DNA of 64,000 nt from Candidatus Marinacidobacterales bacterium (GTDB lineage: Bacteria > Acidobacteriota > Vicinamibacteria > Marinacidobacterales > SMYC01), in assembly GCA_965237955.1 (NCBI GenBank), contig OZ250169.1, positions 6,304,001-6,368,000 on the forward strand. Reading direction: 5' to 3'. The notes beneath the pieces are model-generated. The model was not told the origin of the DNA. It searched no databases and worked only from the letters and a program-made list of their open reading frames with translations. Made by a program: the position numbers and the translations under genes. Of this stretch, positions 1 through 64,000 are shown in pieces. How positions within the stretch are numbered: position 1 is the first letter of the stretch; every line of letters begins with the position of its first letter.

Positions 1-662
1 GTCATCAGATACCCCTGAGCCTGATAGCACAACGTGGCGAGAACGCTGTCGAACAGAGCTACATCGATGCGCTCGCCTTCATCGGTTTTCTCGCGACGGT
101 AGAGCGACGCGAGGATACCCTCACACGCCATCATGCCGGTGAAGATATCGGCGAGCGACGCGCCGACTTTCATGGGCATGCCGTCGGGCTCGCCGGTAAG
201 TCCCATCCAACCGCCTTCTCCTTGCATCACCGCGTCGTAGCCGGGTCGTTCCCGAAGCGGTCCCGTTTGCCCATATCCGGAGAGCGAGCAGTAGATGAGT
301 GCCGGGTGCCGCTCCTTGAGAGATTCGTAGTCGAAACCGAGACGCTCCATCGCTCCCGGGCGAAAATTTTCGATGAGCACGTCCGCTTGTTCGACCAAGC
401 GGAAGAGAATGTCTTTGCCTTCGTCTTTTTTCAGGTCCAGGCACAGACTCTTCTTGTTCCGGTTGACGGCGAGAAAGTAAGCGCTTTCGCCGTCGATGAA
501 CGGTGGTCCCCAATGACGGCAATCATCTCCGCGGGGAGGCTCGACTTTGAAAATTTCCGCCCCGAGATCCCCGAGTATCATCGTGCAGTACGGACCCGCG
601 AGGATACGGGACAAGTCGACTACGGTAACGCCGTCGAGCGAGAGTGTCACAGGGCTTACCAT
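1..662 (-). CDS. CaiB/BaiF family (family III) CoA transferase, 3' end runs off the window edge
   Basis: Manual translation of the minus strand: VTLSLDGVTVVDLSRILAGPYCTMILGDLGAEIFKVEPPRGDD..NRNKKSLCLDLK..ADVLIENFRPG..GYD. Start is ATG 662 or GTG 650. Not in the ORF track. Confidence 0.9.
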   Translation of the reverse strand, partial: MVSPVTLSLDGVTVVDLSRILAGPYCTMILGDLGAEIFKVEPPRGDDCRHWGPPFIDGESAYFLAVNRNKKSLCLDLKKDEGKDILFRLVEQADVLIENFRPGAMERLGFDYESLKERHPALIYCSLSGYGQTGPLRERPGYDAVMQGEGGWMGLTGEPDGMPMKVGASLADIFTGMMACEGILASLYRREKTDEGERIDVALFDSVLATLCYQAQGYLM

Positions 663-664
663 AG

Positions 665-863
665 CAGCATCCAGCATCCAGCATCCAGCACTCAGTTCAA
701 ACCACGGCGCGCCGGTAAGCGGACCGGCGTCGCTAGCGTAGGCCTTGCTGCTAAGGCAAGCTGTTTTTCTCGCGGAACCGTCGCGCGTTACCGGCAGGAA
801 GGTTGTTTATCGCGCGGTGCCGCTTACTTGCGCGGCGTCATGTGAGCTGGATGCTGGATGCTG
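665..863. repeat. ~200-bp palindromic intergenic element with inverted heptamer (CAGCATC)n arms
   Basis: (CAGCATC)x3 at 665-685; its reverse complement GCTGGATGCTGGATGCTG at 846-863; inner imperfect inverted repeat CGCGCCGGTAAGCGGACC / GGTGCCGCTTACTTGCGCG. Confidence 0.75.
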
Positions 864-866
864 AAT

Positions 867-1626
867 CTATTTACGATAACGTAGAGCAAGTGCCGTCACG
901 TTATCCTTACCGCCATTCTCATTCGCAGTCTGTATCAGCTCGCGGACGAGGTCCTCGAGCGATCCGTTCGAGGCAACGAGCATCTCTTCGATGGTGCGAT
1001 CTGGAATCATCCCGTGAAGAGCATCCGAGCAGAGGAGATAGAGGTCGTTGTCTTCCAAGTCGTGTTCCTGGACGGAGACGTCGAGGTTCTCCTTCGCGCC
1101 GATCGCCTTGGTGATAATGTTCTTCATCGGGTGGCTTTCGGCTTCTTCAGGGAGCAGAACACCTTCATCGACGGCTGCCTGGACCAGGAATCGTCGACGG
1201 TCATCTGCCGGAAATCCTCGCCACGGAGCCGGTACGCGCGGCTATCGCCGGCGCTCACGAAACTAATGCTCTGGTCGTTCACGAGCGCAGCGACGATCGT
1301 GGTGCCCATGCCGGTGTAGTCCTGGCGATTGTCCGCCTCTTTCCATACGCGCTTGTTTGCAAGCATGACCGGGTAGCCAGGCGGTTGGCGTTCAACGAAA
1401 GTTTGGGGTCAACACCGTAAGGCCAAGTGATCTCGTCTTCTTCCTTGGACCGCTGCACGAAGTTCCCGACCGTCTCGACCGTAAGGCGTGAGGCGATCTC
1501 GCCGGCGTTGTGCCCACCCATGCCATCGGCAACCACGAACAGGCCAACCGTGCTATCAACGAGGAGACTATCCTCGTTGAGCTTGCGCCGGAGCCCAACG
1601 TCTGTTGCACCAAAGCTTTCGATCAT
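867..1626 (-). CDS. PP2C/Stp1-family Ser/Thr protein phosphatase (two 1-nt frameshifts near 1371 and 1182)
   Basis: Motifs [47 protein letters not shown] and GGKDNVT are spread over three consecutive ORFs; single-base corrections restore one frame. Confidence 0.88.
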
Positions 1627-1801
1627 TTCACTCTCCGGCTAATCGGTTGGTCGAGCCATCGGCCGTTGGCATTGGATTGGACGAGAGATCTTAAGGAACA
1701 GGATAACACTCATGTTTGCAGTCTTTCAAGGGAGTCACCGAATTTTCGGTCGCGATTGACAGTCATCCCGGGGCCTTATAAACTGAGCCTCTCCTGCCAT
1801 T

Positions 1802-3023
1802 TCAGTGGATCCTCTCGAGGGTGAGACCGCCACAGTTTAGGTAGACGAGACTGATGAGAGCTTCGGCAGAGTGGAGTCCAAAGCTGCCGGTGGCTCAGCA
1901 GCCGGATTTTGTTGTTCATTCCTTCGAGTCGGCCGTTGCTGAGTCTCCACGTGACCCACGCGATGACGCCATCGAAGTGGCTGCGGATCATCTTCGCCGC
2001 GCGTTTGACGGGCTCTATCCTCGAGCTCATAGCGCGCCGCAGCCATCCTCGGAGAAACTTCTTGGCCCATGTCTCGGTTTTGTAGGTGTAGAGGTCCATG
2101 AAGTCGTCGCGCAGAAGCATGGCGCGGTAGAGGCGACGATTAGCTCGCACCTGCTCGCGGAGCACCCGTTTGTCTTTCGCGCTGCGGTTGTGTTTGGCCT
2201 TGAGAAGGGGAAACTTGGTGTTCTTGAGGTTGCGCCGGGCAGTCCCTTTGAGCTCGCGCACCAGCTCGCGCCGGGTCTTATCCACGGCCTCGTTCAGATG
2301 CTTGACGATGTGGAAGCGGTCAAAGATCACCCGTGCCTGAGGAGCCTTTTTGCCGACGGCAGTTATGTACGGCTCCCACATGTCCATGCTGACCGCTTCG
2401 AGCTCCGCGGCTCTTTGTGGTCCGAGCTTGCGGAAAAACCGCAGCAGCGTCTTGGCCTTGCGCTCCTTTCCCGCCCAGACGACCCGGCCGCTGAGATGGT
2501 CTATTACCACTGTTAAGTACTTGTGGCGTTTGCGGTAGCTGATCTCGTCCATCCCAATCACCCGCAATCCATCGAGCTCGCGCCGCTCATCCCGCTGCTC
2601 GGCAACCACTCGCTGGATGATCCGTCGCACCGAACGCCACGTCACTCGGAAATAGTTCGCTACGGCGCTGACGTCCGTCCTCTGTGCCAGCCACGCTACC
2701 TCTTGTTCGAAGCTTTTGGTAAAGCGGCTTCCCTTGTCTGCCCAAGGCACCTTTTCTCTGACCACTCCACACCGCCGACATACTACTCGTCGGATCGAGT
2801 AGCGAAGATAGGTCCGGACTCCGAACAGGTCCAAGTGCCGCCAGTAGCGATTGTAGCGATCTTTGTTCTTGCGGACCTTTCGTCCGCAAATCCCGCACAG
2901 AGGCTTCCTCCTCCGTGGTACTACATCCACCACCACTCTGGCTTTGTCCGCCTGGAAGTGGAAACCTCGGACCCACAGGCCTTGCAATCCGATGAGCTTG
3001 TTGACTAACGTAGTAACGCGCAT
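1802..3023 (-). CDS. ISL3-family DDE transposase (1-nt insertion near 1887 alters the C-terminus relative to copy 2)
   Basis: Zn ribbon CGICG..CRRCG, IGMDEISYRKRHKYLTVV, VSMDMW, FDRFH, SNGRLEGMNNKIR. Confidence 0.93.
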
Positions 3024-3150
3024 CGCGGGAACGCTCTTTTCTCTTTCGGAAAAAAAGATTCTAGCGTTCTCGCCGATGCGCATCTACACATGGCTTACCC
3101 TCTCAACCCACGGGCCTCACCAAATGCCACTGCCCCTCAGCGGGAGACGA

Positions 3151-3470
3151 GGCTGTGGGAAACGCCCCCACGGTTCTGGTCGTTCAGACCTTGCTCACGA
3201 CTGAGTTCTCTTCGAAGCCTGGAAGGGCGTTTTCCATAGCCTCCACTAATCGAGCCCCCCCTTCCTTATTCCATATGAATTAATCTTTCTTGTATATATA
3301 TCAGGAGGGGCCTGTGGGCGCTCGTGGGAAACGCGAAGCGTTTTCCAAGCGATTGTGGAAAACGCCGCTCCACGTTTGTACGTGCTCACAACCTTTCCCT
3401 AAACGCCTCTCTCGCCCGGAGTTTCCGGCGTTTTCCACAATCGCGGCAGCGTCCATAGGCCATGCCCTCC
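3151..3470 (+). other. Nested inverted-repeat structure in the non-coding end of ISL3 (also present in copy 2)
   Basis: Stems 3151-3167/3225-3241, 3311-3322/3448-3459, perfect 19-bp 3349-3367/3426-3444, and a GCGAAGC mini-hairpin near 3333. Confidence 0.7.
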
Positions 3471-3547
3471 AACACAAATCAGATCCCCCGAAACGACAGG
3501 AGAACCTAAACTGAAATCTCCCGCGTACGCAAAAACTTCGGATCGAG

Positions 3548-4261
3548 ATGTCTCGCTATCGCGCTCTCCTGGTAGAGCCCAACACGGAGTTCAGACGCAT
3601 CTTCTGCGACTACCTGAATCGCTCCGGGCTCGAAATCGTCGACGCTATCGACGCCGGCGGCGCACTCGAGACCGCACGCCGGGAACGCCCGGACATGATT
3701 GCCACCGAAGACGAGCTTCCCGGCGGAGCGTCCGGGCTGGAGCTCGTACGCGCGCTTCGTGCCGAGGCAGATTTGAAGAGCATTCCCGTCCTGATGCTCT
3801 CGGGCACGGTCACACCGGAAGAGCGCTTGGATGCGCTGACGTCGGGGGCCGACGACTACCTGTTGAAGCCGTTCAGCATGCGCGAGCTCATCTACCGTTG
3901 CGAGCGGCTCATCGCTTACTATCGCCGGAACGAGCCCGGCGAGCTCTCGGGCGATCTCGCACGCTTCAAGAGCACCGACGTCCTGCAGATGCTCGAGGCC
4001 AATCAGGCGACCGGCGTCCTCCACATCGATGGCGATCACAACGGTGAGATCCATCTTTTGGACGGCTACATCTGTGGGTGCTTCTCCGACGAGTACAAAG
4101 GCGAGGAAGCCGCCTACCGCCTCATCCCGGTACGGAACGGGCGCTTCCACTTCGTGCGCTCCAATATCCGCAGCAACATCCAGTCGGTTCGCTCGACGAC
4201 GGAGTTCATGATGGAAGCTCTACGGCGTCACGACGAAGGCGCCAAACAGCCGGCTAGTTGA
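3548..4261 (+). CDS. Response regulator receiver + DUF4388 (PatA-like) domain protein
   Basis: REC motifs (GLELVRALR..IPVLMLS..GADDYLLKPF) followed by LSGDL..DVLQML..TGVL..GEEAAY..GRFHF. Confidence 0.85.
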   Translation: MSRYRALLVEPNTEFRRIFCDYLNRSGLEIVDAIDAGGALETARRERPDMIATEDELPGGASGLELVRALRAEADLKSIPVLMLSGTVTPEERLDALTSGADDYLLKPFSMRELIYRCERLIAYYRRNEPGELSGDLARFKSTDVLQMLEANQATGVLHIDGDHNGEIHLLDGYICGCFSDEYKGEEAAYRLIPVRNGRFHFVRSNIRSNIQSVRSTTEFMMEALRRHDEGAKQPAS

Positions 4262-4305
4262 TCCGCCGTCAGCCATCGGCCATCAGCCATCGGCCGAAGG
4301 CGGAT
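4261..4305. repeat. Heptamer (GCCATCR)n repeat inside an ATCCGCC/GGCGGAT hairpin between convergent genes
   Basis: GCCGTCA GCCATCG GCCATCA GCCATCG at 4265-4292. Confidence 0.65.
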
Positions 4306-5367
4306 CTAGAATAGACTCACCTTAATCCTCAAATACTTCCTCGGATCCTCTCGTATATCGGCAAGAAGGCCCTGGAGCTCGGCTGCGGTCTTGTTGAGGT
4401 TGTCGTATAGCTCGCGGTCGTGGACGAGCTGGCCGGCAGTGCCATCGCCTCGCTCAATACGGGCTGCGACCGATGCGAAGTTGGCCGCGAGAGAGTCCAG
4501 CCGATCGTAGAGGGCGCGCTCGCGAATGAGGGCGCCCAACGTTCCCTCGCCTTGGTTGACTCGATCGGTCACCTTCGCGAGGTTCTCCGTCGTGCGCGCT
4601 ATCTGACGTCCCACTTCACGATCGTGCACCAACTTTCCGATGGCACCGTCGCCGGTGTCGATGCGCACCACCAGGTCCTTCATGGTGACGACGAGCTGGT
4701 TGAGATTGTCGTAGATCTGCGGATCGTGGATGAGCTTGCCGAAGGTACCTTCCTGTCGATCGAGACTCGTGAACACGTCTACGGCTTTGTCGATGAGCGC
4801 AAGGAGCTTGTCGTGGAGCTCTTCTCGCTTCAACAACGCGCCGAGCGTTCCCTCACCTTCCTGAATCTCGCGCGCGAGGTCGCGAATGTCTTTCATCGTT
4901 CGCGACGCATCCAGAATGATGCCCTTGATCGGGTCCCCCTCGGCTTCTCCGGGGATCTCCCCTCGGTCCGGAATCGATGTCCCGCCGGGCGGACCCGGGT
5001 CCACATCCAGCATTTTCTCGCCCAACACACCGAGGCTTCCCACCGTCACCAGTGAGTTCGTCGTGATCCGCTCCTGGATATCGGTACGAAGCGTCATCGT
5101 CACTTTCACCGGTGCAGGGTCACCAGGCTCCGCGAACTCGACGCGGTTCACCGAGCCAACCTCCACTCCCGAGAGGTGAATCGGAGAGCCCACCTTCAGC
5201 CCGTTGACGTCGCGCAAATAGCTGTGCACCGTGTACTGCCCACCCAGAAACGGCAACCCGCCTTCACGGGTGATGTAGAGCGTCGCTGCCATCGCGATGG
5301 TGAGCGCAATCGCGACGACGATACCGACTCGAAGCTCGGCGTAGGAAATCGATTGTTTAGCTGGCAT
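4306..5367 (-). CDS. mlaD: MlaD/MCE family lipid-transport protein
   Basis: N-terminal TM, GLKVGSPIHLSGVEVGSV MCE motif, repeated GEGTLGALL helices. Confidence 0.88.
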   Translation of the reverse strand: MPAKQSISYAELRVGIVVAIALTIAMAATLYITREGGLPFLGGQYTVHSYLRDVNGLKVGSPIHLSGVEVGSVNRVEFAEPGDPAPVKVTMTLRTDIQERITTNSLVTVGSLGVLGEKMLDVDPGPPGGTSIPDRGEIPGEAEGDPIKGIILDASRTMKDIRDLAREIQEGEGTLGALLKREELHDKLLALIDKAVDVFTSLDRQEGTFGKLIHDPQIYDNLNQLVVTMKDLVVRIDTGDGAIGKLVHDREVGRQIARTTENLAKVTDRVNQGEGTLGALIRERALYDRLDSLAANFASVAARIERGDGTAGQLVHDRELYDNLNKTAAELQGLLADIREDPRKYLRIKVSLF

Positions 5368-5373
5368 CGTTGA

Positions 5374-6207
5374 CTACCTCCCGAAAGCAGGAATCTGTCC
5401 TTCCAGAAATTGGCGAACGTAGGGATCATCCGAGCGAAACAGATCTCGTTGTCGTCCTTGGAAAACGATCTGCCCTTGGTTCAACATGAGAAAATCGGTA
5501 CCGACGAGACGCTCGATGTCGTCGATGTGGTTGTAGACGAAATCGCCGTTTCTCCTCATCACGAAGCTCTGTGCGACTTGGAACGCGTCGCGCAGCTGGT
5601 GAGTGACGAGCACCGACGTTGCCCCTTCCAGATCACGGAGTTTCACGATCAGGTCGCAGATCGTAGAACCAATGATGGGATCGAGACCCGTCGTGGGCTC
5701 GTCGTAGAGGATCATCTCCGGGTTGTGCGCCATCGCGCGGGCGACCGCGACCCGGCGCCTCTGACCTCCGGACAAATCCGAAGGGCCCCGCTCGTAGAAC
5801 TCAACCAGCCCGACGAAGCCCAGCATCCGAGAGACCCTCGCTTCGAACTCTTCTTCCGAGAGGTCGCCGTGCTCGCGCAACCGGAACCCGACGTTCTCGG
5901 CGACCGAGAGCGAGTCGAACAAGGCCCCCTCCTGAAAGACCATTCCGATGTGCTCGCGTACTCTCATCAGCTCACGCTCGCGCATGTGGCTGATGTCGAC
6001 GCCGCCCACCTCGATCGTCCCCGACTCGACCTTGATGAGCCCGAGCACCAGCTTCAGGATCGTCGATTTCCCCGAGCCGCTTCCGCCAAGGATGATCTCG
6101 GTGCCGCCGGCAGTGACATCGAAACTGATGTCTTTCAACGTGTAGTCGTCGTTACCGGGATACGCGTAGTAGACGTTTTGAAACGATATGGCCGCTCGCG
6201 TCATCAC
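5374..6207 (-). CDS. mlaF: MlaF-type ABC ATPase
   Basis: GGSGSGKS, FQEGALFDSL, LSGGQRRR, YDEPTTGLDP. Confidence 0.9.
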   Translation of the reverse strand: MMTRAAISFQNVYYAYPGNDDYTLKDISFDVTAGGTEIILGGSGSGKSTILKLVLGLIKVESGTIEVGGVDISHMRERELMRVREHIGMVFQEGALFDSLSVAENVGFRLREHGDLSEEEFEARVSRMLGFVGLVEFYERGPSDLSGGQRRRVAVARAMAHNPEMILYDEPTTGLDPIIGSTICDLIVKLRDLEGATSVLVTHQLRDAFQVAQSFVMRRNGDFVYNHIDDIERLVGTDFLMLNQGQIVFQGRQRDLFRSDDPYVRQFLEGQIPAFGR

Positions 6208-6232
6208 TCAGTGCTCAGTGCTCAGTGCTCAG
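6207..6232. repeat. Heptamer tandem repeat (CTCAGTG)x3.7 between mlaE and mlaF
   Basis: CTCAGTGCTCAGTGCTCAGTGCTCAG read directly. Confidence 0.8.
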
Positions 6233-7005
6233 GCGTAGACGAACTTCAAGATCAACACGTTCAAAAAGTAATCGGAGACGAGGATGAGCACGGACGCGAC
6301 GACGACCGACTGGGTCGTCGACTCCCCGACTCCTCTAGTTCCCCCAGTGGTGGTGAGCCCCTGGTAACAGCCGACGGACACGATGATGAACCCGAAGACC
6401 AGCGGCTTGACGAGACCCATGAACATGTCCTGCATCTTGATGGCCTCGAGCGCGGAGCGCCAGTATAGTCCCGTCCCGAGCCGAAGGGTAAACTTCGCGA
6501 CCAGATATCCCCCGACCATCCCGACCGCGTCGCTCAAAATCGTCAACGTCGGAACCATCAACAGACCCGCGGCCATGCGTGGAGCAACGAGCTTCCGGAT
6601 CGGGTCCGTACCCAATGAGCGGAGCGCATCGATCTGCTGGGTCACCACCATCGAGCCGAGCTCGGCAGCTATCCCGGAGCCGACCCGTCCCGTCACCATC
6701 AGCGAGGTGAGGACCGGTCCGAGCTCGCGCAACATCGACAGCGACACCATGCGTCCCACGTAGGGCCGGGCTCCGAACGCGTCGAGCGTCGCCGAGCTTT
6801 GGACCGTCAGCACCATTCCTGTGAACAGTCCCGTCAACGTCACGATGGTGAGCGAGCCGACACCGATGGCATCCATTTGTTCCAACGTCTCCCGCCAATA
6901 CCGGGGCCTGGAAAAAAAGCTGGAAAACGCACCGTAGGTGAGCTTCGCATAGTTCTGAAGACTCAGGAGAGCGGACTTGAACCAACCGGAGAGTGCGTCG
7001 ATCAC
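6229..7005 (-). CDS. mlaE: MlaE-type ABC permease
   Basis: [34 protein letters not shown] motif. Confidence 0.92.
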
Positions 7006-9035
7006 GAATCGAAGAGCTCCATCTGCTCGAGCTCACGAATGCGATCGCGGTGCTCAACCGCCTTTTCGAAATCGAGCTCTTTGGCCGCCTGTTTCATCGC
7101 TTTACGAGTCCTCTGAATCTCACGTTGGATCTCCTGTGGGCTTCCGAACAGCAGGCCTTCGTCCGAGAGCCTGTCGGCGGCGAGCTCCCCACCCGCTTCG
7201 GCACCCTCCCCGCCTCCGCCGATACCGCCCCGGATCGCCTTGACGATCGTCTCGGGGGTGATGCCGTGCTCGTCGTTATAGGTCTGCTGAAGCTGCCGGC
7301 GGCGGTCGGTCTCGTCGATCGCCCGCGTCATCGAATCAGTGCGTTTGTCGCCGTAGAGCAGAGCCATGCCGTTGACGTGCCGCGCCGCGCGACCGATCGT
7401 CTGGATGAGCGAGCCTGCCGAGCGCAAGAAGCCTTCTTTGTCGGCATCCAGAATCGCTACCAGCGACACCTCGGGAAGATCGAGGCCTTCTCTCAGCAGG
7501 TTGATGCCGATCAACACGTCGAACTCGCCGAGGCGTAGGTCCCGCAAAATCTCCACCCGCTCGAGCGTGTCGATGTCGGAGTGAAGATAGCGGCAGCGGA
7601 CTCCGAGCTCGGTGTAGTACTCGGTGAGGTCCTCGGCCATGCGCTTCGTCAGCGTGGTCACGAGGACACGTTCACTCTTTTCGACGCGCTGGCGGATCTC
7701 GTCTAGCAAGTCATCGACTTGTCCCACCACCGGGCGTACCTCGACCACGGGATCCATGAGCCCCGTCGGGCGGATGATCTGCTCGACGACCACGCCCTCG
7801 GTATGCTCGAGCTCGTAGGGGCCGGGCGTTGCCGACGCGTAGATCGTCTGGCCGATGCGTTTTTCGAACTCGGCGAAGTTCAGCGGCCGGTTGTCGAGCG
7901 CCGACGGCATGCGAAACCCGTACTCGACGAGCGTTTCCTTGCGCGAGCGGTCCCCGTGATACATGCCCCTGAGTTGGGGAACCGTCTGGTGCGACTCATC
8001 TATGACGAGCACCGTGTCCTTAGACAAGTAGTCCATCAACGTGGGAGGCGGCTGCCCCGGCTCGAGACCGGTGAAGTGACGCGAGTAGTTCTCGATGCCG
8101 TGACAGTAGCCGACTTCTTGGAGCATTTCGAGATCGAAGAGCGTGCGCTGCTGGATGCGCTGCGCTTCGAGGAGCTTGCCGTCGTTGTAGAGTTTCCGAT
8201 GAAACCAATCGAGCTCTTCTCGAATCGTCTGGATCGCCCGCATCGTCTTTTCGCGAGGCGCAACGTAATGAGTCTTCGGAAAGATGGTTACATGTTTCAG
8301 CGGCCAGAGTTTCTTGCCGGTGAGCGGATCGAACTGCGAAATCGCATCGACTTCGTCCCCGAACAGCTCGAGGCGCACACCGAGATCGGCGTACCCGGGA
8401 ATGATCTCGATGACGTCACCGCGAACTCGAAACGTCCCCCGAGCTAGATCGTAGTCGTTGCGCTCGTATTGAATCTCGACGAGTTTTCGCAGCACAAAGG
8501 AGCGGTCGACCTCGTCACCTTCTTCGATCCGTAGCAGCATCCCGTAGTACGCCTCGGGAGAGCCGAGGCCGTAGATGCACGACACACTCGCCACGATGAG
8601 AACGTCTTCACGTTCAAATAACGACCGCGTCGCCGACAGCCGCATACGATCGATCTCGTCGTTGATCGTCGCCTCTTTCTCGATGTAGGTGTCGCTCGCG
8701 GGAACGTACGCTTCGGGCTGGTAGTAGTCGTAGTAGCTGACGAAGTACTCGACCGCGTTGTCTGGGAAGAACTCTTTGAACTCCTGGAACAGCTGCGCCG
8801 CGAGCGTTTTGTTGTGGGCGATGACGAGCGTCGGACGATTGACCGCTTCGATGACCTTGGCGACGGTGAAGGTCTTTCCCGATCCGGTGACGCCGAGCAG
8901 GACGTGGTCTTTGTCGCCTCGCTCGAGGCTTTCGGTCAGCTCCTCGATCGCTCTCGGTTGATCGCCTTGGGGCTCGTAGCTCGAGGAGACGCGAAACGCG
9001 CCGGAGCGCCTAGTCGGCAGAGGATGCGTCGCCAT
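7002..9035 (-). CDS. uvrB: Excinuclease ABC subunit B
   Basis: [46 protein letters not shown]-terminal UVR domain. Confidence 0.98.
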
Positions 9036-9129
9036 GGGACGTGCTTATAAGTATCTAGAAAAAAGGAAGTTAGCACGCGGAAACGGAGCGGTCAAACCCC
9101 GTTTCGAAAGCGAGGGCAGGCGATTGCGA

Positions 9130-9480
9130 TCAGCCCGCGAGGGCGCCGCCCTTCTTCTTGTCGTAGAGGCGGAAGTCGTAGGTGCGGTCCTCTTCTTCGT
9201 CGAGGCGAATGCCCTCGTCGTGCGGGAACATGTGCACCGCGTCGTAATCGGGAGGACAGAACTTGACGCACAGCTGGCAACCAATGCAGGTATCGACGTC
9301 GACCTCGCACACCTCGCCCATGGCGCCCGGTTCCGGGTCGGGAACGAGGTAGATGCAATCCTGCACCGGGCAGACGTGAATGCACATCTCGCACCCGCGC
9401 CCGAAGCACTTCCCCTTGTCCACGAAGGCCAGGAGCTTCGGCACTTTCTTTCGAGGCCCGGTAATCAGCTTGTCTTGCAT
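9130..9480 (-). CDS. 2x[4Fe-4S] ferredoxin-like protein
   Basis: CFGRGCEMCIHVCP and CIGCQLCVKFCP. Confidence 0.82.
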   Translation of the reverse strand: MQDKLITGPRKKVPKLLAFVDKGKCFGRGCEMCIHVCPVQDCIYLVPDPEPGAMGEVCEVDVDTCIGCQLCVKFCPPDYDAVHMFPHDEGIRLDEEEDRTYDFRLYDKKKGGALAG

Positions 9481-9685
9481 CGAGTCGGCTCTCCTTCTTA
9501 GTCCTTAATGCTCGTTATGCCGAGCTCCTCGCTCACTCGCTGGGCCTCTCGTCGGCCCACTCGCGCACGGCGCTAGCGGTGCTTTCTCGAGCGCCCTGCT
9601 AGTGGCTCAATTATATCCAAATCGCATCGGAAAACACCAGATCTGCTGGCCCCGGCGGGTGCCAGCACCGTATACTTGTGGTGGC

Positions 9686-10900
9686 ATGGAGAATATCAGT
9701 ACCGAGACCAAGTTCTACCGGAAAGGCCTCGGGCTCAAGGAGCAAGTCAAAGAACCCCTGCAGAAGGACTATAAAGGGCTCATTGTCGACTTCGCTCGCG
9801 AGCACGGGTTCACGCTGCGCGCGGGCGAGCTCACGTTTCGTCTGGCGAAGGAGTTCGGCTTCTGCTACGGCGTCGACCGCGCCGTCGAGTACGCCTACGA
9901 AGCGCGCGCGCGTTTTCCGGAAAGGCGCATTTTCATCACCGGCGAGATCATACATAACGCGTACGTCAATTCACGCCTATCCGAGATGGGCATCGAGTTT
10001 CTCGATGGACCGTACGAAACCGAAGAGAAGTTCTCCACTGTGACCGCAGACGACGTAATTTTGCTACCTGCGTTCGGGGTCAGCACCGGCGAGCTCGAGA
10101 TCATGAAAAACAAACGCTCGATTCTCGTCGACACAACGTGCGGCTCGGTGATGAACGTCTGGAAAAACGTCGAGCGCTACGCGAGAGAGGGGTTCACGTC
10201 TCTCGTTCATGGCAAGTACTGGCACGAGGAGACCAGGGCCACCATCTCTCGCGCGACCAGCGGCGGCGGTCACTACGTGGTCGTCCGTGACATGGCCGCG
10301 ACCGAGATCGTGTGCGAGTACATCGAGAACGGAGGCGACGAGCGTGCCTTCGCCGCGCGTTTTCCGAAGGCGGTCTCGGAAGGATTCGAGGCCAATCGTC
10401 ACCTCGAGCGGCTCGGCGTTGCGAATCAGACGACGATGCTCAGCAGCGAGTCACTCGCGATTGCCCATCGGCTGCGCCAATCCATGGAGCAACGCTTCGG
10501 CGAGGCCGAGCTCACAAATCGATTTCGCTCCTTCGATACCATTTGTAGCGCCACTCAGGAACGACAAGACGCCGTTGTCGAGCTCTGCGACGAGGGGGTG
10601 GACTTGATGCTTGTGATCGGCGGGTACAACAGCAGCAACACCAATCATCTCGCCGAGATCTGCACGGAGACGTTTCCTACCTACCACATCGGCGACGCGG
10701 ATTGCCTCGTGTCTTCGCGGCTGCTACGCTACAAGCCCACCCACGAAAAAGACGAAGTCGAGCGAAACGACTGGCTCCCCGACGGGCCCATCAAGATAGG
10801 CATCACCGCGGGCGCATCGACTCCGGACGTCAAAATCGACGAATCGATCGAGCGCCTCCTGGCCTTCCGCGGTCTAACCAAATCCGACATCACGGCCTAG
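9686..10900 (+). CDS. ispH: 4-hydroxy-3-methylbut-2-enyl diphosphate reductase
   Basis: FGFCYGVDRA, EIIHN, DTTC, HEET, QTT, TICSATQERQ, GGYNSSNT, TAGASTP. Confidence 0.95.
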   Translation: MENISTETKFYRKGLGLKEQVKEPLQKDYKGLIVDFAREHGFTLRAGELTFRLAKEFGFCYGVDRAVEYAYEARARFPERRIFITGEIIHNAYVNSRLSEMGIEFLDGPYETEEKFSTVTADDVILLPAFGVSTGELEIMKNKRSILVDTTCGSVMNVWKNVERYAREGFTSLVHGKYWHEETRATISRATSGGGHYVVVRDMAATEIVCEYIENGGDERAFAARFPKAVSEGFEANRHLERLGVANQTTMLSSESLAIAHRLRQSMEQRFGEAELTNRFRSFDTICSATQERQDAVVELCDEGVDLMLVIGGYNSSNTNHLAEICTETFPTYHIGDADCLVSSRLLRYKPTHEKDEVERNDWLPDGPIKIGITAGASTPDVKIDESIERLLAFRGLTKSDITA

Positions 10901-11082
10901 CTCCCTCGTTCGTGCCCGTGCCCGCTCCCTGTGCCCCCCTGAAGACTCGAGAAACAGCTGCCGACCGGGCGGTAAGCCACTCTTTTCGAGCGGTCCCGCG
11001 CATTCATATATAATTGCCTGACGCGTATTCGGGGTCGTTTCAACAATATTCGTTAGGTGTGTCCTCATCGACGGAGGTGTGA

Positions 11083-13260
11083 ATGGAAGGCGGATCGAAG
11101 CCTCGAATGGAGCCCCCTTTTCAGTCTGCTCAATCTGTTCGGCCCGTTCAGGCTGAACAGTCCGTCCAGGCGGAAACGGACGTAGCGGACCGCTACCACG
11201 GCCTCAACCGCGACGACTTGCTCGGTGCGTACCGCACCATGCTCCTATCGCGCCGAGTCGACGACCGCGAGATTCAGCTCAAGCGACAGAACAAAGTTTT
11301 TTTTCAAATCAACGGTGCCGGTCACGAAGCCGTGCTCGTGGCGACGGCGATGCAGCTTTCGCCCGGCCATGACTGGTTCTTTCCGCACTATCGCGATCGC
11401 GCGTTCACACTCGTTACTGGAATGACTGCGTTCGAGCAGTTCATGGCATCCGCCGCCGCCGCCTCCGACCCCGCTTCGGGTGGACGCCAAATGCCGTCCC
11501 ATTGGGGAAACAAGAAACTGAATATCGTCAGCCGATCGAGCTGCGTCGGAACACATTTCCTCCACGCCGTCGGAGCGGCCATTGCAGGCGAGTACTCGAA
11601 ATCCCCGGCCGGCGCGCCCGAGGATCGCGCGATCGTGTACGTTTCCGGCGGCGACGGCTCGACGAGTGAAGGCGAATTCTGGGAATCGCTCAACAACGCG
11701 TGCCTCCAGAAGGTCCCGGTACTTTTTCTCATCGAGGACAACAGCTACGCCATTTCCGTTCCTATCGAGCATCAAACGGCTGGCGCCAACATTTCGCGGC
11801 TCATCCGCAGTTTCCCGAGTTTGTTCGTGACCGAGTTCGACGGCTGCAACTTCATCGACAGCTACGGTCGCATCAAAGACGCCATCGCCTACCTGCGAGC
11901 CGGCAGAGGTCCCGTCCTCGCGCACGCGCATGTCATTCGTCCCTACTCTCACTCACTCTCGGACGATGAGCGCCTCTACAAGACGACGAAGGAACGCGAG
12001 GAAGAAGCCAAGCGCGACCCTATCGTTCGGATGAAACAGTTCCTACTTGCCGAAGGCCTCGCGACGGAAACCGAGCTCGAGAGCTACGAGAAACCCGTGC
12101 ACGACGAGGTCGCGGAAGCCGCCGATCAGGCGCTCACGATGGAGGCGCCCGACAAGAACAGCTGGAACATCCACCTCTACAGCGAGGCCGTCGACCCGAC
12201 GTCGGCCAAGTTCGCGACCGAGCCCACTCTGTCCGGAAAAGACGGCACGATGGTCGACCTCCTGAACGCGTGCTTGCGCGACGAGATGGCGCGCAACCCG
12301 GACGTTCTCGTGTTCGGTCAGGATGTCGCGGACGCGAGCCGCGAGGAGAATCTCACCGAAGTCAAAGGCAAAGGCGGTGTATTCAAAGTAACGTTTGGCC
12401 TGCAACGCGAGTTCGGGAGCAAGCGGGTGTGGAACAGCCCGCTCGCCGAAGCGAGCATCGTTGGCATGGCCACAGGCGCTGCCGTGCGCGGGCTCAAGCC
12501 CGTCGTCGAGATCCAGTTCTTCGACTACATCTGGCCCGCGTTCATGCAGCTTCGAAACGAAGTCGCGACCCTTCGCTGGCGCTCGGCGGGCGCGTTCAGC
12601 TGTCCCTTGGTAGTGCGCGTGCCTATCGGCGGTTATCTGACTGGCGGCTCCATATTCCACAGCCAATCGGGTGAAGTGCTGTTCACCCATATCCCTGGTC
12701 TGCGCGTGGTCATGCCGTCGACGGCTCTCGACGCGAACGGTCTTCTGAGAACGGCGATTCGCAGCGATGACCCGGTGATTTTTCTCGAGCACAAGCATCT
12801 GTATCGGCAGACGTACAACAAGAGCCCCTACCCCGGTCCGGACTACATGATTCCTTTCGGCAAGGCACGCACCGATCGCGAAGGCGACGACCTCAGCATC
12901 ATTACTTACGGCGCGCTGGTACGGCGTTCCCGGCTCGCCGCGCAGAAAGCCGCCGCCGAGGGAATCTCCGTGGAGATCATCGACTTGCGATCGCTTTCGC
13001 CCTACGATTGGGACGCGATTCAAGAGACGGTCAAGAAAACCAGCCGCGTTATCGTCGCCTACGAGGACACTCGCACCTTCGGCTACGGCGCAGAGATCGC
13101 CGCGCGCATTTCTGAAGAACTGTTCGAGGAGCTCGATGCTCCCGTGCGCCGGGTCGCCGCCAAGGACTGCTGGGTCCCGTACAACCCGAGCATGGAAGAC
13201 ACGATTCTGCCGCAAGCCGAAGACCTGCTGGAGGCAATACGGGACCTCGCAGGTTATTAG
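11083..13260 (+). CDS. 2-oxoacid (probably 2-oxoisovalerate) dehydrogenase E1, fused alpha+beta
   Basis: TPP motif [43 protein letters not shown]; transketolase C-terminal domain. Confidence 0.92.
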
Positions 13261-13300
13261 CCAGTCATGAGCACAGACGTCCACTCAACTCCCTAGAAAA

Positions 13301-14455
13301 ATGCCGGCGCTGACGATCTTGTCGGAAGACGAAGAGCTCTTCCGCGGGATGGTCCGCGAGTTCGCCGAGAACGAAATCGGCCCCCTGGTCTCGAAAATGG
13401 ATCGGGAGATGCAGATCGAGCCGGCGCTTCTGAAAAAATTCTTCGAGCTCGGCTTGATGGGCATCGAGATTCCGGAAGCTCACGGTGGCTCGGCAGCGAG
13501 CTTTTTCATGGCCGCGCTTGCCGTCGAAGAAGTTTCACGCGTCGACGCGTCGCTCGGAGTTTGCATCGACGTCCAGAACACGCTAGTCAACAACGCCTTC
13601 ATGCGCTGGGCAACGGAAGAACAGAAAAAGCGCTACTTGCCTCGGCTCGCGGTCGACACCGTCGGGGCCTACGCACTTTCCGAGCCCGATTCCGGGAGCG
13701 ACGCGTTCGCGCTCGCGTGCCGCGCGACTAAGGACGACGACGGCGACGGGTACCGGCTCACGGGAACCAAGCTCTGGATTACCAACGGCGCTGAAGCGGG
13801 CCTGTTCATCGTCTTCGCCACCGTGGATCCGGACGCGGGCTACAAAGGCATTACCGCGTTTGTCGTCGAGCGCGACTTCGAAGGTTTCACCGTCGGGAAA
13901 AAAGAAGACAAGCTCGGCATCCGCGCATCGAGCACCAACGAGCTCATTCTCGAAGATTGCGTGGTGCCGAAAGCGAACGTGCTCGGCGAGATCGGCAAAG
14001 GCTACAAGATCGCCATCGAAACCTTGAACGAGGGCCGCATCGGTATCGGCGCACAGATGGTGGGCATTGCCACCGGGGCGCTCGAGCACGCGATGAGCTA
14101 CACCAAAGACCGCACTGCCTTCGGCAAACCGATCGCGGAGTTCCAGGGCGTTCAGTTCCAGCTCGCTCAATGCGCCACCGAGCTCGAGGCGGCACGTCTA
14201 CTCGTCTACAACGCTTCCAGGCTGCGCGACGCGCACAAGCCGTTTCTGGTCGAGGCGGCGATGGCCAAGCTCTTTTCTTCGCAAGTTGCCGAACGGGTAA
14301 CCTCACAAGCGATCGAGCACTACGGTGGTTATGGCTACACCAAGGACTTCCCGGTCGAGAAGTATTGGCGCGATGCCAAGATCGGCGCGATTTACGAAGG
14401 GACGTCCAACTTGCAACTGCAAACGATCGCGAAGTACTTGCTGAAAAATCGGTAG
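13301..14455 (+). CDS. Acyl-CoA dehydrogenase (short/branched-chain type)
   Basis: ALSEPDSGSDA, KLWITNG, KLGIRASST, GRIGIGAQ, GGYGY, IYEGTSN. Confidence 0.93.
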   Translation: MPALTILSEDEELFRGMVREFAENEIGPLVSKMDREMQIEPALLKKFFELGLMGIEIPEAHGGSAASFFMAALAVEEVSRVDASLGVCIDVQNTLVNNAFMRWATEEQKKRYLPRLAVDTVGAYALSEPDSGSDAFALACRATKDDDGDGYRLTGTKLWITNGAEAGLFIVFATVDPDAGYKGITAFVVERDFEGFTVGKKEDKLGIRASSTNELILEDCVVPKANVLGEIGKGYKIAIETLNEGRIGIGAQMVGIATGALEHAMSYTKDRTAFGKPIAEFQGVQFQLAQCATELEAARLLVYNASRLRDAHKPFLVEAAMAKLFSSQVAERVTSQAIEHYGGYGYTKDFPVEKYWRDAKIGAIYEGTSNLQLQTIAKYLLKNR

Positions 14456-14456
14456 C

Positions 14457-14480
14457 GCCATCGGCCGTCGGCCATCAGCT
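14457..14480. repeat. Heptamer (GCCRTCR)x3 intergenic repeat
   Basis: GCCATCG GCCGTCG GCCATCA directly after the ACAD stop. Confidence 0.6.
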
Positions 14481-14523
14481 AGCTGCGGTAGACTCTTCCT
14501 CGTTGTCCACAGGGAGGGGCGCC

Positions 14524-15945
14524 TTGAAAAGCTTTCACATGACGACGGACGAGTTCCGCCGCGCGGGCCACGAGCTCGTGGATTGGATTGCAGATTACCG
14601 AGCGCGCATCGAGGAGTTCCCGGTGCTCTCTCGAGCGAGGCCCGGGGACCTTCGGAGAGCACTCCCTCAGAGCCCGCCGGAGGCCGGTGAGACTTTTGAA
14701 ACGATACTCGCCGATCTTGACCGGTTGATACTCCCCGGCATCACCCACTGGCAATCACCGAGCTTCTTCGCCTATTTTCCGGCGAACGCGTCGCCTCCCG
14801 CCATTCTCGGCGATTTGCTCTCGGCCGGGCTAGGCGTGCAAGGGATGATCTGGGCGACGAGCCCCGCGTGCACCGAGCTCGAGACACACGTCCTCGACTG
14901 GCTCGTCGAAATGCTCGGGCTTCCCGATTTCTTCAAGTCCTCTTCTGGCGGCGGCGGCGTCATCCAGGATTCGGCGTCGAGCGGAGCTCTGTGCGCACTC
15001 CTCGTGGCTCGAGAACGCGCCACCGAGTTCGAGACCAATCGCCACGGCATCCGTTCCCGGCTCGCCGCCTACACCTCCACCCAAACGCATTCGTCAGTGA
15101 CCAAGGCCGTCAAGATCGCCGGTATCGGCGAAGACAACCTCCGGCTCATCGAGGTCGACGAAAACTTCGCGATGAATCCGGCGGCGCTCGAGAAGAGGGT
15201 TCACGAAGATCGGGCGTCTGGTCTAACACCGATTTTTGTGTGCGCAACCGTTGGCACCACCTCGTCGACCGCCGTCGATCCGATTCCGCGGATCGGCGAA
15301 ATCTGCCGCGATGAGAACCTGTGGCTCCATGTCGATGCCGCCATGGCCGGTACCGCAACGTTATGTCCGGAGCTCCGCTATCTCAACGCGGGGCTCGAGC
15401 ACGCCGACAGCTATGCTTTCAACCCCCACAAATGGATGTTCACGAGCTTCGACTGCAGCTGTCTCTACGTGAAGAGCTCGAAGGCGCTCATCGACACTCT
15501 GAGCATCCTGCCGGAGTACCTGCGCAACCAAGCTACGGAATCAGGAGCCGTCATCGATTACCGTGATTGGCAGATTCCGCTCGGTCGCCGATTTCGCGCG
15601 CTCAAGCTCTGGTTCGTTATCCGCCACTACGGGGTCGAAGGTTTACGCCACCACATCCGCCGCCACATCGAGCTCACGCGCCAGTTCGCGTCTTGGGTGA
15701 AAGCGGACGAGCGCTTCGAGCTCGCGGCCCCTGTCCCGCTCAATCTCGTGTGCTTTCGCCATCGCGGCGGCGACGACGTTAGCGAAAAGCTCATGAACCA
15801 ATTGAACGAGAGCGGCAAGATATATTTGACTCACACCAAGCTCGACGGGCGCTTCGTCCTTCGCATGGCTATCGGGCAAACCGAGACGGAAGAGGAGCAC
15901 GTCGAGCGAGCGTGGGATTTGATTCGCGAGCTTGCGCCCGCGTGA
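14524..15945 (+). CDS. Aromatic-L-amino-acid decarboxylase (group II PLP, DDC-like)
   Basis: PGITHWQSPSFFAYFP, SPACTELE, HSSV, HVDAA, PLP lysine NPHKW, DWQIPLGRRFRALKLW. Start is TTG 14524 (SD GGAGG) or ATG 14539. Confidence 0.92.
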   Translation: MKSFHMTTDEFRRAGHELVDWIADYRARIEEFPVLSRARPGDLRRALPQSPPEAGETFETILADLDRLILPGITHWQSPSFFAYFPANASPPAILGDLLSAGLGVQGMIWATSPACTELETHVLDWLVEMLGLPDFFKSSSGGGGVIQDSASSGALCALLVARERATEFETNRHGIRSRLAAYTSTQTHSSVTKAVKIAGIGEDNLRLIEVDENFAMNPAALEKRVHEDRASGLTPIFVCATVGTTSSTAVDPIPRIGEICRDENLWLHVDAAMAGTATLCPELRYLNAGLEHADSYAFNPHKWMFTSFDCSCLYVKSSKALIDTLSILPEYLRNQATESGAVIDYRDWQIPLGRRFRALKLWFVIRHYGVEGLRHHIRRHIELTRQFASWVKADERFELAAPVPLNLVCFRHRGGDDVSEKLMNQLNESGKIYLTHTKLDGRFVLRMAIGQTETEEEHVERAWDLIRELAPA

Positions 15946-15960
15946 TAAAAGAGCAAGAAC

Positions 15961-16162
15961 TCAACGCAAAGACGCCAAGGCGCAGAATCGCAAAGACCAT
16001 ATCCCACTTTGCGTCTTGGCGTCCTAGTCCCCTGTATCAGAACAAACTAGATAAAGCAGAGCTTGCCGGAACCCTTCTAAGTGCATGAATCTTATGAATA
16101 TTATGGGCTGGCGAAAAGCCTAACTTTGTATAGCGATCCAGGGGACTAGCGCCTTTGCGTTT
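15961..16162. repeat. REP-like palindrome (CGCAAAGACGCCAAG.. / ..CTTTGCGTCTTGGCG) interrupted by a MITE
   Basis: Same family as 23764-23848; the right arm is split at CTAG. Confidence 0.7.
16024..16149. mobile_element. MITE (~120 bp, non-autonomous; CTAG/TA target)
   Basis: Terminal IR CTAGTCCCCTGTATC (16024-16038) / GATCCAGGGGACTAG (16135-16149); AT-rich interior; removing it restores the REP arm. Confidence 0.72.
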
Positions 16163-16169
16163 TTCTTTT

Positions 16170-17843
16170 CTAGGTGGCCAATGCCCTCGCGCGCTTTGCG
16201 ACTGCCATCGCGGAGAACGCTTCGAGCATCACGTACACAGCCGCGACGATGACGAACATATCCAGAACCAGTAAGAAGTAGTTCCCGGTCGTGTAGAGGC
16301 TCCACAGCTGATAGAGCGCCGAGAAAAAAGACATCGTCGTCACGAACACCATCGGCACCAACGTGTAACGACTCGGGCGACCGAGTTTCACCAGCATGAC
16401 GCTGATGACCAACAACGTCAGGCCCGCGAGCAGCTGGTTGGTCGTCCCGAAGAGCGGCCAAAGAACCATCCCTCCGGTTCCATCGGCGCCACCCGCACCG
16501 AACGCGAGCGCGAGGCATGCCCCGACGGCGACGAAAGTCGCGACGTATCCGTTTTGCATCGGTCGGATCCCGTAGATGACACCCCATTCCTGAATGATAT
16601 AGCGCTGAAGGCGAACTCCAGCGTCCATCGTCGTACCGGCAAACAGGACCGCCATCACCGTCAACAGCGTAGACGCGAACTCAGTGCTTATGCCGAAACC
16701 GGAGGCCATGATCGTGGCGCCCCCTTGCACGAACGCACCGAGGCCGCCGTGACCGAACTCCTCGTATGTACCTCTCCACTCCTCGAAAGAAGCGAACCCC
16801 GCCGTGGTCGCCACGATCACGACGAGAGCGAGAGCGCCCTCGCCCAAAGAGCCCAGATAGCCGACGAACCGTGCATCGGTCTCTTTGTCGAGCTGCTTGG
16901 AGGTCGTTCCCGACGAAACCAGGCCATGGAAGCCCGAGACCGCGCCACAGGCAATGGTCACGAACAGAAGCGGCACAAGAGGCGGTGCCGCCGCCGGCAT
17001 GTCGAGATTGATCGCCGGAACCACCACCGTCGGGCCGGCAATGAATACCGCGCCGTACAGGAGGACAAGGCCGACGGCGAGTTGGATGCCGTTGATGAAG
17101 TCTCTCGGTTGGAGCAACAGCCACACCGGCAGCAGCGAAGCAATCGCCGCATAGAGGAAGAGGATGAGGATCCATTGCGGGCCGGGACCAAAGCCGAGTA
17201 CCGACGCGGGTAGCTCGACCGGAAACGCTTCTCCGAGATAAATCACCGCGTAGAGCACGATGGTGCCGACGACCGTCGGCCACAGGATCCGAGCTTTGAC
17301 TCTATAGATCAAGACGCCGATGACAAAGGCGACGCCGATCGCGCTCCACGCGGGAATCACGCTGCTCGGGGTTTTCTGAAACGCCGCCGAGATCACGACC
17401 GCGAAAACGGCATTCACCATGAGCAGCAGAAGGAAAATGACCACCATGAACAGATTCCGTGCGCGGTGCCCGACGACATCTCCGGTGAGGGCCCCCACCG
17501 ACTTGGCTTTGTTGCGAACGCTTGCCCAAATCGCGCCAAAGTCGTGCACGCCCGCAAAGAAAACCGTGCCGATAACGACCCAGAGAAACGCGGGAAGCCA
17601 TCCCCAAATCACCGCGATTGCCGGGCCGACGATGGGAGCGGCGCCCGCGACCGCGGTGAAATGATGCCCCCAAAGCACGATCCGGTTCGTCGGCAGGTAG
17701 TCGACATCGTCGCGCATCGCGTGAGCGGGCGTCTCGAAATCCGGATCGAGTTGGTAGATGCGTTGCGCTACGAACTTCGAGTAGAAGCGGTAACCGACAA
17801 AAAGGCACAAAAGCCCGGATGCAGCTAGGAAAACTCCGCTCAT
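16170..17843 (-). CDS. cstA: Carbon starvation protein A (peptide/pyruvate transporter)
   Basis: TPAH..DDVDY, GHHFTAVAGAAPIVGP, LPVWLLLQPRD, IACGAVSGFH, WPLFGTTNQLLA. Confidence 0.93.
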   Translation of the reverse strand: MSGVFLAASGLLCLFVGYRFYSKFVAQRIYQLDPDFETPAHAMRDDVDYLPTNRIVLWGHHFTAVAGAAPIVGPAIAVIWGWLPAFLWVVIGTVFFAGVHDFGAIWASVRNKAKSVGALTGDVVGHRARNLFMVVIFLLLLMVNAVFAVVISAAFQKTPSSVIPAWSAIGVAFVIGVLIYRVKARILWPTVVGTIVLYAVIYLGEAFPVELPASVLGFGPGPQWILILFLYAAIASLLPVWLLLQPRDFINGIQLAVGLVLLYGAVFIAGPTVVVPAINLDMPAAAPPLVPLLFVTIACGAVSGFHGLVSSGTTSKQLDKETDARFVGYLGSLGEGALALVVIVATTAGFASFEEWRGTYEEFGHGGLGAFVQGGATIMASGFGISTEFASTLLTVMAVLFAGTTMDAGVRLQRYIIQEWGVIYGIRPMQNGYVATFVAVGACLALAFGAGGADGTGGMVLWPLFGTTNQLLAGLTLLVISVMLVKLGRPSRYTLVPMVFVTTMSFFSALYQLWSLYTTGNYFLLVLDMFVIVAAVYVMLEAFSAMAVAKRARALAT

Positions 17844-17985
17844 TGGAGAACGACTCGATTCTTCACTTCGGTTTTTCCGTGAAACTGCCTTCTCAAAGGC
17901 GAAATCGACGCTAGAGGCAAGCTGCCGGTACAAACGTTCGCGAACTGACGGAGCATTGCCAGATCAGGGCGCGGGGCTCACAATA

Positions 17986-18321
17986 TCAGACGACCGCCTT
18001 CCACGCGCCATCCGCATTGCGCCGCCACACGGTGACGTAGAGACCGGTCTCGACGGCCTTGTTCCCGTCGGTGTCGGATGTTGCGCGCGTGTAGGTGCCG
18101 TAGGTGTAGCCGAGATCGCCTGACGCTTCGGCAAACTCCGGCTCCCAGGTCAGCGAGTAATCAGGACTATCGAGAACAGCGTCGACCCAACCGGAAGTGC
18201 CTCGCTCAGCGGTCTCCGCTTGGAAACGTCGGTCGGCTGTCACGAGCTCTTCAGGATCAACCACCGTTGTCCTGCACGCGAGCGAGATCAGGAGCAGTAG
18301 AAAAGTCGCGAGTCCCGTCAT
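17986..18321 (-). pseudogene. DUF4440/NTF2-like exported protein, apparently internally deleted and C-terminally clipped
   Basis: LTWEP..SGDLGYTYG..YVTVWRR..GAWK are present, but the segment usually found between 'GW' and 'SLTWEP' is missing; lipobox-like SLAC. Confidence 0.5.
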
Positions 18322-18872
18322 ATCGTTTCCTGGTATTGAAACCACCACAAAAACGCGGCTACCACGAGAGCATGCGCGATTTTCCCGTCATGGAGAAGAC
18401 CCGGCACATCTCGGCGAGGATAGCGGACCACTTCGATGTCTTCGGTATCATCGGGTCGCGGCTCGCCCGCGAGTGTTGCATTCTTCGCCAGAAAACTGAA
18501 ACACCGGTTCTCCTGGAGCGCGGGATTCGGGTGCACGACACCAAGCTCGACGAGCTCGTCCGACGCATAGCCGGTCTCTTCCCGCATCTCCCTCGCGGCA
18601 GCGACCATGGGCGACGCGTCGTCGGGGTCGATCATGCCACCCGGCACCTCGAGACTGACGCCGTCGATGCCGTGGCGGTAGTGTTCGATGAAGACGACCT
18701 CGTCGTCTTTCGTCAATGGGATGACGTTGACCCAGTCGACGGACTCGATGACGTTGAAGTCGTGTGAGGAATCGGGGTAAGCCGGGCGCTGCTTCCGATC
18801 ACGACGAAGCGACAGCACCGGTGTCTCGAACACGATGTCGCGACCAGACGTGGTCCAGAACTTCTTGGTCAA
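18318..18872 (-). CDS. NUDIX hydrolase (ADP-ribose pyrophosphatase-like)
   Basis: Nudix box GGMIDPDDASPMVAAAREMREETG; PNP motif. Confidence 0.9.
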   Translation of the reverse strand: MTKKFWTTSGRDIVFETPVLSLRRDRKQRPAYPDSSHDFNVIESVDWVNVIPLTKDDEVVFIEHYRHGIDGVSLEVPGGMIDPDDASPMVAAAREMREETGYASDELVELGVVHPNPALQENRCFSFLAKNATLAGEPRPDDTEDIEVVRYPRRDVPGLLHDGKIAHALVVAAFLWWFQYQETI

Positions 18873-21817
18873 GACTCCAGACGGGAGCGAGCGTCATCGA
18901 CCATCTCCACCTCCCAGTCGGCGTCGCTCCACATGCCGAGAAATCTCTCAAGCAGACGGCGCCCTTGCACGCGAGAGCCGCTTTCAAGCTCGTGCACGCC
19001 GAGCTGGTACAAGGTACGCGCGTAAATAACCGGATGATCCAAGCGCTCGGCGCCGCTCGCTAGCAAATCCTCCATCGCCTGTGAGGCTCGCTCGTCATCG
19101 CCGAGGGCGACGTAGCTGCGCACCAAACCGTCGCGAATGGCTGCGCCCGCGCTAGAGCACGTCGACGACCAGTCGAGCATGAGTGGGCGCGACACCAGCG
19201 CTTCGAAAATATCGCGCCCCGCGACCCGATCGCGGCCCCGGTAGAGCGCCATCTCGCCCGTCAGCGCATCGAGATACATCTGTGCCGAAGCGCTCGTCGC
19301 CGCCGCGGGGAGATTCTCGATCGTGCTCAAGTAACGTTTGGCTGCTTCGGTGTCGTCGTCGAACAATGCCATCCGGCCGGCGAAGTAGAGACCGCGCCAG
19401 CTATCCGGCTGGATCGAAAGCGCCTTCTCGATTTCCGTGCGTGCGGCTCCGATCTCGCCATCGAGGTACAAGAGCTCGGCCGCCGCGTGGAGCGCGCTCG
19501 CGGGCACTCCGCCGCTCCCCCCTTCGTGGGTGCGAAAACCACTCGCCAGCCCCGCCTGCCGGTAGAAATCGAGGGCTTGGTCGAACTCTCCGACGTACGT
19601 GTGAAAGACCGCCCGGTTGCGGAGCGCCCACGCACGCAGGTGATCGGAGCGCCACTCATCGGGGTCCTGTTCCGTAAATCGCCGCGCCACATCCCAGCGG
19701 GACGCCATCATCGCCGCCGCCGCTTGAAAGAGCGGACCTTCGATCCACGAGAACGCTTGCCCGAACCCAAGCGCCTCTTCGGGCTGTCCCTCCAACGTGG
19801 CGAGAATCGAACGCAGACCCTCGACCTTCGCGGGGTGCACAACGTCCCACTCCGCCATCCGAGCCCGCGCGGCGTCGGCATCGCCACTGAATGCGTAGCT
19901 AAGCGCGAGCCGATCGTAAATTTGATGAAAGGATGGGTCGAGAGACAGAAGATGCTCCATGTGCTCGATCGCAAGCGCGGTGTCTCCGTCTCGAAGCGAG
20001 TGCACGTAGATTTGGCTCAGAATGTAGAGCACTTCTTTTTGATCCGGGTCGCGCTCGAGCGTCCTCTCGAGCAACGGGATCGCTCGAGAAAACGCGCCGT
20101 CTTGATACAAGGCGTTGGCTTCGATGACGTCGCGAAGATGAGACGGTGCCCGATCGAGCGACGCCGCCGCCCGCCGAGCCGCTTGATGAGCCAAAGCTCC
20201 ATCGGAAAGCCAACGCGCCGCCACGCTCAACCGGTGGTGCGCGAGAGAGAACTCCGGATCGAGCCGGACCGCTTCGGTGAACTCCTCCACCGCGGAGTCG
20301 AGCTCCGACGCATGGAGGAACATCTCACCTTCGACGTAGTGCCGATAGGCATCGACGGAAAATGTCGCCGGGGTGCTTGCCCAATCCGTTACTGGTGTCG
20401 ACGTCAACTGCACGCGCAGTTGCTCGCCGAGCGAGTCCGCGAGCACGAAGATGTCGTCAGCGCTCGAGCCACTCGCTTGTTGTGACGACATCGACCGCCC
20501 GGTGACGACGTCCACGAGCTCGGTCGTCGCCATCAACCGTCCGCCCGCCTCGGCTACACGCCCGACGATCATCGTGCGGATACCGGCGGCTTCGGCGACA
20601 GCGGTCGCGATGGAGCGATCGACTTCGGCATTCTCGAGGCCGAGCCCGCGTGCGATGTCGTGAAGTCGTTGGTGGCTCATGACGTCCACCTCGCCCAGTG
20701 ACGACAACTCACTCGTGAGAAGCTGAGTGAGCATACGGGCGGTTTGTCCTTCGTCGGTGGGATCGGACAAGTTCTCGAAGTACATCACCGCCACGGCATC
20801 GTCATCGAGACCGGGCGTGTCGCGCGGGTTCACGAGAAACAATGCCAATGCGGCCACCAAAGCGAGACCGGCCGTCGCCATCACCCCTCGTCTCGCCCGC
20901 TTGGTGCGCATCCGATGGGTTGCGGATTCCGGACCCGCCGTGTCTTTGCGAGTTTTCTCAAGCTCAGTGCTCTGCTCGAGCCTCTCAAGATCGCCGCGCA
21001 GGGCGTGCATGCTCTGGTAGCGCTCGCCCATTGGCTTTCTCAACGCCTTGTCGACCACATCGGCTAGTCGAGGAGAAACGTCGGGACGTTGCGCGTCGAC
21101 GCGCGCCGGCTCTTCGTGCAAAAGGTGATCGAGCAGTTGCGTGGCGGTCGCTCCCGCGAACGGCCGCTCCCCTACGAGCATCTCGTACAGGAGGCAGCCG
21201 AAGGCAAAAACGTCGCTTCGAGCATCCACGGTCTGACCGAGCGCCTGCTCCGGCGCCATGTACGCGATCGTGCCGACAACCATACCGGCTTGCGTAAGCC
21301 GCACCATGGTTTCGCTCTCGGGCCCGACGGCGCCGAGCGCACCCGGCATTGTTTTCGCGAGACCGAAGTCCAGAATTTTTGGAACCCCGAGCTCGGAAAC
21401 GACCACGTTCGCCGGTTTCAGATCCCTGTGAACGATTCCGTGATCGTGGGCGTACGCGAGCGCACCTGACAGTGCGAGCGCTATGTCGACGACGCGCTCG
21501 GGTGCGAGACGCACGTCGCGATCGAGAATGGACTCGAGCGTCTCCCCTTCGACGAGCTCGAACGCGATGAAGTGAACACCGTCGGCTTCGCCGATCTCGT
21601 GGATCGTCGTGATGTTGGGATGATTGAGCGCCGAGCACGACCGCGCTTCAGCGACGAACCGCTCGCGATGCTCGGGCTTTTGCGCGAGGTCGGGAGAGAG
21701 CACCTTGAGGGCGACGTCGCGCGCTAGTCGCGGGTCGTGGGCCACGTACACGGAGCCCATCCCGCCACGCCCTAGCAAACGTTTCAGTTGGTATACGCCC
21801 AGGGTTTCTGTTTTCAT
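18869..21817 (-). CDS. Hanks-type Ser/Thr kinase with TM, TolB-like and TPR domains
   Basis: LGRGGMG, VALK, HRDLKPAN, DFGLAK, GTIAYMAPEQ, then TM, VAVMYFENLS and TPR repeats. ATG 21817 has an SD. Confidence 0.92.
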   Translation of the reverse strand: MKTETLGVYQLKRLLGRGGMGSVYVAHDPRLARDVALKVLSPDLAQKPEHRERFVAEARSCSALNHPNITTIHEIGEADGVHFIAFELVEGETLESILDRDVRLAPERVVDIALALSGALAYAHDHGIVHRDLKPANVVVSELGVPKILDFGLAKTMPGALGAVGPESETMVRLTQAGMVVGTIAYMAPEQALGQTVDARSDVFAFGCLLYEMLVGERPFAGATATQLLDHLLHEEPARVDAQRPDVSPRLADVVDKALRKPMGERYQSMHALRGDLERLEQSTELEKTRKDTAGPESATHRMRTKRARRGVMATAGLALVAALALFLVNPRDTPGLDDDAVAVMYFENLSDPTDEGQTARMLTQLLTSELSSLGEVDVMSHQRLHDIARGLGLENAEVDRSIATAVAEAAGIRTMIVGRVAEAGGRLMATTELVDVVTGRSMSSQQASGSSADDIFVLADSLGEQLRVQLTSTPVTDWASTPATFSVDAYRHYVEGEMFLHASELDSAVEEFTEAVRLDPEFSLAHHRLSVAARWLSDGALAHQAARRAAASLDRAPSHLRDVIEANALYQDGAFSRAIPLLERTLERDPDQKEVLYILSQIYVHSLRDGDTALAIEHMEHLLSLDPSFHQIYDRLALSYAFSGDADAARARMAEWDVVHPAKVEGLRSILATLEGQPEEALGFGQAFSWIEGPLFQAAAAMMASRWDVARRFTEQDPDEWRSDHLRAWALRNRAVFHTYVGEFDQALDFYRQAGLASGFRTHEGGSGGVPASALHAAAELLYLDGEIGAARTEIEKALSIQPDSWRGLYFAGRMALFDDDTEAAKRYLSTIENLPAAATSASAQMYLDALTGEMALYRGRDRVAGRDIFEALVSRPLMLDWSSTCSSAGAAIRDGLVRSYVALGDDERASQAMEDLLASGAERLDHPVIYARTLYQLGVHELESGSRVQGRRLLERFLGMWSDADWEVEMVDDARSRLES

Positions 21818-21921
21818 TACCCCTCCGTCACGCGCGAAACGGATTCGTCGTGACCGCACCTCTCCTTGGTTACTAATCATATCATCGGAATGCAAAAGTC
21901 CAGTCGCTGTAGAATTCGCCT

Positions 21922-22704
21922 ATGAGATGGCTTGCACCTTTCCTCATCGGTGTCTTGTTCGCGAGCCCCGGGTTCGCCACCTGGTCCATCGTCGCAGTCG
22001 ATCGAAGCACTGGACAGCTCGTGATCGCTTCGGCCACGTGCGTTTCTCAGGCACGGTTCGCAACCTTTCCGGCCGAAGGCCTCATGGACATCCAGGCCGT
22101 CGTCGTTCCCGGAAAAGGCATTGCCGCCGTGCAAGCTCGAGTCGACCGAACCCGGGCCAACCAGACCCTCATTTCCGAAGAGCTTCGACAAGGCACGGCT
22201 CCGATCGAAATCTTGTCGAAGCTTCGCGAAGACCCGGACATCGAAAGACGTCAGTTCGGCATCGTGGACGTGGAGGGCCGCAGTGCCGGCCATTCGGGCA
22301 CGGAGAACGGAGAAGCTTCGCTCGACGTACAAGGTCGAGTCTCAGGCACAGACATCGTGTACTCCATCCAGGGCAACACTCTCGCGAGTGACGACGTGAT
22401 CCACGACGCCGTCACCATGTTCGAGAAAACGGAGGGAAAGCTCGCTGATCGGGTCATGGCGGCCATGGAGGCTGCCGACGCTGCCGCTGGCGATCGACGG
22501 TGCAGGTGCGAGACCGAACCTCTCTCCGAAGCTCCCTGCGACGGGAAGTCGGCGCACGTCGCCTATATTCTCGAATCCGACGCAACGACTCCCGAGAGCG
22601 AACCTACGCTCTACATCGACGTGACCGACGAGAACATCGAGCCCCACGAGAACCCGAATCCGATCAAGACTCTCCGTACGCGTTACGACGCGCGCGAGCC
22701 CTAA
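21922..22704 (+). CDS. DUF1028 (Ntn-hydrolase-like) exported protein
   Basis: Signal peptide, then TWSIVAVD..RQFGIVD..QGNTL..GDRRC. Confidence 0.8.
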   Translation: MRWLAPFLIGVLFASPGFATWSIVAVDRSTGQLVIASATCVSQARFATFPAEGLMDIQAVVVPGKGIAAVQARVDRTRANQTLISEELRQGTAPIEILSKLREDPDIERRQFGIVDVEGRSAGHSGTENGEASLDVQGRVSGTDIVYSIQGNTLASDDVIHDAVTMFEKTEGKLADRVMAAMEAADAAAGDRRCRCETEPLSEAPCDGKSAHVAYILESDATTPESEPTLYIDVTDENIEPHENPNPIKTLRTRYDAREP

Positions 22705-22740
22705 TGCATTGTTAGAAGACGCCTTGAACCCTGTGACACG

Positions 22741-23712
22741 ATGATCGAAGACTCCCTCGCTCCGAGCTTGGACGACGTCGTGAGCGCGGCCGAACGCATC
22801 CGCGGGCTCGTCCACCGGACGCCGCTTCTCTCGTCCCGTGCCCTGAGCGAGCGCTCCGGTCTCGAGGTATGGCTGAAGGCCGAGAATCTCCAGAAAACCG
22901 GGAGCTTCAAACCGCGCGGCGTATTCAACAAAGTGCTCCAGCTGCCGCCGGAAGCGCGCGCAGCCGGAATCGTGACCGCGTCGGCCGGCAACAACGGCCA
23001 GGCGGTCGCCTACGTGGCCGCTCACCAGCGAATCCCAGGCTACGTCGTCATGCCCGAGGGAGCGAACCGAAGCAAAGTTGCCGCGGTTCGCGAGTACGGC
23101 GGCGAAGCGATCCTCCATGGAGAGATTTGGGACGACGCTTTCGCGCACTCACTCACGATCGCGGACGAAAAAGGGCTCACCTACGTTCATCCGTTCAAAG
23201 ACCGGATGATCATGGCGGGACAAGGCACGATCGCCCTCGAGATCGTCAAAGAGCTACCGGACGTGGAAGCCGTACTCGTTCCCATCGGCGGTGGCGGTCT
23301 CATCGGCGGCATTGCGACCGCGATGAAGCTCAAAAACCCTGAGGTCCGCATTATCGGGGTCGAGCCCGAGTCGGCCGCCAATTTCAAAACGAGTCACGAC
23401 TCCGGCGAGCCCGTCGAGCTCGACACGGTCACAACGCGCGCCGACGGCCTCGCCACCAAGAAAACCGATCCCGACGTCTTCGAGACCATCGAGGCGAGCG
23501 TCGACGACTACGTGACCGTGAGCGATGACGCCATGATCCACGCCATCAGTTTCTTGCTCGAGCGCACCAAGCTCTTGGCTGAAATCTCGGGCGCCGCCAC
23601 GACCGCCGCGCTTCTTTCTGGCGCAGTGGACCTACCGCCGAAAACGAAAATCGTCGCCATCGTCTCCGGTGGCAACTTCGACGTGTCTGGAAAGCTAGAG
23701 CTTCACGTCTGA
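22741..23712 (+). CDS. Threonine/serine ammonia-lyase (PLP fold II, no regulatory domain)
   Basis: LKAENLQKTGSFKPRG, ASAGN, GQGTIALE, PIGGGGL, SGGN. Confidence 0.88.
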   Translation: MIEDSLAPSLDDVVSAAERIRGLVHRTPLLSSRALSERSGLEVWLKAENLQKTGSFKPRGVFNKVLQLPPEARAAGIVTASAGNNGQAVAYVAAHQRIPGYVVMPEGANRSKVAAVREYGGEAILHGEIWDDAFAHSLTIADEKGLTYVHPFKDRMIMAGQGTIALEIVKELPDVEAVLVPIGGGGLIGGIATAMKLKNPEVRIIGVEPESAANFKTSHDSGEPVELDTVTTRADGLATKKTDPDVFETIEASVDDYVTVSDDAMIHAISFLLERTKLLAEISGAATTAALLSGAVDLPPKTKIVAIVSGGNFDVSGKLELHV

Positions 23713-23763
23713 CCAGGAGATGGCTACCGAAGCACAGCGAAGCAGAGCCGCAATCCAAATCTT

Positions 23764-23848
23764 TCAACGCAAGGACGCCAAGACGCAAAAGAACGTCAGC
23801 ACCCGAATGCAGGTCTTTGCGCCTTGCGACTCTGCGCCTTTGCGTTGA
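23764..23848. repeat. REP-like palindrome / probable bidirectional terminator between convergent genes
   Basis: TCAACGCAAGGACGCCAAGACGCAAA ... CTTTGCGCCTTGCGACTCTGCGCCTTTGCGTTGA followed by a T-run. Confidence 0.72.
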
Positions 23849-23880
23849 GTTTTTTATCGTCCCGGTCGCCTCGAGGATCC

Positions 23881-25008
23881 TTACCAGCCGCGGACGGGCC
23901 GCCACTCCTCGACGACTTCATTGCCGCGGGTCACGTGGTAGCGATCGAAGAGTGCCGCGGACAAACACGAATGGTTGGGCAGGATGCGCAGCTTGGAGCC
24001 AACCGGAAACCTCTCGACGTCGGTTGGCCCGCGACCTTGGATCTTCCCGTGCTCTTGAGAAAGTGACGCGACCCGCAAACCGTCGAGTACCCGTCCGTCG
24101 TCGGGCGAGACGATCGCGCCGAAACCGCAATCGGGATCGATGTGCGTTGGTCCCTCGTCCTTGGAGAATGCGAGGGCGCCGCCATCGATAAGAAGCTCGT
24201 TCCGCTCGGGGTAGTGCCCGATGACGCTGACGAGCACCGAGAATGCCACGTCGTCGAACGAGCAACTCCCGATGGCCGCTTGAAACCGATCGTAGAACGC
24301 GTAGTTCCCGGGCCGAGCCTCGGTGATACCTTGGAGCGAATCGGCCACGGACATCGTCGGCGTGGAGCCGATACTCACCTCTGCCGGACGCGCGCCGGCA
24401 CTATCGAGTTTTTGCGCGAAGCGCACCATCACGGTTTTTTCCGCCTCACCGACGGCGCGAACTTCGGTCGGCGTCTTCCCGAGGTAGGAATGCCCCGCGT
24501 GCGTGAGGAGTCCTCGAGCCACGACGTGGGTTGAGTCGTGCAAACGAAGCGCGAGCCTAATTGCATCGTCGCTTTCGGGATCCACTCCGGCACGGTGGTA
24601 GCCGCAGTCGACCTTGAGATACGCGGAAAACGTCACCCCTTTCGCTCGGGCCAAAGCCTCCATCGCCTCGAGCGTCGCTTCGTGGTCGATGAGCAGGTTC
24701 AGTTCATCGAGCGCGGACGCCACCTCGACGGCTTCTTCGAGACGCGCCGGTGCGATCGGTACCGCGTAGGTGATATTGCGGAAACCAGCACGGCCGAAAT
24801 AGCGTGCCTCCGCCAGCGTCGAGACGGTGATGCCGCCGAAATGGCCGCGTACCTGAAAGCGCGCAGCCTCGATACATTTGTGGGTTTTGACGTGGGGACG
24901 AAGCTTGACGCCCGCATGACGCATGCGCTCTGACATCCGCGCGGTATTCGCCTCGAGCTTGTCGAGATCGACGAGGGCGACCGGCGTCTTCAGCTCCCCC
25001 CAAAGCAT
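23881..25008 (-). CDS. D-serine dehydratase / D-threonine aldolase family (PLP fold III)
   Basis: TPVALVD, LRPHVKTHK, KVDCGYHRAG, GSTP, EARPGNY, SQEHG, PNHSC. Confidence 0.88.
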   Translation of the reverse strand: MLWGELKTPVALVDLDKLEANTARMSERMRHAGVKLRPHVKTHKCIEAARFQVRGHFGGITVSTLAEARYFGRAGFRNITYAVPIAPARLEEAVEVASALDELNLLIDHEATLEAMEALARAKGVTFSAYLKVDCGYHRAGVDPESDDAIRLALRLHDSTHVVARGLLTHAGHSYLGKTPTEVRAVGEAEKTVMVRFAQKLDSAGARPAEVSIGSTPTMSVADSLQGITEARPGNYAFYDRFQAAIGSCSFDDVAFSVLVSVIGHYPERNELLIDGGALAFSKDEGPTHIDPDCGFGAIVSPDDGRVLDGLRVASLSQEHGKIQGRGPTDVERFPVGSKLRILPNHSCLSAALFDRYHVTRGNEVVEEWRPVRGW

Positions 25009-25078
25009 GCCTCTCAGCATAACAAAAGTTCGGCGCTCCGTTTGATCAGACTGCCCCTTTCAAGTTAGAAATCCACTG

Positions 25079-26367
25079 ATGCAGACGCAGACGCAGACGC
25101 CGACGAACCGTGACGAGCTCGAACGACACCAACTGACCCGTTTGAACGATCCCGAGAGCGGGCTGTCCCTGCTGCGTGCGCAAAACGCCTTCTACCGTAC
25201 GAAGCTCGACGGGATCGCGCTCCCGCTCGCCTCCCTCGAGGCGTTCACCGAGCTTCCATTCACGCTGAAGTCCGAGCTCGTCGACGATCAGCAACAAAAT
25301 CCGCCGTACGGCACCAACCTCACCTACGAGCCCGGTGCGTACAACGGCATCCACGCGACGTCGGGGACGACGGGCCGGCGTCTCAAATGCCTCGATACCC
25401 GCGAGAGCTGGGCCTGGTTCACTTACTGCTGGCAGGAAATCTACCGCGCCATCGGCGTCGGCTCGGACGATCGGGTGTTCGCCGCGTTCGGCTTCGGACC
25501 GTTCGTGGGCTTTTGGGCAGGTTTCGAGGCCGCGCAGCAGATCGGTGCGCTTGCGATCCCCGCGGGAGCGCAGAGCTCTGACAGCGTTTGGATTGGCTTC
25601 TCGAAAGCGACGCAACAGTTTTGCTGTCGACACCGACGTACTCGTTGCGGCTCATCGAGGTCGCGCGCGCGAAGGGCATCGATCTCGCATCGTCTGCGAT
25701 CAAGAACACCATTCATGCGGGAGAGCCTGGTGCGAACATACCGACGATCCGCGGGCGGATCGAGACCGCGTGGGGCGCGAAGTGTTGGGACCATGCCGGT
25801 ATGAGCGAAGTCGGTCCTTGGGGATACCAGTGTCCCGAGGACGAAGGTCTGCACCTCATCGAAACCGAGTTCTACGCCGAAGTGTTAGAGGTCGGCGGTG
25901 ACACCCCCGTCGCCGAGGGTGCGACCGGCGAGCTCGTTATGAGCAAACTCGACCGCTGGGCTCAGCCGGCGCTTCGCTACCGAACCGGAGACATCGTGCG
26001 CTTGAAGTCGACGCCGTGCGCCTGCGGCAGCCCGTTCATTCGATTTCCAGGAGGAGTTCTCGGGCGCGTCGACGATATGATCCAAGTGCGGGGTGTCAAC
26101 GTCTACCCGAGCGCGGTCGAGGCGATCATCCGAGAAGAGCCGAACGTCGTCGAGTTTCAGGTCGATATCCGCAAGGAACGAGAAATGTGGGAGATGCGGA
26201 TCGAGATCGAATTGGATCCGGCGGCGAGCGACGATACCGTCCGCGCTGGCCTCGCCGAAGCTCTGGGAAACCGCCTCGGCATTCGCAGCGACGTCGACGT
26301 GGTCGCCGCGGCGAGCCTTCCCCGTTACGAGCTGAAAGCACGGCGCTTTCGCATCCATCGCTCGTAA
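25079..26367 (+). CDS. Phenylacetate-CoA ligase family protein (1-nt frameshift near 25580)
   Basis: LPFTLK, ATSGTTG, TPTY, AGEPG, GMSEVG, RYRTGD, GRVDDM, RGVNVYP. Confidence 0.85.
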
Positions 26368-26581
26368 CCGTTTCAAAGCAATACATCAATGAACTGCACG
26401 ACGCAGTGAAAACCCCACACCACGGGTTTCACAGCGTGGGACTCTCCCAACGTTATTCCCAAAAACGGACACTTTCCCAAGCGGGTTTTTGCCCTTGGGC
26501 GCAGCAAAACGTGATCGTAATCACCTGAACAATCGGCAGTTGTGGCCGGCCGTCAACATTGCCGGCAACTCGAGCGGCTAT

Positions 26582-26598
26582 CTGGAACGCATCTTGTA
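26582..26598 (+). promoter_or_regulatory. Putative sigma-54 promoter
   Basis: CTGGAACGCATCTTGTA approximates TGGCAC-N5-TTGC, about 36 nt upstream of ATG 26635. Confidence 0.45.
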
Positions 26599-26634
26599 GG
26601 TAGGTATCAAACGCCGGGAAGGAGAAAGGTGCTG

Positions 26635-27205
26635 ATGCCTGTGTTAGAATCCCACATTTACGACATCTTCAAACAGTACTCGCGCCTGTACGAGCTGCGC
26701 AACAACGGGGAGGGACAACTCAGCCCTGGAGCTCCAGAAAGAGTGGGTCGAGGTGACGTTCACACTCGACAGCATTTTCTCGGGACTCTATCGGCCTGAC
26801 AACAGAACCCCCGACGCAGCGGCTACCCCCACAAGCTTGAGGAACAACGTGCCGGTCGAGTTCCTGCGCGTTCCCGCCGAAGCCGACGTCTTGTGCGAGA
26901 CGAAGGACAATTTCTTCTCGGGTAAGCTCCAGGACATCAGTGTGGGCGGCGCCTATATCCACTCGCCCATCCCCTTCCGGGTAGACAGCACCGTTCGCCT
27001 CACATTTTGCACCTTCCGCGATCGCCAGCCGCTCGAGGTCGACGCTCGCATCGCGTGGAGCAATCCCGGCGGCATCCGCAAGCACACGTTTCCCGAAGGC
27101 GCGGGTGTCGAGTTCACGAACTGTGACAACCCGAGGCGGGACCAGCTGCAGGACTACGTCTACGAGCTCGTCGAAGACACGTTGTCCCGTGCCCACCTTA
27201 TTTAA
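26635..27205 (+). CDS. PilZ-domain protein (frameshift near 26725 joins the 26635 ORF to the 26753 ORF)
   Basis: SD + ATG at 26635; PilZ DISVGG motif, ARIAW and GAGVEF; the RxxxR c-di-GMP motif is degenerate (EFLRVP). Confidence 0.7.
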
Positions 27206-27238
27206 AGACTGATCACAGGCGCTGCGACAATACCGGCC

Positions 27239-27721
27239 ATGATGTCCGGTCTTGTCGCCCTCGTCTTCGTTCTGATGCTCGCGGGCGTTGCCGGCTCGCT
27301 TCTTCCCGTCATACCAGGTACGCCGCTCATCCTTTTGGGCGCGCTCATCTACGCCGTCGCTACCGATTTCCAGCCCGTCGATGGATGGCGACTCCTCTTG
27401 CTCGTCGGCCTCGCCGTCGTCGCCTACACGCTGGACTATTTGTCCGGAGCTCTCGGGACCCGAAAGCTCGGCGGTAGCCGATGGGCGATGTTCGGCGCTG
27501 TCGGTGGCGGACTCGTTGGACTGTTCTTCGGACCGTTGGGAATTCTCATCGGCCCGATCCTCGGAGCCGTCGCCGTCGAGTTGATTTATCGAAAAGACTT
27601 GAACGTGGCTCTCAAGAGTGGCGTGGGTGCCGTGATTGGCGTGTTCCTCGGCGTCGTCGCCAAGCTCTCGGTCGCGGTGATCATGGTCGGCTTGTTTTCG
27701 CTGTGGGTGTTCCGGGGATGA
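27239..27721 (+). CDS. DUF456 family membrane protein
   Basis: GSLLPVIPGTPLI..GGSRWA..GPLGILIGPILGA..E. Confidence 0.85.
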   Translation: MMSGLVALVFVLMLAGVAGSLLPVIPGTPLILLGALIYAVATDFQPVDGWRLLLLVGLAVVAYTLDYLSGALGTRKLGGSRWAMFGAVGGGLVGLFFGPLGILIGPILGAVAVELIYRKDLNVALKSGVGAVIGVFLGVVAKLSVAVIMVGLFSLWVFRG

Positions 27722-28167
27722 GCTCTGCGTCTTATCGCGACTGGATGACGGCCGCGCTCGAGCAGGCCGAGAAGTCGTGGCGCGAGGGCGGCATCCCCAT
27801 TGGCTCGGTCCTGGTGTCACCCGCCGGCGAGATCGTCGCTCGGGGGCACAACGAGCGCGTACAGTCAGGCGACCCCACCGCACACGCGGAAATGGTCGCG
27901 GTGCGCCGCGCCGGCCGGCGTCGGGACTGGAGCGAGCTGACGCTGGTATCGACATTGAGCCCCTGTCCGATGTGCTCGGGCACCGCCATCCTCCACAAAA
28001 TCCCCGTGGTCGTCATCGGAGAGAATCGGACTTTTCAAGGAGCCGAGGATTGGATGCGACAACAGGGCATAGAGCTCCATGTTCTCGACGACGAGCGCGC
28101 CATCGCTCTGATGGAACGTCTCCAGAAAGAAAGACCTGAGCTTTGGGCCGAGGATATCGGGGAGTAA
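27718..28167 (+). CDS. Zn-dependent cytosine/nucleoside deaminase (FCY1-like)
   Basis: EGGIPIGSVL, HAE, LSPCPMC, GENRTF, WAEDIGE. Confidence 0.9.
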   Translation: MSSASYRDWMTAALEQAEKSWREGGIPIGSVLVSPAGEIVARGHNERVQSGDPTAHAEMVAVRRAGRRRDWSELTLVSTLSPCPMCSGTAILHKIPVVVIGENRTFQGAEDWMRQQGIELHVLDDERAIALMERLQKERPELWAEDIGE

Positions 28168-28194
28168 TGTAGACTGCGGCCGGAGGTTTTTTTT

Positions 28195-28884
28195 GTGGCA
28201 ACGACGGCGCATATCACTCCCGCGCTTTTTCGCTTTTTTCGCGAGTTGAAGCGGAACAACGACCGCGACTGGTTCCAGAAGAACAAGACGCGCTACCAAG
28301 ACGTGGTGCGGGATCCTCTCTTAGAGCTCGTGTCCGACTTTGCGCCTCGTCTGCACAAGATCAGCTCGCACCTCGTCGCCGACCCGAGACCGAACGGCGG
28401 ATCGCTCTTTCGCATCTATCGCGACGTTCGCTTCTCGAAAGACAAGACACCCTACAAAACCACCGCCGGCGTGCGCTTCCCGCACGAAGAATGCAAAAAC
28501 GTCCACGCACCCGGCTACTACCTGCATCTCGAGCCTGGTTCGGTATTCGCCGGGGCGGGCATTTGGCATCCGGAGCCGACGACGCTCAGGAAAGTCAGGG
28601 ACAAAATCGTCGCCGATCCCAAAGGCTACCAACGTTCCGTCTCGGGGAAAGCGTTCAACGCTCAATGTGAGCTCGGCGGCGAATCCTTGAAGCGACCACC
28701 AAGGGGCTACGACCCCGATCACCCGCTCATCGACGAGCTCAAGCGCAAAGACTTCATCGCCTACGTTCCCTTCACGGAGAAACAGGCTTGCAGCAACGAC
28801 TTCCCCAAACGGCTCGCCGCGGCGTTTAGGCTAATGGCTCCGTTCACCGCGTACTTGACGCGTGCCGTGGGGGCGCCCTGGTAA
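28195..28884 (+). CDS. DUF2461 family protein
   Basis: NNDRDWF, FRIYRDVRFSKDKTPYK, YYLHLEP, LKRPPRGY. Confidence 0.9.
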   Translation: MATTAHITPALFRFFRELKRNNDRDWFQKNKTRYQDVVRDPLLELVSDFAPRLHKISSHLVADPRPNGGSLFRIYRDVRFSKDKTPYKTTAGVRFPHEECKNVHAPGYYLHLEPGSVFAGAGIWHPEPTTLRKVRDKIVADPKGYQRSVSGKAFNAQCELGGESLKRPPRGYDPDHPLIDELKRKDFIAYVPFTEKQACSNDFPKRLAAAFRLMAPFTAYLTRAVGAPW

Positions 28885-29130
28885 CGACGACTCTAGGCTT
28901 GCGGGAGCGGCCGGCGCACGATCAAGTGCTCTTCCACAATCTGACTGCGGCGAAGGGCTTTTCAAATTAGACACGGGGTGAAGGGTCGCGCGATAAGGCG
29001 CGGGTTTCCAATCTCGACGCTGCAAGCGCAGAATCGCGCTTGCTTTTCCTTGTTCGATCCGATTAGCATCAAAAGCTTGGGAAGTGGTGTGCCACAGTTG
29101 GAGTTGTGATCTTTTAGAAGAGAGTGCTGT

Positions 29131-30654
29131 ATGCCTATCGTCCTCGACGGTTCGTCATTGACGGTTGAAAAACTGGATCAAATCGCTAGACGAGGTGAAC
29201 CAGTTGAGCTCCATCCCGACGCCCTTGCGCGAATCAAGGTGTGTCGAGCCATGCTAGAAAAAAAAATTGCTGCGCGAGAGACCATGTATGGTGTCAACAC
29301 GGGCATCGGAGAGTTCTCTGAAGTCGTTCTCGATGACGAACAAGTACAGCAGTTCCAGAAATACCTGATTTACAACCATGCCGCGGGGATTGGTGAGCCC
29401 GCAGCGATCGATGCGGTTCGGGGCGCCATGGCGAGTCGCATCAATGTTCTCGCCAAAGGGAACTCAGGGTGTCGGCCGGAGATCACCGAGACCCTCGTGA
29501 CGCTACTCAACAAAGGCGTGACACCTGTCGTCTGCCAAAAAGGCTCGGTCGGTGCCAGTGGTGATTTGGCCCCCATGGCTCAAATCGCTTTGTTGATGAT
29601 GGGTGAAGGCGAGGCCTTTTATGAGGACAAGCGCCTGCCGGCAAGAGAGGCTATGGAAAAGGCCGTGGTACCCATACCCGGACTCCAAGCTCGCGATGGT
29701 CTAGCGACAATCAATGGTTCCAATTTCATGACATCGATGAGCGCGCTACAACTCTACGACATTGACCGCTGGCTCAAGCAGGCAGAAATTGCCTGTGCGA
29801 TGTCATTGGAAGCACTCTTTGCAAACCTGAAGCCCTACGACGTGCGCTTGCACGAAAAACGCGGCTTTGCCGGTGCCGTTCGCTCTGCAAAGAGCATCAT
29901 GAAGTGTGTGGAGGGTGGCGATCTCGTGACGGGAAAAATCAAGACCCGAGTGCAAGATGCCTACTCCATGAGGTCCTCCCCGCAAGTGATCGGTGCCGTT
30001 CACGATGCCGTCGCCTATGCAAAAAAGCAGGTCGAGATCGAACTAAACGGTGTCGGAGACAATCCTATTTTTCTTCCCGAGGACCAACTGATACTGACGG
30101 GCGCGAATTTTCAAGGCACTCCGGTTTGCTTGCCGATGGACATGGTGGGGGCCGCCGTCACGATGGTATCCGTCCTTTCGGAGCGTCGTTTGAACCGTCT
30201 CACCAATCCCGCATTGAGTCAGGGGCTTCCTGCCTTTTTGACCAAGGGTGCAGGTATGTTCTCCGGCTTGATGCTCAGTCAGTACACGGCGGATTCCCTC
30301 ATCGTTGAACAGAGAATCCTGTCGGCCCCGGCAAGCACGATGTCCATTCCCGCCGCCGCCGATCAGGAAGACTTTGTTTCTATGGGAATGAATACGGCGA
30401 TCAAGAACCTGCAAATCCTGGACAACGCCTATGGAGTGCTCGGCATCGAGCTCATGGCGGCGGCTCAGGCGTTGGATTTTCGGGACTTTCGGCCAGGTCG
30501 TGGAGTCTCCACTGCGCATAGCGTCGTACGCTTGCATGTGGAGCATTTGGACGAGGACCGACCACTGTACGGTGATCACGACCGAATGAAAGCTCTTGTG
30601 GCTAGCGGCGAGATCTTGGAAGAAGTCGAAAAAGAAGTAGGCAACCTTGGGTAG
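29131..30654 (+). CDS. hutH: MIO-dependent aromatic amino-acid ammonia-lyase, histidase-like
   Basis: YGVNTGIG, MIO motif GSVGASGDL, QDAYSMR, DNP, ANF, HAL-type QED. Confidence 0.8.
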   Translation: MPIVLDGSSLTVEKLDQIARRGEPVELHPDALARIKVCRAMLEKKIAARETMYGVNTGIGEFSEVVLDDEQVQQFQKYLIYNHAAGIGEPAAIDAVRGAMASRINVLAKGNSGCRPEITETLVTLLNKGVTPVVCQKGSVGASGDLAPMAQIALLMMGEGEAFYEDKRLPAREAMEKAVVPIPGLQARDGLATINGSNFMTSMSALQLYDIDRWLKQAEIACAMSLEALFANLKPYDVRLHEKRGFAGAVRSAKSIMKCVEGGDLVTGKIKTRVQDAYSMRSSPQVIGAVHDAVAYAKKQVEIELNGVGDNPIFLPEDQLILTGANFQGTPVCLPMDMVGAAVTMVSVLSERRLNRLTNPALSQGLPAFLTKGAGMFSGLMLSQYTADSLIVEQRILSAPASTMSIPAAADQEDFVSMGMNTAIKNLQILDNAYGVLGIELMAAAQALDFRDFRPGRGVSTAHSVVRLHVEHLDEDRPLYGDHDRMKALVASGEILEEVEKEVGNLG

Positions 30655-30763
30655 GTCTTCCGACTAACTTCCCCGTAATCGAACGTCTTTCCTGAGCAGC
30701 CAATCAGTCAATCTCAATCAATTTCTCCGTTTCCCCTTTTGATGCCGTCTGGGGTTTGCTTTA

Positions 30764-31132
30764 TTACAATGTGTTAAGCACTATCAACCTCTCCTCGACG
30801 ATCTCACCTTCGATGAGATGTTTTTGAAGAATCTCTTCGAGCACGTCGGGCGTGCACCCGCCGTACCATGCCCCTTCGGGGTACACGACCGCGATCGGGC
30901 CGCCTTCGCAAATGCGCAGGCAGTTCGCTTTCGTGCGCGCTACGCCACCCGATTCGGATAGCTCGAGCTCCTTGAGCCGTTTCTTGAGATAGGCCCACGA
31001 CTCGAGCGACAGTTCTTTGTCGCAACACTTCGGCTCTGTTTGATCGCAGCAAAGAAAGATGTGTCGGCGCGTCGAGGGAATGCCCACGGCACTCGCTGCA
31101 AGCTGTAGTCTCAGCTGGAGATCGTCGTTCAT
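30764..31132 (-). CDS. Thioredoxin-like [2Fe-2S] ferredoxin
   Basis: [32 protein letters not shown]. Confidence 0.88.
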
Positions 31133-31821
31133 CGCGCGAGCTCGAAGATAAATGACAAGCCAATGAGAACGGCGGCAACGCCGATGATGCCTTGAAGGCC
31201 GTTGTGAAACGACTTCGACGTAATCAGTCGCGCTGAATAACGGAGCGGCATCGAAATCGCGACCGATAGGAGCGCCATGCCGAGTATCGATCCGGCACCG
31301 AACACGCCGATGTAGAGAATGCCCATCGCGACGGATGGCGCCTTCGCGATTGCCAAGAGAACGAGCGCCGCCGATCCCGCTATGCCGTGCATCAGGCCGA
31401 CGACCAGGGCGCGTCCTGGAAACCCATGGCCATGCTCATGACAGTGTCCGTTTTCCTCGGCATGAGAGTGTGCATGAAAATGCGTCGTCCCGTCGTCGTG
31501 CGCGTGCACGTGGAAATGCACTCGGTCGCGTAGAAGTCGCCGCAGGACATCGGCGCCAAGTCCGACCAGCATGACGCCAACGGCGAGCTCGAGCCCCCAT
31601 GCGATGCGCTCGGGTACGACCGTATCCGCCAGGAGAACGATCGTGCCAACGATGAAGAGCGTAAGTGTGTGGCCCAAGCCCCAGACGGCACCTATTCGAA
31701 GAGCTTGGACCCAGGACGTCGGGCGCGTCGACAGGCTGGTGAGTGCCGCGACGTGATCCGCCTCCAGGGCGTGACGCATGCCGAGTAGAAAGCCGATCGT
31801 GGCGAGGCCGACCCAGCTCAT
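31129..31821 (-). CDS. UreH/HupN-like nickel/cobalt transporter
   Basis: [15 protein letters not shown], His-rich loop [24 protein letters not shown]. Confidence 0.85.
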
Positions 31822-31842
31822 GAAGACCAGAGCATACTGCAA

Positions 31843-31967
31843 TCAACCGACGCGCGCTTTTGCCGGTGCCGCAGCGCTTTTTCGGATGCGATGCGCGAGC
31901 TTCGACATCGTCACCGCGTTTCCGAGGGCATGTGGTAGCCGTAGCCACTCGTTCCCACGTGAATCAT
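31843..31967 (-). pseudogene. DUF72 remnant: N- and C-termini joined by a large internal deletion
   Basis: ATG ATT CAC GTG GGA ACG AGT GGC TAC (MIHVGTSGYGY) is joined out of frame to HALGNAVTMSKL..stop. Confidence 0.55.
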
Positions 31968-32024
31968 CGTTCAGGCACACGCATCCTGTTCAAACTGACA
32001 GTTTCGACGAGCTCGGTCGCAATC

Positions 32025-32291
32025 TCAGCGAGCCCGGCCTGTTAAAATCGCCCGGCTGTCTTCGGCTATCTGGTCCTGGAGCGCTTCGGCGTCGCCGAGA
32101 TCCGATTCGAGTCGCGCGAGGCGGTCGACGAGGCGATGGCGAGCCGAGACGGCCGCATCGCTGTAGTGGATCTCCACCGCGTGGCGAATGAGATCGCTCA
32201 CCGATCGTTCGTGCAACAAAGAGAGTCGCTCGAACTCACGATAGAGCTCGAGCGGTATCGGTATACTTTTGAGGGCGCCTCGACGTTCCAT
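32025..32291 (-). CDS. Small hypothetical protein, ribbon-helix-helix/CopG-like
   Basis: 88 aa; SIPIPLELYREFERLSLLHERSVSDLIRHAVE fits a beta-helix-helix pattern. Confidence 0.5.
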   Translation of the reverse strand: MERRGALKSIPIPLELYREFERLSLLHERSVSDLIRHAVEIHYSDAAVSARHRLVDRLARLESDLGDAEALQDQIAEDSRAILTGRAR

Positions 32292-32322
32292 AGAACACTT
32301 ACCCAACTTACTTACGTCAGGC

Positions 32323-32928
32323 TTATGCCAAGGAGCGAACCAGGCCCACAACGACGCCTCGCACTTGCACCGACGCGGCGTCGGCCAGGATCGGGGAGTA
32401 GCGATCGTTCGCCGGGCGAAGCTCGATTTGATCTCCCTGCCGATAGAATCGCTTGACCGTGGCTTCACCTTCCACGAGCGCCACGACCATCTGCCCCGCT
32501 TCCGCGGTCTCACGCTGCTGCACGACCAGCAGGTCGCCTTCGCGAATGCCGTCATCCACCATGCTGTCGCCGGTCACGCGCAACGCAAAATGCTCTCCTC
32601 GCCGCAACAACGACTCGGGTACATCCACCGTCTCCGGAATCTCCTCGGAGTCGAGGGGAACACCCGCGACAACGGAGCCCAACAACGGGAGCTTCGCCGC
32701 CTTGGGCGCCTCCTCGCGTTCGACGATCTCGAGTGCTCGCTTCTGATTCTTCCACGGCGAGCGGATGAATCCTTTTCGGTGTAGCTGCAGGAGGTGCTTC
32801 CGGGCCGAGTTCAACGACGCAAAGCCGAACTCTTGCCGGATCTCCTCGTACGAAGGCGGCATCCCGTGCTCGCGTCGATAGTCTTTCAAGAACTGTAAAA
32901 CTGCACGTTGTTTTGGTGTCAAGTCCAT
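32323..32928 (-). CDS. lexA: SOS repressor LexA
   Basis: LTPKQ..PPSYEEI wHTH, VAG cleavage site, GDSM and TVK catalytic residues. Confidence 0.95.
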   Translation of the reverse strand: MDLTPKQRAVLQFLKDYRREHGMPPSYEEIRQEFGFASLNSARKHLLQLHRKGFIRSPWKNQKRALEIVEREEAPKAAKLPLLGSVVAGVPLDSEEIPETVDVPESLLRRGEHFALRVTGDSMVDDGIREGDLLVVQQRETAEAGQMVVALVEGEATVKRFYRQGDQIELRPANDRYSPILADAASVQVRGVVVGLVRSLA

Positions 32929-33059
32929 GGTGGCGCTAGCATAGGTGAAAGTAGGGTATATCTGCAACCGCAAAATATAGTAGTTCCTGCTGACATACAC
33001 CCCCATATATTGCGGTCCAGACGGTTGGAATCTTTTTCTACACCGCTGGTATACCCCGC

Positions 33060-33890
33060 ATGAGCCAAAGCCGAGATCCCCGGAGCTACCAAATCGCGAC
33101 CCTCGTCGCCCTGGTCGTGTACGGCCTCATCGGATTGGATCTCGAGATCCAACCGGGGATGGCGTTCACCATTCTGATCGTCGCCCTGGCGGCGCAGCTC
33201 GCAGGCACCCGTCTCGCCGGACTCCCCCGCTTCGACCCCAAGAGCGCGCTCATCTCGTCGCTGTCTTTGTGTCTTCTGCTGCGAACCGATTCGCTCGTGC
33301 TCGCGGCCATCACGGCGGTGGTCACGATCGCGAGCAAGTTCCTTTTGCGTATCGACGACCGACACATGTTCAACCCAACCAACTTCGGACTGGCCGTGAT
33401 GATGGCTCTGGGCACGAGTGTCTGGGTGTCTCCGGGCCAATGGGGCGCCGGAGCCTTCTTCGCGTTTCTTCTCGCCGGTTGCGGTGGCCTCGTGATCCGC
33501 CGCGCGGCGCGAAGCGACGTCACCTACGCCTTCATCGGTTTCTATAGCGCGATCGTCTTCGCCCGTGCAGCGTTTCTCGGCGACCCCCTCGCGATTCCCC
33601 TTCACCATCTTCAAAACGGCGCGTTCCTCTTGTTCGCGTTCTTCATGATCTCGGATCCCAAGACGACGCCCGATTCCCGAGCCGGCCGTATCGTGTTTGC
33701 TCTCATGGTCGCCCTCGGAGCCGGCTTGGTTCATTTCGTCTTGTTCCAACCGAACGGATTGCTTTGGTCTCTCGTCCTCTCGGCCCCTATCACCCCTTTG
33801 TTGAACCGGCTGCTTCCCGGCCCGCTTTACCAGTGGCACGCGCCTTCGGCGACACCAGCCGAAACATTTTCCGGAAGGAGCTTCGCATGA
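33060..33890 (+). CDS. Stand-alone RnfD/NqrB-like membrane protein
   Basis: KSALISSLSL.LLL, SKF..HMFNP.NFG, FFMISDPKTTP; 276 aa with no recognisable flavinylation loop. Confidence 0.8.
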   Translation: MSQSRDPRSYQIATLVALVVYGLIGLDLEIQPGMAFTILIVALAAQLAGTRLAGLPRFDPKSALISSLSLCLLLRTDSLVLAAITAVVTIASKFLLRIDDRHMFNPTNFGLAVMMALGTSVWVSPGQWGAGAFFAFLLAGCGGLVIRRAARSDVTYAFIGFYSAIVFARAAFLGDPLAIPLHHLQNGAFLLFAFFMISDPKTTPDSRAGRIVFALMVALGAGLVHFVLFQPNGLLWSLVLSAPITPLLNRLLPGPLYQWHAPSATPAETFSGRSFA

Positions 33891-35230
33891 AACGTTCCAT
33901 GACACTGCTCGGGGCATCGCTCGTCTGCGCTCTCATGTGGTCGAGTCCAACCGTCCGAGCCTTTTGCGGCTTCTACGTCGCGAAAGCAGATGTCGAGCTC
34001 TTCAACCAGGCGTCGCAAGTCGTTCTCGTCCGGCACCGCGACAAGACCGTCATCACCATGGTCAACGACTTTCGAGGCGAGCCGAAAGAGTTCGCGATGG
34101 TGGTTCCCGTACCGACGTTCATCGAGCGGGAGCAGATCCATGTGACCAACAATGCGCTCATCGATCATCTCGATGCGTTCACGTCGCCGCGTCTCGTCGA
34201 GTACTTCGATGGCGACCCGTGCATGCGCGTCGAGGAATACGACTTCGCGACGACTAACGGGGTACGACGATCGCGCGGCGCGGCCGGGAAACGAGCGCGC
34301 GCCAATGCCCTCGGCGTTAACATCGAAGCGCAGTACATCGTGGGCGAGTACGACATCATCATCCTCTCCGCGGAACAGTCCGATGGACTGCAGACGTGGC
34401 TCGAAGAGAACGGCTACCGCACACCGCCAGGTGCATCGCGTGTGCTCGCGAGCTACATCCGCCAAAACGTTCGCTTCTTCGTCGCCAAGGTCAACTTGAA
34501 AGAGCAGTCGAGGCTCGGGTTCAACTCCTTGAGGCCACTTCAGGTCGCGTTCGAATCGCCCAAGTTCATGCTCCCCATCCGGCTCGGCACCATCAACGCC
34601 AACGGACCTCAAGATCTCGTTCTCTACACGCTCACGCGCAACGGGCGGGTCGAGACCACGAACTACCGAACGGTCAAGCTCCCGACCGGCATGAACGTTC
34701 CCGTGTTCACGAAAAACGAGTTCGGCGACTTCTACAAGGCGATGTTTGCCGAGCAAGTCCGCAAAGAGAACATGCGCAGCGTCTTCCTCGAATACGCCTG
34801 GGACATGTCGTGGTGCGACCCGTGTGCCGCCGACCCGCTGTCCTCGAGCCAACTCCGCGAGCTCGGCGTGTTCTGGATCGGCGATAACGTCGCAACCCGC
34901 CGCGGCAAAGCGGGTGCTCAGAACGCGTTCGTCACTCGGCTTCACGTCCGCTACGACGGCGAGCACTTCCCGGAAGACCTCGTTTTCCAGGAAACCTCGG
35001 ACCGAAGCAACTTCCAAGGCCGCTACGTATTGCAGCACCCGTACCAGGGTGCGATCACGTGCGGCGCCGACGGCTGCCTCCAGCAAGTCCGCGAGCGCGA
35101 AGAGCGCGAGGCACAGACGCTGGCGTCTCTCACCGGGTGGGACATCCGGGACATTCGCACGAAGATGAACCTCGATAGCAAGCCTCAACGTCAAGGCAGC
35201 TGGTGGCAGCGCCTGTGGAAACAGAACTAA
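33887..35230 (+). CDS. DUF2330-like exported protein, copy A
   Basis: Signal peptide then AFCGFYV, FAMVVPVP, TSPRLVEY, VGEYDI, WL..NGY, FFVAKV, PIRLG, WCDPC, TRLH.RY. Confidence 0.8.
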   Translation: MKRSMTLLGASLVCALMWSSPTVRAFCGFYVAKADVELFNQASQVVLVRHRDKTVITMVNDFRGEPKEFAMVVPVPTFIEREQIHVTNNALIDHLDAFTSPRLVEYFDGDPCMRVEEYDFATTNGVRRSRGAAGKRARANALGVNIEAQYIVGEYDIIILSAEQSDGLQTWLEENGYRTPPGASRVLASYIRQNVRFFVAKVNLKEQSRLGFNSLRPLQVAFESPKFMLPIRLGTINANGPQDLVLYTLTRNGRVETTNYRTVKLPTGMNVPVFTKNEFGDFYKAMFAEQVRKENMRSVFLEYAWDMSWCDPCAADPLSSSQLRELGVFWIGDNVATRRGKAGAQNAFVTRLHVRYDGEHFPEDLVFQETSDRSNFQGRYVLQHPYQGAITCGADGCLQQVREREEREAQTLASLTGWDIRDIRTKMNLDSKPQRQGSWWQRLWKQN

Positions 35231-35242
35231 AGGAGCACCAAA

Positions 35243-36580
35243 ATGAAACGTCTACTCACCATCACCGCGCTCGTGAGCGCATTGGTGGCTGCAGCTATGA
35301 CGCCCGGCGTGCGCGCCTTCTGCGGCTTCTACGTCGCCAAAGCAGACGCCGAGCTCTTCAACAATTCCTCACAAGTCGTCCTCGTGCGCCACGATGACAA
35401 GACGGTCATCACCATGGTTAACGATTTTCAAGGCGACCCGAAAGAGTTCGCGCTCGTGGTCCCGGTGCCGACCTTCATCGAGCGCGAACAGATCCACGTC
35501 GCCAACAAGGCGCTCGTCGACCACCTCGACGCGTTCACGTCGCCTCGGCTCGTCGAGTACTTCGACCAGGATCCCTGTAGCGTATACCCGATGTCACGAC
35601 GGATGAGCCGCGCGCCAGCGTGGCTGGCCTTGGAATCCGGCCGCGACGTGAAAGCGAACGCACTCGGCGTGAAGATCGAAGCGGAATATACCGTCGGCGA
35701 GTACGACATCATCATCCTATCCGCCGAGCAGTCCGATGGCCTGCAGAGGTGGCTCGACGAGAACGGCTATCGCACACCGCCGGGCGCCTCCCGCGTGCTC
35801 GCGAGCTACATCCGCCAAAACGTTCGTTTCTTCGTGGCCAAGGTCAACCTGAAAGAGCAATCGAAGCTCGGGTTCAGCTACTTGAGACCGCTCCAAGTCG
35901 CGTTCGAGTCGCCGAAGTTCATGCTTCCCATCCGGCTCGGAACCATCAACGCCAACGGTCCACAAGATCTCGTCCTCTACACGCTCACGCGCAACGGGCG
36001 CGTCGAGACCACGAACTACCGCACGGTGAAGCTTCCGACCGGCATGGACCTTCCTGTATTCGTCAAAAACGAGTTTGGCGATTTCTACAAAGCGATGTTC
36101 AACCAGCAAGTCCGCAAAGAGAACATGCGAAGCGTTTTCCTCGAGTACGCCTGGGACATGTCGTGGTGCGACCCCTGTGCCGCCGACCCGCTGTCCTCGA
36201 GCCAACTCCGCGAGCTCGGCGTGTTCTGGATCGGCGATAACGTCGCCCCACGCCGCGGCAAAGCGGGTGCTCAGAACGCGTTCGTCACTCGGCTTCACGT
36301 CCGCTACGACGGCGAGCACTTCCCGGAAGACCTCGTTTTCCAGGAAACCTCGGACCGAAGCAACTTCCAGGGCCGCTACGTCCTCCGCCACCCGTTCACG
36401 GGAGAGATGACGTGTGGCGCCGACGGCTACCGCCAGCAAGTGAGCCAACGACAGGAGCGAGAAGCGCAGACGCTCGCGTCGCTCACCGGCTGGGACGTCG
36501 CGGACATCCGCAACCAGATGAACCTTAGTGGCGCAAGCCCCGCCGAAGGCAGCTGGTGGGAGCGCCTGTGGAAGAACTGA
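35243..36580 (+). CDS. DUF2330-like exported protein, copy B (tandem paralog)
   Basis: Same motifs as copy A, with long identical protein and DNA stretches. Confidence 0.8.
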   Translation: MKRLLTITALVSALVAAAMTPGVRAFCGFYVAKADAELFNNSSQVVLVRHDDKTVITMVNDFQGDPKEFALVVPVPTFIEREQIHVANKALVDHLDAFTSPRLVEYFDQDPCSVYPMSRRMSRAPAWLALESGRDVKANALGVKIEAEYTVGEYDIIILSAEQSDGLQRWLDENGYRTPPGASRVLASYIRQNVRFFVAKVNLKEQSKLGFSYLRPLQVAFESPKFMLPIRLGTINANGPQDLVLYTLTRNGRVETTNYRTVKLPTGMDLPVFVKNEFGDFYKAMFNQQVRKENMRSVFLEYAWDMSWCDPCAADPLSSSQLRELGVFWIGDNVAPRRGKAGAQNAFVTRLHVRYDGEHFPEDLVFQETSDRSNFQGRYVLRHPFTGEMTCGADGYRQQVSQRQEREAQTLASLTGWDVADIRNQMNLSGASPAEGSWWERLWKN

Positions 36581-36632
36581 CATGCTGTGAGACATTCCCG
36601 CCGCCAGCGCCCGGTGAGCTAACGTGGGGGGT

Positions 36633-37157
36633 ATGAACTTCGACCTCGAACGAACTTTCGAAATCTTGGAACGAACCCCGGAAGCCCTGTCCGCTCTCCT
36701 GACAGGGCTTTCGGACGAGTGGCTACTCAGAAACGAAGGAGCCGACACCTTCAGCCCGAAAGACGTCGTCGGCCACCTCATTGCCGGTGAAGAGACCGAC
36801 TGGGTAGAAAGGACCGAGATCATCCTCGAGCACGGCGTCGATCGCCCGTTCACGCCGTTCGACCGTTTCAGCTTCCGCAAGGACTACAAGGACGACTCGC
36901 TCGCCGAGTTGCTCGAGAAGTTTCGTGAGCTCCGCTCGAGAAACCTCGACCGCATTCGTGGTCTCGAGCTCGACGAGACCAAGCTCGAGCTCGAGGGGAC
37001 GCACCCCGAGCTCGGCAAGGTCCGGCTTCGCCAGCTACTCGCCACGTGGGCGTTCACGATCTCGGCCACATCCGCCAAATCACGCGGGTGATGGCGAAGC
37101 TAGTACCGCGACGCCGTCGGCCCGTGGAGGCAGTACTTGCGGGTATTGGAAGAGTAG
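36633..37157 (+). CDS. DinB/YfiT family metalloprotein (two 1-nt indels near 37050 and 37100)
   Basis: LERTP..VVGHLI..DWVER..GTHPELG..QLLATW(A)VHDLGHIRQI..VGPW. Confidence 0.8.
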
Positions 37158-37301
37158 CGGCTACGCAACTCGAAGGGCTGTATCGGCCCATCATGAAACG
37201 ACTACTCGCGGTCTGCCTAGCGTACTGCATACCGCTCGGAGCCCACTTTGAACTCCTGCACGTCGCGCCAGCGCCGCCCTTATATAATGTGGGGCGACAC
37301 C

Positions 37302-39332
37302 ATGCATCGCATCCAACCAGCAAAGGTGAATCCTGGCGCCTCGACCGAAACCGCGAGAACGGAAAACACCGCGACCGCGGCACGAGCGTCGAATCGCCTC
37401 GAGGGCAGAGCCCTCATCTTCTGGGACCCAAAGCGTCCGGACGCAAAGCTCGACGCCATCGATACCGACCAAATCACGCCGGCGAAAGACTGCGTCTCCG
37501 AGAGCCTCGACTCCTTGGACGAGAAATGGAAAGAGGGCGCGTTTCGCTACCTCATGCCGGATTTCCGGAAGCGGGTGCACGCGGGCGAAACGTTCGTCAT
37601 CGCCGGCGACCGCTTCGCCATCGGCTCGTCCCGTGAGATGAGCCCGGCGGGACTCAAAGCCGTCGCCGAGGAGGTCGGACTCGAACTGGTCATCGTCTGT
37701 GGCGACAACATGGGCGACATCTTCCGCCGGAACGCGTTCAACCTCGGCCTCGAGGTCGTCCAAGCGCCCGACGCCGTTCGAGACGCAAAAGACGGCGACA
37801 CGTTCGCTTACCATCCGGATTCGCGCAAGCTCGACAACATCACCCAATCCAAGAGCTACGAGCCGCTACCTCTCACCGCAAAAGAAGACGAGATCCGCCG
37901 CTCCGGTGGGATCTTCGCGGTGGGTCGACGGGAGTTTCCCGCTTCGGTTGCCACCGAGCCTTCGATCGAGTGGCCCGACGACGAAACCGCTCGTCGACTC
38001 ACGACGACCGAGCAAATCATCTGGGCGCATCGGGTCGACAAAGACGCCGAGGTCAAGCCTGGACAGACGCTGCGAGTCTACGCGGACCTTCTCCCCGCGT
38101 CCGATGGGACCGCACCCTTCGCGATCCACACGTTCAACCAGATCACCGGGGGCGGCACGATCTATCCGCGCCAGGCCGCCGTCGCCAACGACCATTTCGT
38201 GTTCACCGGGCTCGACGCGGACGACAAACAAACCGCGATCGGACGCGAGTTCGCGGCCCAGCAAGGAATGGTCAAGCCTTATTACTCGACGCCCGGGGAC
38301 GGCATCTTTCACTTTTACTTTCCCGAGCAGGGACTCATCCTGCCCGGACAGTTCGTTCCCGGCGCCGACTCCCATAGCCGCGCATATGGCGCGTACGGCG
38401 CGATCGGCATCGGTGTGGGCTCGACCACGCTCGGCTTCGGCTGGTCCACCGGCTACATTTACGCAACACTCGCGAAAGCGCGCCGCGTTGTGTTCCAACG
38501 CGAGCTGCAACCGTGGGTCAGCGGAAAGGATATCGTCCTCGCGCTTCTCGAACGCTGGGGCGCGGCGCAATCGCAGGGCATGTCGGTGGAGTTCGTCGAC
38601 GCCAACCAGGAGCTCCCGATCGCCTATCGCAACACCATCTGCAACATGATGGCGGAAGGAGAAGCGCAAAACGGTATTTTCGCGCAGGACGACGTGACCT
38701 ACGAGTGGTATCGAGACAACGGTATCACCGAGCTTCCGTACCCCCGCATCCAACCGGGCGCGTACGCTCGTTACGAGATCGATGAAAGCCTCGACCTCTC
38801 GGAGGTCGTGCCGATGATTGCGAAACCGTTCTCCCCCGGCAACGCTTTTCGGGCCGACGACGTCGCCAAAGAACACCTCGAGTTCGACAAGGCGTACATC
38901 GGCTCGTGCACCAACGGGAGCTACCAGGATCTTCTCCAAGCCGCTCTCGTCCTCTTCGCCGCGGCCAAGAACGGCCACGCCAAAGTCGCGTGTGATTTCG
39001 TGATTTTCCCGGGCTCCGGTGGCGTCAAAAAACAGATCGAACGGCCGGAGCCACGCCTCGACGGCGAGTCGATTGCGAACGTGCTTCGCGCCGCGGGCGG
39101 GCAGATCCGCGATTCGTGGTGCGGACCGTGTTTCGGCCAGGGCGCCGACGCTCTCGAGGAAGGGGAAAAAGCGATCACGACGTTCAACCGCAACTGGCAA
39201 AACCGCATGGGCGTTGGCGGGCTCGGTTTCCTCGCAAGCCCCGCCGTCGTCGCGGCATCGGCGCTCCTCGGCTACATGGCCCCACCGAGCGAGCTAGGCC
39301 TCGCGTGGAGCGCAGAGGAGTTCGGTGTTTAA
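37302..39332 (+). CDS. Aconitase-family hydro-lyase with small (swivel) subunit fused N-terminal to the large subunit (LeuD-LeuC/HacB-HacA order)
   Basis: IDTDQITP, GSSRE and IFRRNAFNLG, then TTTEQI, DH, GADSH, GKD, IGSCTNG, CGPCFG, NRN. Confidence 0.85.
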   Translation: MHRIQPAKVNPGASTETARTENTATAARASNRLEGRALIFWDPKRPDAKLDAIDTDQITPAKDCVSESLDSLDEKWKEGAFRYLMPDFRKRVHAGETFVIAGDRFAIGSSREMSPAGLKAVAEEVGLELVIVCGDNMGDIFRRNAFNLGLEVVQAPDAVRDAKDGDTFAYHPDSRKLDNITQSKSYEPLPLTAKEDEIRRSGGIFAVGRREFPASVATEPSIEWPDDETARRLTTTEQIIWAHRVDKDAEVKPGQTLRVYADLLPASDGTAPFAIHTFNQITGGGTIYPRQAAVANDHFVFTGLDADDKQTAIGREFAAQQGMVKPYYSTPGDGIFHFYFPEQGLILPGQFVPGADSHSRAYGAYGAIGIGVGSTTLGFGWSTGYIYATLAKARRVVFQRELQPWVSGKDIVLALLERWGAAQSQGMSVEFVDANQELPIAYRNTICNMMAEGEAQNGIFAQDDVTYEWYRDNGITELPYPRIQPGAYARYEIDESLDLSEVVPMIAKPFSPGNAFRADDVAKEHLEFDKAYIGSCTNGSYQDLLQAALVLFAAAKNGHAKVACDFVIFPGSGGVKKQIERPEPRLDGESIANVLRAAGGQIRDSWCGPCFGQGADALEEGEKAITTFNRNWQNRMGVGGLGFLASPAVVAASALLGYMAPPSELGLAWSAEEFGV

Positions 39333-40972
39333 TGAAATCTTTCGTTCCTGCTGAGTACCAACCTGCCCTTCCCGTCGACGAGCTCATGCACGAGGACAAG
39401 CCCGACGCCGAAGCCGTTCCCATGGACGTCGTGTTCGTCGGCGGCGGACCGGCTGGTCTCGCGGGCGCGATCGAGCTCGCCAAGCTCGCGAAAAACGACC
39501 CCGAGCTCGGTGAGATCGAGATCGGCGTGCTCGAAAAATCGGAAGAGCTCGGCCAGCATTGTTTGTCCGGCGCTGTGGTCAACCCGGTCGCGTTTCGCGA
39601 GCTCTTTCCCGATCTTTCCGATACCGACTTCCCGTTTCGCACCAGAGTCGACAAAGAGCGGGTCTACTTCGTGACCGAGTCCGGCTCGATACGCATTCCG
39701 ACACCGCCGACGATGCAAAACCACGGTAACTACGTCGCATCGATTTCGGAAGTGGTCCGATGGCTCGGAGGCAAAGCCGAAGCGGCAGGGGTAAACCTCT
39801 TCACCGGTTTTCCCGCTGACTCCCTTCTCGTCGAGGGAAACCGCGTCGTCGGTGTGCGTACGACACCGGGCGGACTGACGAAAGACGGCAAGCCCGGCGG
39901 GAGCTACATGCCCCCGACCGACGTGACCGCTCGCGTCACGGTGCTTGCGGAAGGCACCCGCGGTCCGCTGACGCAGGCGTATCTGCAAAAGCTCGCAATC
40001 GCATCGCCGAACCCTCAAACCTTCGCTCTCGGCGTGAAGGAGCTCTGGGAGATCAAGCGCCCGCTCGACACCGTCATCCACACCCTGGGCTGGCCGCTAC
40101 CACGGGATGCGTTCGGGGGGAGTTTTTTCTACCCGCTTGCCGATAACCTCGCCGCCATCGGCCTCGTGGTGGGACTCGACTATCAAGATTCATCGCTGGA
40201 CGTGCACGCGCTCTTACAGGATGTGAAGGGCCATCCGCTGTTCCGCCCCTATATCGAAGGCGGCGAGATGCTCGAGTGGGGAGCGAAGACGATTCCCGAG
40301 GGCGGCTACTATTCCCTTCCCGAGCGGCTCCATGGCGATGGGCTGCTCATGGTCGGCGACGCCGTCGGTTTCGTGGACGTGCCTTCGCTCAAAGGCATCC
40401 ACTATGCGATGCAATCCGGCATGCTCGCCGCACGATCGATTTACGACGCGCTCAAGAAAAACGATACGTCGGCCGCGGCGCTATCCTCGTACGACACCGC
40501 GATCCACGACAGTTTCATCCGACGCGACATGTACAAAACGCGCAACATGCGCCTCGGATTCAAATCAGGCTTTTACGTCGGCGGCTTCAAGGCAGGCATG
40601 ATGACGGTGACCGGCGGCGCCGCTTTCGGCGGCAAGATAGACGTCGAAGAAGATGCCGCCGAGGCGAAGACCGTTACGCCGTCACGAAAGCTCGAGGCAG
40701 ACGGCGAGCTCACGTTCAGCAAACTGGACGGTGTGTTCCGATCGGGTAACAACACCCGAGACGACATGCCATCTCATCTGAGTGCGCAAGAGGTTCCCGC
40801 CGACGTCGCGCAATTCTACGTGGACATGTGTCCGGCCGCGGTGTACGAACGGCAAGGCGACGATCTCGTCGTCAATTTTTCCAACTGTGTCGACTGCAAA
40901 ACTACAGACGTGCTCGGCCCGAGGTGGCGCCCACGTGAGGGCGGTGCGGGAACGAAGTATAGGAGGATGTAA
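39332..40972 (+). CDS. Electron-transfer flavoprotein-quinone oxidoreductase (ETF-QO)
   Basis: DVVFVGGGPAG, LSGAV, LGVKELW, HTLGWPL, KTIPEGG, KGIHYAM, C-terminal ferredoxin CPA..CVDCKT. Confidence 0.88.
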   Translation: MKSFVPAEYQPALPVDELMHEDKPDAEAVPMDVVFVGGGPAGLAGAIELAKLAKNDPELGEIEIGVLEKSEELGQHCLSGAVVNPVAFRELFPDLSDTDFPFRTRVDKERVYFVTESGSIRIPTPPTMQNHGNYVASISEVVRWLGGKAEAAGVNLFTGFPADSLLVEGNRVVGVRTTPGGLTKDGKPGGSYMPPTDVTARVTVLAEGTRGPLTQAYLQKLAIASPNPQTFALGVKELWEIKRPLDTVIHTLGWPLPRDAFGGSFFYPLADNLAAIGLVVGLDYQDSSLDVHALLQDVKGHPLFRPYIEGGEMLEWGAKTIPEGGYYSLPERLHGDGLLMVGDAVGFVDVPSLKGIHYAMQSGMLAARSIYDALKKNDTSAAALSSYDTAIHDSFIRRDMYKTRNMRLGFKSGFYVGGFKAGMMTVTGGAAFGGKIDVEEDAAEAKTVTPSRKLEADGELTFSKLDGVFRSGNNTRDDMPSHLSAQEVPADVAQFYVDMCPAAVYERQGDDLVVNFSNCVDCKTTDVLGPRWRPREGGAGTKYRRM

Positions 40973-40975
40973 TTT

Positions 40976-43065
40976 ATGTTTGCCATCGGCCATAGGCCAT
41001 CGGCCATCAGCTCGGTGCTTCTCGGCGCCATCGTGTTGTGTGGCAACGCTTTTGCGCAGGAAGACGAAATGGGGTGGCCGCGGGAGATCGAGGACCCGCG
41101 GGCACGTATCGTCATGTATCAGCCGCAAGTCGATTCGTTCGTGGGAAACGAGCTCACCGCACGCACGGCGATCTCGGTGACGCTCACGGGCAAAACCCAG
41201 CCGGTCTTCGGCGCGGCGTGGCTCGAATCGCGCGTCGATACCGATCGAGATGATCGTACGGTCACCATCCTCGAGACCCGCGTGCCCCAGGTGCGATTTC
41301 CGGATGCGAGCGACGAGCAAGAGAAGGAGCTGTCCAATATTCTCGTCGAAGAGCTCAGCGGACGGGCGCTCACGATCTCGCTCGACCGCCTCCTCACGTC
41401 GCTCGATCTCGCCGAGCATGAGCGCCTGGAAGCCGAAGGCTTTGACAACGACCCTCCGAAAATCGAGTTCGTCAACTACCCCGCGATCCTGGTGACCATC
41501 GACGGCCAGCCACAGCTTCGCGACATCGAAGGACAAAGTGGTCTCAAGCATGTGGTGAACTCCGCGTTCATGATCATTGTCTCGGGACCGAACAACTATC
41601 TCTACGCCGGAAGCGGGCAGTGGTACGCGTCCTCGCAAATCATGGGGCCATGGAAGTTCACCCAAAGCGTGCCTACCCAGGTGAAATCGCTCGCGCCCGT
41701 CGAAGAAGAAAAAAGAGGCCCGCGCTCAGGCGGAAGCCGCCATGGAAGAAGCCGGCGAAGAGCTCGACCCGGGCTCGCCGTCGCCACCAGCCATCCTCAT
41801 CGCCACCGAGCCGACGGAGCTCATCGTCACCAACGGAGAACCCGCCTACAAACCGGTCGGGAGTGACCTTCTCTACATCGAAAACAGCGAGAGCGACGTT
41901 CTGATGGAGATAGCGACCCAACGACACTTCGTCCTACTCTCGGGGCGTTGGTTCGCCAGTGAAGGACTTCAAGGCCTTCAAGGATCGTGGAGCTTCGTCG
42001 CCGCGAACGAGCTACCGGCAGCGTTCGCCGACATTCCCGAGGACTCCGACATCTCTCACGTACGCGTGTGGGTGTCGGGCACCGAAGAAGCGAGAGAAGC
42101 GGTCTTAGACGCCAGTATTCCGCAAACCGCGGCCGTTTCCCGAAGCGCCACCTTCCAAGTGACCTACGATGGAAACCCGCGTTTCGAGAACATCGAAGGG
42201 ACGAGCCTTCAACACGCCACCAACACCGCGGAACAGGTCATCAAAGACGGCAACAGTTACTACTGTGCGAAAGACGGCGTTTGGTACGTCGCCGATCAGG
42301 CCTATGGACCATGGGCGGTTGCGACCGCAATTCCCGAAGCCGTTCGTACCATCCCACCATCGAGTCCCGTCTACAACACCAAATACATTTACATCTATGA
42401 CACGACTCCCGACGTCGTCTACGTCGGGTATCTCCCCGGCTACACGCACAGCTACGTCTATAACGGTGTGATCGTCTACGGCACCGGGTGGTACTACAGC
42501 CCGTGGTGGGGAACGATGTACTACCCGCGCGCCACCACCTACGGCTTCCACGTCCGCTGGAATCCCTGGTGGGGGTGGAGCTTCGGAGCCAGCTGGAGCA
42601 GCGGACGATTCACGTTCGGGATCGGCTTCGGTGGATGGGGTGGATGGCATCGCGCCGGCTGGTGGGGGTCCAGTGGGTTACCGGCCTTATCATCGGGGTT
42701 ACGCTCGAGGATGGCATCACGGCTACCGCTCAGGCGCCCGCGCCGGGTATGCGGCGGGACGGCTCGACAGCCGCTACCGCTCGCAGAATCTCTACCGCCG
42801 CAACAACGTCCCGCGGGCAACACCGGCGACGCGAGCGGGCAACCGCGCCACGCCGATGCCTAGCCGGGCGAACAACATGTACGCCGATCGATCGGGGAAC
42901 GTCCATCAGCGCGCGCAAAACGGTCAGTGGCAGCAGCGATCGGGCACGGCAAGGAGCAGCGGGACAATCCCGTCGAACATGAATCGTCAATACCAGTCTC
43001 GCCAGAACGGCGCCGCCAGAACGCAGAGCTACAGGCGCAGCGGTGGCGGCGGCCGGCGGCGTTAG
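40976..43065 (+). CDS. Exported hypothetical protein with Trp/Tyr/Gly-rich and Arg-rich C-terminus (frameshifts in homopolymers near 41712 and 42666)
   Basis: Signal peptide, WPREI..YQPQ, TEPTELIVT.GEP, LLSGRWF, IPPSSPVYN..YLPGY..VYGTGW. SD AGGAGG upstream. Confidence 0.7.
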
Positions 43066-43333
43066 CCCGTTCCGCAGAGAAAGAATTGACGAGGTCGAAG
43101 TGACGGCGGTGCGTGTGGAGCGTCTGCTTCACCTTTTCGCGGCTACCAGCGAAGGATCAACCTGTTCTACGTCAAACGAGAACCGGGTGACCTCGATTGG
43201 TCCGCTCCCCTTGCGAGTGAACAGCGAGGACGGAATCGCGAGGCGCTACGGTGTCATCACCCGCTTGTAAAACGTTGCCTTTGACTCTTGGCTGTCAAGT
43301 GACGGATACGGCCTGTTGGAAAAGCATCAGAAG

Positions 43334-43440
43334 TTGTTTCGTATGCAACAATCCTTTCCTGATTCGTTTCCGCAATTTTGCCGTAATGCATTGCAAATAA
43401 TGTAGTTCCAGGCTGCGCACAAGTTGGCGCGCTGATTGCA
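43334..43440 (+). promoter_or_regulatory. Sigma-54 promoter with upstream TGT-N10-ACA enhancer-like palindrome
   Basis: TTGGCGCGCTGATTGCA at 43424-43440 matches the -24/-12 consensus; TTGTTTCGTATGCAACAA at 43334-43351; AT-rich spacer between them. Confidence 0.65.
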
Positions 43441-43910
43441 CCGCGGCGTTTGCGGCTTTACAACGGAGAAATGAGGGGCATCCGTTCCAATGCGACCGAC
43501 CTGCACACTGCTCGTGCGGCCCGTCACTCGGGCCTGGTCACATAGCCAACCGTTCGGGCCTGCCTGCGGCGACGAGTTTTTTGCTCGCGGCCCGCAGCCC
43601 GTCCCTTCCTGGGCTCCCCGCGCTGGCGGATCGGAGACGCGCCGACACGAAGGACCTACACCTTGGAAACCGGCATCCCGTCGGCGCGTTTCCGGCCCTT
43701 GGGGCCGCGTCCCTTTTGGCCCATCACCGCCCGAGCCAAGCCGCGACCGTCGGTCGATGAGAAAGGTGCGGGTGAAAACGCCTACCGGAGGCAACCCTGG
43801 ATGTCGGAACGTGTCACCGAGCGGCTCTCAGGGGACGTGATGGGCTCCTTTCTGTTTCCTGCTGCAAGGGAACCCAACAGATACACCACGCGCAAGGAGG
43901 GGAACCGAGC

Positions 43911-45248
43911 ATGAGCACCAGACTGGGGACATTGAAAGGTGGAGTCTTGGTACTACTCTCGACGCTGTGCGTCGCGCCACGCGTTCTGACTGGGGAGGCC
44001 CAGGAGAAGCTTGGCGGGGAGCCCGTTCTTCGTTTAGCGGATCTGGAGCGCATGGCACTCGACAACAATCCGACGATCGCCCAGGCAGCCGCTGGGATTC
44101 GTGCGGCCGAGGGGCGAACGCTTCAGGCAGGTCTCTACCCCAATCCCATCATGGGCTACATCGGTGCGGAGATCAGCGGGCGTGCCCCTACCAAGACGAG
44201 TGAGCATCTGTTTTTCATGGAGCAGGCGATCGTCACCGCGGGGAAACTGAAGCATAACCGGAGCATTTTTGCGCAAGCACGGAGCGAGGCCGAGGCCGAA
44301 GCCGAAGCGCAGAGACTGCGCGTGCTGAACGCGGTCCGCCTTTTCTATTATGCAGCGCTCGGGGCGCAGGAGATGGTGACTCTCCGCGAGAACCTCGCTG
44401 AAATCGCGCGGACAGCGGCAGCCACCTCCGAGCAGCTCTTCAACGTCGGTGCGGCCGACCGGCCGGATCTTCTGGAAAGTCAGATCGAGCTACACCAGTC
44501 GGAGATCGATCTCATGGAAGCGGAGAACGACCGCGATCGCGTTTGGCAGATGCTGGCAGCTGTGGTGGGCAACCCCTGGCTCGAGCCGGCTTCCCTCGAG
44601 GGGAACTTGGAAGCGGAAATACCGAGGTTCGACCGCGAATCCACGCTGGCCACCTTGCTCGCCGACAGCCCTGAGCTCAGGAAGGCCCAGGTGGGCGTCG
44701 AGCGGGCCCGGGCCACGCTCAGGCTGGAGAAGGCGGAGCCCGTTCCCGATGTGCTTTTGCGCGGCGGCGTCGGCTACAACTTCGAGGAGCTTGATGCCCT
44801 CGGTGGTCGAGTGGGATTGGAAGCTTTCATCGAAGTGGGATTCCAGGTGCCGCTCTTCAATCGCAACCAGGGGAACATCGCCGCGGCGCAGGCGGAGATC
44901 GACCAGGCAGAACGAGATGTGACACGGCTGGATCTGGCCTTGCACGCGCGACTCGCCATGGCCTTTGATCGGTACCTGGACAGCCTGGGGCTCACAGAGC
45001 GGTATCAGACAGAGGTGCTACCGCGAGCCCAGGAAGCCTACGACTTGTATCTGGCGAGGTTCCAGCAGATGGCGGCCGCCTACCCTCAAGTGCTGATCTC
45101 TCAGCGCACGCTGTTTCAGGTGCGCGTCCAATACATAGAAGCCCTGGTGGAGCTATGGCAGAACGCGGTTCTCATTCGAGGGATGCTCTTGGCCGGCGGC
45201 CTGGAACCTCCGGAGCCGAGCCAGCCAGGCCCGGGTAGGGCGCGGTGA
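43911..45248 (+). CDS. TolC-family outer membrane factor (copper-oxidase-associated)
   Basis: Signal peptide, ALDNNP, QAGLYPNP, VPLFNRNQGNI, EVLPRA; strong SD. Confidence 0.9.
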   Translation: MSTRLGTLKGGVLVLLSTLCVAPRVLTGEAQEKLGGEPVLRLADLERMALDNNPTIAQAAAGIRAAEGRTLQAGLYPNPIMGYIGAEISGRAPTKTSEHLFFMEQAIVTAGKLKHNRSIFAQARSEAEAEAEAQRLRVLNAVRLFYYAALGAQEMVTLRENLAEIARTAAATSEQLFNVGAADRPDLLESQIELHQSEIDLMEAENDRDRVWQMLAAVVGNPWLEPASLEGNLEAEIPRFDRESTLATLLADSPELRKAQVGVERARATLRLEKAEPVPDVLLRGGVGYNFEELDALGGRVGLEAFIEVGFQVPLFNRNQGNIAAAQAEIDQAERDVTRLDLALHARLAMAFDRYLDSLGLTERYQTEVLPRAQEAYDLYLARFQQMAAAYPQVLISQRTLFQVRVQYIEALVELWQNAVLIRGMLLAGGLEPPEPSQPGPGRAR

Positions 45249-45301
45249 GAGGCCTGCGTGATGCGAAGAAATCCTGTCAACAGACAAAGGAACAGAGGGG
45301 T

Positions 45302-46732
45302 ATGGAGATGAACAACAACCGAAGAAATTTTCTGCGCGGTTTGGCCTTCGCCGGCAGCGGTTTCGTTGCTGGCCGCAAGGCCGCGGCCCAACACCAGCAC
45401 CACGAGCCCGCCGAAACACAGCAGGCTGACTTGGCGCCGGCGGCGGCGCGCGATGAGCCTTTCCTCCCGGTCCATACTCCCGACATCCCGAAGCTTCCCT
45501 ACGAGCTCGACAACGGCGTGAAGGTCTTTCACCTGATCGCCGAGCCAGTGAAGCGGGAGTTTGTGCCTGCTTCCGCCTGGAGCCCAGCCCGGGTTGTCGA
45601 TGCCTGGGGCTACAACGGAAGCGTTCCGGGACCAACCATCGAGGTCACCGAGGGGGACCGGGTGCGAATCATCGCGGACAATCACTTGCCCGAGCCGACC
45701 AGCGTTCACTGGCACGGCTTCGAGATTCCCATCGAGATGGACGGAGTTCCGGGCCTCACCCAGGACCCGATTCCCCCGGGTGGCCGTTTCGTCTATGAGT
45801 TCACCTTGCACCAGAAGGGAACCTTCTTCTACCACTCGCATATGCCCATGCAGGAAATGCTGGGGATGATCGGTATGTTCATCATGCATCCGAAGACACC
45901 GGAACGCCCGCGGGTGGACAAGGACTTTGGGCTCATCCTTCAGGAGTGGGCCATCCTACCCAACAACACGATTCCCAACACCTTGTCGATGGAGTTCAAC
46001 TGGCTGACGTTGAACGGAAAGGCGGGCCCTGCCACGACGCCCTTGATTGTGAAGCAGGGAAAACGGGTACGGATTCGACTCGTGAATCTGGGAATGGATC
46101 ATCACCCGATGCACCTCCACGGGGTCCAGTTCGATATCACGGGCACGGAGGGAGGAAGGGTTCCGCGATCGGCCTGGTATCCGACGAACACAGTGCTGGT
46201 GGGGGTTGCCCAGGCCAAAGACATCGAGTTTGAGGCGATTTATCCGGGCGACTGGATCTTCCATTGCCACCTTCCGCACCACATGATGAATCAAATGGTC
46301 TCGATGGTGGGGCCCATGGCGCATGTGGGCTCGGGGATGCACTCCGGCATGGGTATGGAGGACGGCATGGGGATCATTCGGCAGGGCCAGGCCCTGTCAG
46401 AAGATCTCGGGCCAAGCATGGGACGCGCCATCGGATTGCCCAACCGGGAGAGGAAGACCTCCCACCTGGTAGGCCAGGAGAGTACAGGGCAACATCAGCG
46501 CCATAGCGGCGCCGGCGCCCAAGACCCTTGGAGTGTACCGGGGTTCCCCCAGGACATGTGGATGGTCATGGACGAGACGGTGGCGAAACCGGAGACCTTC
46601 GGAATGCGTCCGGGCTGGAGTGGTGGGGTCATGGGAATGATGACCGTAGTTCGAGTCCTCCCAGAGGAGATGTACGACAAGGTGATGGCGCTCGTCGGGG
46701 AGAAAAAGCAAGCGTCAGCGGCTGCAGATTGA
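45302..46732 (+). CDS. Tat-exported multicopper oxidase with Met/His-rich tail
   Basis: RRNFL, GPTIE, HWHG, YHSH, HPMHLHG, HCHLPHHMM. Confidence 0.9.
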   Translation: MEMNNNRRNFLRGLAFAGSGFVAGRKAAAQHQHHEPAETQQADLAPAAARDEPFLPVHTPDIPKLPYELDNGVKVFHLIAEPVKREFVPASAWSPARVVDAWGYNGSVPGPTIEVTEGDRVRIIADNHLPEPTSVHWHGFEIPIEMDGVPGLTQDPIPPGGRFVYEFTLHQKGTFFYHSHMPMQEMLGMIGMFIMHPKTPERPRVDKDFGLILQEWAILPNNTIPNTLSMEFNWLTLNGKAGPATTPLIVKQGKRVRIRLVNLGMDHHPMHLHGVQFDITGTEGGRVPRSAWYPTNTVLVGVAQAKDIEFEAIYPGDWIFHCHLPHHMMNQMVSMVGPMAHVGSGMHSGMGMEDGMGIIRQGQALSEDLGPSMGRAIGLPNRERKTSHLVGQESTGQHQRHSGAGAQDPWSVPGFPQDMWMVMDETVAKPETFGMRPGWSGGVMGMMTVVRVLPEEMYDKVMALVGEKKQASAAAD

Positions 46733-47060
46733 CGGTGATGGGCGGCTGGTTCAATGGCGCCGGCTTAGGTTCGCTGTTTTGCGGTCGAGATAATCAGGCT
46801 CGTCTCTTCCGGCTTGATCGCTTGCTTCGGACGCGCTCAGCAAAGGAAGAGGGAAGGCTGCCTGGGAGATGAAAGAGGAAAATCAACCAAAGCGAGCTCC
46901 CGCCGCCACGGGGCTCGCCGAGGCCGGCGGGATTTAGGATGATGCATGATCCGGCACGCGGCCACCCGCTTGACCACACAGAATTTCGATGCGCCAGCTC
47001 CGGATCCACCTACCGGGTGGGCTCGGGCGGCGCCTTCAATCACACGAAAGGAGCAACAGT

Positions 47061-47486
47061 ATGAAGAGAACAGCCGTACTTCTGTCTTGCGTTGGTCTCG
47101 TGGTGGCCTTTGTTTCCTGTCGGTCGTCGCAGGGTGCTACCCGGGAGGAAACACAACACACCGAACACACCGAACAACACGCCGATTCGCCAGCTGGGGA
47201 GCAATTGGAGCAAATCAGGGCGTCGCTCTTGGAAGTGACGGCCGAGTTGAATGAGCAGGGGAAATACAATTGCTGTATCGAGCCGCGCTGCAGCTGGTGT
47301 GCGCTCCACGAAGGTGAGTGTGAGTGCTTCAGCAATCTTCAACAAGGCGAAGAGGTGTGCCCGGGATGCGGATTGGGCTGGCACAACGGGAACGGCATCG
47401 TCGAGGGTGTCAGCGCCAGCGAAGTGAAGTGGAACATTGCTCACAGTCATGGCGAACATGGCTCGGAGGAGCAACCCGAGCATTAA
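47061..47486 (+). CDS. Cys/His-rich lipoprotein of unknown function
   Basis: SD AAGGAG, lipobox FVSC, 8-Cys cluster CCIEPRCSWC..CEC..CPGC, His-rich ends. Confidence 0.75.
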   Translation: MKRTAVLLSCVGLVVAFVSCRSSQGATREETQHTEHTEQHADSPAGEQLEQIRASLLEVTAELNEQGKYNCCIEPRCSWCALHEGECECFSNLQQGEEVCPGCGLGWHNGNGIVEGVSASEVKWNIAHSHGEHGSEEQPEH

Positions 47487-50400
47487 TCCAATGGCCGGGT
47501 ACTCCTGGGCAGCTCTCGTTTCTTCCAGATGGCGAAGATGGCCGGATAGATAGTCAATCCGAATGCGAAGGACGTCACCAATCCTCCGACCATTGGCGCG
47601 GCAATCCGCTTCATCACGTCGGCTCCAGTGCCGGTGCTCCACATGACCGGCAAGAGCCCGATCATGGTGGTCAGCACCGCCATCACCTTCGGACGAATCC
47701 GGCGAGCGGCTCCCTCCACGATCGTTTCGCGAAGGTCCTCGAAGGACCGTAGGCGACCTTCGCGTTGACTTCGAACGTAAGCGAGCTTGAGATAGAGCAG
47801 CATGATCACACCCGTCTCGGCGTCGAGCCCGGCGAGGGCGATAAGTCCCACCCAGACGGCGATGCTCATGTTGTAGTCGAGAAGCCACAGGAGCCAGATG
47901 GCACCCACGAGAGAGAACGGAACCGCCAGCAAGACGATGCCGGTCTCAGTGATGGAGCCGGTGTTCATGTAGAGAAGCATGAAAACGATGAGGAGTGTGA
48001 CGGGGACGCCGATCTTGAGTCGCTCCTTCGCCCGCTCCAAGTAAACGAACTGACCCGCCCACTCGAGCCGGACTCCTGGAGGAAGCTCCACGCGCTCGTT
48101 GACGAGGCGCCGCGCTTCGTCCACATAGTCGCCGAGGGGCCGGCCGACGATGTCGACGAAGACGAAGTTCACAAGCTGTCCGTCCTCGCTTCGGATCATC
48201 GGGGGGCCCGTCGCGAAGCCTATCTCGGCTACCTGAGGCAGAGGCACTTGGACACCGGTCGGCGTCGCGACGAGTACTCTTTTGAGGGCGTCGGGATGGT
48301 CGCGAAACTCGCGCGCGTAGCGCACCTGAATCGGATAGCGTTCCCGGCCTTCGACGGTTTCCGAGACGTTCCTGCCGCCGATAGCGGTCATGACGACTTC
48401 GTTGACGTCCTGAACGCTCAGCCCATATCGAGACGCCGCCTGCCGGTTCACCTTTACGTCTAGGAAGAAGCCACCCGTCGCTCGCTCGGCGAAGGCACTC
48501 CGGGTTCCCGAAACCTCCCGTAGCGCTTGCTCGATCGCGATCGAAGCCTCCTCGAGCTCGCTCAAGTCGTCGCCGAAGACCTTAATGCCGAGCTGGCTTC
48601 GGATGCCGGTGGTAAGCATTTCGACGCGTGTCTGGATGGGCATCCACCAGATGTTGGGCATGCCGGGGTAGTCGAGCTCTCGGTCCATCTCGGCAATGAG
48701 GTCGTCCCACGTCAATCCGGGGCGCCACTGGTCTTTCGGTTTCAGCAATACGACGCTCTCAACCATGCCCACGGGAGCGGGATCGGTTGCGGTGCGCGCA
48801 CGGCCCATCTTTCCGAACACCCGCTCCACCTCGGGAAATTGCCGGAGCTTACGGTCCATCGATTGGAGGACTGTAGCAGCCTCGGTAATGGACATGCCCG
48901 GCGGCGCCGTAGGCATGTAGAGGATGGCGCCTTCATTGAGAGGCGGCATGAACTCACTTCCGAGGTCGAGGAACGCGGGGATGGTGGCGAGCATGATGAG
49001 CAGCGCAGCCACAACGGCGGTTTTCCGAAACCGCACGACCAGGCGGACGATGGGCGCATAGGCCAGAACGAGCCACCGGTTGAGCAGATTCTTTTCCTCA
49101 CCACGGATCCTGCCGCGGATGAATGTGGCGGCGAGCGCCGGCGTGAGGGTCACTGCAAGAATCGCAGCGAATCCCATCGAATAGGTCTTGGTGAAGGCGA
49201 GGGGTTTGAAGAGGCGACCCTCTACACCCTCGAGCGTGAAGACCGGCATGAAGGCGACGGTGATGACGAGCAACGAGAAGAAGACGCTCGGGCCGACCTC
49301 CTGCATAGCTTCGATGATCGCGGTCGTGCGGCCGCCCGGACTGCCATCATCCTTCCACTGTTCCAACTTCTTGTGAATGTTCTCAATAATAATGATCGCG
49401 GCGTCGACCATGGCGCCAATGGCAACCGCGATCCCTCCCAGGGACATGATGTTGATCGTGAGGCCCTGGTAGTACATGGGAACGAACGCGAACAAAACCC
49501 CGAGCGGCAACGTGATGATGGGGATGAGGGCGCTGCGAACGTGCATCAGGAAGAGGAAGATGACGACGCTCACGATGATCATCTCCTCGATGAGTGTGTG
49601 CTGGAGTGTTTCGATGGATGCCTCGATGAGCCCCGACCGATCGTAGGTCACGACGATCTCCACTCCGTCGGGGAGACTCCGTTCGATGTCCCCGAGGCGC
49701 TCTTTCACGGCGTGGATGACGTCGAGCGCGTTCTCGCCGTAGCGCATCACCACGATGCCTCCCACGACTTCGCCTTCCCCATCGAGCTCGGCGAGTCCAC
49801 GCCGCATGTCCGGACCGAGCTTCACCTCGGCCACGTCCTTGATGGTGATCGGGACCCCGGCGTCGTTCACCGCGAGGGGAGCCTGCTCCAGGTCTTCTAT
49901 CGACGTGACGTAGCCCCGCCCGCGCACCATCTGCTCGTGGCCGGCGATCTCGATCACCCGGCCGCCAGCCTCATGATTCGACTCGCGGACGGCCTGGATC
50001 ACCCGGCGCAGCGGAATGTCGTAGCCGAGTAGCTTGTTGGGATCGATGATGACCTGATACTGCTTGACGAATCCGCCCACTGAGGCCACCTCGGCGACTC
50101 CGGGGACGCTCTCGAGGGCGTACCGGAGGTTCCAGTCCTGGAGGCTCCGGAGCTGCTGAAGGTCGAAGTTTCCCGTCCGGTCGACGAGGGCGTACTCGAA
50201 TACCCACCCCACTCCCGTCGCGTCGGGACCGAGCGTCGGGGTGACACCGGCGGGCAAGGCTCCCTGCACCTCGTTCAAGTACTCGAGCACCCTGGAGCGC
50301 GCCCAGTACATGTCGGTGCCGTCTTCGAAGATGACGTAGACGAACGACAGGCCAAAAAAGGATTGTCCGCGTACGAGCTTCACCTGAGGTGCCGCCAGAA

Positions 50401-50641
50401 GGCTCGACGAGATCGGGAACGTGATCTGATCTTCCATGATATCGGGACTCTGGCCAGGCCACTCCGTGAACACGATGACCTGGACGTCGGAAAGATCAGG
50501 GATCGCGTCGAGCGGACCGTGGGTCATCCCGTAGTAGCCCCAGACCGCGAGACCGGCGACGAAGAGGACCGTCAGGAAGCGATTACGTGCGCTGGATTCG
50601 ATAACACGTGCGATGAAACCACCGTGGCTTGCCGGTTCCAT
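47483..50641 (-). CDS. cusA: CusA/SilA Cu(I)/Ag(I) RND efflux transporter
   Basis: DAIPDLSDVQVI, LGPDATGVGW, GAMVDAA, Met-triad contexts (YMPT, GMVES, WMPIQTR), RIRPKVM, RIAAPMVGG. Confidence 0.93.
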   Translation of the reverse strand: MEPASHGGFIARVIESSARNRFLTVLFVAGLAVWGYYGMTHGPLDAIPDLSDVQVIVFTEWPGQSPDIMEDQITFPISSSLLAAPQVKLVRGQSFFGLSFVYVIFEDGTDMYWARSRVLEYLNEVQGALPAGVTPTLGPDATGVGWVFEYALVDRTGNFDLQQLRSLQDWNLRYALESVPGVAEVASVGGFVKQYQVIIDPNKLLGYDIPLRRVIQAVRESNHEAGGRVIEIAGHEQMVRGRGYVTSIEDLEQAPLAVNDAGVPITIKDVAEVKLGPDMRRGLAELDGEGEVVGGIVVMRYGENALDVIHAVKERLGDIERSLPDGVEIVVTYDRSGLIEASIETLQHTLIEEMIIVSVVIFLFLMHVRSALIPIITLPLGVLFAFVPMYYQGLTINIMSLGGIAVAIGAMVDAAIIIIENIHKKLEQWKDDGSPGGRTTAIIEAMQEVGPSVFFSLLVITVAFMPVFTLEGVEGRLFKPLAFTKTYSMGFAAILAVTLTPALAATFIRGRIRGEEKNLLNRWLVLAYAPIVRLVVRFRKTAVVAALLIMLATIPAFLDLGSEFMPPLNEGAILYMPTAPPGMSITEAATVLQSMDRKLRQFPEVERVFGKMGRARTATDPAPVGMVESVVLLKPKDQWRPGLTWDDLIAEMDRELDYPGMPNIWWMPIQTRVEMLTTGIRSQLGIKVFGDDLSELEEASIAIEQALREVSGTRSAFAERATGGFFLDVKVNRQAASRYGLSVQDVNEVVMTAIGGRNVSETVEGRERYPIQVRYAREFRDHPDALKRVLVATPTGVQVPLPQVAEIGFATGPPMIRSEDGQLVNFVFVDIVGRPLGDYVDEARRLVNERVELPPGVRLEWAGQFVYLERAKERLKIGVPVTLLIVFMLLYMNTGSITETGIVLLAVPFSLVGAIWLLWLLDYNMSIAVWVGLIALAGLDAETGVIMLLYLKLAYVRSQREGRLRSFEDLRETIVEGAARRIRPKVMAVLTTMIGLLPVMWSTGTGADVMKRIAAPMVGGLVTSFAFGLTIYPAIFAIWKKRELPRSTRPLD

Positions 50642-50646
50642 AACGC

Positions 50647-52410
50647 CTACCACTGCTTCGTCGCCGACTTGAGCCGGCTTTCCGCGGCGACGAGAAAATT
50701 GCCGGAGGTGACGACAACGTCGCCCTCGGCAAGACCGGAGAGCACTTCGTAGTCGTCTCCGGATTTCACGCCGATTTCGATCTCCTGCGGTCGCAGCCGG
50801 CCCTCACCGAGATCGAGGAAGACGAGACGCCGGGGACCGGCGTACAGCACAGCTTCTTCGGGGACCACGAGTCTCTCGCCGCGTTCGCTGATGAGCTCGA
50901 CGTTCGCGTACATGTCGGGCTTCAGCTCAAGGCCCGGGTTCGGGAGCTCGACACGGATCCGCCCCGTCCGCGTGCGATCTTCGAGATACGGATAGATGAA
51001 GGACACCCGTCCTTGGAACTTCCTCCCAGGGAGGTACGGTAACGTCACCTCTGCTTTCTGGCCTTCCGAAATCGAGGGCAGCTCCGATTCGTAGACCTCG
51101 GCATCGATCCAGATACGGTCGAGTCCCGCGACCCGGTAGAGCACCTCGCCGGGCTCCACCGTCGCCCCGGCGAAGACGTTTTTCTCGATTACGTAACCGT
51201 CTACGGGCGACATGATCGGGAGGTATTGCTCGGGCTCGCCTCGGCTGACGATCTCGTCGACCTGCCACTCTTGAAGATCCCAGAGTCGAAGCCGCTTCCG
51301 AGCCGCGTCAACCAGATAGTCGGCCCGGGTTGGCGCCGAGGTCTCGCGCGCAGCACGCTGGCTTTCGAGGGCGGTGAGAAGCTCCTCCTGAGCGGCGTAG
51401 AGCTCGGGGCTGTAGAGAGTGAAAAGAGGTTTTCCTCTGCGCACACGCACCCCGGTGGCATCGGCATGGAGCTTTCCCACCCAACCGCGGTATTTGACCG
51501 TCACTTCGGCGAGGCGCCGCTCGTCATAGGTAACCTTTCCTACGGCGCGGAGGCGAACCGACACGTCTCGTCGAGCGACCGTTGCCGTCCGGACCCCGAT
51601 CGCCTGGCGGTGCTGGGCGTCCATGAAGATGACGCCGGTGTCGACTTCCTCCTGGGTCACGGGAACGAGATCCATCGAGCAGATGGGACAGGTTCCCGGC
51701 TCCTGGCTCTTGACCGAAGGGTGCATCGAGCAGGTGTAGTGGGAGATTTCTCCTTCGTGAGCGTGCTCGACGTGGGCTTCAATCTCTGGGAGGGTAGTAG
51801 GCTGAGCGACGGTTGAGTCCGTCTCGACTCCGCAGTTCGGCATGGCCTGACCCATGAAGGGGTTCTCGAGCTCCTCCCTGGGCTGCATCCACTTCGGAAA
51901 CGTCGACGTCGTGGGACAGGAATAGACGTGCCACCCTTCGAGTACACGAGTGTCGACATTGGCGAGAACGAGAAGAAGTCGGCTCAGCTCGCCAAACGCT
52001 TGGCGTGCAGCTTCCAGATCCGTTGCCTCGGCGAGAGGCGTCGCGACCCGGACAGACTCGGAAACGATGCTTTGGACACGGGGTGAGAGAGACCCGCTCT
52101 GGCCTTCGACCTCTTCCAGGGAGGAAGCGATGGCGGCAGCAGGAGCTCCGACGTCGTCGAGCCGGTCGTAGGCGAGCGCGATCCGAGCTTGTTCGTAGGC
52201 GGAAAGCGCCTCGCGCAGCGCTTCGAGGACCGGCTCGGGAAACTCCTCTCTCTCGAGAGCCGGGGCTCGCGTGCTCTTCATGCTCGACGTCGAGGCGCCC
52301 TCGTCTTTCGAACAGCTCGTGACACCGAGAGCTCCTGAAACGATCAGTAACGTCGCGGCGATAGGCCACGTCCGTCGCGGGCTTCTTTTATGGGCCTGAT
52401 GGGCGTTCAC
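50647..52410 (-). CDS. cusB: CusB-type membrane fusion protein with N-terminal DUF3347-like and heavy-metal-binding domains
   Basis: YSCP..WMQ..NPFMG..MPNCG; YTCSMHP..CPICSMDL; YSPEL; LKPDMYA. Confidence 0.88.
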   Translation of the reverse strand: MNAHQAHKRSPRRTWPIAATLLIVSGALGVTSCSKDEGASTSSMKSTRAPALEREEFPEPVLEALREALSAYEQARIALAYDRLDDVGAPAAAIASSLEEVEGQSGSLSPRVQSIVSESVRVATPLAEATDLEAARQAFGELSRLLLVLANVDTRVLEGWHVYSCPTTSTFPKWMQPREELENPFMGQAMPNCGVETDSTVAQPTTLPEIEAHVEHAHEGEISHYTCSMHPSVKSQEPGTCPICSMDLVPVTQEEVDTGVIFMDAQHRQAIGVRTATVARRDVSVRLRAVGKVTYDERRLAEVTVKYRGWVGKLHADATGVRVRRGKPLFTLYSPELYAAQEELLTALESQRAARETSAPTRADYLVDAARKRLRLWDLQEWQVDEIVSRGEPEQYLPIMSPVDGYVIEKNVFAGATVEPGEVLYRVAGLDRIWIDAEVYESELPSISEGQKAEVTLPYLPGRKFQGRVSFIYPYLEDRTRTGRIRVELPNPGLELKPDMYANVELISERGERLVVPEEAVLYAGPRRLVFLDLGEGRLRPQEIEIGVKSGDDYEVLSGLAEGDVVVTSGNFLVAAESRLKSATKQW

Positions 52411-53756
52411 TTCATACCTCCTTCGAGGGCCTTGTCCCTCGGTGCGTCTCGTCCGCTGCCGCTTTCATCTGCGATGGACAGGGCTGGAATCCTGCCGAGA
52501 GCGCGGTCCAGCTCAGCGCGGCGCCGGTAAAAGTCGGTGAGAGCCTCTTCGTAGCCGAGCTGGACGCTCCGCTGATTGCGTTCGGCTTCGATGAGCGCGA
52601 GAAAACTGTTCTGGCCGGTCTCGAACCCGGCCCTGGCAGCGCGAATCTGATCCCTCGAGGGGGGGAGGAGCCGGCTCCGATAAAGCTCCACGACGTGCTC
52701 GGCTTCGAGCAGTCTTTCCTGAGCCATGTAGACTTCGGCCCGGATCGTGTCCTCGAGCGCCGTGCGCGCACTTTCTGCCTGTTTGAGGGTCGCCGCCGCC
52801 TCGGCGGATGCGGCGCGGAGGCGATCGCGGCGAATGGGGATGTTGATGCCAATCCCGACCGTCCACCGATGCTCCGAATTACCCCACCTGGAATTGAACG
52901 AGGTCGTCGCCTCGAAGTCGGGGTAGAAATCCTTCTCGCGCAGACGGACCTCCACCTCTCGGGCTTCGATCTCCGCGAGGCGGGCCTTGAGCTCCGGTCG
53001 TTTGGCGAGCGCCCGGTCCGCCTGCCCCGTGATGTCGAGCTCCCGAGGCGCGGGCACAGCGAGCTCGGATGGGGGAGGAGGGAGGCTCGCGTCCGGCGCC
53101 CGATGAAGAAGCGCGTTCAACTGCGCGACGATTGTCCGCTGGCTCGTTCGTAGTACGACATCGCGATGGAGAACGTGCGCGACCTCGACCTCGGCCTGAA
53201 GCGGATCCTGCTGTGCGGCAAGCCCCGATACGTAGCGGGCCGTCGCGATGCGCTGGAAGTCCTCCAACAGACCGATGTGCTCGGCGTTGATTTCGAGCGC
53301 ACGGACGACAAAGTAGTAATCGTCGAAGAGCAAGGAGGCCAACGTCGCTAGCTGCAGCCGCACAGCCTGGTAATCGTGACGAGCCGCTTCGGCCTCGGCG
53401 CGAGCGATCTCTCCTCTGAGGCGAAGCTTGCCCGGGTAAGGGAGGCGCTGGGCAAAACCGATGCTCTGCCCGTAGCGCACGTCGCCGGCGCCAATGCTGA
53501 GCGGGGCGACGCTGTACGAGACACTGGGATCGTCGAGGCTCGACAACTGAGGCTCTCGCTCCCGCGCCGCCTCCCAGGCTTGGCGCGCTGCTTCGATCGC
53601 AGGGTTACGCTCGACTACGGCGCGGATCACCGTCTCGCGATCGAGCCGGTCGAGCTCGGAAAGAGGATCCCGCTGCGGTTCTTGAGCGAGTAAGAGCGCC
53701 GAGCTCAGTTCCAATGCCGCAAACTTCAGTAAGTAGTATAGGAAAACGTTTCGCAA
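52407..53756 (-). CDS. TolC/CusC-family outer membrane factor
   Basis: NPAI, QRLPYPGKL, RPEL, YPD, LLPP. TTG start 53756 with SD GGGAGG. Confidence 0.88.
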   Translation of the reverse strand: MRNVFLYYLLKFAALELSSALLLAQEPQRDPLSELDRLDRETVIRAVVERNPAIEAARQAWEAAREREPQLSSLDDPSVSYSVAPLSIGAGDVRYGQSIGFAQRLPYPGKLRLRGEIARAEAEAARHDYQAVRLQLATLASLLFDDYYFVVRALEINAEHIGLLEDFQRIATARYVSGLAAQQDPLQAEVEVAHVLHRDVVLRTSQRTIVAQLNALLHRAPDASLPPPPSELAVPAPRELDITGQADRALAKRPELKARLAEIEAREVEVRLREKDFYPDFEATTSFNSRWGNSEHRWTVGIGINIPIRRDRLRAASAEAAATLKQAESARTALEDTIRAEVYMAQERLLEAEHVVELYRSRLLPPSRDQIRAARAGFETGQNSFLALIEAERNQRSVQLGYEEALTDFYRRRAELDRALGRIPALSIADESGSGRDAPRDKALEGGMK

Positions 53757-53871
53757 ATTGGCCTCCCGCGCCTGCACGAGCGGCAGACGTTGTCCAAGTG
53801 ATTGGATGGATTTAAGGAGGCGGCGGAAGGAGTACCGCACGCCCTCGCCCGTGCAGACGGGCGCTAGGGCA

Positions 53872-54249
53872 TCAACTCAGGAGTGGAATGTCGAGGGGTT
53901 GGTTCGCCAGTAAGGGGGGCGATCCGCGCGAAGACGAAAACGGAATGACTCTGTAGCCGGCGTCGGGCGCGGTGACGACAGCGGCTAGGACGGCCGCGCC
54001 TGGGGCGCCCTTGACGTCCATAGAGGACGGGAAGGGCGATTCCACCGACGCAGGGTTCTGCGAAGTTCTATCCGGCTTGCAGCAGTCCTCAGTCTTCTCA
54101 GGCATGTTGCAATGGTGAGCATCGCCGCGGCAGCACTCCATCGCCTGCTTGTCGTCCGGTCCATCGGCACAGACGAGACCGGCCAGCGAAGAGAGGACCA
54201 GGACGAGCACAAGACACCCGCCGGCCGTCTTCGAGGCTAATCCTGCCAT
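53872..54249 (-). CDS. Cys-rich leader ORF with signal-like N-terminus and C-terminal RGSPP (putative regulatory uORF of cusCBA)
   Basis: Hydrophobic CLVLVLVLSSLAGLVC, MECC..HHC..DCC core, RGSPP at 53928-53914; TATAGT lies 6 nt before the ATG. Confidence 0.7.
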   Translation of the reverse strand: MAGLASKTAGGCLVLVLVLSSLAGLVCADGPDDKQAMECCRGDAHHCNMPEKTEDCCKPDRTSQNPASVESPFPSSMDVKGAPGAAVLAAVVTAPDAGYRVIPFSSSRGSPPLLANQPLDIPLLS

Positions 54250-54303
54250 GTGCCTACTATAGCCTGGCCCACTTCAAGTTTCGAGCCTGCTAGAGACATT
54301 ATT

Positions 54304-56019
54304 GCCTCTCCTGCCATTTCAGTGGATCCTCTCGAGGGTGAGACCGCCACAGTTTAGGTAGACGAGACTGATGAGAGCTTCGGCAGAGTGGAGTCCAAAG
54401 CTGCGGTGGCTCAGCAGCCGGATTTTGTTGTTCATTCCTTCGAGTCGGCCGTTGCTGAGTCTCCACGTGACCCACGCGATGACGCCATCGAAGTGGCTGC
54501 TCATCTTCGCCGCGCGTTTGACGGGCTCTATCCTCGAGCTCATAGCGCGCCGCAGCCATCCTCGGAGAAACTTCTTGGCCCATGTCTCGGTTTTGTAGGT
54601 GTAGAGGTCCATGAAGTTGTCGCGCAGAAGCATGGCGCGGTAGAGGCGACGATTAGCTCGCACCTGCTCGCGGAGCACCCGTTTGTCTTTCGCGCTGCGG
54701 TTGTGTTTGGCCTTGAGAAGGGGAAACTTGGTGTTCTTGAGGTTGCGCCGGGCAGTCCCTTTGAGCTCGCGCACCAGCTCGCGCCGGGTCTTATCCACGG
54801 CCTCGTTCAGATGCTTGACGATGTGGAAGCGGTCAAAGATCACCCGTGCCTGAGGAGCCTTTTTGCCGACGACAGTTATGTACGGCTCCCACATGTCCAT
54901 GCTGACCGCTTCGAGCTCCGCGGCTCTTTGTGGTCCGAGCTTGCGGAAAAACCGCAGCAGCGTCTTGGCCTTGCGCTCCTTTCCCGCCCAGACGACCCGG
55001 CCGCTGAGATGGTCTATTACCACTGTTAAGTACTTGTGGCGTTTGCGGTAGCTGATCTCGTCCATCCCAATCACCCGCAATCCATCGAGCTCGCGCCGCT
55101 CATCCCGCTGCTCGGCAACCACTCGCTGGATGATCCGTCGCACCGAACGCCACGTCACTCGGAAATAGTTCGCTACGGCGCTGACGTCCGTCCTCTGTGC
55201 CAGCCACGCTACCTCTTGTTCGAAGCTTTTGGTAAAGCGGCTTCCCTTGTCGGCCCAAGGCACCTTTTCTCTGACCACTCCACACCGCCGACATACTACT
55301 CGTCGGATCGAGTAGCGAAGATAGGTCCGGACTCCGAACAGGTCCAAGTGCCGCCAGTAGCGATTGTAGCGATCTTTGTTCTTGCGGACCTTTCGTCCGC
55401 AAATCCCGCACAGAGGCTTCCTCCTCCGTGGTACTACATCCACCACCACTCTGGCTTTGTCCGCCTGGAAGTGGAAACCTCGGACCCACAGGCCTTGCAA
55501 TCCGATGAGCTTGTTGACTAACGTAGTAACGCGCATCGCTGGAACGCTCTTTTCTCTTTCGGAAAAAAAGATTCTAGCGTTCTCGCCGATGCGCATCTAC
55601 ACATGGCTTACCCTCTCAACCCACGGGCCTCACCAAATGCCACTGCCCCTCAGCGGGAGACGAGGCTGTGGGAAACGCCCCCACGGTTCTGGTCGTTCAG
55701 ACCTTGCTCACGACTGAGTTCTCTTCGAAGCCTGGAAGGGCGTTTTCCATAGCCTCCACTAATCGAGCCCCCCCTTCCTTATTCCATATGAATTAATCTT
55801 TCTTGTATATATATCAGGAGGGGCCTGTGGGCGCTCGTGGGAAACGCGAAGCGTTTTCCAAGCGATTGTGGAAAACGCCGCTCCACGTTTGTACGTGCTC
55901 ACAACCTTTCCCTAAACGCCTCTCTCGCCCGGAGTTTCCGGCGTTTTCCACAATCGCGGCAGCGTCCATAGGCCATGCCCTCCAACACAAATCAGATCCC
56001 CCGAAACGACAGGAGAACC
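54304..56019 (-). mobile_element. ISL3-family insertion sequence, copy 2 (1716 bp)
   Basis: Same IRs as copy 1; own 8-bp TSD ACATTATT at 54296-54303 and 56020-56027. Confidence 0.95.
54319..55536 (-). CDS. ISL3-family transposase
   Basis: As copy 1; intact C-terminus RSFGLHS; 3-bp deletion relative to copy 1. Confidence 0.93.
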   Translation of the reverse strand: MRVTTLVNKLIGLQGLWVRGFHFQADKARVVVDVVPRRRKPLCGICGRKVRKNKDRYNRYWRHLDLFGVRTYLRYSIRRVVCRRCGVVREKVPWADKGSRFTKSFEQEVAWLAQRTDVSAVANYFRVTWRSVRRIIQRVVAEQRDERRELDGLRVIGMDEISYRKRHKYLTVVIDHLSGRVVWAGKERKAKTLLRFFRKLGPQRAAELEAVSMDMWEPYITVVGKKAPQARVIFDRFHIVKHLNEAVDKTRRELVRELKGTARRNLKNTKFPLLKAKHNRSAKDKRVLREQVRANRRLYRAMLLRDNFMDLYTYKTETWAKKFLRGWLRRAMSSRIEPVKRAAKMSSHFDGVIAWVTWRLSNGRLEGMNNKIRLLSHRSFGLHSAEALISLVYLNCGGLTLERIH

Positions 56020-56030
56020 ACATTATTAAA

Positions 56031-56308
56031 GGCGCGGTGCAACGTGGTCTAACGGTAACGTCGCCCAATTCGGGCTAACGCCGACTCGCGGTGCTACATC
56101 ATCCGCTACGGTTTCTACAGAACGAGGTCAGGGAAACGCCGTCGATATCGCTGCGTCGGGTGCGGAAAGACGTTCCCCGACGAAAGGCACGCCCTACTAC
56201 AGTCTCCAGCATCGGCGAGCTACGTTCGATGCGGTCGTGGCGCTCAGAGTTGAGGGCGTCAGCATTTCCGCGATTGCTCGGATCGAAGGGATTGCCTGGA
56301 ACACCGTC
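56031..56308 (+). pseudogene. IS1-family transposase N-terminal remnant (Zn ribbon + HTH)
   Basis: IIRYGFYRTRSGKRRRYRCVGCGKTF / TKGTPYY..VEGVSISAIARIEGIAWNTV, frameshifted and truncated. Confidence 0.65.
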
Positions 56309-56487
56309 AGAGAGGCCCGGGCGATCGATGGCAACGCGATGACGGCGAGATGGTAGACGGAGGTAACGGAGGCGTGCCTGGGCGAAAGGAAACTCGCCAC
56401 CACGGTGGATCGCGTTCCGCGTCGGCTCACGAAATATCCATCGACCTCTTCTCGAGCACTTTGGTTCGGAGAGAGCGGTCGGGAAGT

Positions 56488-56516
56488 TTGACTTAGCGCG
56501 AAGCTTCGGGGAGAAT
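56488..56516 (+). promoter_or_regulatory. Putative sigma-70 promoter for the His-rich leader (leaderless start)
   Basis: TTGACT-N17-GAGAAT, 7 nt before GTG 56524. Confidence 0.5.
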
Positions 56517-56523
56517 CAACGTT

Positions 56524-56985
56524 GTGAAGGGCCATGTCCATAGGATTGTCACTGCAAGCCTCCAGATAGCTGCGCTGATCGTTTTCTCGGCTGCGGCTCC
56601 TCTGGCTCATCTTCATCAAGGTCAAGGTCAACGCGGTCGAGGTCACTTCGATCATCACGAACGTCACGGGGAGCTCCCGCCACATCACGGGATCACATTT
56701 CATGCTCATTTAGACGGCCACCCGCACGGCTCGAACCAAGAGTCCACTGAGGATCCTAGCGGCCGGGGTGAGAGCCAAGACGATTCCCTGAACATCTCGC
56801 ACGGCCGGATGGACTCAACCCGCATCGAGCGGCCCGCGGGTCCCCACCTCGCGCTCGCGGCCACGGTCGAGCTCAGTCCCCCATCGACTACGTGTCCTGC
56901 CCTCGCCAGCGCTGGTTTTGACGTCTATCGCCCGCCGCCGCTTCTCTTCCGAAAGCCTGTCCGTGCCCCACCCTCCTCTTGCTAA
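56524..56985 (+). CDS. His-rich leader ORF with signal/TM N-terminus and C-terminal RAPP arrest motif (putative regulatory uORF)
   Basis: IAALIVFSAAAPLAHLH, His-rich core, RPPP...VRAPP (RAPP codons 56962-56973), then SSC stop. Confidence 0.75.
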   Translation: MKGHVHRIVTASLQIAALIVFSAAAPLAHLHQGQGQRGRGHFDHHERHGELPPHHGITFHAHLDGHPHGSNQESTEDPSGRGESQDDSLNISHGRMDSTRIERPAGPHLALAATVELSPPSTTCPALASAGFDVYRPPPLLFRKPVRAPPSSC

Positions 56986-56999
56986 GAGGTAAGTGAGTC

Positions 57000-57083
57000 T
57001 GCCTTTCTAAAGGCACATCCACTTTTTCTTTTTTTTCCGAATTCTTAGCATTCTTAACTGGGTTGATGCCCGCATCGGAAGGA
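57000..57083 (+). promoter_or_regulatory. Attenuator-like spacer: hairpin, U-tract and anti-SD pairing
   Basis: TGCCTTT-CT-AAAGGCA (57000-57015), T-rich 57023-57036, TTCCGA (57035-57040) complementary to TCGGAA overlapping the SD (57075-57083). Confidence 0.5.
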
Positions 57084-57088
57084 CGTGT

Positions 57089-58414
57089 ATGTCCGAAAAG
57101 GTGACGATCGCATTGGGTCTCGGACGGAACTTGTTTCTCACGACGCTGACTGCGGTTTCCGCGGTCCTGCCCCAGGTATCGGCGCCCCAGGTATCCGCGG
57201 AAGAGTCCGTCCAGCGAATCACCCTCGAGCAGGCGTTAGAGATGTTCGAAGAGAACAACCTGGAGCTCCGTGTAGTAGCGGCCGAGCGTGACCGGGCACT
57301 CGGCTTCGCCGAGCAGGCCAAAGCGCATCCAAATCCGGTGGCGGCAGTTAGCCACGAGGGTTTGTCTGAGAGTGGGCGAGACTACTCGGAAAGCTACTTC
57401 ACGCTCAGCCAGCGTCTGGAGTGGCCAGGACGACGTGGGGCGCGAGCAGAGACGTCGGGCGGGGAGGCGGCCGCGCTGGAATCGAGGCTCGATGCGGAGC
57501 GCCATCGACTCGCGTTCGAGGTGAAGCGGACCTTCATCGAGGCGGTGGATGCGGAGGAACGGGTGGCCGTTGCCTCTGAAGTCCGCTCGGTTTTCCGGAT
57601 GGCGGAGAATAGCGGCCGGGAGCGTTTCCGCGAGGGGGACCTATCCGGCTATGACGCGCGACGACTTCGCATCGAGCGAGCGCGTTACGAAAACCTTGGC
57701 GCGTCGGCCGAAATTGATCTCAAGAACGCGCGTCTACGGCTCGCGTCCTTGATTCTCCCCGGAGCGCCCGGACAAGACCTCCAGGAGATCGCCCCAACGG
57801 CGGCGCCCGAGGGCGTACCTCCGTCCGTCCGGGAGCTTCAGGAGAAAACGGCGGTAGCACTCGCTCTCGAGCGGCGGGCGGACATGCGAAGCGCTGAGGC
57901 GCAGATGGCCGCGGCGGACGCTTCCATCCGGTATCTCTCGACCTTCACGGGGCCGGATGTGACGTTGACAGGAGGCTACAAGCGGCAATCCGATGGCTTC
58001 GATGGCTTTTTCTTGGGAGTGAACGTTCCGCTTCCCACGTTCGACCGTCGGAAAGGGGACCTCGAAGCCGCCGAGGCCGGTTTGCGTGCCGCGATCGCGC
58101 GGGTTGATCTCACCCGGCGTTCGATCGAGAACGACGTGCGGAGCTCGCTGGCAGCGTATGCGTCCGTCTCCGAGCGCATCGTCCTGATTCGCAACCAGCT
58201 CCTGACTGGAACCGACGATCTGCTTCGGATCGCGCGCGTGAGCTACAGCGAGGGCGAGATGTCTCTGCTGGAGCTCCTCGATGCCGCCGAAGCGTTCACA
58301 GAATTACAGACCATGGAGTCGCAACTCAAGTCGGAGCACTGGATTCGTTACTACGACCTCGAGCGCGCGACGGGTACAGCCATCAGCGTCATGACAGGGG
58401 AAATCGAGCCATGA
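57089..58414 (+). CDS. TolC/CzcC-family outer membrane factor
   Basis: NNLEL, HPNP, SQRLEWPGRR, VPLPTFDR, YSEGEMSLLELLDA. Confidence 0.9.
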   Translation: MSEKVTIALGLGRNLFLTTLTAVSAVLPQVSAPQVSAEESVQRITLEQALEMFEENNLELRVVAAERDRALGFAEQAKAHPNPVAAVSHEGLSESGRDYSESYFTLSQRLEWPGRRGARAETSGGEAAALESRLDAERHRLAFEVKRTFIEAVDAEERVAVASEVRSVFRMAENSGRERFREGDLSGYDARRLRIERARYENLGASAEIDLKNARLRLASLILPGAPGQDLQEIAPTAAPEGVPPSVRELQEKTAVALALERRADMRSAEAQMAAADASIRYLSTFTGPDVTLTGGYKRQSDGFDGFFLGVNVPLPTFDRRKGDLEAAEAGLRAAIARVDLTRRSIENDVRSSLAAYASVSERIVLIRNQLLTGTDDLLRIARVSYSEGEMSLLELLDAAEAFTELQTMESQLKSEHWIRYYDLERATGTAISVMTGEIEP

Positions 58415-59923
58415 AGACATCGGCGAATGCGTTGACCGTGGATCTTGCTATCGTCCTCCTTGCGTTCGGCCTTACGAGCTGCGTCGAACCAAGGCCGAGC
58501 GGTGACGTAAGCCAGGAGGAGGATCACGAGCACGGGGGCGGAGCGGCGGTCACGATCTGGACAGAGAACGTGGAGCTCTTTTTCGAGTATCCCCCTATGG
58601 TGGCGGGTGGGGCCGGCGAACCGTGGGCCATCCATCTGACCTTTCTCGAGGACTTCCAGCCGGTGAGAGAGGGCAAACTGACGCTCCGCTTCGTCGGACC
58701 GGATCAGAAGGAGTACACGAGCGTCGCCGAGACTCCGGCGCGAGACGGGATCTTCACGCCGGCCCCCTCGCTTCCGAACGAAGAGGCTTACCAACTCACG
58801 ATGACCCTCGAAAGCCCGAGGGGGGAGGAAGAGATTCCGGTGGGCGAGATCCGCGTCTTCGGCTCGAGCGCAGAGCTCCCGCACGCAGAGGACGCTCCCG
58901 CCGCCGGCATCTCTTTCCTCAAGGAGCAGCAGTGGACCACTCCCTTCGCCACCGCGCCCGCGATCGAGCGCGAGCTCAAGCGGTCGATATCGGCGAACGG
59001 CGAAATCGTTCCGGTCCCGAATGCCGTCGCTCGAGTTACGGCGCCAGTGGAAGGAATCGTCCGCGCGAAGCACAACCTCGGCGCACCCATTCCCGGTGAT
59101 TGGGTGGAAGCGGGAGAGCGAATCGCCGTTTTGTCCCCCGTCCCGGAGGAGAACGCCTACGCGGCGCTCAAGGCCAAGGTGGAAGCGCTTGGAGCGCGAA
59201 GTCGAGCGTGCCGAGCGGCTGAGCGCGGTCGAGGCCATCCCGGAGAGACGGCTCGTCGAAGCGCGGCACGACCTGGAAGTGAGCCGCGCCGCGCTCGAAG
59301 CCGTCGGCGACGTGGACGGAGAGGGTTACGAGCTGACGCTCACCGCTCCCATCAACGGTCTCGTGACGGAGCGTAATCTGACAATAGGCGAGAGGGTTCG
59401 TGCAGGCGAACGCCTGTTCAGCATCGTCGACCCAAAAACGCTGTGGCTACGCGTCCAGATTCCCGCTCGGGAGGCGGCAATCGTGTCCGAGGTTTCGAGT
59501 GGGTCGTTTACAGTCGAAGGGAGCCCACGGGTGTACGACGGTGCCCGGCTCGTCTCTGTCGGAGCCGCTATCGACCCCGAACGGCGCACGCTTCCGGTGG
59601 TCCTCGAAACGCGAAATCGAGACGGAAGGCTGAAGGTCGGGATGCTCGTCGAAGCCCGGCTCTTCCTCGCCGAAAGCGTTGAGGGAGTCGCGGTCCCCTC
59701 ACGGGCGCTCCGCAAAGAGGACGCCCTCGACGTGGCGTACGTCCAAGTAGGTGGAGAGAGCTTCGAGCGGCGTGTGCTTGCGCTCGGGCCCTCAGACGGC
59801 AAGTGGACCCTGGTGACGGGCGGTATCCGTTCTGGCGAGCGCGTCGTCACCGAAGGTGCTTATCAGGTTCGCCTCGCGTCGCTCAACGCGTCGGAGATCG
59901 CGGATCACGGCCACCCACATTAG
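58411..59923 (+). CDS. CzcB-like membrane fusion lipoprotein (1-nt frameshift near 59185)
   Basis: Lipobox LTSC, DHEH, T.W...ELFFEYPP, FLKEQQW, LTAPING, GESFERR, C-terminal HGHPH. Confidence 0.85.
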
Positions 59924-59934
59924 AAGACTGCATA

Positions 59935-62900
59935 ATGCTGGACAAAGTCATCCGTTGGTCTCTGCAAAACCGCCTGGTCACGCTTTTCGGCGCTGCCGCG
60001 GTATTGGCCGGAGGCCTCTATTCGGCGGTAACGATCCCTATCGATGTCTTCCCGGACTTGACCGCGCCCACGGTGACCGTGCTCACGGAAGCGCACGGCA
60101 TGGCGGCCGAGGAGGTCGAGCTTCTCGTCACCTTCCCCATCGAGACCGCGGTCAACGGCGCCGCCGGCGTGAGGCGGGTGCGCTCGTCGTCCGCTCAAGG
60201 AATCAGCATCGTCTGGGTCGAGTTCGACTGGGGTGAGGACATCTACCGTGCGCGCCAGATCGTAAGTGAGAAGCTTCAGCTTGTCGCCGCCCAGCTCCCC
60301 CGGAGCACGAGCCCACCGGTTCTCGCACCCATCACTTCCATCATGGGTGAGATCTTGCTCGTGGGCCTCACGAGCGAAAGTCTCCCTCCGATGGAGGTAC
60401 GAACCGTCGCCGACTGGGTGGTTAGGAAGCGGCTTCTCGCCATTCCGGGCGTGGCTCAAGTCGTTCCCATCGGAGGAGCGGTGAAGCAGTATCAGGTCCT
60501 GGTTCACCCCGATCGTCTGCGTTCCTACGGTGTGACGCTTTCGGACGTGCTCCGCGCCGCCGAGAGCTCGAACGCCATTGCCTCGGGCGGTGTCTATCTC
60601 GAGAGCGGGCAGGAGATCCTCATCCGGGGCCTAGGCCGCGTTCAGCAGCTCGCGGACATTGAAAAAACGGTGGTGCGCCTCTCGAGCGGCACTCCCGTCC
60701 GTATCGGCGACGTCGCCGACGTTTCGATCGGCGCCAAGCCTCGTTTCGGGACCGCCTCCGTCAACGCCGAGCCTGCCGTCGTCCTTTCTATCCAGAAACA
60801 GCCGAACGCGAACACACTCGAGCTGACGAAGCGGATCGACGAGGAGCTCGACCGGCTGAAGGCGAGCCTCCCCGAGGGGATCGCCATCAACCGGGGGATC
60901 TTCCGGCAAGCCGACTTCATCTCTTTGGCGGTAGACAACGTTTTTGAGGCGCTTCGCGACGGCGCGCTTCTCGTCGTCGTCATCCTGTTCCTCTTCCTCT
61001 GGAACTTCCGCACCACACTGATTTCCATCGTCGCCATCCCGCTGTCGCTCGCTGTCGCCGTCATCACGATGAAGCTCCTCGGAATCACGATCAACACCAT
61101 GACCCTCGGCGGGATGGCGATCGCGATCGGCGCCCTCGTGGACGATGCGATCATCGACGTCGAGAATACCTTCCGCCGCCTGAGGGAGAACCGCCGCCTT
61201 CCGGAGCCAGAGCGCCGGCGGGCTCTCCCCGTCGTTTACGACGCAGCGCGAGAGATTCGTGCTCCCATCGTGAAGGCCACGGTCATTATTTCGATTGTCT
61301 TCGTTCCTCTGTTCTTCCTCTCCGGAGTCGAGGGCTGCATGCTTCAGCCTCTGGGCTTTGCTTACATCGTCAGCATCCTCGCGTCGCTCGGGGTGGCGGT
61401 TACCGTCACGCCGGTCCTCTGTTCGTTCCTGCTTCCCCGAGCAGGTTTCCTCGACCGGGAGCGTGAGAGCTGGCTAGTGGAACGCTTGAAGGGAGTCTAC
61501 GCGCGGACGCTCGCCCTCGTTCTGAAACACCCGACGGCGGTCACGATCGCAGCGGTGCCCTTCGTCGTCGTGACGGTAGCACTCTTCCCGTTCCTGGGTC
61601 GGGGCTTTCTACCGGAGTTCCAGGAGGGAACGCTCACCGTGTCCGCGGTGACCGTGCCGGGAACGGGCATCGTAGAGTCTGACGAGCTCGGGCGGCTGGT
61701 CGAGCGGAAGATGCTAGCGCACCCTGCGGTGGTTTCCACCGCGCGGCGCACAGGGCGAGCCGAGCTCGACGAGCACGCTCAGGGTGTGAACGCCTCCGAG
61801 ATCGACGTTGTCTTGATCAGCGATCTTTCCCAGGCAGAGCTCTCAGACGTCATGGACGAGCTCCGGGTGGAGCTCGCCACCGTTCCCGGAACCAACATCA
61901 CGATGGGTCAGCCGATCGGCCATCGTATCGACCACATGCTCTCCGGCACGCGTGCTGCGATCGCCGTCAAGATCTTCGGGCCCGAGCTGCACGAGCTCCG
62001 CCGGATCGCGGAGGCTGTGAGGACCGCTGTTGAGGACGTGCCCAGAGTAGCCGACCTGGCGGTCGAGCAGCAGGCGGACGTACCCCAACTTCGCATCGCC
62101 GCCGATCGCGACGCCATGAGCAAGTACGGCGTGACTCCGGGGACTCTTGCCGAGGCCATCGATGTAGCCTTCTATGGAGAACCCGTCTCTCAGGTGCTCG
62201 AAGGACAAAACGCCTTCGACCTCGTCGTGCGCTTCGATGCGGAACATCGTGGAAGTGCCGAGAAGATACGGAACACGGTCATCGATACGCCTCTCGGCGC
62301 GAGGGTTGAGCTTGCATGGCTCGCCTAGATCGCGGAGGACCGCGGGCCCAACACGGTCTCCCGGGAGAACGTCCAGAGAAAGATTGTGGTGCAATCGAAC
62401 GTCAGCGGCCGTGACGTGGCGAGCGTGGTCGAGGAATTCCGCGAGAGAATCGACACGAGCATCGAACTTCCCCAGGGCTACTACGTCGAGTACGGCGGCC
62501 AGTTCGAAAGCGGTGAGGCGGCGGCTCGCGCGATCAGCGTTTTATCGGCCGTTTCCATTCTCGCCATCTTCCTGATCCTCTACCAGGAGTTCGGAAGTGC
62601 TAGCACCGCGCTTCTCATCATGGTCAACTTGCCGCTGGCTCTGATCGGCGGTGTAGGGGCGCTTCTCGCATCGGGTGGGGTGCTGAACGTTGCCTCGTTG
62701 GTGGGTTTCATCACCCTGTTCGGCATCGCCGTCAGAAACGGCATTCTTCTCGTTAGCCACTACAATCGCCTGATGGTGGAAGGCGAGCCTCGCCGAGAGG
62801 CGGTCGTCCGGGGCTCCCTCGAGCGGCTGAATCCCATTCTCATGACGGCCTTGACCGCGGCTCTCGCGCTCATTCCACTCGCCATCGGCGGTGGTGAGGC

Positions 62901-63039
62901 AGGAAAGGAGATCCAGTCCCCGATGGCGATCGTGGTGCTAGGAGGACTTTTGAGCTCGGCCGCCCTCAACATGGTCGTGGTGCCCGCTCTTTTCCTTCGC
63001 TATGGGAAGCAGGCGCGAGCCACGGAGGTCCTTGAATGA
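59935..63039 (+). pseudogene. CzcA/NrsA-like divalent-metal RND transporter with in-frame TAG at 62326-62328
   Basis: DVFPDLTAP, LVDDAIIDVEN, GRAELDEH, RNGILL, ERLNPILMT; the reading frame continues unchanged after the TAG. Confidence 0.85.
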
Positions 63040-63129
63040 AGAAGCGCTCGCTAGCGAGGAAGCCGTACTACCCACGAAACACTTGTGCAATGATGCCGGG
63101 CCCTGGCTCGCTTAACAACCATGTGGACA

Positions 63130-63507
63130 GTTGGTGTCAACCGGCGTTGACACTTCCGCGAAACCGCTTTTTCCCTGGAAACCAAGAACTTGTCCGCCCA
63201 GGCCACTCTCGACCCCCGCGCGTGGACGCTCACCGACAACCGCCGTTGACACTCTTCGGCATTCGTGAGCGTCCGCCCCGCCTGAAGTGCTGGCTTCAAG
63301 TCGTTGTGCGTGGTGGCGTTGATGCAGTTCCTCGGCGCTTACCCAAGCTTGGCACGCGCTTCGCCTTCGAACCGCTTTTTGTGCAAGCGGCCACAAAAAC
63401 CCTCATTCCGAAGCCAGAACCGGCGCTGTACCGTCCGAGAAAGCCGCAACTTTCCGACCTGTACCAACTCCTCGAGACCCACTACGATGACATCAAGGCT
63501 CACTGGG
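63130..63507 (+). mobile_element. IS91/ISCR-like element remnant interrupted by IS21
   Basis: YRPRKPQLSDLYQLLETHY resembles IS91-type transposase N-termini; GTGTCAAC-CGGC-GTTGACAC hairpin near 63134. Confidence 0.5.
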
Positions 63508-64000
63508 TGCGTATTCCGGGGCATCGTGAACGCAGATTCCAGCCGAAGGTGAACATCCATTCCAAAGCATCGTGAACACGGATTCCGGGGATCGTGAACA
63601 TCGATTCCGGGGAAGGTGAACACGGATTCCAGGCAACGTGAACGCCGGTTCCGGCATCGCGAACGCTCATCGATAGCACGTTTCAAGGCAACTCTAGGTC
63701 GTACCCGGAAGGAGGACGATCTAGGAAATGGCAGCTAAGAGGTTATCGATGAGAAAAATACGAGAGGTTCTAAGGTTAAAGTACGAGCTGGGTTTTACTC
63801 ACCGCATGATCGCAAAGGCACTTCGCGTGGCGGTTGGAACGGTGAGTGAGTACCTGGCCAAGGCGAAGAAGGGTGGTCTGAGCTGGCCGCTCCCGGAGGA
63901 GCTGAGCGAAGGGGAGCTGGAGGCAGGGCTGTTTCCGCCGCCGGGCTCGTCTGGCGCACGGCCGGGTCTGGACTATGCCCACATCCACGAGGAGCTGAGG
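63508..64000 (+). mobile_element. IS21-family element, left end (runs off the window)
   Basis: TG-start TGCGTATTCC, seven 22-23-bp ATTCC..GTGAAC repeats (63513-63667), then istA. Confidence 0.9.
63728..64000 (+). CDS. istA: IS21 transposase IstA, N-terminal part
   Basis: MAAKRLSMRKIREVLRLK..IAKAL..GTVSEYL..GLSWPLP..LF..DYAHIHEEL. Confidence 0.9.
   Translation, partial: MAAKRLSMRKIREVLRLKYELGFTHRMIAKALRVAVGTVSEYLAKAKKGGLSWPLPEELSEGELEAGLFPPPGSSGARPGLDYAHIHEELR

Follow-up and report, generated by a model that had tools for sequence, protein, structure and literature searches.

CutF of Rhodobacter capsulatus is a small first ORF product with an export-type (Sec) N-terminus, a Cys/His core and a proline-containing C-terminus. 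The ribosome stalls at a near-terminal PPP, the downstream SD is held in a stem-loop and metal turns the downstream gene on. This metal-induced 'on' logic was proposed and tested (PMC9973294; bioRxiv 10.1101/2025.02.05.636593). The commonest neighbour of the published CutF-like leaders is an RND outer-membrane factor (CusC/CzcC/SilC), and their His-only clusters precede HupE/UreJ, not RND pumps (PMC9973294). SilD and CusD of Cupriavidus metallidurans CH34 were classed as CutF-like (PMC9973294). In CH34, copper induces cusCBAF but not cusD; silDCBA has no adjacent regulators and its control was described as unexplained (PMC7563307).

CruR of Bordetella pertussis (Bp2923, DUF2946) has a RAPP close to its C-terminus (PMC9426467), at which it arrests in vitro (PMC12992588). 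Copper is proposed to relieve this arrest. CruR carries a CXXC, controls an importer via Rho-dependent termination and does not need its signal sequence. NieI/CzcI is the first ORF upstream of a NieA- or CzcA-type pump (nieIC-cep-nieBA, PMC7060636; NF045614); annotations of CzcI call it a regulator or an efflux protein and do not describe an arrest peptide. The RGSP of SecM from Mannheimia succiniciproducens is an experimentally shown arrest motif, and other peptides arrest at the stop codon (NSP-stop, NAP-stop, DGMK-stop) (PMC10987492). SecM and the stop-arrest peptides serve as monitors of protein export upstream of sec/yidC genes, and a metal core has not been described in them.

The window analysed here (64,000 nt of contig OZ250169.1 from a Candidatus Marinacidobacterales bacterium) contains two RND operons whose first gene is a small ORF: cusCBA on the minus strand (leader A) and, on the plus strand, a second operon of TolC, adaptor and HME pump genes (leader B). 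Both resemble CutF in position, Cys/His core and proline-containing C-terminus and have a hydrophobic N-terminus; unlike CutF, neither matches DUF2946 or another family. CutF-like proteins are defined in PMC9973294 by a length below 150 aa, a Sec signal, a PP in the last 15 residues, a metal-related gene on the same strand no more than 1000 nt downstream and retrieval by jackhammer from one of 29 clusters. Leader A has 125 aa and leader B, with 153 aa, lies just over. PP falls within the last 15 residues in A (-15/-14) and B (-5/-4), and a metal-related gene follows on the same strand within 1000 nt (cusC after 115 nt, nieC after 103 nt). Both leaders likely work in cis as translation switches that sense metal, after the manner of CutF and CruR, with a predicted difference in wiring between A and B (probability about 0.5). 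The first-pass annotation had proposed cis-acting metal-sensing leaders controlling exporters; this fits the comparative evidence, and the idea had already been published as CutF-like proteins. The logic opposite to that of CruR, which it thought exporters would need, has been proposed and tested for CutF and was equally in print (PMC9973294).

Two leader genes and their operons

The cus operon, leader A and its signals are as follows.

47483..50653, minus strand: cusA, HME4 pump with a Met triad
50647..52410, minus strand: cusB adaptor with a heavy-metal-binding domain
52407..53756, minus strand: cusC-like TolC gene, TTG start at 53756
53757..53875, minus strand: leader A-to-cusC spacer (115 nt), hairpin beginning at the stop codon, fold z -3.1
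53872..54249, minus strand: leader A, 125 aa (C7 H2 M4), export-type N-terminus
53872..53886, minus strand: leader A C-terminus, P-L-L-S-stop, of the group ending L-[R/L]-[I/V/L]-stop, from the homologue alignment
53917..53928, minus strand: R-G-S-P codons, candidate arrest site from homologue conservation
54079..54171, minus strand: Cys core (C27, M37, C39-C40, C47, C56-C57)
54256..54284, minus strand: sigma70-like promoter of leader A, 17-bp spacer

Pump A was assigned to CusA (HME4): it matched NCBIfam TIGR00914 with 1163 bits, its best solved match was E. coli CusA (1152 bits) and three binding-site Met positions, which we take to be Met573/Met623/Met672 of the E. coli protein, were aligned. 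The Cys core residues were invariant or nearly so across 18 aligned homologues and form a predicted Cu(I)/Ag(I) site. In the AlphaFold model of leader A, residues 6-23 form a helix and the remainder is of low confidence (mean pLDDT 50), so that the signal helix alone is predicted; a hydrophobic N-terminal stretch was found in both leader families. The promoter -10 has the same position in the four relatives compared and ends 6 nt upstream of the ATG, and a leaderless mRNA is therefore predicted. In the computed fold of the spacer, an anti-SD at 53815-53821 pairs with the SD GGGAGG at 53762-53767, and an alternative fold forms when the stop-proximal arm is covered. Two-sided covariation was absent among four close sequences of this spacer.

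The plus-strand operon has the following parts.

56488..56516, plus strand: sigma70-like promoter of leader B, TTGACT-17-GAGAAT, kept in 8/8 relatives compared
56524..56985, plus strand: leader B, 153 aa (H16 C2), GTG start, export-type N-terminus
56962..56973, plus strand: RAPP codons, candidate arrest site from the homologue alignment
56991..57048, plus strand: conserved hairpin with a U-rich tract behind it in the leader B-nieC gap, 9/9 sequences
57089..58414, plus strand: nieC-like TolC gene, 103 nt after leader B
58411..59923, plus strand: nieB-like adaptor in two frames, with a one-base shift near 59183 that is either a strain feature or an assembly error
59935..63039, plus strand: nieA-like HME pump, interrupted in frame by TAG at 62326-62328

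The leader B promoter lies 7 nt upstream of the GTG, so that a leaderless mRNA is again predicted. The hairpin at 56991..57048 is terminator-like or pause-like in look, with a putative role, and was not called in a consensus scan. The operon had first been called czcCBA-like. Clade assignment from identity and motifs corrects this: pump B was about 30% identical to CusA and about 35% to the CzcA-type pump L081, and its motifs HAQGVN and HRIDH compare with HAEGVH and HRLDH of NieA. Pump B is thus placed in the NieA (HME5/6) clade, not with CzcA (HME1), and is a predicted nickel exporter, broken here by the stop codon. Contigs from runs X1 and X7 also have the TAG at 62326; in X4 and X6 a sense codon stands there.

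Both leaders are real genes under purifying selection with a conserved place upstream of the TolC gene of the pump. Against close homologues, dN/dS was 0.15-0.19 for leader A (3 pairs) and 0.35-0.58 for leader B (6 pairs), and 0.25-0.31 for the TolC genes. Homologues of leader B were mostly 135-159 aa long. Neither leader matched a Pfam or NCBIfam family, including CzcI (NF045614) and CopL (NF033807), and DUF2946 (PF11162) matched neither leader nor 18 homologues of A. Among 72 survey leaders, two matched DUF2946 and seven the CzcI/CopL models, all below cut-off; the sub-cut-off CzcI matches include four NieA-clade leaders. Profiles of the two leader families found almost nothing in 301 genomes of the phylum, apart from two better matches in G058, and an Rfam scan of 52-58 kb gave no match.

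Two insertion features separate the operons.

54304..56021, minus strand: ISL3 element of 1718 bp, transposase at 54319-55596
56030..56340, plus strand: broken transposase-like remnant, from reading frames and high multi-copy depth

The ISL3 element is flanked by an 8-bp target duplication (ACATTATT at 54296-54303 and 56022-56029) and the genome carries over 50 near-full copies of it. By its look, the remnant may be IS1 InsA-like. In relatives G008, G009, G013, G021 and G025, pumps A and B lay on separate contigs or over 100 kb from each other. The two operons had been read as diverging from one region; with the ISL3 element and IS debris between them and the pumps unlinked in relatives, a divergon with a common control region was ruled out. 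A third TolC operon in the window (43911) has no leader that could be found, and G008 and G023 each have one. In two metatranscriptome runs, reads fell mostly on IS and scattered pieces, and the leaders had no usable cover.

Conserved C-termini and occurrence of leaders in other operons

Leader B ends in RAPP-SSC. R, P and P of its RAPP were invariant across nine aligned sequences, and R[AG]PP was present in 16/16 homologues. It shares this motif with CruR but has a His-only core and precedes an exporter. In leader A, RGSPP lies 18-14 codons upstream of the stop. RG[S/F]P was conserved in the 39 intact homologues (R 34, G 36, P 36) and corresponds to the RGSP of SecM; PP was kept in 13 of the 39, and R[AG]PP in none of them nor in any of 62 distant relatives. 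The first-pass annotation had given both leaders one design with a C-terminal PP, which describes leader B and not leader A.

The end of leader A is fixed at the stop and in this recalls the NSP-stop, NAP-stop and DGMK-stop peptides. In intact homologues P-4 and L-3 were found in 39/39 and L-2 in 38/39, and P-L-L was preserved through synonymous codon changes. A hydrophobic-[L/R]-[I/L/V/N] C-terminus occurred in 57/62 distant relatives (10/5222 among long genome ORFs), in register with the stop; these include 29 of the 31 relatives whose profile match had stopped short of the tail. RxxP at -18/-15 was found in just 5/62 distant relatives, so the leader A arrest site is not universal and the terminal L-[R/L]-[I/V/L] is. 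Of 117 leaders of this kind, 104 had PP or RGxP somewhere in the last 50 residues, at variable distance from the end, and in the wider group PP drifts from about -5 to -46.

Like leader A, SilD is rich in Cys and is encoded at the head of a Cu/Ag RND operon that has no regulator next to it. It ends in PP...C-C-F-R-I-stop. A 14-residue matrix of SilD-type tails gave 19.5 for SilD, -3.8 to 27.1 for its members in leave-one-out scoring and -17.1 for leader A, which by this score lies outside the SilD-type group. The SilD-type combination of L-[R/L]-x-stop with computed opening only at the last codons was found in leader A. The link between the two consists of the last three residues, position and RNA behaviour rather than shown homology.

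Leaders were present at 30/59 scorable NieA loci and 30/50 scorable CusA loci from many phyla, and in a second locus set at 18/26 CzcA and 13/19 CusA loci. It had been claimed that the ligand chemistry of each leader matches its pump. His-rich and Cys-rich leaders did track the NieA (28/30) and CusA (23/30) clades, but leaders of true CzcA pumps were mixed (8 His-rich vs 9 Cys-rich of 18; p 0.17), and Cys-versus-His content was discarded as a CusA-versus-CzcA marker. RxPP was present in 18/30 NieA leaders, and 14/30 CusA leaders had no PP. PP is frequent by chance in such Pro-rich peptides.

Computed opening of the TolC start

A ribosome footprint was placed along the leader codons and the opening of the TolC start was computed in kcal/mol for 25 loci per class; TolC start codons of the survey were chosen automatically and some are wrong. 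Between codons -5 and -1, CusA leaders gained 4.3 kcal/mol (shuffled -0.07, p 1.4e-4), and between -13 and -5 a non-significant 0.9. For NieA leaders the gain was 2.85 from -13 to -5 (p 5e-5; 0.24 when shuffled), followed by -0.5 from -5 to -1; these p-values are overstated, the survey loci being related. In 39 ordinary gene pairs the gains over the same intervals were 0.35 and 0.06. The -5 to -1 contrast persisted with footprints of 9, 12 and 15 nt. At fresh loci, nine L-[R/L]-x-ended leaders gained 8.6 over this interval (at least 3 in 7/9) and 11 PP-ended leaders 0.49. The TolC start is thus predicted to open at PP in NieA leaders and only at the last one to three codons in CusA leaders.

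From -16 to -1, leader A and five homologues gained 4.2, 6.6, 3.4, 8.2, 6.9 and 1.9. The value for SilD fell from 15.5 at -12 to 6.4 at -1, with opening confined to the last two codons. The switch of leader A itself is borderline (reached by 2/40 and 4/60 shuffles; open state about 10 kcal/mol), SD-only opening was no better in homologue L032, and two L-[R/L]-x-ended leaders (L272 and genome position 7985243) had no computed switch. Leader B of the window had none either, and among eight relatives a clear switch was seen in L056 and L057 only. Lacking a computed switch and followed by a pump gene with a stop codon, leader B of the window is probably decaying.

That both metal-bound leaders stall at PP and that the stall opens the pump start, as first suggested, is very unlikely. 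Opening at codon -5 in the NieA class, with RxPP in 18/30, and the CutF precedent agree with it. For leader A, where arrest at PP had been claimed, the rarity of PP among homologues (13/39) stands against it, and placing a ribosome at -15/-14 does nothing to open the cusC start (15.0 kcal/mol, vs 15.0 without a ribosome). CutF stalls at its PPP; the predicted switch point of leader A is the stop codon.

With the switch point there, leader A, together with all leaders of the L-[R/L]-[I/V/L]-stop group, might undergo copper-induced arrest at termination: copper bound in the periplasm would hold the ribosome at the stop codon, as it holds CutF at PPP, the held ribosome keeping the cusC start open and the upstream RGSP/PP being merely a pause or tunnel contact. 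The last three residues fixed relative to the stop, the drifting PP, the opening exactly at the last one to three codons and the known stop-codon arrest peptides (PMC10987492) speak for this. So does the median of 74 residues from Cys core to leader end, near the approximately 70 between CxxxC and PPP in CutF, although release and stop arrest of leader A cannot be told apart by the spacing from core to arrest site (medians 74 and 65). However, the close family retains the demonstrated elongation-arrest motif RGSP, which would be superfluous, and a hydrophobic-x-hydrophobic C-terminus is a typical PDZ-protease signal, which the terminal residues could be. We consider termination arrest rather unlikely. 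The same holds for its extension, in which SilD, CusD and many Cys-rich leaders across phyla are, with leader A, copper-gated termination-arrest peptides and each pump clade would have its own arrest chemistry (CusA LRI-stop, NieA R[AG]PP, CzcA xPP[R/K]). If true, a metal sensor on one side of the membrane would govern peptide release on the other, and sil/cus operons without a two-component system would have their missing regulator.

Regulators, proposed mechanism and meaning

As the first-pass annotation had noted, no two-component, MerR, ArsR or CsoR gene lies in 43.3-63 kb: domain searches for receiver domains, MerR, ArsR, CsoR, BlaI/CopY and ECF sigma factors were blank there. Elsewhere the genome has three MerR, at least four ArsR and about 60 receiver-domain matches. 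A local regulator within 2.5 kb was found at 8/60 leader loci and 14/63 leaderless loci (pooled p 0.24; p 0.04 solely in the NieA, OMF-first subset), and the idea that leaders stand in for local regulators is unsupported. Since leaders and local regulators are not mutually exclusive and regulators occur elsewhere in the genome, a missing local regulator is weak evidence. MerR-type promoters have a 19-bp spacer; with spacers of 17 bp, this type was ruled out for the leaders. The spacer sequence varies and no conserved operator was visible by eye.

The leaders could instead be periplasmic metal-binding proteins (buffers or accessory factors, short-lived or stable) under distant regulators, with terminal residues that are a protease signal and a hairpin that provides constitutive translational coupling only. 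The export-type N-terminus and metal-ligand core, the regulator genes of the genome and the co-occurrence of leaders with local regulators suit such proteins, as does CzcI, which occupies the same position without a C-terminal proline motif (PMC9973294); any coupling hairpin would open at the stop. Yet no fold is predicted beyond the signal helix, RxPP is kept in all 16 B homologues and a SecM-type RGSP in A, and the opening position differs between classes and coincides with PP in NieA leaders. The promoter spacers without a visible operator, and cusD left uninduced whereas cusCBAF is induced (PMC7563307), also argue against it. This explanation is judged unlikely.

The preferred reading remains that of metal-sensing switches, and the leaders very probably act in cis. 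Each would be the first gene of a leaderless mRNA from its sigma70-like promoter, the start site being deduced from the sequence. The nascent peptide would be exported co-translationally, as in CutF, with the Cys/His core in the periplasm while the C-terminus is in the ribosome, and the TolC ribosome-binding site is computed to be folded away. The 'on' state of leader A is probably a ribosome at the stop codon, and we tentatively favour release from RGSP over arrest at the stop as the way there. Without copper, the ribosome would wait at RGSP with the cusC start closed. Cu(I)/Ag(I) on the CC...CC core would likely free it, a step borrowed from the proposal for CruR; once at the stop, the freed ribosome would cover the first arm of the hairpin there, which would open the cusC start. 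The exporter 'on' sign would then lie in the RNA wiring, not in reversed peptide chemistry. In the leader B family, a divalent metal (predicted to be Ni) would likely lengthen the RAPP stall and so open the nieC start, in the manner of CutF.

What is new here is the predicted difference in switch point, PP for NieA leaders and the last one to three codons for CusA leaders. The survey also distinguishes two routes to a ribosome at the stop codon as the 'on' state, release from an upstream proline arrest and arrest at termination. The published filter of a PP near the C-terminus merges leaders of differing switch points and skips those without PP (14/30 CusA leaders). With the His-only RAPP leaders before NieA pumps, sensing of this kind would reach beyond copper and include a divalent metal; in the literature searched, no test of this was found. 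The leader A switch would account for induction of a cus pump without a nearby regulator. Many Cu/Ag efflux operons have no adjacent regulator, and for these the prediction is that sensing falls to the small gene in first place and that 'on' is a ribosome at its stop codon.

Operon layout and the two leader ORFs

The window lies in an 8.13-Mb genome assembled as one contig. The features considered were as follows.

47483–50653, minus strand, cusA
50647–52410, minus strand, cusB adaptor gene
52407–53756, minus strand, cusC-like TolC gene
53872–54249, minus strand, leader A, the small ORF heading cusCBA (125 aa; 7 Cys, 2 His, 4 Met)
54304–56021, ISL3 element (1718 bp) with an 8-bp target duplication
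56524–56985, plus strand, leader B, the small ORF heading a nieC/nieB/nieA-like operon (153 aa; 16 His, 2 Cys)

The presence of cusCBA was confirmed: CusA scored 1152 bits against E. coli CusA and the three binding-site Met positions aligned. The second TolC–adaptor–RND operon starts at 57089 on the plus strand. The first-pass annotation had the two operons diverging from one region. This was not upheld, as ISL3 and other IS debris lie between the promoters of the two leaders and the pumps are unlinked in the five relatives having both. More than 50 near-full ISL3 copies (99.1–99.9% identity) were found in the host genome, including copies at 1.8–3.5 kb of the window and just past its end. In the ISL3 transposase gene, contigs from sequencing runs covering the locus showed three additional bases near position 54500.

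The second pump had been called czcCBA-like. It is not CzcA: its motifs HAQGVN and HRIDH resemble HAEGVH and HRLDH of NieA. Its identity to CusA is about 30%, and two of the three CusA Met positions are missing. Nickel export by the NieA clade is a proposal, with a predicted substrate (PMC7060636). At 62326 the pump gene is interrupted by an in-frame TAG; the four relatives compared have a Glu codon there. The TAG is considered genuine in this strain because contigs of runs X1 and X7 carry it; those of X4 and X6 have a sense codon. The adaptor gene of this operon reads as broken near 59183, where some run contigs are one base shorter; the break may belong to the strain or be an assembly error. 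Leader B thus adds another member to the His/RAPP type and heads an operon that is probably decaying. In three relatives (L060–L062), the gene immediately 5′ of nieC resembles a His-rich CDF transporter, not a leader.

Neither leader matched any Pfam or NCBIfam family. Both were confirmed as coding from their dN/dS values, 0.15–0.19 for leader A (three pairs) and 0.35–0.58 for leader B (six pairs), with TolC controls at 0.25–0.31. A sigma70-like promoter precedes each of them; its spacer is 17 bp, and it is kept in relatives. Since the −10 ends only 6–7 nt 5′ of the start codon, leaderless mRNAs are predicted for both. In the leader A promoter (54256–54290), the spacer is 7 nt shorter than in the TTGAAG-17-TACAGT of relatives; a different hexamer now stands at the 17-nt distance, the −10 is TATAGT and ISL3 is inserted about 20 nt upstream.

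The reported lack of regulators holds for 43.3–63 kb, where no receiver, MerR, ArsR, CsoR, BlaI or ECF match was found, but not for the genome, where three MerR, at least four ArsR and about 60 receiver-domain genes were matched elsewhere.

A third operon of copper type, encoding TolC, a multicopper oxidase and a Cys/His-rich small protein (43911–47486), is convergent with cusA. No leader or remnant was found ahead of it at 43.3–43.9 kb. In relatives G008 (L271) and G023 (L272), this operon is preceded by a Cys leader ending in LLI or LRI before the stop, without PP. A long exported Tyr/Gly/Trp/Arg-rich protein, broken over two frames and without a convincing Pfam match, is encoded at 40976–42863. 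Elsewhere in the host genome, a leader whose tail is of the SilD type (score 16.5; 4 Cys, 5 His) at 7985243–7985647 (minus strand) is followed by small protein, TolC and multicopper oxidase genes. A 95-aa leader of CruR-like design, with CxxC and RAPP, lies at 3212929–3213216 (minus strand); the long ORF 29 nt 3′ of it is a TonB-dependent receptor by appearance.

Ligand residues and C-terminal tails by pump clade

Eighty NieA-clade loci from genomes (79 after one duplicate was dropped) and 80 CusA-clade loci from metagenomes were surveyed. Leaders were called by position, hydrophobic start, a length of 100–200 aa and Cys + His of at least 5; the last rule removed seven ORFs. Upstream DNA was sufficient in 59/79 NieA and 50/80 CusA loci, and 30 candidates were obtained in each class. 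Four of these 60, judged non-leaders by eye, were included in the Cys/His counts and excluded from the RNA tests. His exceeded Cys in 28/30 NieA leaders (medians 11 His, 1 Cys) and Cys exceeded His in 23/30 CusA leaders (medians 6 Cys, 3 His). R[AGSPD]PP was close to the end of 18 NieA leaders and of no CusA leader.

A second set comprised true CzcA-type pumps of the host's phylum (38 loci, 26 scorable, 18 with a candidate leader). His exceeded Cys in eight of these leaders and Cys exceeded His in nine, with no separation from 13 CusA leaders (p 0.17). The proposed co-segregation of Cys versus His with pump clade is thus seen for NieA and CusA but does not extend to CzcA. CzcA leaders mostly ended in xPP[R/K] plus 0–3 residues; 10 of the 13 CusA leaders ended in L-[R/L]-x. 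Tail type follows pump clade better than Cys/His does, the three clades not being independent contrasts. The tails at L286–L312 (CzcA-type), mostly [H/R/K/Y/E]-P-P-[R/K] plus 0–3 residues, form a third type, and those of L086, L087 and L288 read E-I-L-H-[V/I]-P-[K/R].

Among leaderless NieA-clade operons, 8/31 had an upstream BlaI/CopY-type repressor gene (L130, L150, L151, L158, L165, L172, L174 and L176), some with an M56-type-looking partner, versus 0/34 with a leader; this repressor may be an alternative control module for the clade. Four leaderless CusA loci (L040–L044) had a divergent two-component gene upstream instead.

A leader was present in 6/20 CusA-clade loci of relatives, four being homologues of leader A, and a leader B homologue in eight of the nine closest scorable NieA loci. 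The C-terminal PP attributed to both leaders is a family feature of leader B only (R[AG]PP in 16/16 database homologues). Of 44 leader A matches, 39 had intact ends after removal of five truncated, shifted or distant ones. PP was found at −15/−14, counted back from the stop, in 13/39 and RxPP in 0/39, while R-G-[S/F]-P occupied −18 to −15 in 34–36/39. P(−8), P(−4) and L(−3) were each present in 39/39, although the filter itself relied on the last residues. In 62 more distant representatives, RxxP was kept in only five and the PP position drifts; 57 ended in hydrophobic-[L/R]-[I/L/V/N]. Among them were 31 whose profile match ended before the tail, and 29 of these still had it, as against 10/5222 long genome ORFs.

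Computed opening of the TolC start

The energetic cost of opening the region around the TolC start was computed with a ribosome at every leader codon, the mRNA being removed to 13 nt past it. For leader A, a ribosome at PP left the cost at 15.0 kcal/mol, equal to that with no ribosome, which speaks against the idea that a stall at this PP opens the cusC start. With the ribosome at the last codon the cost dropped to 10.4–10.8 kcal/mol; in the computed folds an anti-SD:SD helix is replaced by an alternative in which the anti-SD (SD, Shine–Dalgarno site of the TolC gene) is captured upstream. Gains from −16 to −1 for leader A and five homologues, two further homologues being left out, were 4.2, 6.6, 3.4, 8.2, 6.9 and 1.9 kcal/mol, matched by 2, 0, 2, 1, 0 and 7 of 40 shuffles, respectively. 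Two-sided covariation was absent among four close sequences of the leader A spacer.

The survey classes were then compared (25 loci per class, spacers up to 190 nt, automatic start-codon choice, 10 block shuffles each). For CusA leaders the gain was 0.9 between −13 and −5 (not significant) and 4.3 between −5 and −1 (shuffled −0.07, p 1.4e-4). Over the same intervals, the gains were 2.85 (shuffled 0.24, p 5e-5) and −0.5 for NieA leaders, and 0.06 and 0.35 for ordinary gene pairs (n = 39). The −5 to −1 contrast was kept with 3/3 footprint sizes and the −13 to −5 contrast with 2/3. In fresh loci from the second set, L-[R/L]-x leaders (n = 9) gained 8.6 between −5 and −1 and PP-ended leaders (n = 11) 0.49; the latter gained just 1.3 between −13 and −5, so only the first half of the survey result was repeated. 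By computation, leader A is 'on' with the ribosome at the stop codon and NieA-class leaders are 'on' with it at PP. PP as a switch point fits the NieA class but neither leader A nor the window's own leader B, for which no switch was computed. Among eight leader B relatives, only L056 and L057 had a clear switch. The leader B spacer has a hairpin and U tract conserved in 9/9, so transcriptional attenuation is possible there.

SilD (pMOL30), from a C. metallidurans Cu/Ag operon and homologous to survey leader L256, had a cost of 15.5 at −12 and of 6.4 at −1. It resembles leader A in that the cost falls at the last codons. On a 14-residue matrix derived from tails of the SilD type, however, leader A does not score as a member, and the two are thus tied by their final residues and RNA behaviour alone. 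No switch was computed for two L-[R/L]-I leaders ahead of TolC–oxidase operons, L272 and (with the best start codon) the host leader at 7985243.

Proposed control and known leader peptides

For both leaders, we infer that the peptide is exported, binds metal and stalls the ribosome, and also in which direction metal acts. In the favoured reading (probability about 0.4), a ribosome on leader A would be arrested at RGSP with the cusC start closed; copper would release it, and the start would open with the ribosome at the stop. This reading is favoured because the close family retains a demonstrated elongation motif where the start stays closed, RGSP being experimentally shown in M. succiniciproducens SecM (PMC10987492) and matching the family's R-G-[S/F]-P, and because PP or RGxP lies upstream of the end in 104/117 leaders of this kind. 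Copper might instead induce arrest at the stop codon, which would explain the fixed last residues better than RGSP release; we consider it rather unlikely. Ranked third, and improbable, is that the ORF simply encodes a periplasmic protein whose tail is a protease signal, its coupling to cusC being constitutive. In C. metallidurans, copper induces cusCBAF and not cusD, and control of the sil cluster is called unexplained (PMC7563307); these data fit either RGSP release or arrest at the stop. For the leader B class, a metal-prolonged stall at RAPP would fit, by analogy with CutF.

CutF, for which Cu-induced stalling is reported (bioRxiv 10.1101/2025.02.05.636593), belongs to a group of 5334 described CutF-like proteins whose commonest neighbours are RND outer-membrane factors and among which SilD and CusD are labelled (PMC9973294). 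CruR is described in PMC9426467; its arrest has been shown, and Cys/His RAPP peptides are proposed as metal sensors (PMC12992588). In the literature searched, with subscription papers mostly outside it, no description was found of leaders sorted by pump clade, of the L-[R/L]-I-stop end or of a switch at the stop; File S1 and the logos of PMC9973294 may already show such tails. The leaders are genuine and of a kind already described, and the computed opening at the stop marks leader A as a variant whose switch point differs.

Follow-up and report, generated by a model that had tools for sequence, protein, structure and literature searches.

In the 64,000-nucleotide stretch of marine acidobacterial DNA analyzed here (the window), a histidine-rich leader protein encoded at the head of a heavy-metal efflux operon is proposed to stall during its own export and to turn on translation of the TolC-adaptor-HME5 genes once the stall is lengthened by a divalent metal, for which nickel is the predicted candidate; we consider this reading probable, if only just. 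The broader proposition, that a RAPP leader with an export signal acts in cis on a metal RND operon, is supported by sequence comparison. The process would occur in four steps. A promoter conserved in sequence would give rise to a near-leaderless mRNA, its start site being predicted. The N-terminal helix would direct the nascent chain to Sec, and the HxH motifs could reach the periplasm during the RAPP stall. Without metal, translocation would pull the chain free, the ribosome would finish, and one of three anti-Shine-Dalgarno (anti-SD) stretches is predicted to capture the tolC SD. With metal, the stall would persist and ribosomes would queue over the coding anti-SD, leaving the stop region, just beyond the footprint, to pair with positions 57042-50 or with the hairpin arm, and thus to open the SD. 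The U-tract of the spacer could contribute weak termination in the close branch of the family. Precedents for a stalling-leader mechanism are offered by CutF, CruR and SecM-type leaders, and the metal-on logic of CutF would fit an efflux pump.

Table 1. Features of the leader, the spacer and the pump operon, numbered as in the window.
Feature	Position	Strand	Details
Sigma70-type promoter TTGACT-17-GAGAAT	56488..56516	+	-35 at 56488-93, -10 at 56511-16
Leader ORF, His-rich, C-terminal RAPP	56524..56985	+	GTG start, 153 aa, 16 His, 2 Cys
N-terminal hydrophobic helix, predicted signal peptide or signal anchor	56527..56607	+	Hydropathy peak at residues 6-30
Two invariant HxH motifs (H29/H31, H60/H62), His-rich segment, candidate metal site	56608..56709	+	From alignment
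Coding CUUCCGA, complementary to tolC SD	56946..56952	+	SD-paired in free-RNA fold
RAPP arrest motif	56962..56973	+	Predicted stall: CCA (56968-70) in P site, CCC in A site
Last codons and stop region, alternative pairing	56975..56991	+	CCUCUU with AAGAGG; UGCUAAGAG with 57042-50; AGAGGUA with hairpin 5' arm
Hairpin and U-tract, terminator-like	56991..57036	+	Core 57000-57015; extended form 56991-57024; U-tract 57023-57036
Anti-SD UUUUUCCGA (57032-40) and adjoining UUCUUAGCA (57042-50)	57032..57050	+	From duplex energies
GGG/CCC hairpin, SD GGAAGGA (57077-83), tolC ATG (57089)	57059..57091	+
TolC/CzcC-like outer-membrane factor	57089..58414	+	PF02321, E 4e-35
Periplasmic adaptor gene, frameshifted near 59183	58411..59923	+	Two overlapping ORFs
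HME5 (NieA/NrsA-type) heavy-metal RND permease, interrupted by TAG at 62326-62328	59935..63039	+	TIGR00914

The initial annotation had described a His-rich ORF ending in RAPP, and this ORF, whose C-terminal end reads ...YRPPPLLFRKPVRAPPSSC before the stop, is a real gene by the evidence of its conservation. All 14 pairs compared show purifying selection on its frame (dN/dS 0.23-0.74), which runs counter to the notion that the ORF is untranslated, and leader lengths in relatives are all divisible by 3. In 13 of the 14 relatives the protein measures 140-151 aa and in none does it exceed 151 aa, against 153 aa in the window, while ATG replaces GTG as start codon in 3 of the 14. Among 40 relatives, 10 have an orthologous tolC, and 9 of these genes are preceded by an intact leader; in the tenth case, both leader and tolC are broken. 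Contigs of related strains from X19, the single run recorded as RNA, span the leader, not the spacer or tolC, and carry no expression level. Comparisons of the region involved 16 close and 23 distant loci. Dropped from the counts were L045 and L046 (contig ends), L048 (same spacer as L007), L039 (same as L049), L055 (unpublished genome), L064 and L066 (5' end of tolC missing), and L077 and L078 (duplicates), and L021-L027, being loci already counted, served for downstream genes only. The frameshifted L050 and L065 were excluded from folding, and L067 was folded though its N-terminal half is out of frame.

The leader belongs to a family of at least 331 proteins that bears no family name. A link to DUF2946 had been put forward for comparison by HMM and was not found: PF11162 matches none of 35 leader members (0/35 at E up to 1) and nothing in the whole genome (at E 0.1). 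Pfam and NCBIfam scans of the leader likewise return no family named CzcI. In the ESM Atlas the leader clusters are without names, and DUF6769 appears on 35% of the members of one cluster; the Pfam scan finds no DUF6769 match for leader members, and the Atlas assignment serves as a lead only. Matches of a genome-wide motif scan are mostly chance.

Within the protein, the four HxH histidines are invariant in 35 of 35 aligned members, which share 16-27% identity, and the two motifs are present in all 120 database matches examined. A Cys pair (CxxC, CxxxC or CC) occurs in only 3 of these 120, and the CxxC copper motif is absent from the window leader. These patterns make the HxH segment a candidate metal site. 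In the structure model, whose pTM is 0.31, helix 2-24 is the sole confident element (pLDDT 90-96 over residues 1-20); because the His region is unstructured, the model predicts neither a fold nor a metal site there. The HxH motifs lie 87-118 residues ahead of RAPP, a distance that would be sufficient for them to reach the periplasm while the ribosome occupies RAPP, provided that the chain is exported as predicted.

The RAPP codons end 115 nt before the tolC ATG, in agreement with the distance first given, and the Pro-Pro pair falls inside the last 15 residues of the window leader. The motif reads RAPP in 15 and RGPP in 1 of the 16 close sequences, each time 3 codons from the stop; of the 23 distant loci, 18 have RAPP at 5 codons from the stop. 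DNA coding for RAPP or RGPP precedes tolC in all 25 distinct informative loci of the distant family (22 intact, 3 frameshifted), and a lack of conservation of the RAPP frame, which would have spoken against the proposal, is thus contradicted in both groups. The position of RAPP near the C-terminus among the 120 database matches is partly circular, since the search profile includes the motif. The leader is predicted to arrest the ribosome at its Pro-Pro codons, probably during export; the stall register shown in Table 1 is borrowed from the CruR toeprint (PMC12992588).

Transcription of the operon is predicted to begin at the leader itself. The promoter proposed in the initial annotation is borne out by its conservation: its -10 element ends 7 nt ahead of the GTG, and all 16 close sequences carry a -35/17/-10 arrangement 7-9 nt ahead of their start codon (13 recognized by pattern, 3 by eye), despite differing upstream genes. 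The transcript is predicted to begin within about 1 nt of the GTG, and the leader mRNA is likely leaderless. The promoter is one of two promoter-like sites observed in 55500-58000, against 0.3 expected, and neither provides a promoter consensus in the spacer between leader and tolC, such that a separate tolC promoter at this location, considered earlier as an objection, was not found by consensus scan.

The spacer measures 103 nt in the window and 46-97 nt in distant members, and control of SD access by this region is better supported than intrinsic termination, with a prediction that varies by folding model. As had been claimed, TTCCGA (57035-40) pairs with TCGGAA (57075-80) over the TolC SD. 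Two additional stretches are complementary to the SD: CCUUUC in the hairpin 5' arm, and the coding CUUCCGA, which re-captures the SD once upstream mRNA is free to pair and is missing from L008-L010. The segment UUCUUAGCA pairs with the stop region and in a nested fold excludes the anti-SD:SD helix; window duplexes for the two segments of 57032..57050 amount to -10.2 and -10.8 kcal/mol. Of the 16 close sequences, 7 form the stop-region duplex weakly (above -5). Folding with and without a ribosome footprint, the check initially suggested, opens the SD in one model and not in the other. With upstream mRNA blocked, the energy required to open the window ribosome-binding site (RBS) is 10.4 kcal/mol in the free state, 7.7 in the stalled state (8.7 with a longer footprint) and 10.3 with the ribosome at the stop, a predicted switch of 2.7 kcal/mol that disappears once the mRNA behind the ribosome is allowed to pair. 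With a local footprint only (-15 to +12) the corresponding values are 10.4, 10.8 and 10.3, and the switch is lost.

Relatives display a comparable dependence on the model. With upstream mRNA blocked, about 8 of 16 close loci and 15 of 23 distant ones have their lowest opening energy when stalled, by a margin of more than 0.5 kcal/mol (counted by eye); with the local footprint, a switch is seen in 3 of 16 and 9 of 23, respectively. Even in its most favorable state the RBS still requires 7-8 kcal/mol to open. In the window (upstream blocked), none of 60 shuffles of the stop-region segment lowers the opening energy as much as the real one does; in the distant group, 21 of 23 loci fall below the median of their shuffles, and the test is weak in the close group, where 3 of 16 are at or below 0.1. 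Distant loci retain an SD helix, GUCC:GGAC, without a U-tract. The arrest-site codons were also considered as a selected anti-SD and rejected as such, being no better than synonymous recodings (at or below 0.1 in 0/16 and 1/23; 0.52 in the window). Perfect 9-bp anti-SD matches at the arrest site occur in L008 and L009.

The spacer hairpin also resembles a terminator. Its form as initially written, TGCCTTT-CT-AAAGGCA, requires an impossible 2-nt loop; the hairpin is nonetheless present, folding as the 6 bp UGCCUU/AAGGCA around a UCUA loop and extending via two small internal loops to AAGUG/CACUU (-12 kcal/mol, z -2.9). The long U-run, also as described, is T5-C-T8 and adjoins the extended form only. 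A simple terminator scan does not list this element. Its score is 12 by a formula after d'Aubenton Carafa. Of 900 3' ends of long ORFs sampled from the genome, 6 score at least as high, as does 1 dinucleotide shuffle in 100: the hairpin with its U-tract is beyond chance. Every one of the 16 close loci has 6 or more T within the 9 nt after the hairpin, the distant group being without a U-tract, and the score is positive in just 6 of the 16 close loci and in none of the 23 distant ones, which indicates that intrinsic termination is not a feature of the family. The invariant 5' arm UGCCU doubles as an anti-SD. Core pairs of the hairpin are kept in 97.8% of alignment cells, and the pairs between arm and SD in 95.8%. 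Neither set has two-sided changes, and no compensatory changes are seen in the arm:SD, 2:3 and 3:4 helices of the close group, in an alignment that is not structural and has some gaps misplaced. No known RNA family matches the region at E up to 1.

Attenuators of the trp type alternate between 1:2, 2:3 and 3:4 hairpins ahead of a U-tract, and all of these elements can be drawn around the leader stop codon. A trp-like attenuator would terminate near 57030 when no ribosome is present or when the ribosome reaches the stop, and a RAPP stall would free AGAGGUA as antiterminator with the hairpin arm. Free RNA does fold as 1:2 and 3:4 hairpins ahead of the U-tract, the 2:3 hairpin reaches -6 kcal/mol or better in 12 of 16 close loci, and the terminator core on stalling (upstream blocked) falls to 0.03 in L002, 0.18 in L005, 0.40 in L047 and 0.62 in L043 and L044, compared with about 1 at the stop. 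These features and the rarity of the score are to be weighed against its distribution among relatives and against the behavior of the window, where such a switch is disfavoured: the core hairpin forms at every ribosome position (0.99 when stalled), and the antiterminator, drawn at -6.0 kcal/mol, rises no higher than 0.21-0.27 by the time the 3' arm is transcribed. Of the 16 close loci, 1 switches cleanly. In addition, the 3' arm is decayed in L003 and L004, the antiterminator is nearly absent in L008-L010, covariation is lacking in the helices tested, and the anti-SD role explains the U-tract equally well. The leader, a 153-aa exported arrest peptide, further departs from trp-type systems in that robust predictions of switching are confined to a minority of relatives and do not extend to the window. 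We regard such an attenuator as unlikely, and likewise a composite reading, in which a nickel-sensing periplasmic RAPP peptide on a leaderless mRNA operates a close-branch, trp-like, Rho-independent attenuator atop an ancestral SD switch, as slightly less likely still. The earlier suggestion that ribosome position at RAPP could switch termination or SD access is thus better sustained, within the limits of the folding model, in its second half.

Other readings modify the role of Rho, the sign of the response, or the need for metal. As in CruR, a stalled ribosome could shield a C-rich rut site at the leader 3' end, with release allowing Rho to end transcription at a pause over the hairpin and U-tract. 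In favor of this reading, C outnumbers G all along 56780-57020 (e.g. 36 vs 16 per 78 nt) and a rho-like motif is present in the genome. Against it, the excess is a raw count of a kind that Pro-rich coding yields regardless, and the spacer is structured, SD-directed and, in distant members, far shorter than the 162 nt of cruR-bfrG. We hold Rho control to be quite improbable. CruR also shows that metal can relieve a RAPP stall, which counts against a metal-prolonged one (PMC9426467). Were the sign reversed here, a ribosome at the stop codon would cover the terminator lower stem and permit readthrough, and a stalled one would leave the full terminator, which can indeed form with the ribosome on RAPP. 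In the sequence, the footprint of a terminating ribosome would just border on the lower-stem GUG (56993-95; +14 counted from the last sense codon). This scheme hinges on 1-2 nt of footprint and a brief stop dwell; moreover, the SD, Rho and antiterminator predictions in relatives all equate stall with ON, and distant members have no terminator, making it highly improbable. Finally, metal might not be sensed at all, the leader being a secretion monitor for the Sec-dependent pump or a secreted His-rich metal buffer with RAPP pacing its own export. RAPP peptides were first described as Sec/YidC monitors, and no fold or metal site is predicted for the leader; the four histidines kept among such divergent sequences, the association with HME5 pumps, and the fixed RAPP-to-stop spacing and conserved spacer render this very improbable.

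The same-strand gene that starts 103 nt downstream of the leader has a role in metal homeostasis, encoding the outer-membrane efflux component of an RND operon of the HME type. The permease TM4 sequence, AIGALVDDAIIDVEN, fits the NieA pattern AIG-x3-DDA-x3-VEN and meets the HME5 signature AIG-x3-DD-x4-[VM]EN, and its HAQGV and HRIDH correspond to HAEGVH and HRLDH of NieA. An HME5-type TM4 is found in 22 of 23 downstream regions, which were picked via tolC or the leader and are not independent for this link. Because the downstream pumps carry this signature, predicted for nickel, Ni is favored over Zn or Co as the exported metal and is the first candidate. The adaptor and RND genes look broken in the window genome. 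Most relatives among L021-L027 have the adaptor as a single ORF, and contigs of three public runs, possibly from another strain, lack one base at 59183; one low-depth contig from another study crosses the RND TAG with the same sequence. No regulator gene flanks the pump operon within the window, and leader stalling would explain how HME5 pumps are regulated.

The closest parallel is CutF-cutO of Rhodobacter capsulatus, which shares with the present system a small uORF with a C-terminal proline motif upstream of a detoxification gene and, as predicted here, its export, a metal-binding segment, an SD-masking spacer and metal-on logic (PMC9973294; bioRxiv 10.1101/2025.02.05.636593). The leader differs in being His-only rather than CxxxC, in its true RAPP, its likely leaderless mRNA, its HME5 pump and its close-branch terminator-like U-tract. 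In the survey of CutF-like proteins, outer-membrane efflux proteins are the commonest downstream neighbours, and of its 29 clusters the His-only ones, 14 and 17, stand before HupE/UreJ, not an RND outer-membrane factor (PMC9973294; bioRxiv 10.1101/2025.02.05.636593). At 153 aa, the leader lies just above the survey cutoff of <150 aa, a filter and not a biological limit, and Acidobacteria are not named in the survey's supplement, which may not include the full protein list (Ozturk 2023).

CruR (Bp2923, DUF2946/PF11162), located before bfrG in Bordetella pertussis, is also a protein of ~150 aa, encoded by the first gene of its operon, with an export signal (predicted for the leader), a C-terminal RAPP, a long spacer and a C-rich 3' end (PMC9426467; stall site PMC12992588). 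The leader, in turn, has neither CxxC nor a PF11162 match, and its target is an exporter rather than an importer, with SD control likely rather than Rho. Arrest peptides carrying RAPP or RGPP (SecM-like, ApdA/ApdP and the small-protein catalogue) are likewise small and secretory, with RAPP near the C-terminus and a downstream SD-masking structure, which is predicted for the leader; in the accessible parts of these reports their targets are sec/yidC rather than a metal pump, and TolC is not named as a target class (PMC12992588, PMC10987492). CzcI and NieI of Cupriavidus resemble the leader in position, as small genes heading heavy-metal RND operons (czcCBA and nieIC-cep-nieBA); NieA carries the same HME5 signature as the window pump, and CzcI is reported without the C-terminal proline motif of the leader (PMC9973294, PMC7060636). 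A literature search found neither a stalling sensor for a non-copper metal nor a RAPP peptide tied to intrinsic termination. In the literature examined, the metal-sensing stalling leaders with experimental support, CutF and CruR, are copper sensors with cysteine motifs (PMC9973294, PMC9426467). With four invariant histidines, no Cys motif and a consistent HME5 link, the present family would therefore constitute a clean test of Ni, Zn or Co sensing by nascent-chain stalling, and, since its spacer carries a U-tract in the close branch and none in the distant one, a natural comparison of one arrest motif wired to different RNA switches.

The features reported in the initial annotation, namely a His-rich ORF ending in RAPP, a promoter, a hairpin, a U-tract and a TTCCGA anti-Shine-Dalgarno stretch, are all present in the window. 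They precede genes for an outer-membrane factor (tolC), a periplasmic adaptor and a CusA/CzcA-family RND permease, in a genome that consists of a single 8.13-Mb contig of 60% GC. The conserved RAPP frame on which that annotation depended was also found, and the leader ORF is a real gene. A close tolC orthologue occurs in 10 of 40 relatives, nine of which carry an intact leader ahead of it; in the tenth (G018, loci L011/L038) the leader promoter and approximately 30 codons remain, followed by an insertion element, while tolC is frameshifted and lies in three frames, leader and pump having decayed jointly. Nine metagenome loci were added, of which seven are complete and one repeats the relatives' locus L007, and the close group totals 16 distinct sequences, window included. 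In all 16 the promoter lies 7-9 nt 5' of the start codon, and RAPP (15/16) or RGPP (1/16) stands exactly three codons from the stop. Furthermore, all 14 pairs formed with the window give a dN/dS below 1 (0.23-0.46 in the eight pairs with dS of at least 0.5), and the relatives' leader lengths are all multiples of 3, with ATG replacing GTG as start in 3 of 14.

Leader features identified in the window
Feature	Position	Strand	Description
Leader ORF	56524-56985	+	GTG start, 153 aa, 16 His, C-terminus RAPPSSC
Promoter TTGACT-17-GAGAAT	last base 7 nt 5' of leader GTG	+	read from sequence
Leader-tolC spacer	103 nt	+	in order: hairpin, T5-C-T8 tract, TTCCGA, second small hairpin, SD GGAAGGA, tolC at 57089
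Second leader-like ORF	54249-53872	-	125 aa, hydrophobic N-terminus, ECC..HHC..DCC, C-terminal RGSPP..

A weak profile match in another family of the same class led to 30 further tolC loci, of which 25 remain once five are left out (one unpublished, two truncated, two duplicates). RAPP/RGPP-coding DNA lies directly 5' of tolC in every one of them, within 22 intact His-rich ORFs and three frameshifted ones, and 35 aligned members, as little as 16% identical, all share H29, H31, H60, H62, P139 and R-x-P-P. A profile search assigned 331 proteins to the leader family; among the 120 listed, no Pfam domain is recorded, nearly all lack a name, and motif counts, which are partly circular, give a RAPP/RGPP end in 119, two HxH motifs in 120 and a Cys pair in 3. 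In a phylum-wide sample of 401 genomes, 8 gave a profile match. The structure model of the leader shows only an N-terminal helix, and comparison of the leader and spacer region with Rfam matched no family. A second motif, H-[GDS]-P-P, noted at loci L049-L085, occurs some 10 residues ahead of RAPP in 110 of the 120 listed matches, its place being taken by YRPPP in the window's branch. It is also of note that, for the last, A-site Pro codon of RAPP, 14 of 23 distant loci (L049-L076) use CCT, against 28 of 317 Pro codons within the tolC genes at those loci, and 14 of 16 close loci use CCC, a bias that may reflect inheritance or RNA-level constraint.

The TM4 signature helix of the RND permease, AIGALVDDAIIDVEN, agrees with the HME5 row that PMC7060636 gives for NieA in its supplement, and of 23 downstream regions inspected, 22 have an HME5-type TM4. 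HME5 pumps are predicted Ni exporters (PMC7060636); the specificity of the present pump is not certain, since the characterised cyanobacterial members export Ni in one case and Cu in the other. The adaptor gene is frameshifted near 59183, with contigs from three runs lacking the extra base, and the permease is interrupted by TAG (62326-62328) in place of the Glu found in a relative. The pump of this genome may be dead, and because the permease stop recurs in one low-depth contig from another study, it may be inactive in the lineage; the regulatory inference rests on the family.

The second leader-like ORF, relatives of which occur in 7 of 40 genomes, stops 31 nt ahead of a divergent CusCBA-type operon (53840-47483, TM4 AIGAMVDAAIIIIEN), so that in the window the Cu-type pump goes with a Cys leader and the HME5 pump with a His leader. 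Between the two metal operons lie an ISL3 transposase and an insertion-sequence end with more than 50 copies in the genome (54319-56030). Further small leaders that are Cys-rich and have a Pro-rich end (..CFCC..RPPKSS; ..CC..PPLFLR..) precede unrelated tolC genes in the same order (L014, L016, L020), and an ORF ending ..GSPRAPPA, at ~3212929 (-) of the window's own genome (G000:C1) and 29 nt 5' of a 775-aa exported-looking protein, is a candidate further RAPP leader.

Very probably, the ORF serves the pump as an arrest leader acting in cis. The means by which a stall might act were examined by folding, the ribosome being modelled with Pro149 in the P site, following the CruR toeprint. Three stretches are predicted to pair with the tolC SD (coding CUUCCGA, an arm of the hairpin, and the U-tract end); the arm is invariant, and arm and SD are paired in 95.8% of cells over 16 sequences. 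The stop region would in turn pair with 57042-50, the hairpin arm or the last codons. When all mRNA 5' of the ribosome is made unavailable, mimicking queued ribosomes, opening the window's tolC ribosome-binding site costs 10.4 kcal/mol free, 7.7-8.7 with the ribosome stalled and 10.3 with it at the stop codon. In the window, the stop-region segment lowers this cost further than any of 60 shuffles; it falls under the median of its shuffles in 21 of 23 distant loci (<=0.1 in 11) and in only 11 of 16 close ones (<=0.1 in 3), related sequences being non-independent in all such switch and shuffle counts. An SD-masking spacer is therefore well supported, as the initial annotation had proposed. The exact switch by ribosome position is not: with a local footprint it is lost in the window (10.4, 10.8 and 10.3) and appears in only 3 of 16 close and 9 of 23 distant loci, arrest-site codons serve as anti-SDs no better than synonymous recodings, and no two-sided changes were found in the close-group helices tested. 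An imperfect 9-10-nt tandem duplication at 57042-57059 brings the window's spacer to 103 nt, versus 86-94 nt in 15 relatives.

A ribosome-controlled terminator had likewise been suggested. The spacer hairpin (6 bp, 4-nt loop), which a looped lower stem would extend up to the U-tract, reaches -12 kcal/mol when extended, equalled by 4 of 200 shuffles; by a formula from the literature its terminator score is 12, a value attained by 1 of 100 shuffles and by 6 of the 900 long-ORF ends sampled, a set in which many ends are spurious or operon-internal. A trp-like hairpin set can be drawn around the leader end which, with upstream mRNA blocked, switches upon stalling in L002, L005 and L047 and partially in L043/L044; in the window the terminator core stays at 0.99 under the same blocking, and a local footprint gives an antiterminator of 0.21-0.27 there and a clean switch in 1 of 16. 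As positive scores occur in 6 of 16 close loci and 0 of 23 distant ones, and switches are few, intrinsic attenuation is at most a branch-specific layer. Its coupling to a nickel-sensing stall is improbable. Rho-dependent control is a low-probability alternative; the leader 3' end is C-rich, and a rho-like motif occurs in the genome. A separate tolC promoter finds no consensus in the spacer scanned. The most likely mechanism, at slightly better than even odds, is a metal-prolonged stall that opens the tolC SD: without metal, export would pull the nascent chain free and leave the SD masked, and with metal, exported HxH motifs would bind it, lengthening the stall and opening the SD. Sequence, conservation, selection and the signature of the pump class are direct observations; start site, export, stalling, binding of metal, direction of the response and RNA structures are predictions.

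This working is likened, by inference, to that of CutF, in which a Cu-induced stall opens an SD hairpin (PMC9973294; bioRxiv 10.1101/2025.02.05.636593); SD opening by RAPP-type peptides is also described in PMC10987492, while CruR, a CxxC/RAPP leader, acts through Rho (PMC9426467). In the CutF survey, outer-membrane efflux genes are the commonest neighbours, His-only clusters precede HupE/UreJ, and CzcI is reported to lack the proline motif (PMC9973294). A literature search covering few subscription journals returned no account of an HME5 pump preceded by a His-only RAPP leader, or of intrinsic termination driven by a RAPP peptide. The link to DUF2946 drawn initially was rejected, HMM comparison giving no match in any of 35 members, which places the family outside DUF2946. 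RAPP small proteins ahead of metal genes have been catalogued, and TolC targets may be among those listed (PMC12992588). The present leaders form a genuine His-only branch of such metal-linked RAPP leaders, one that had no name before.
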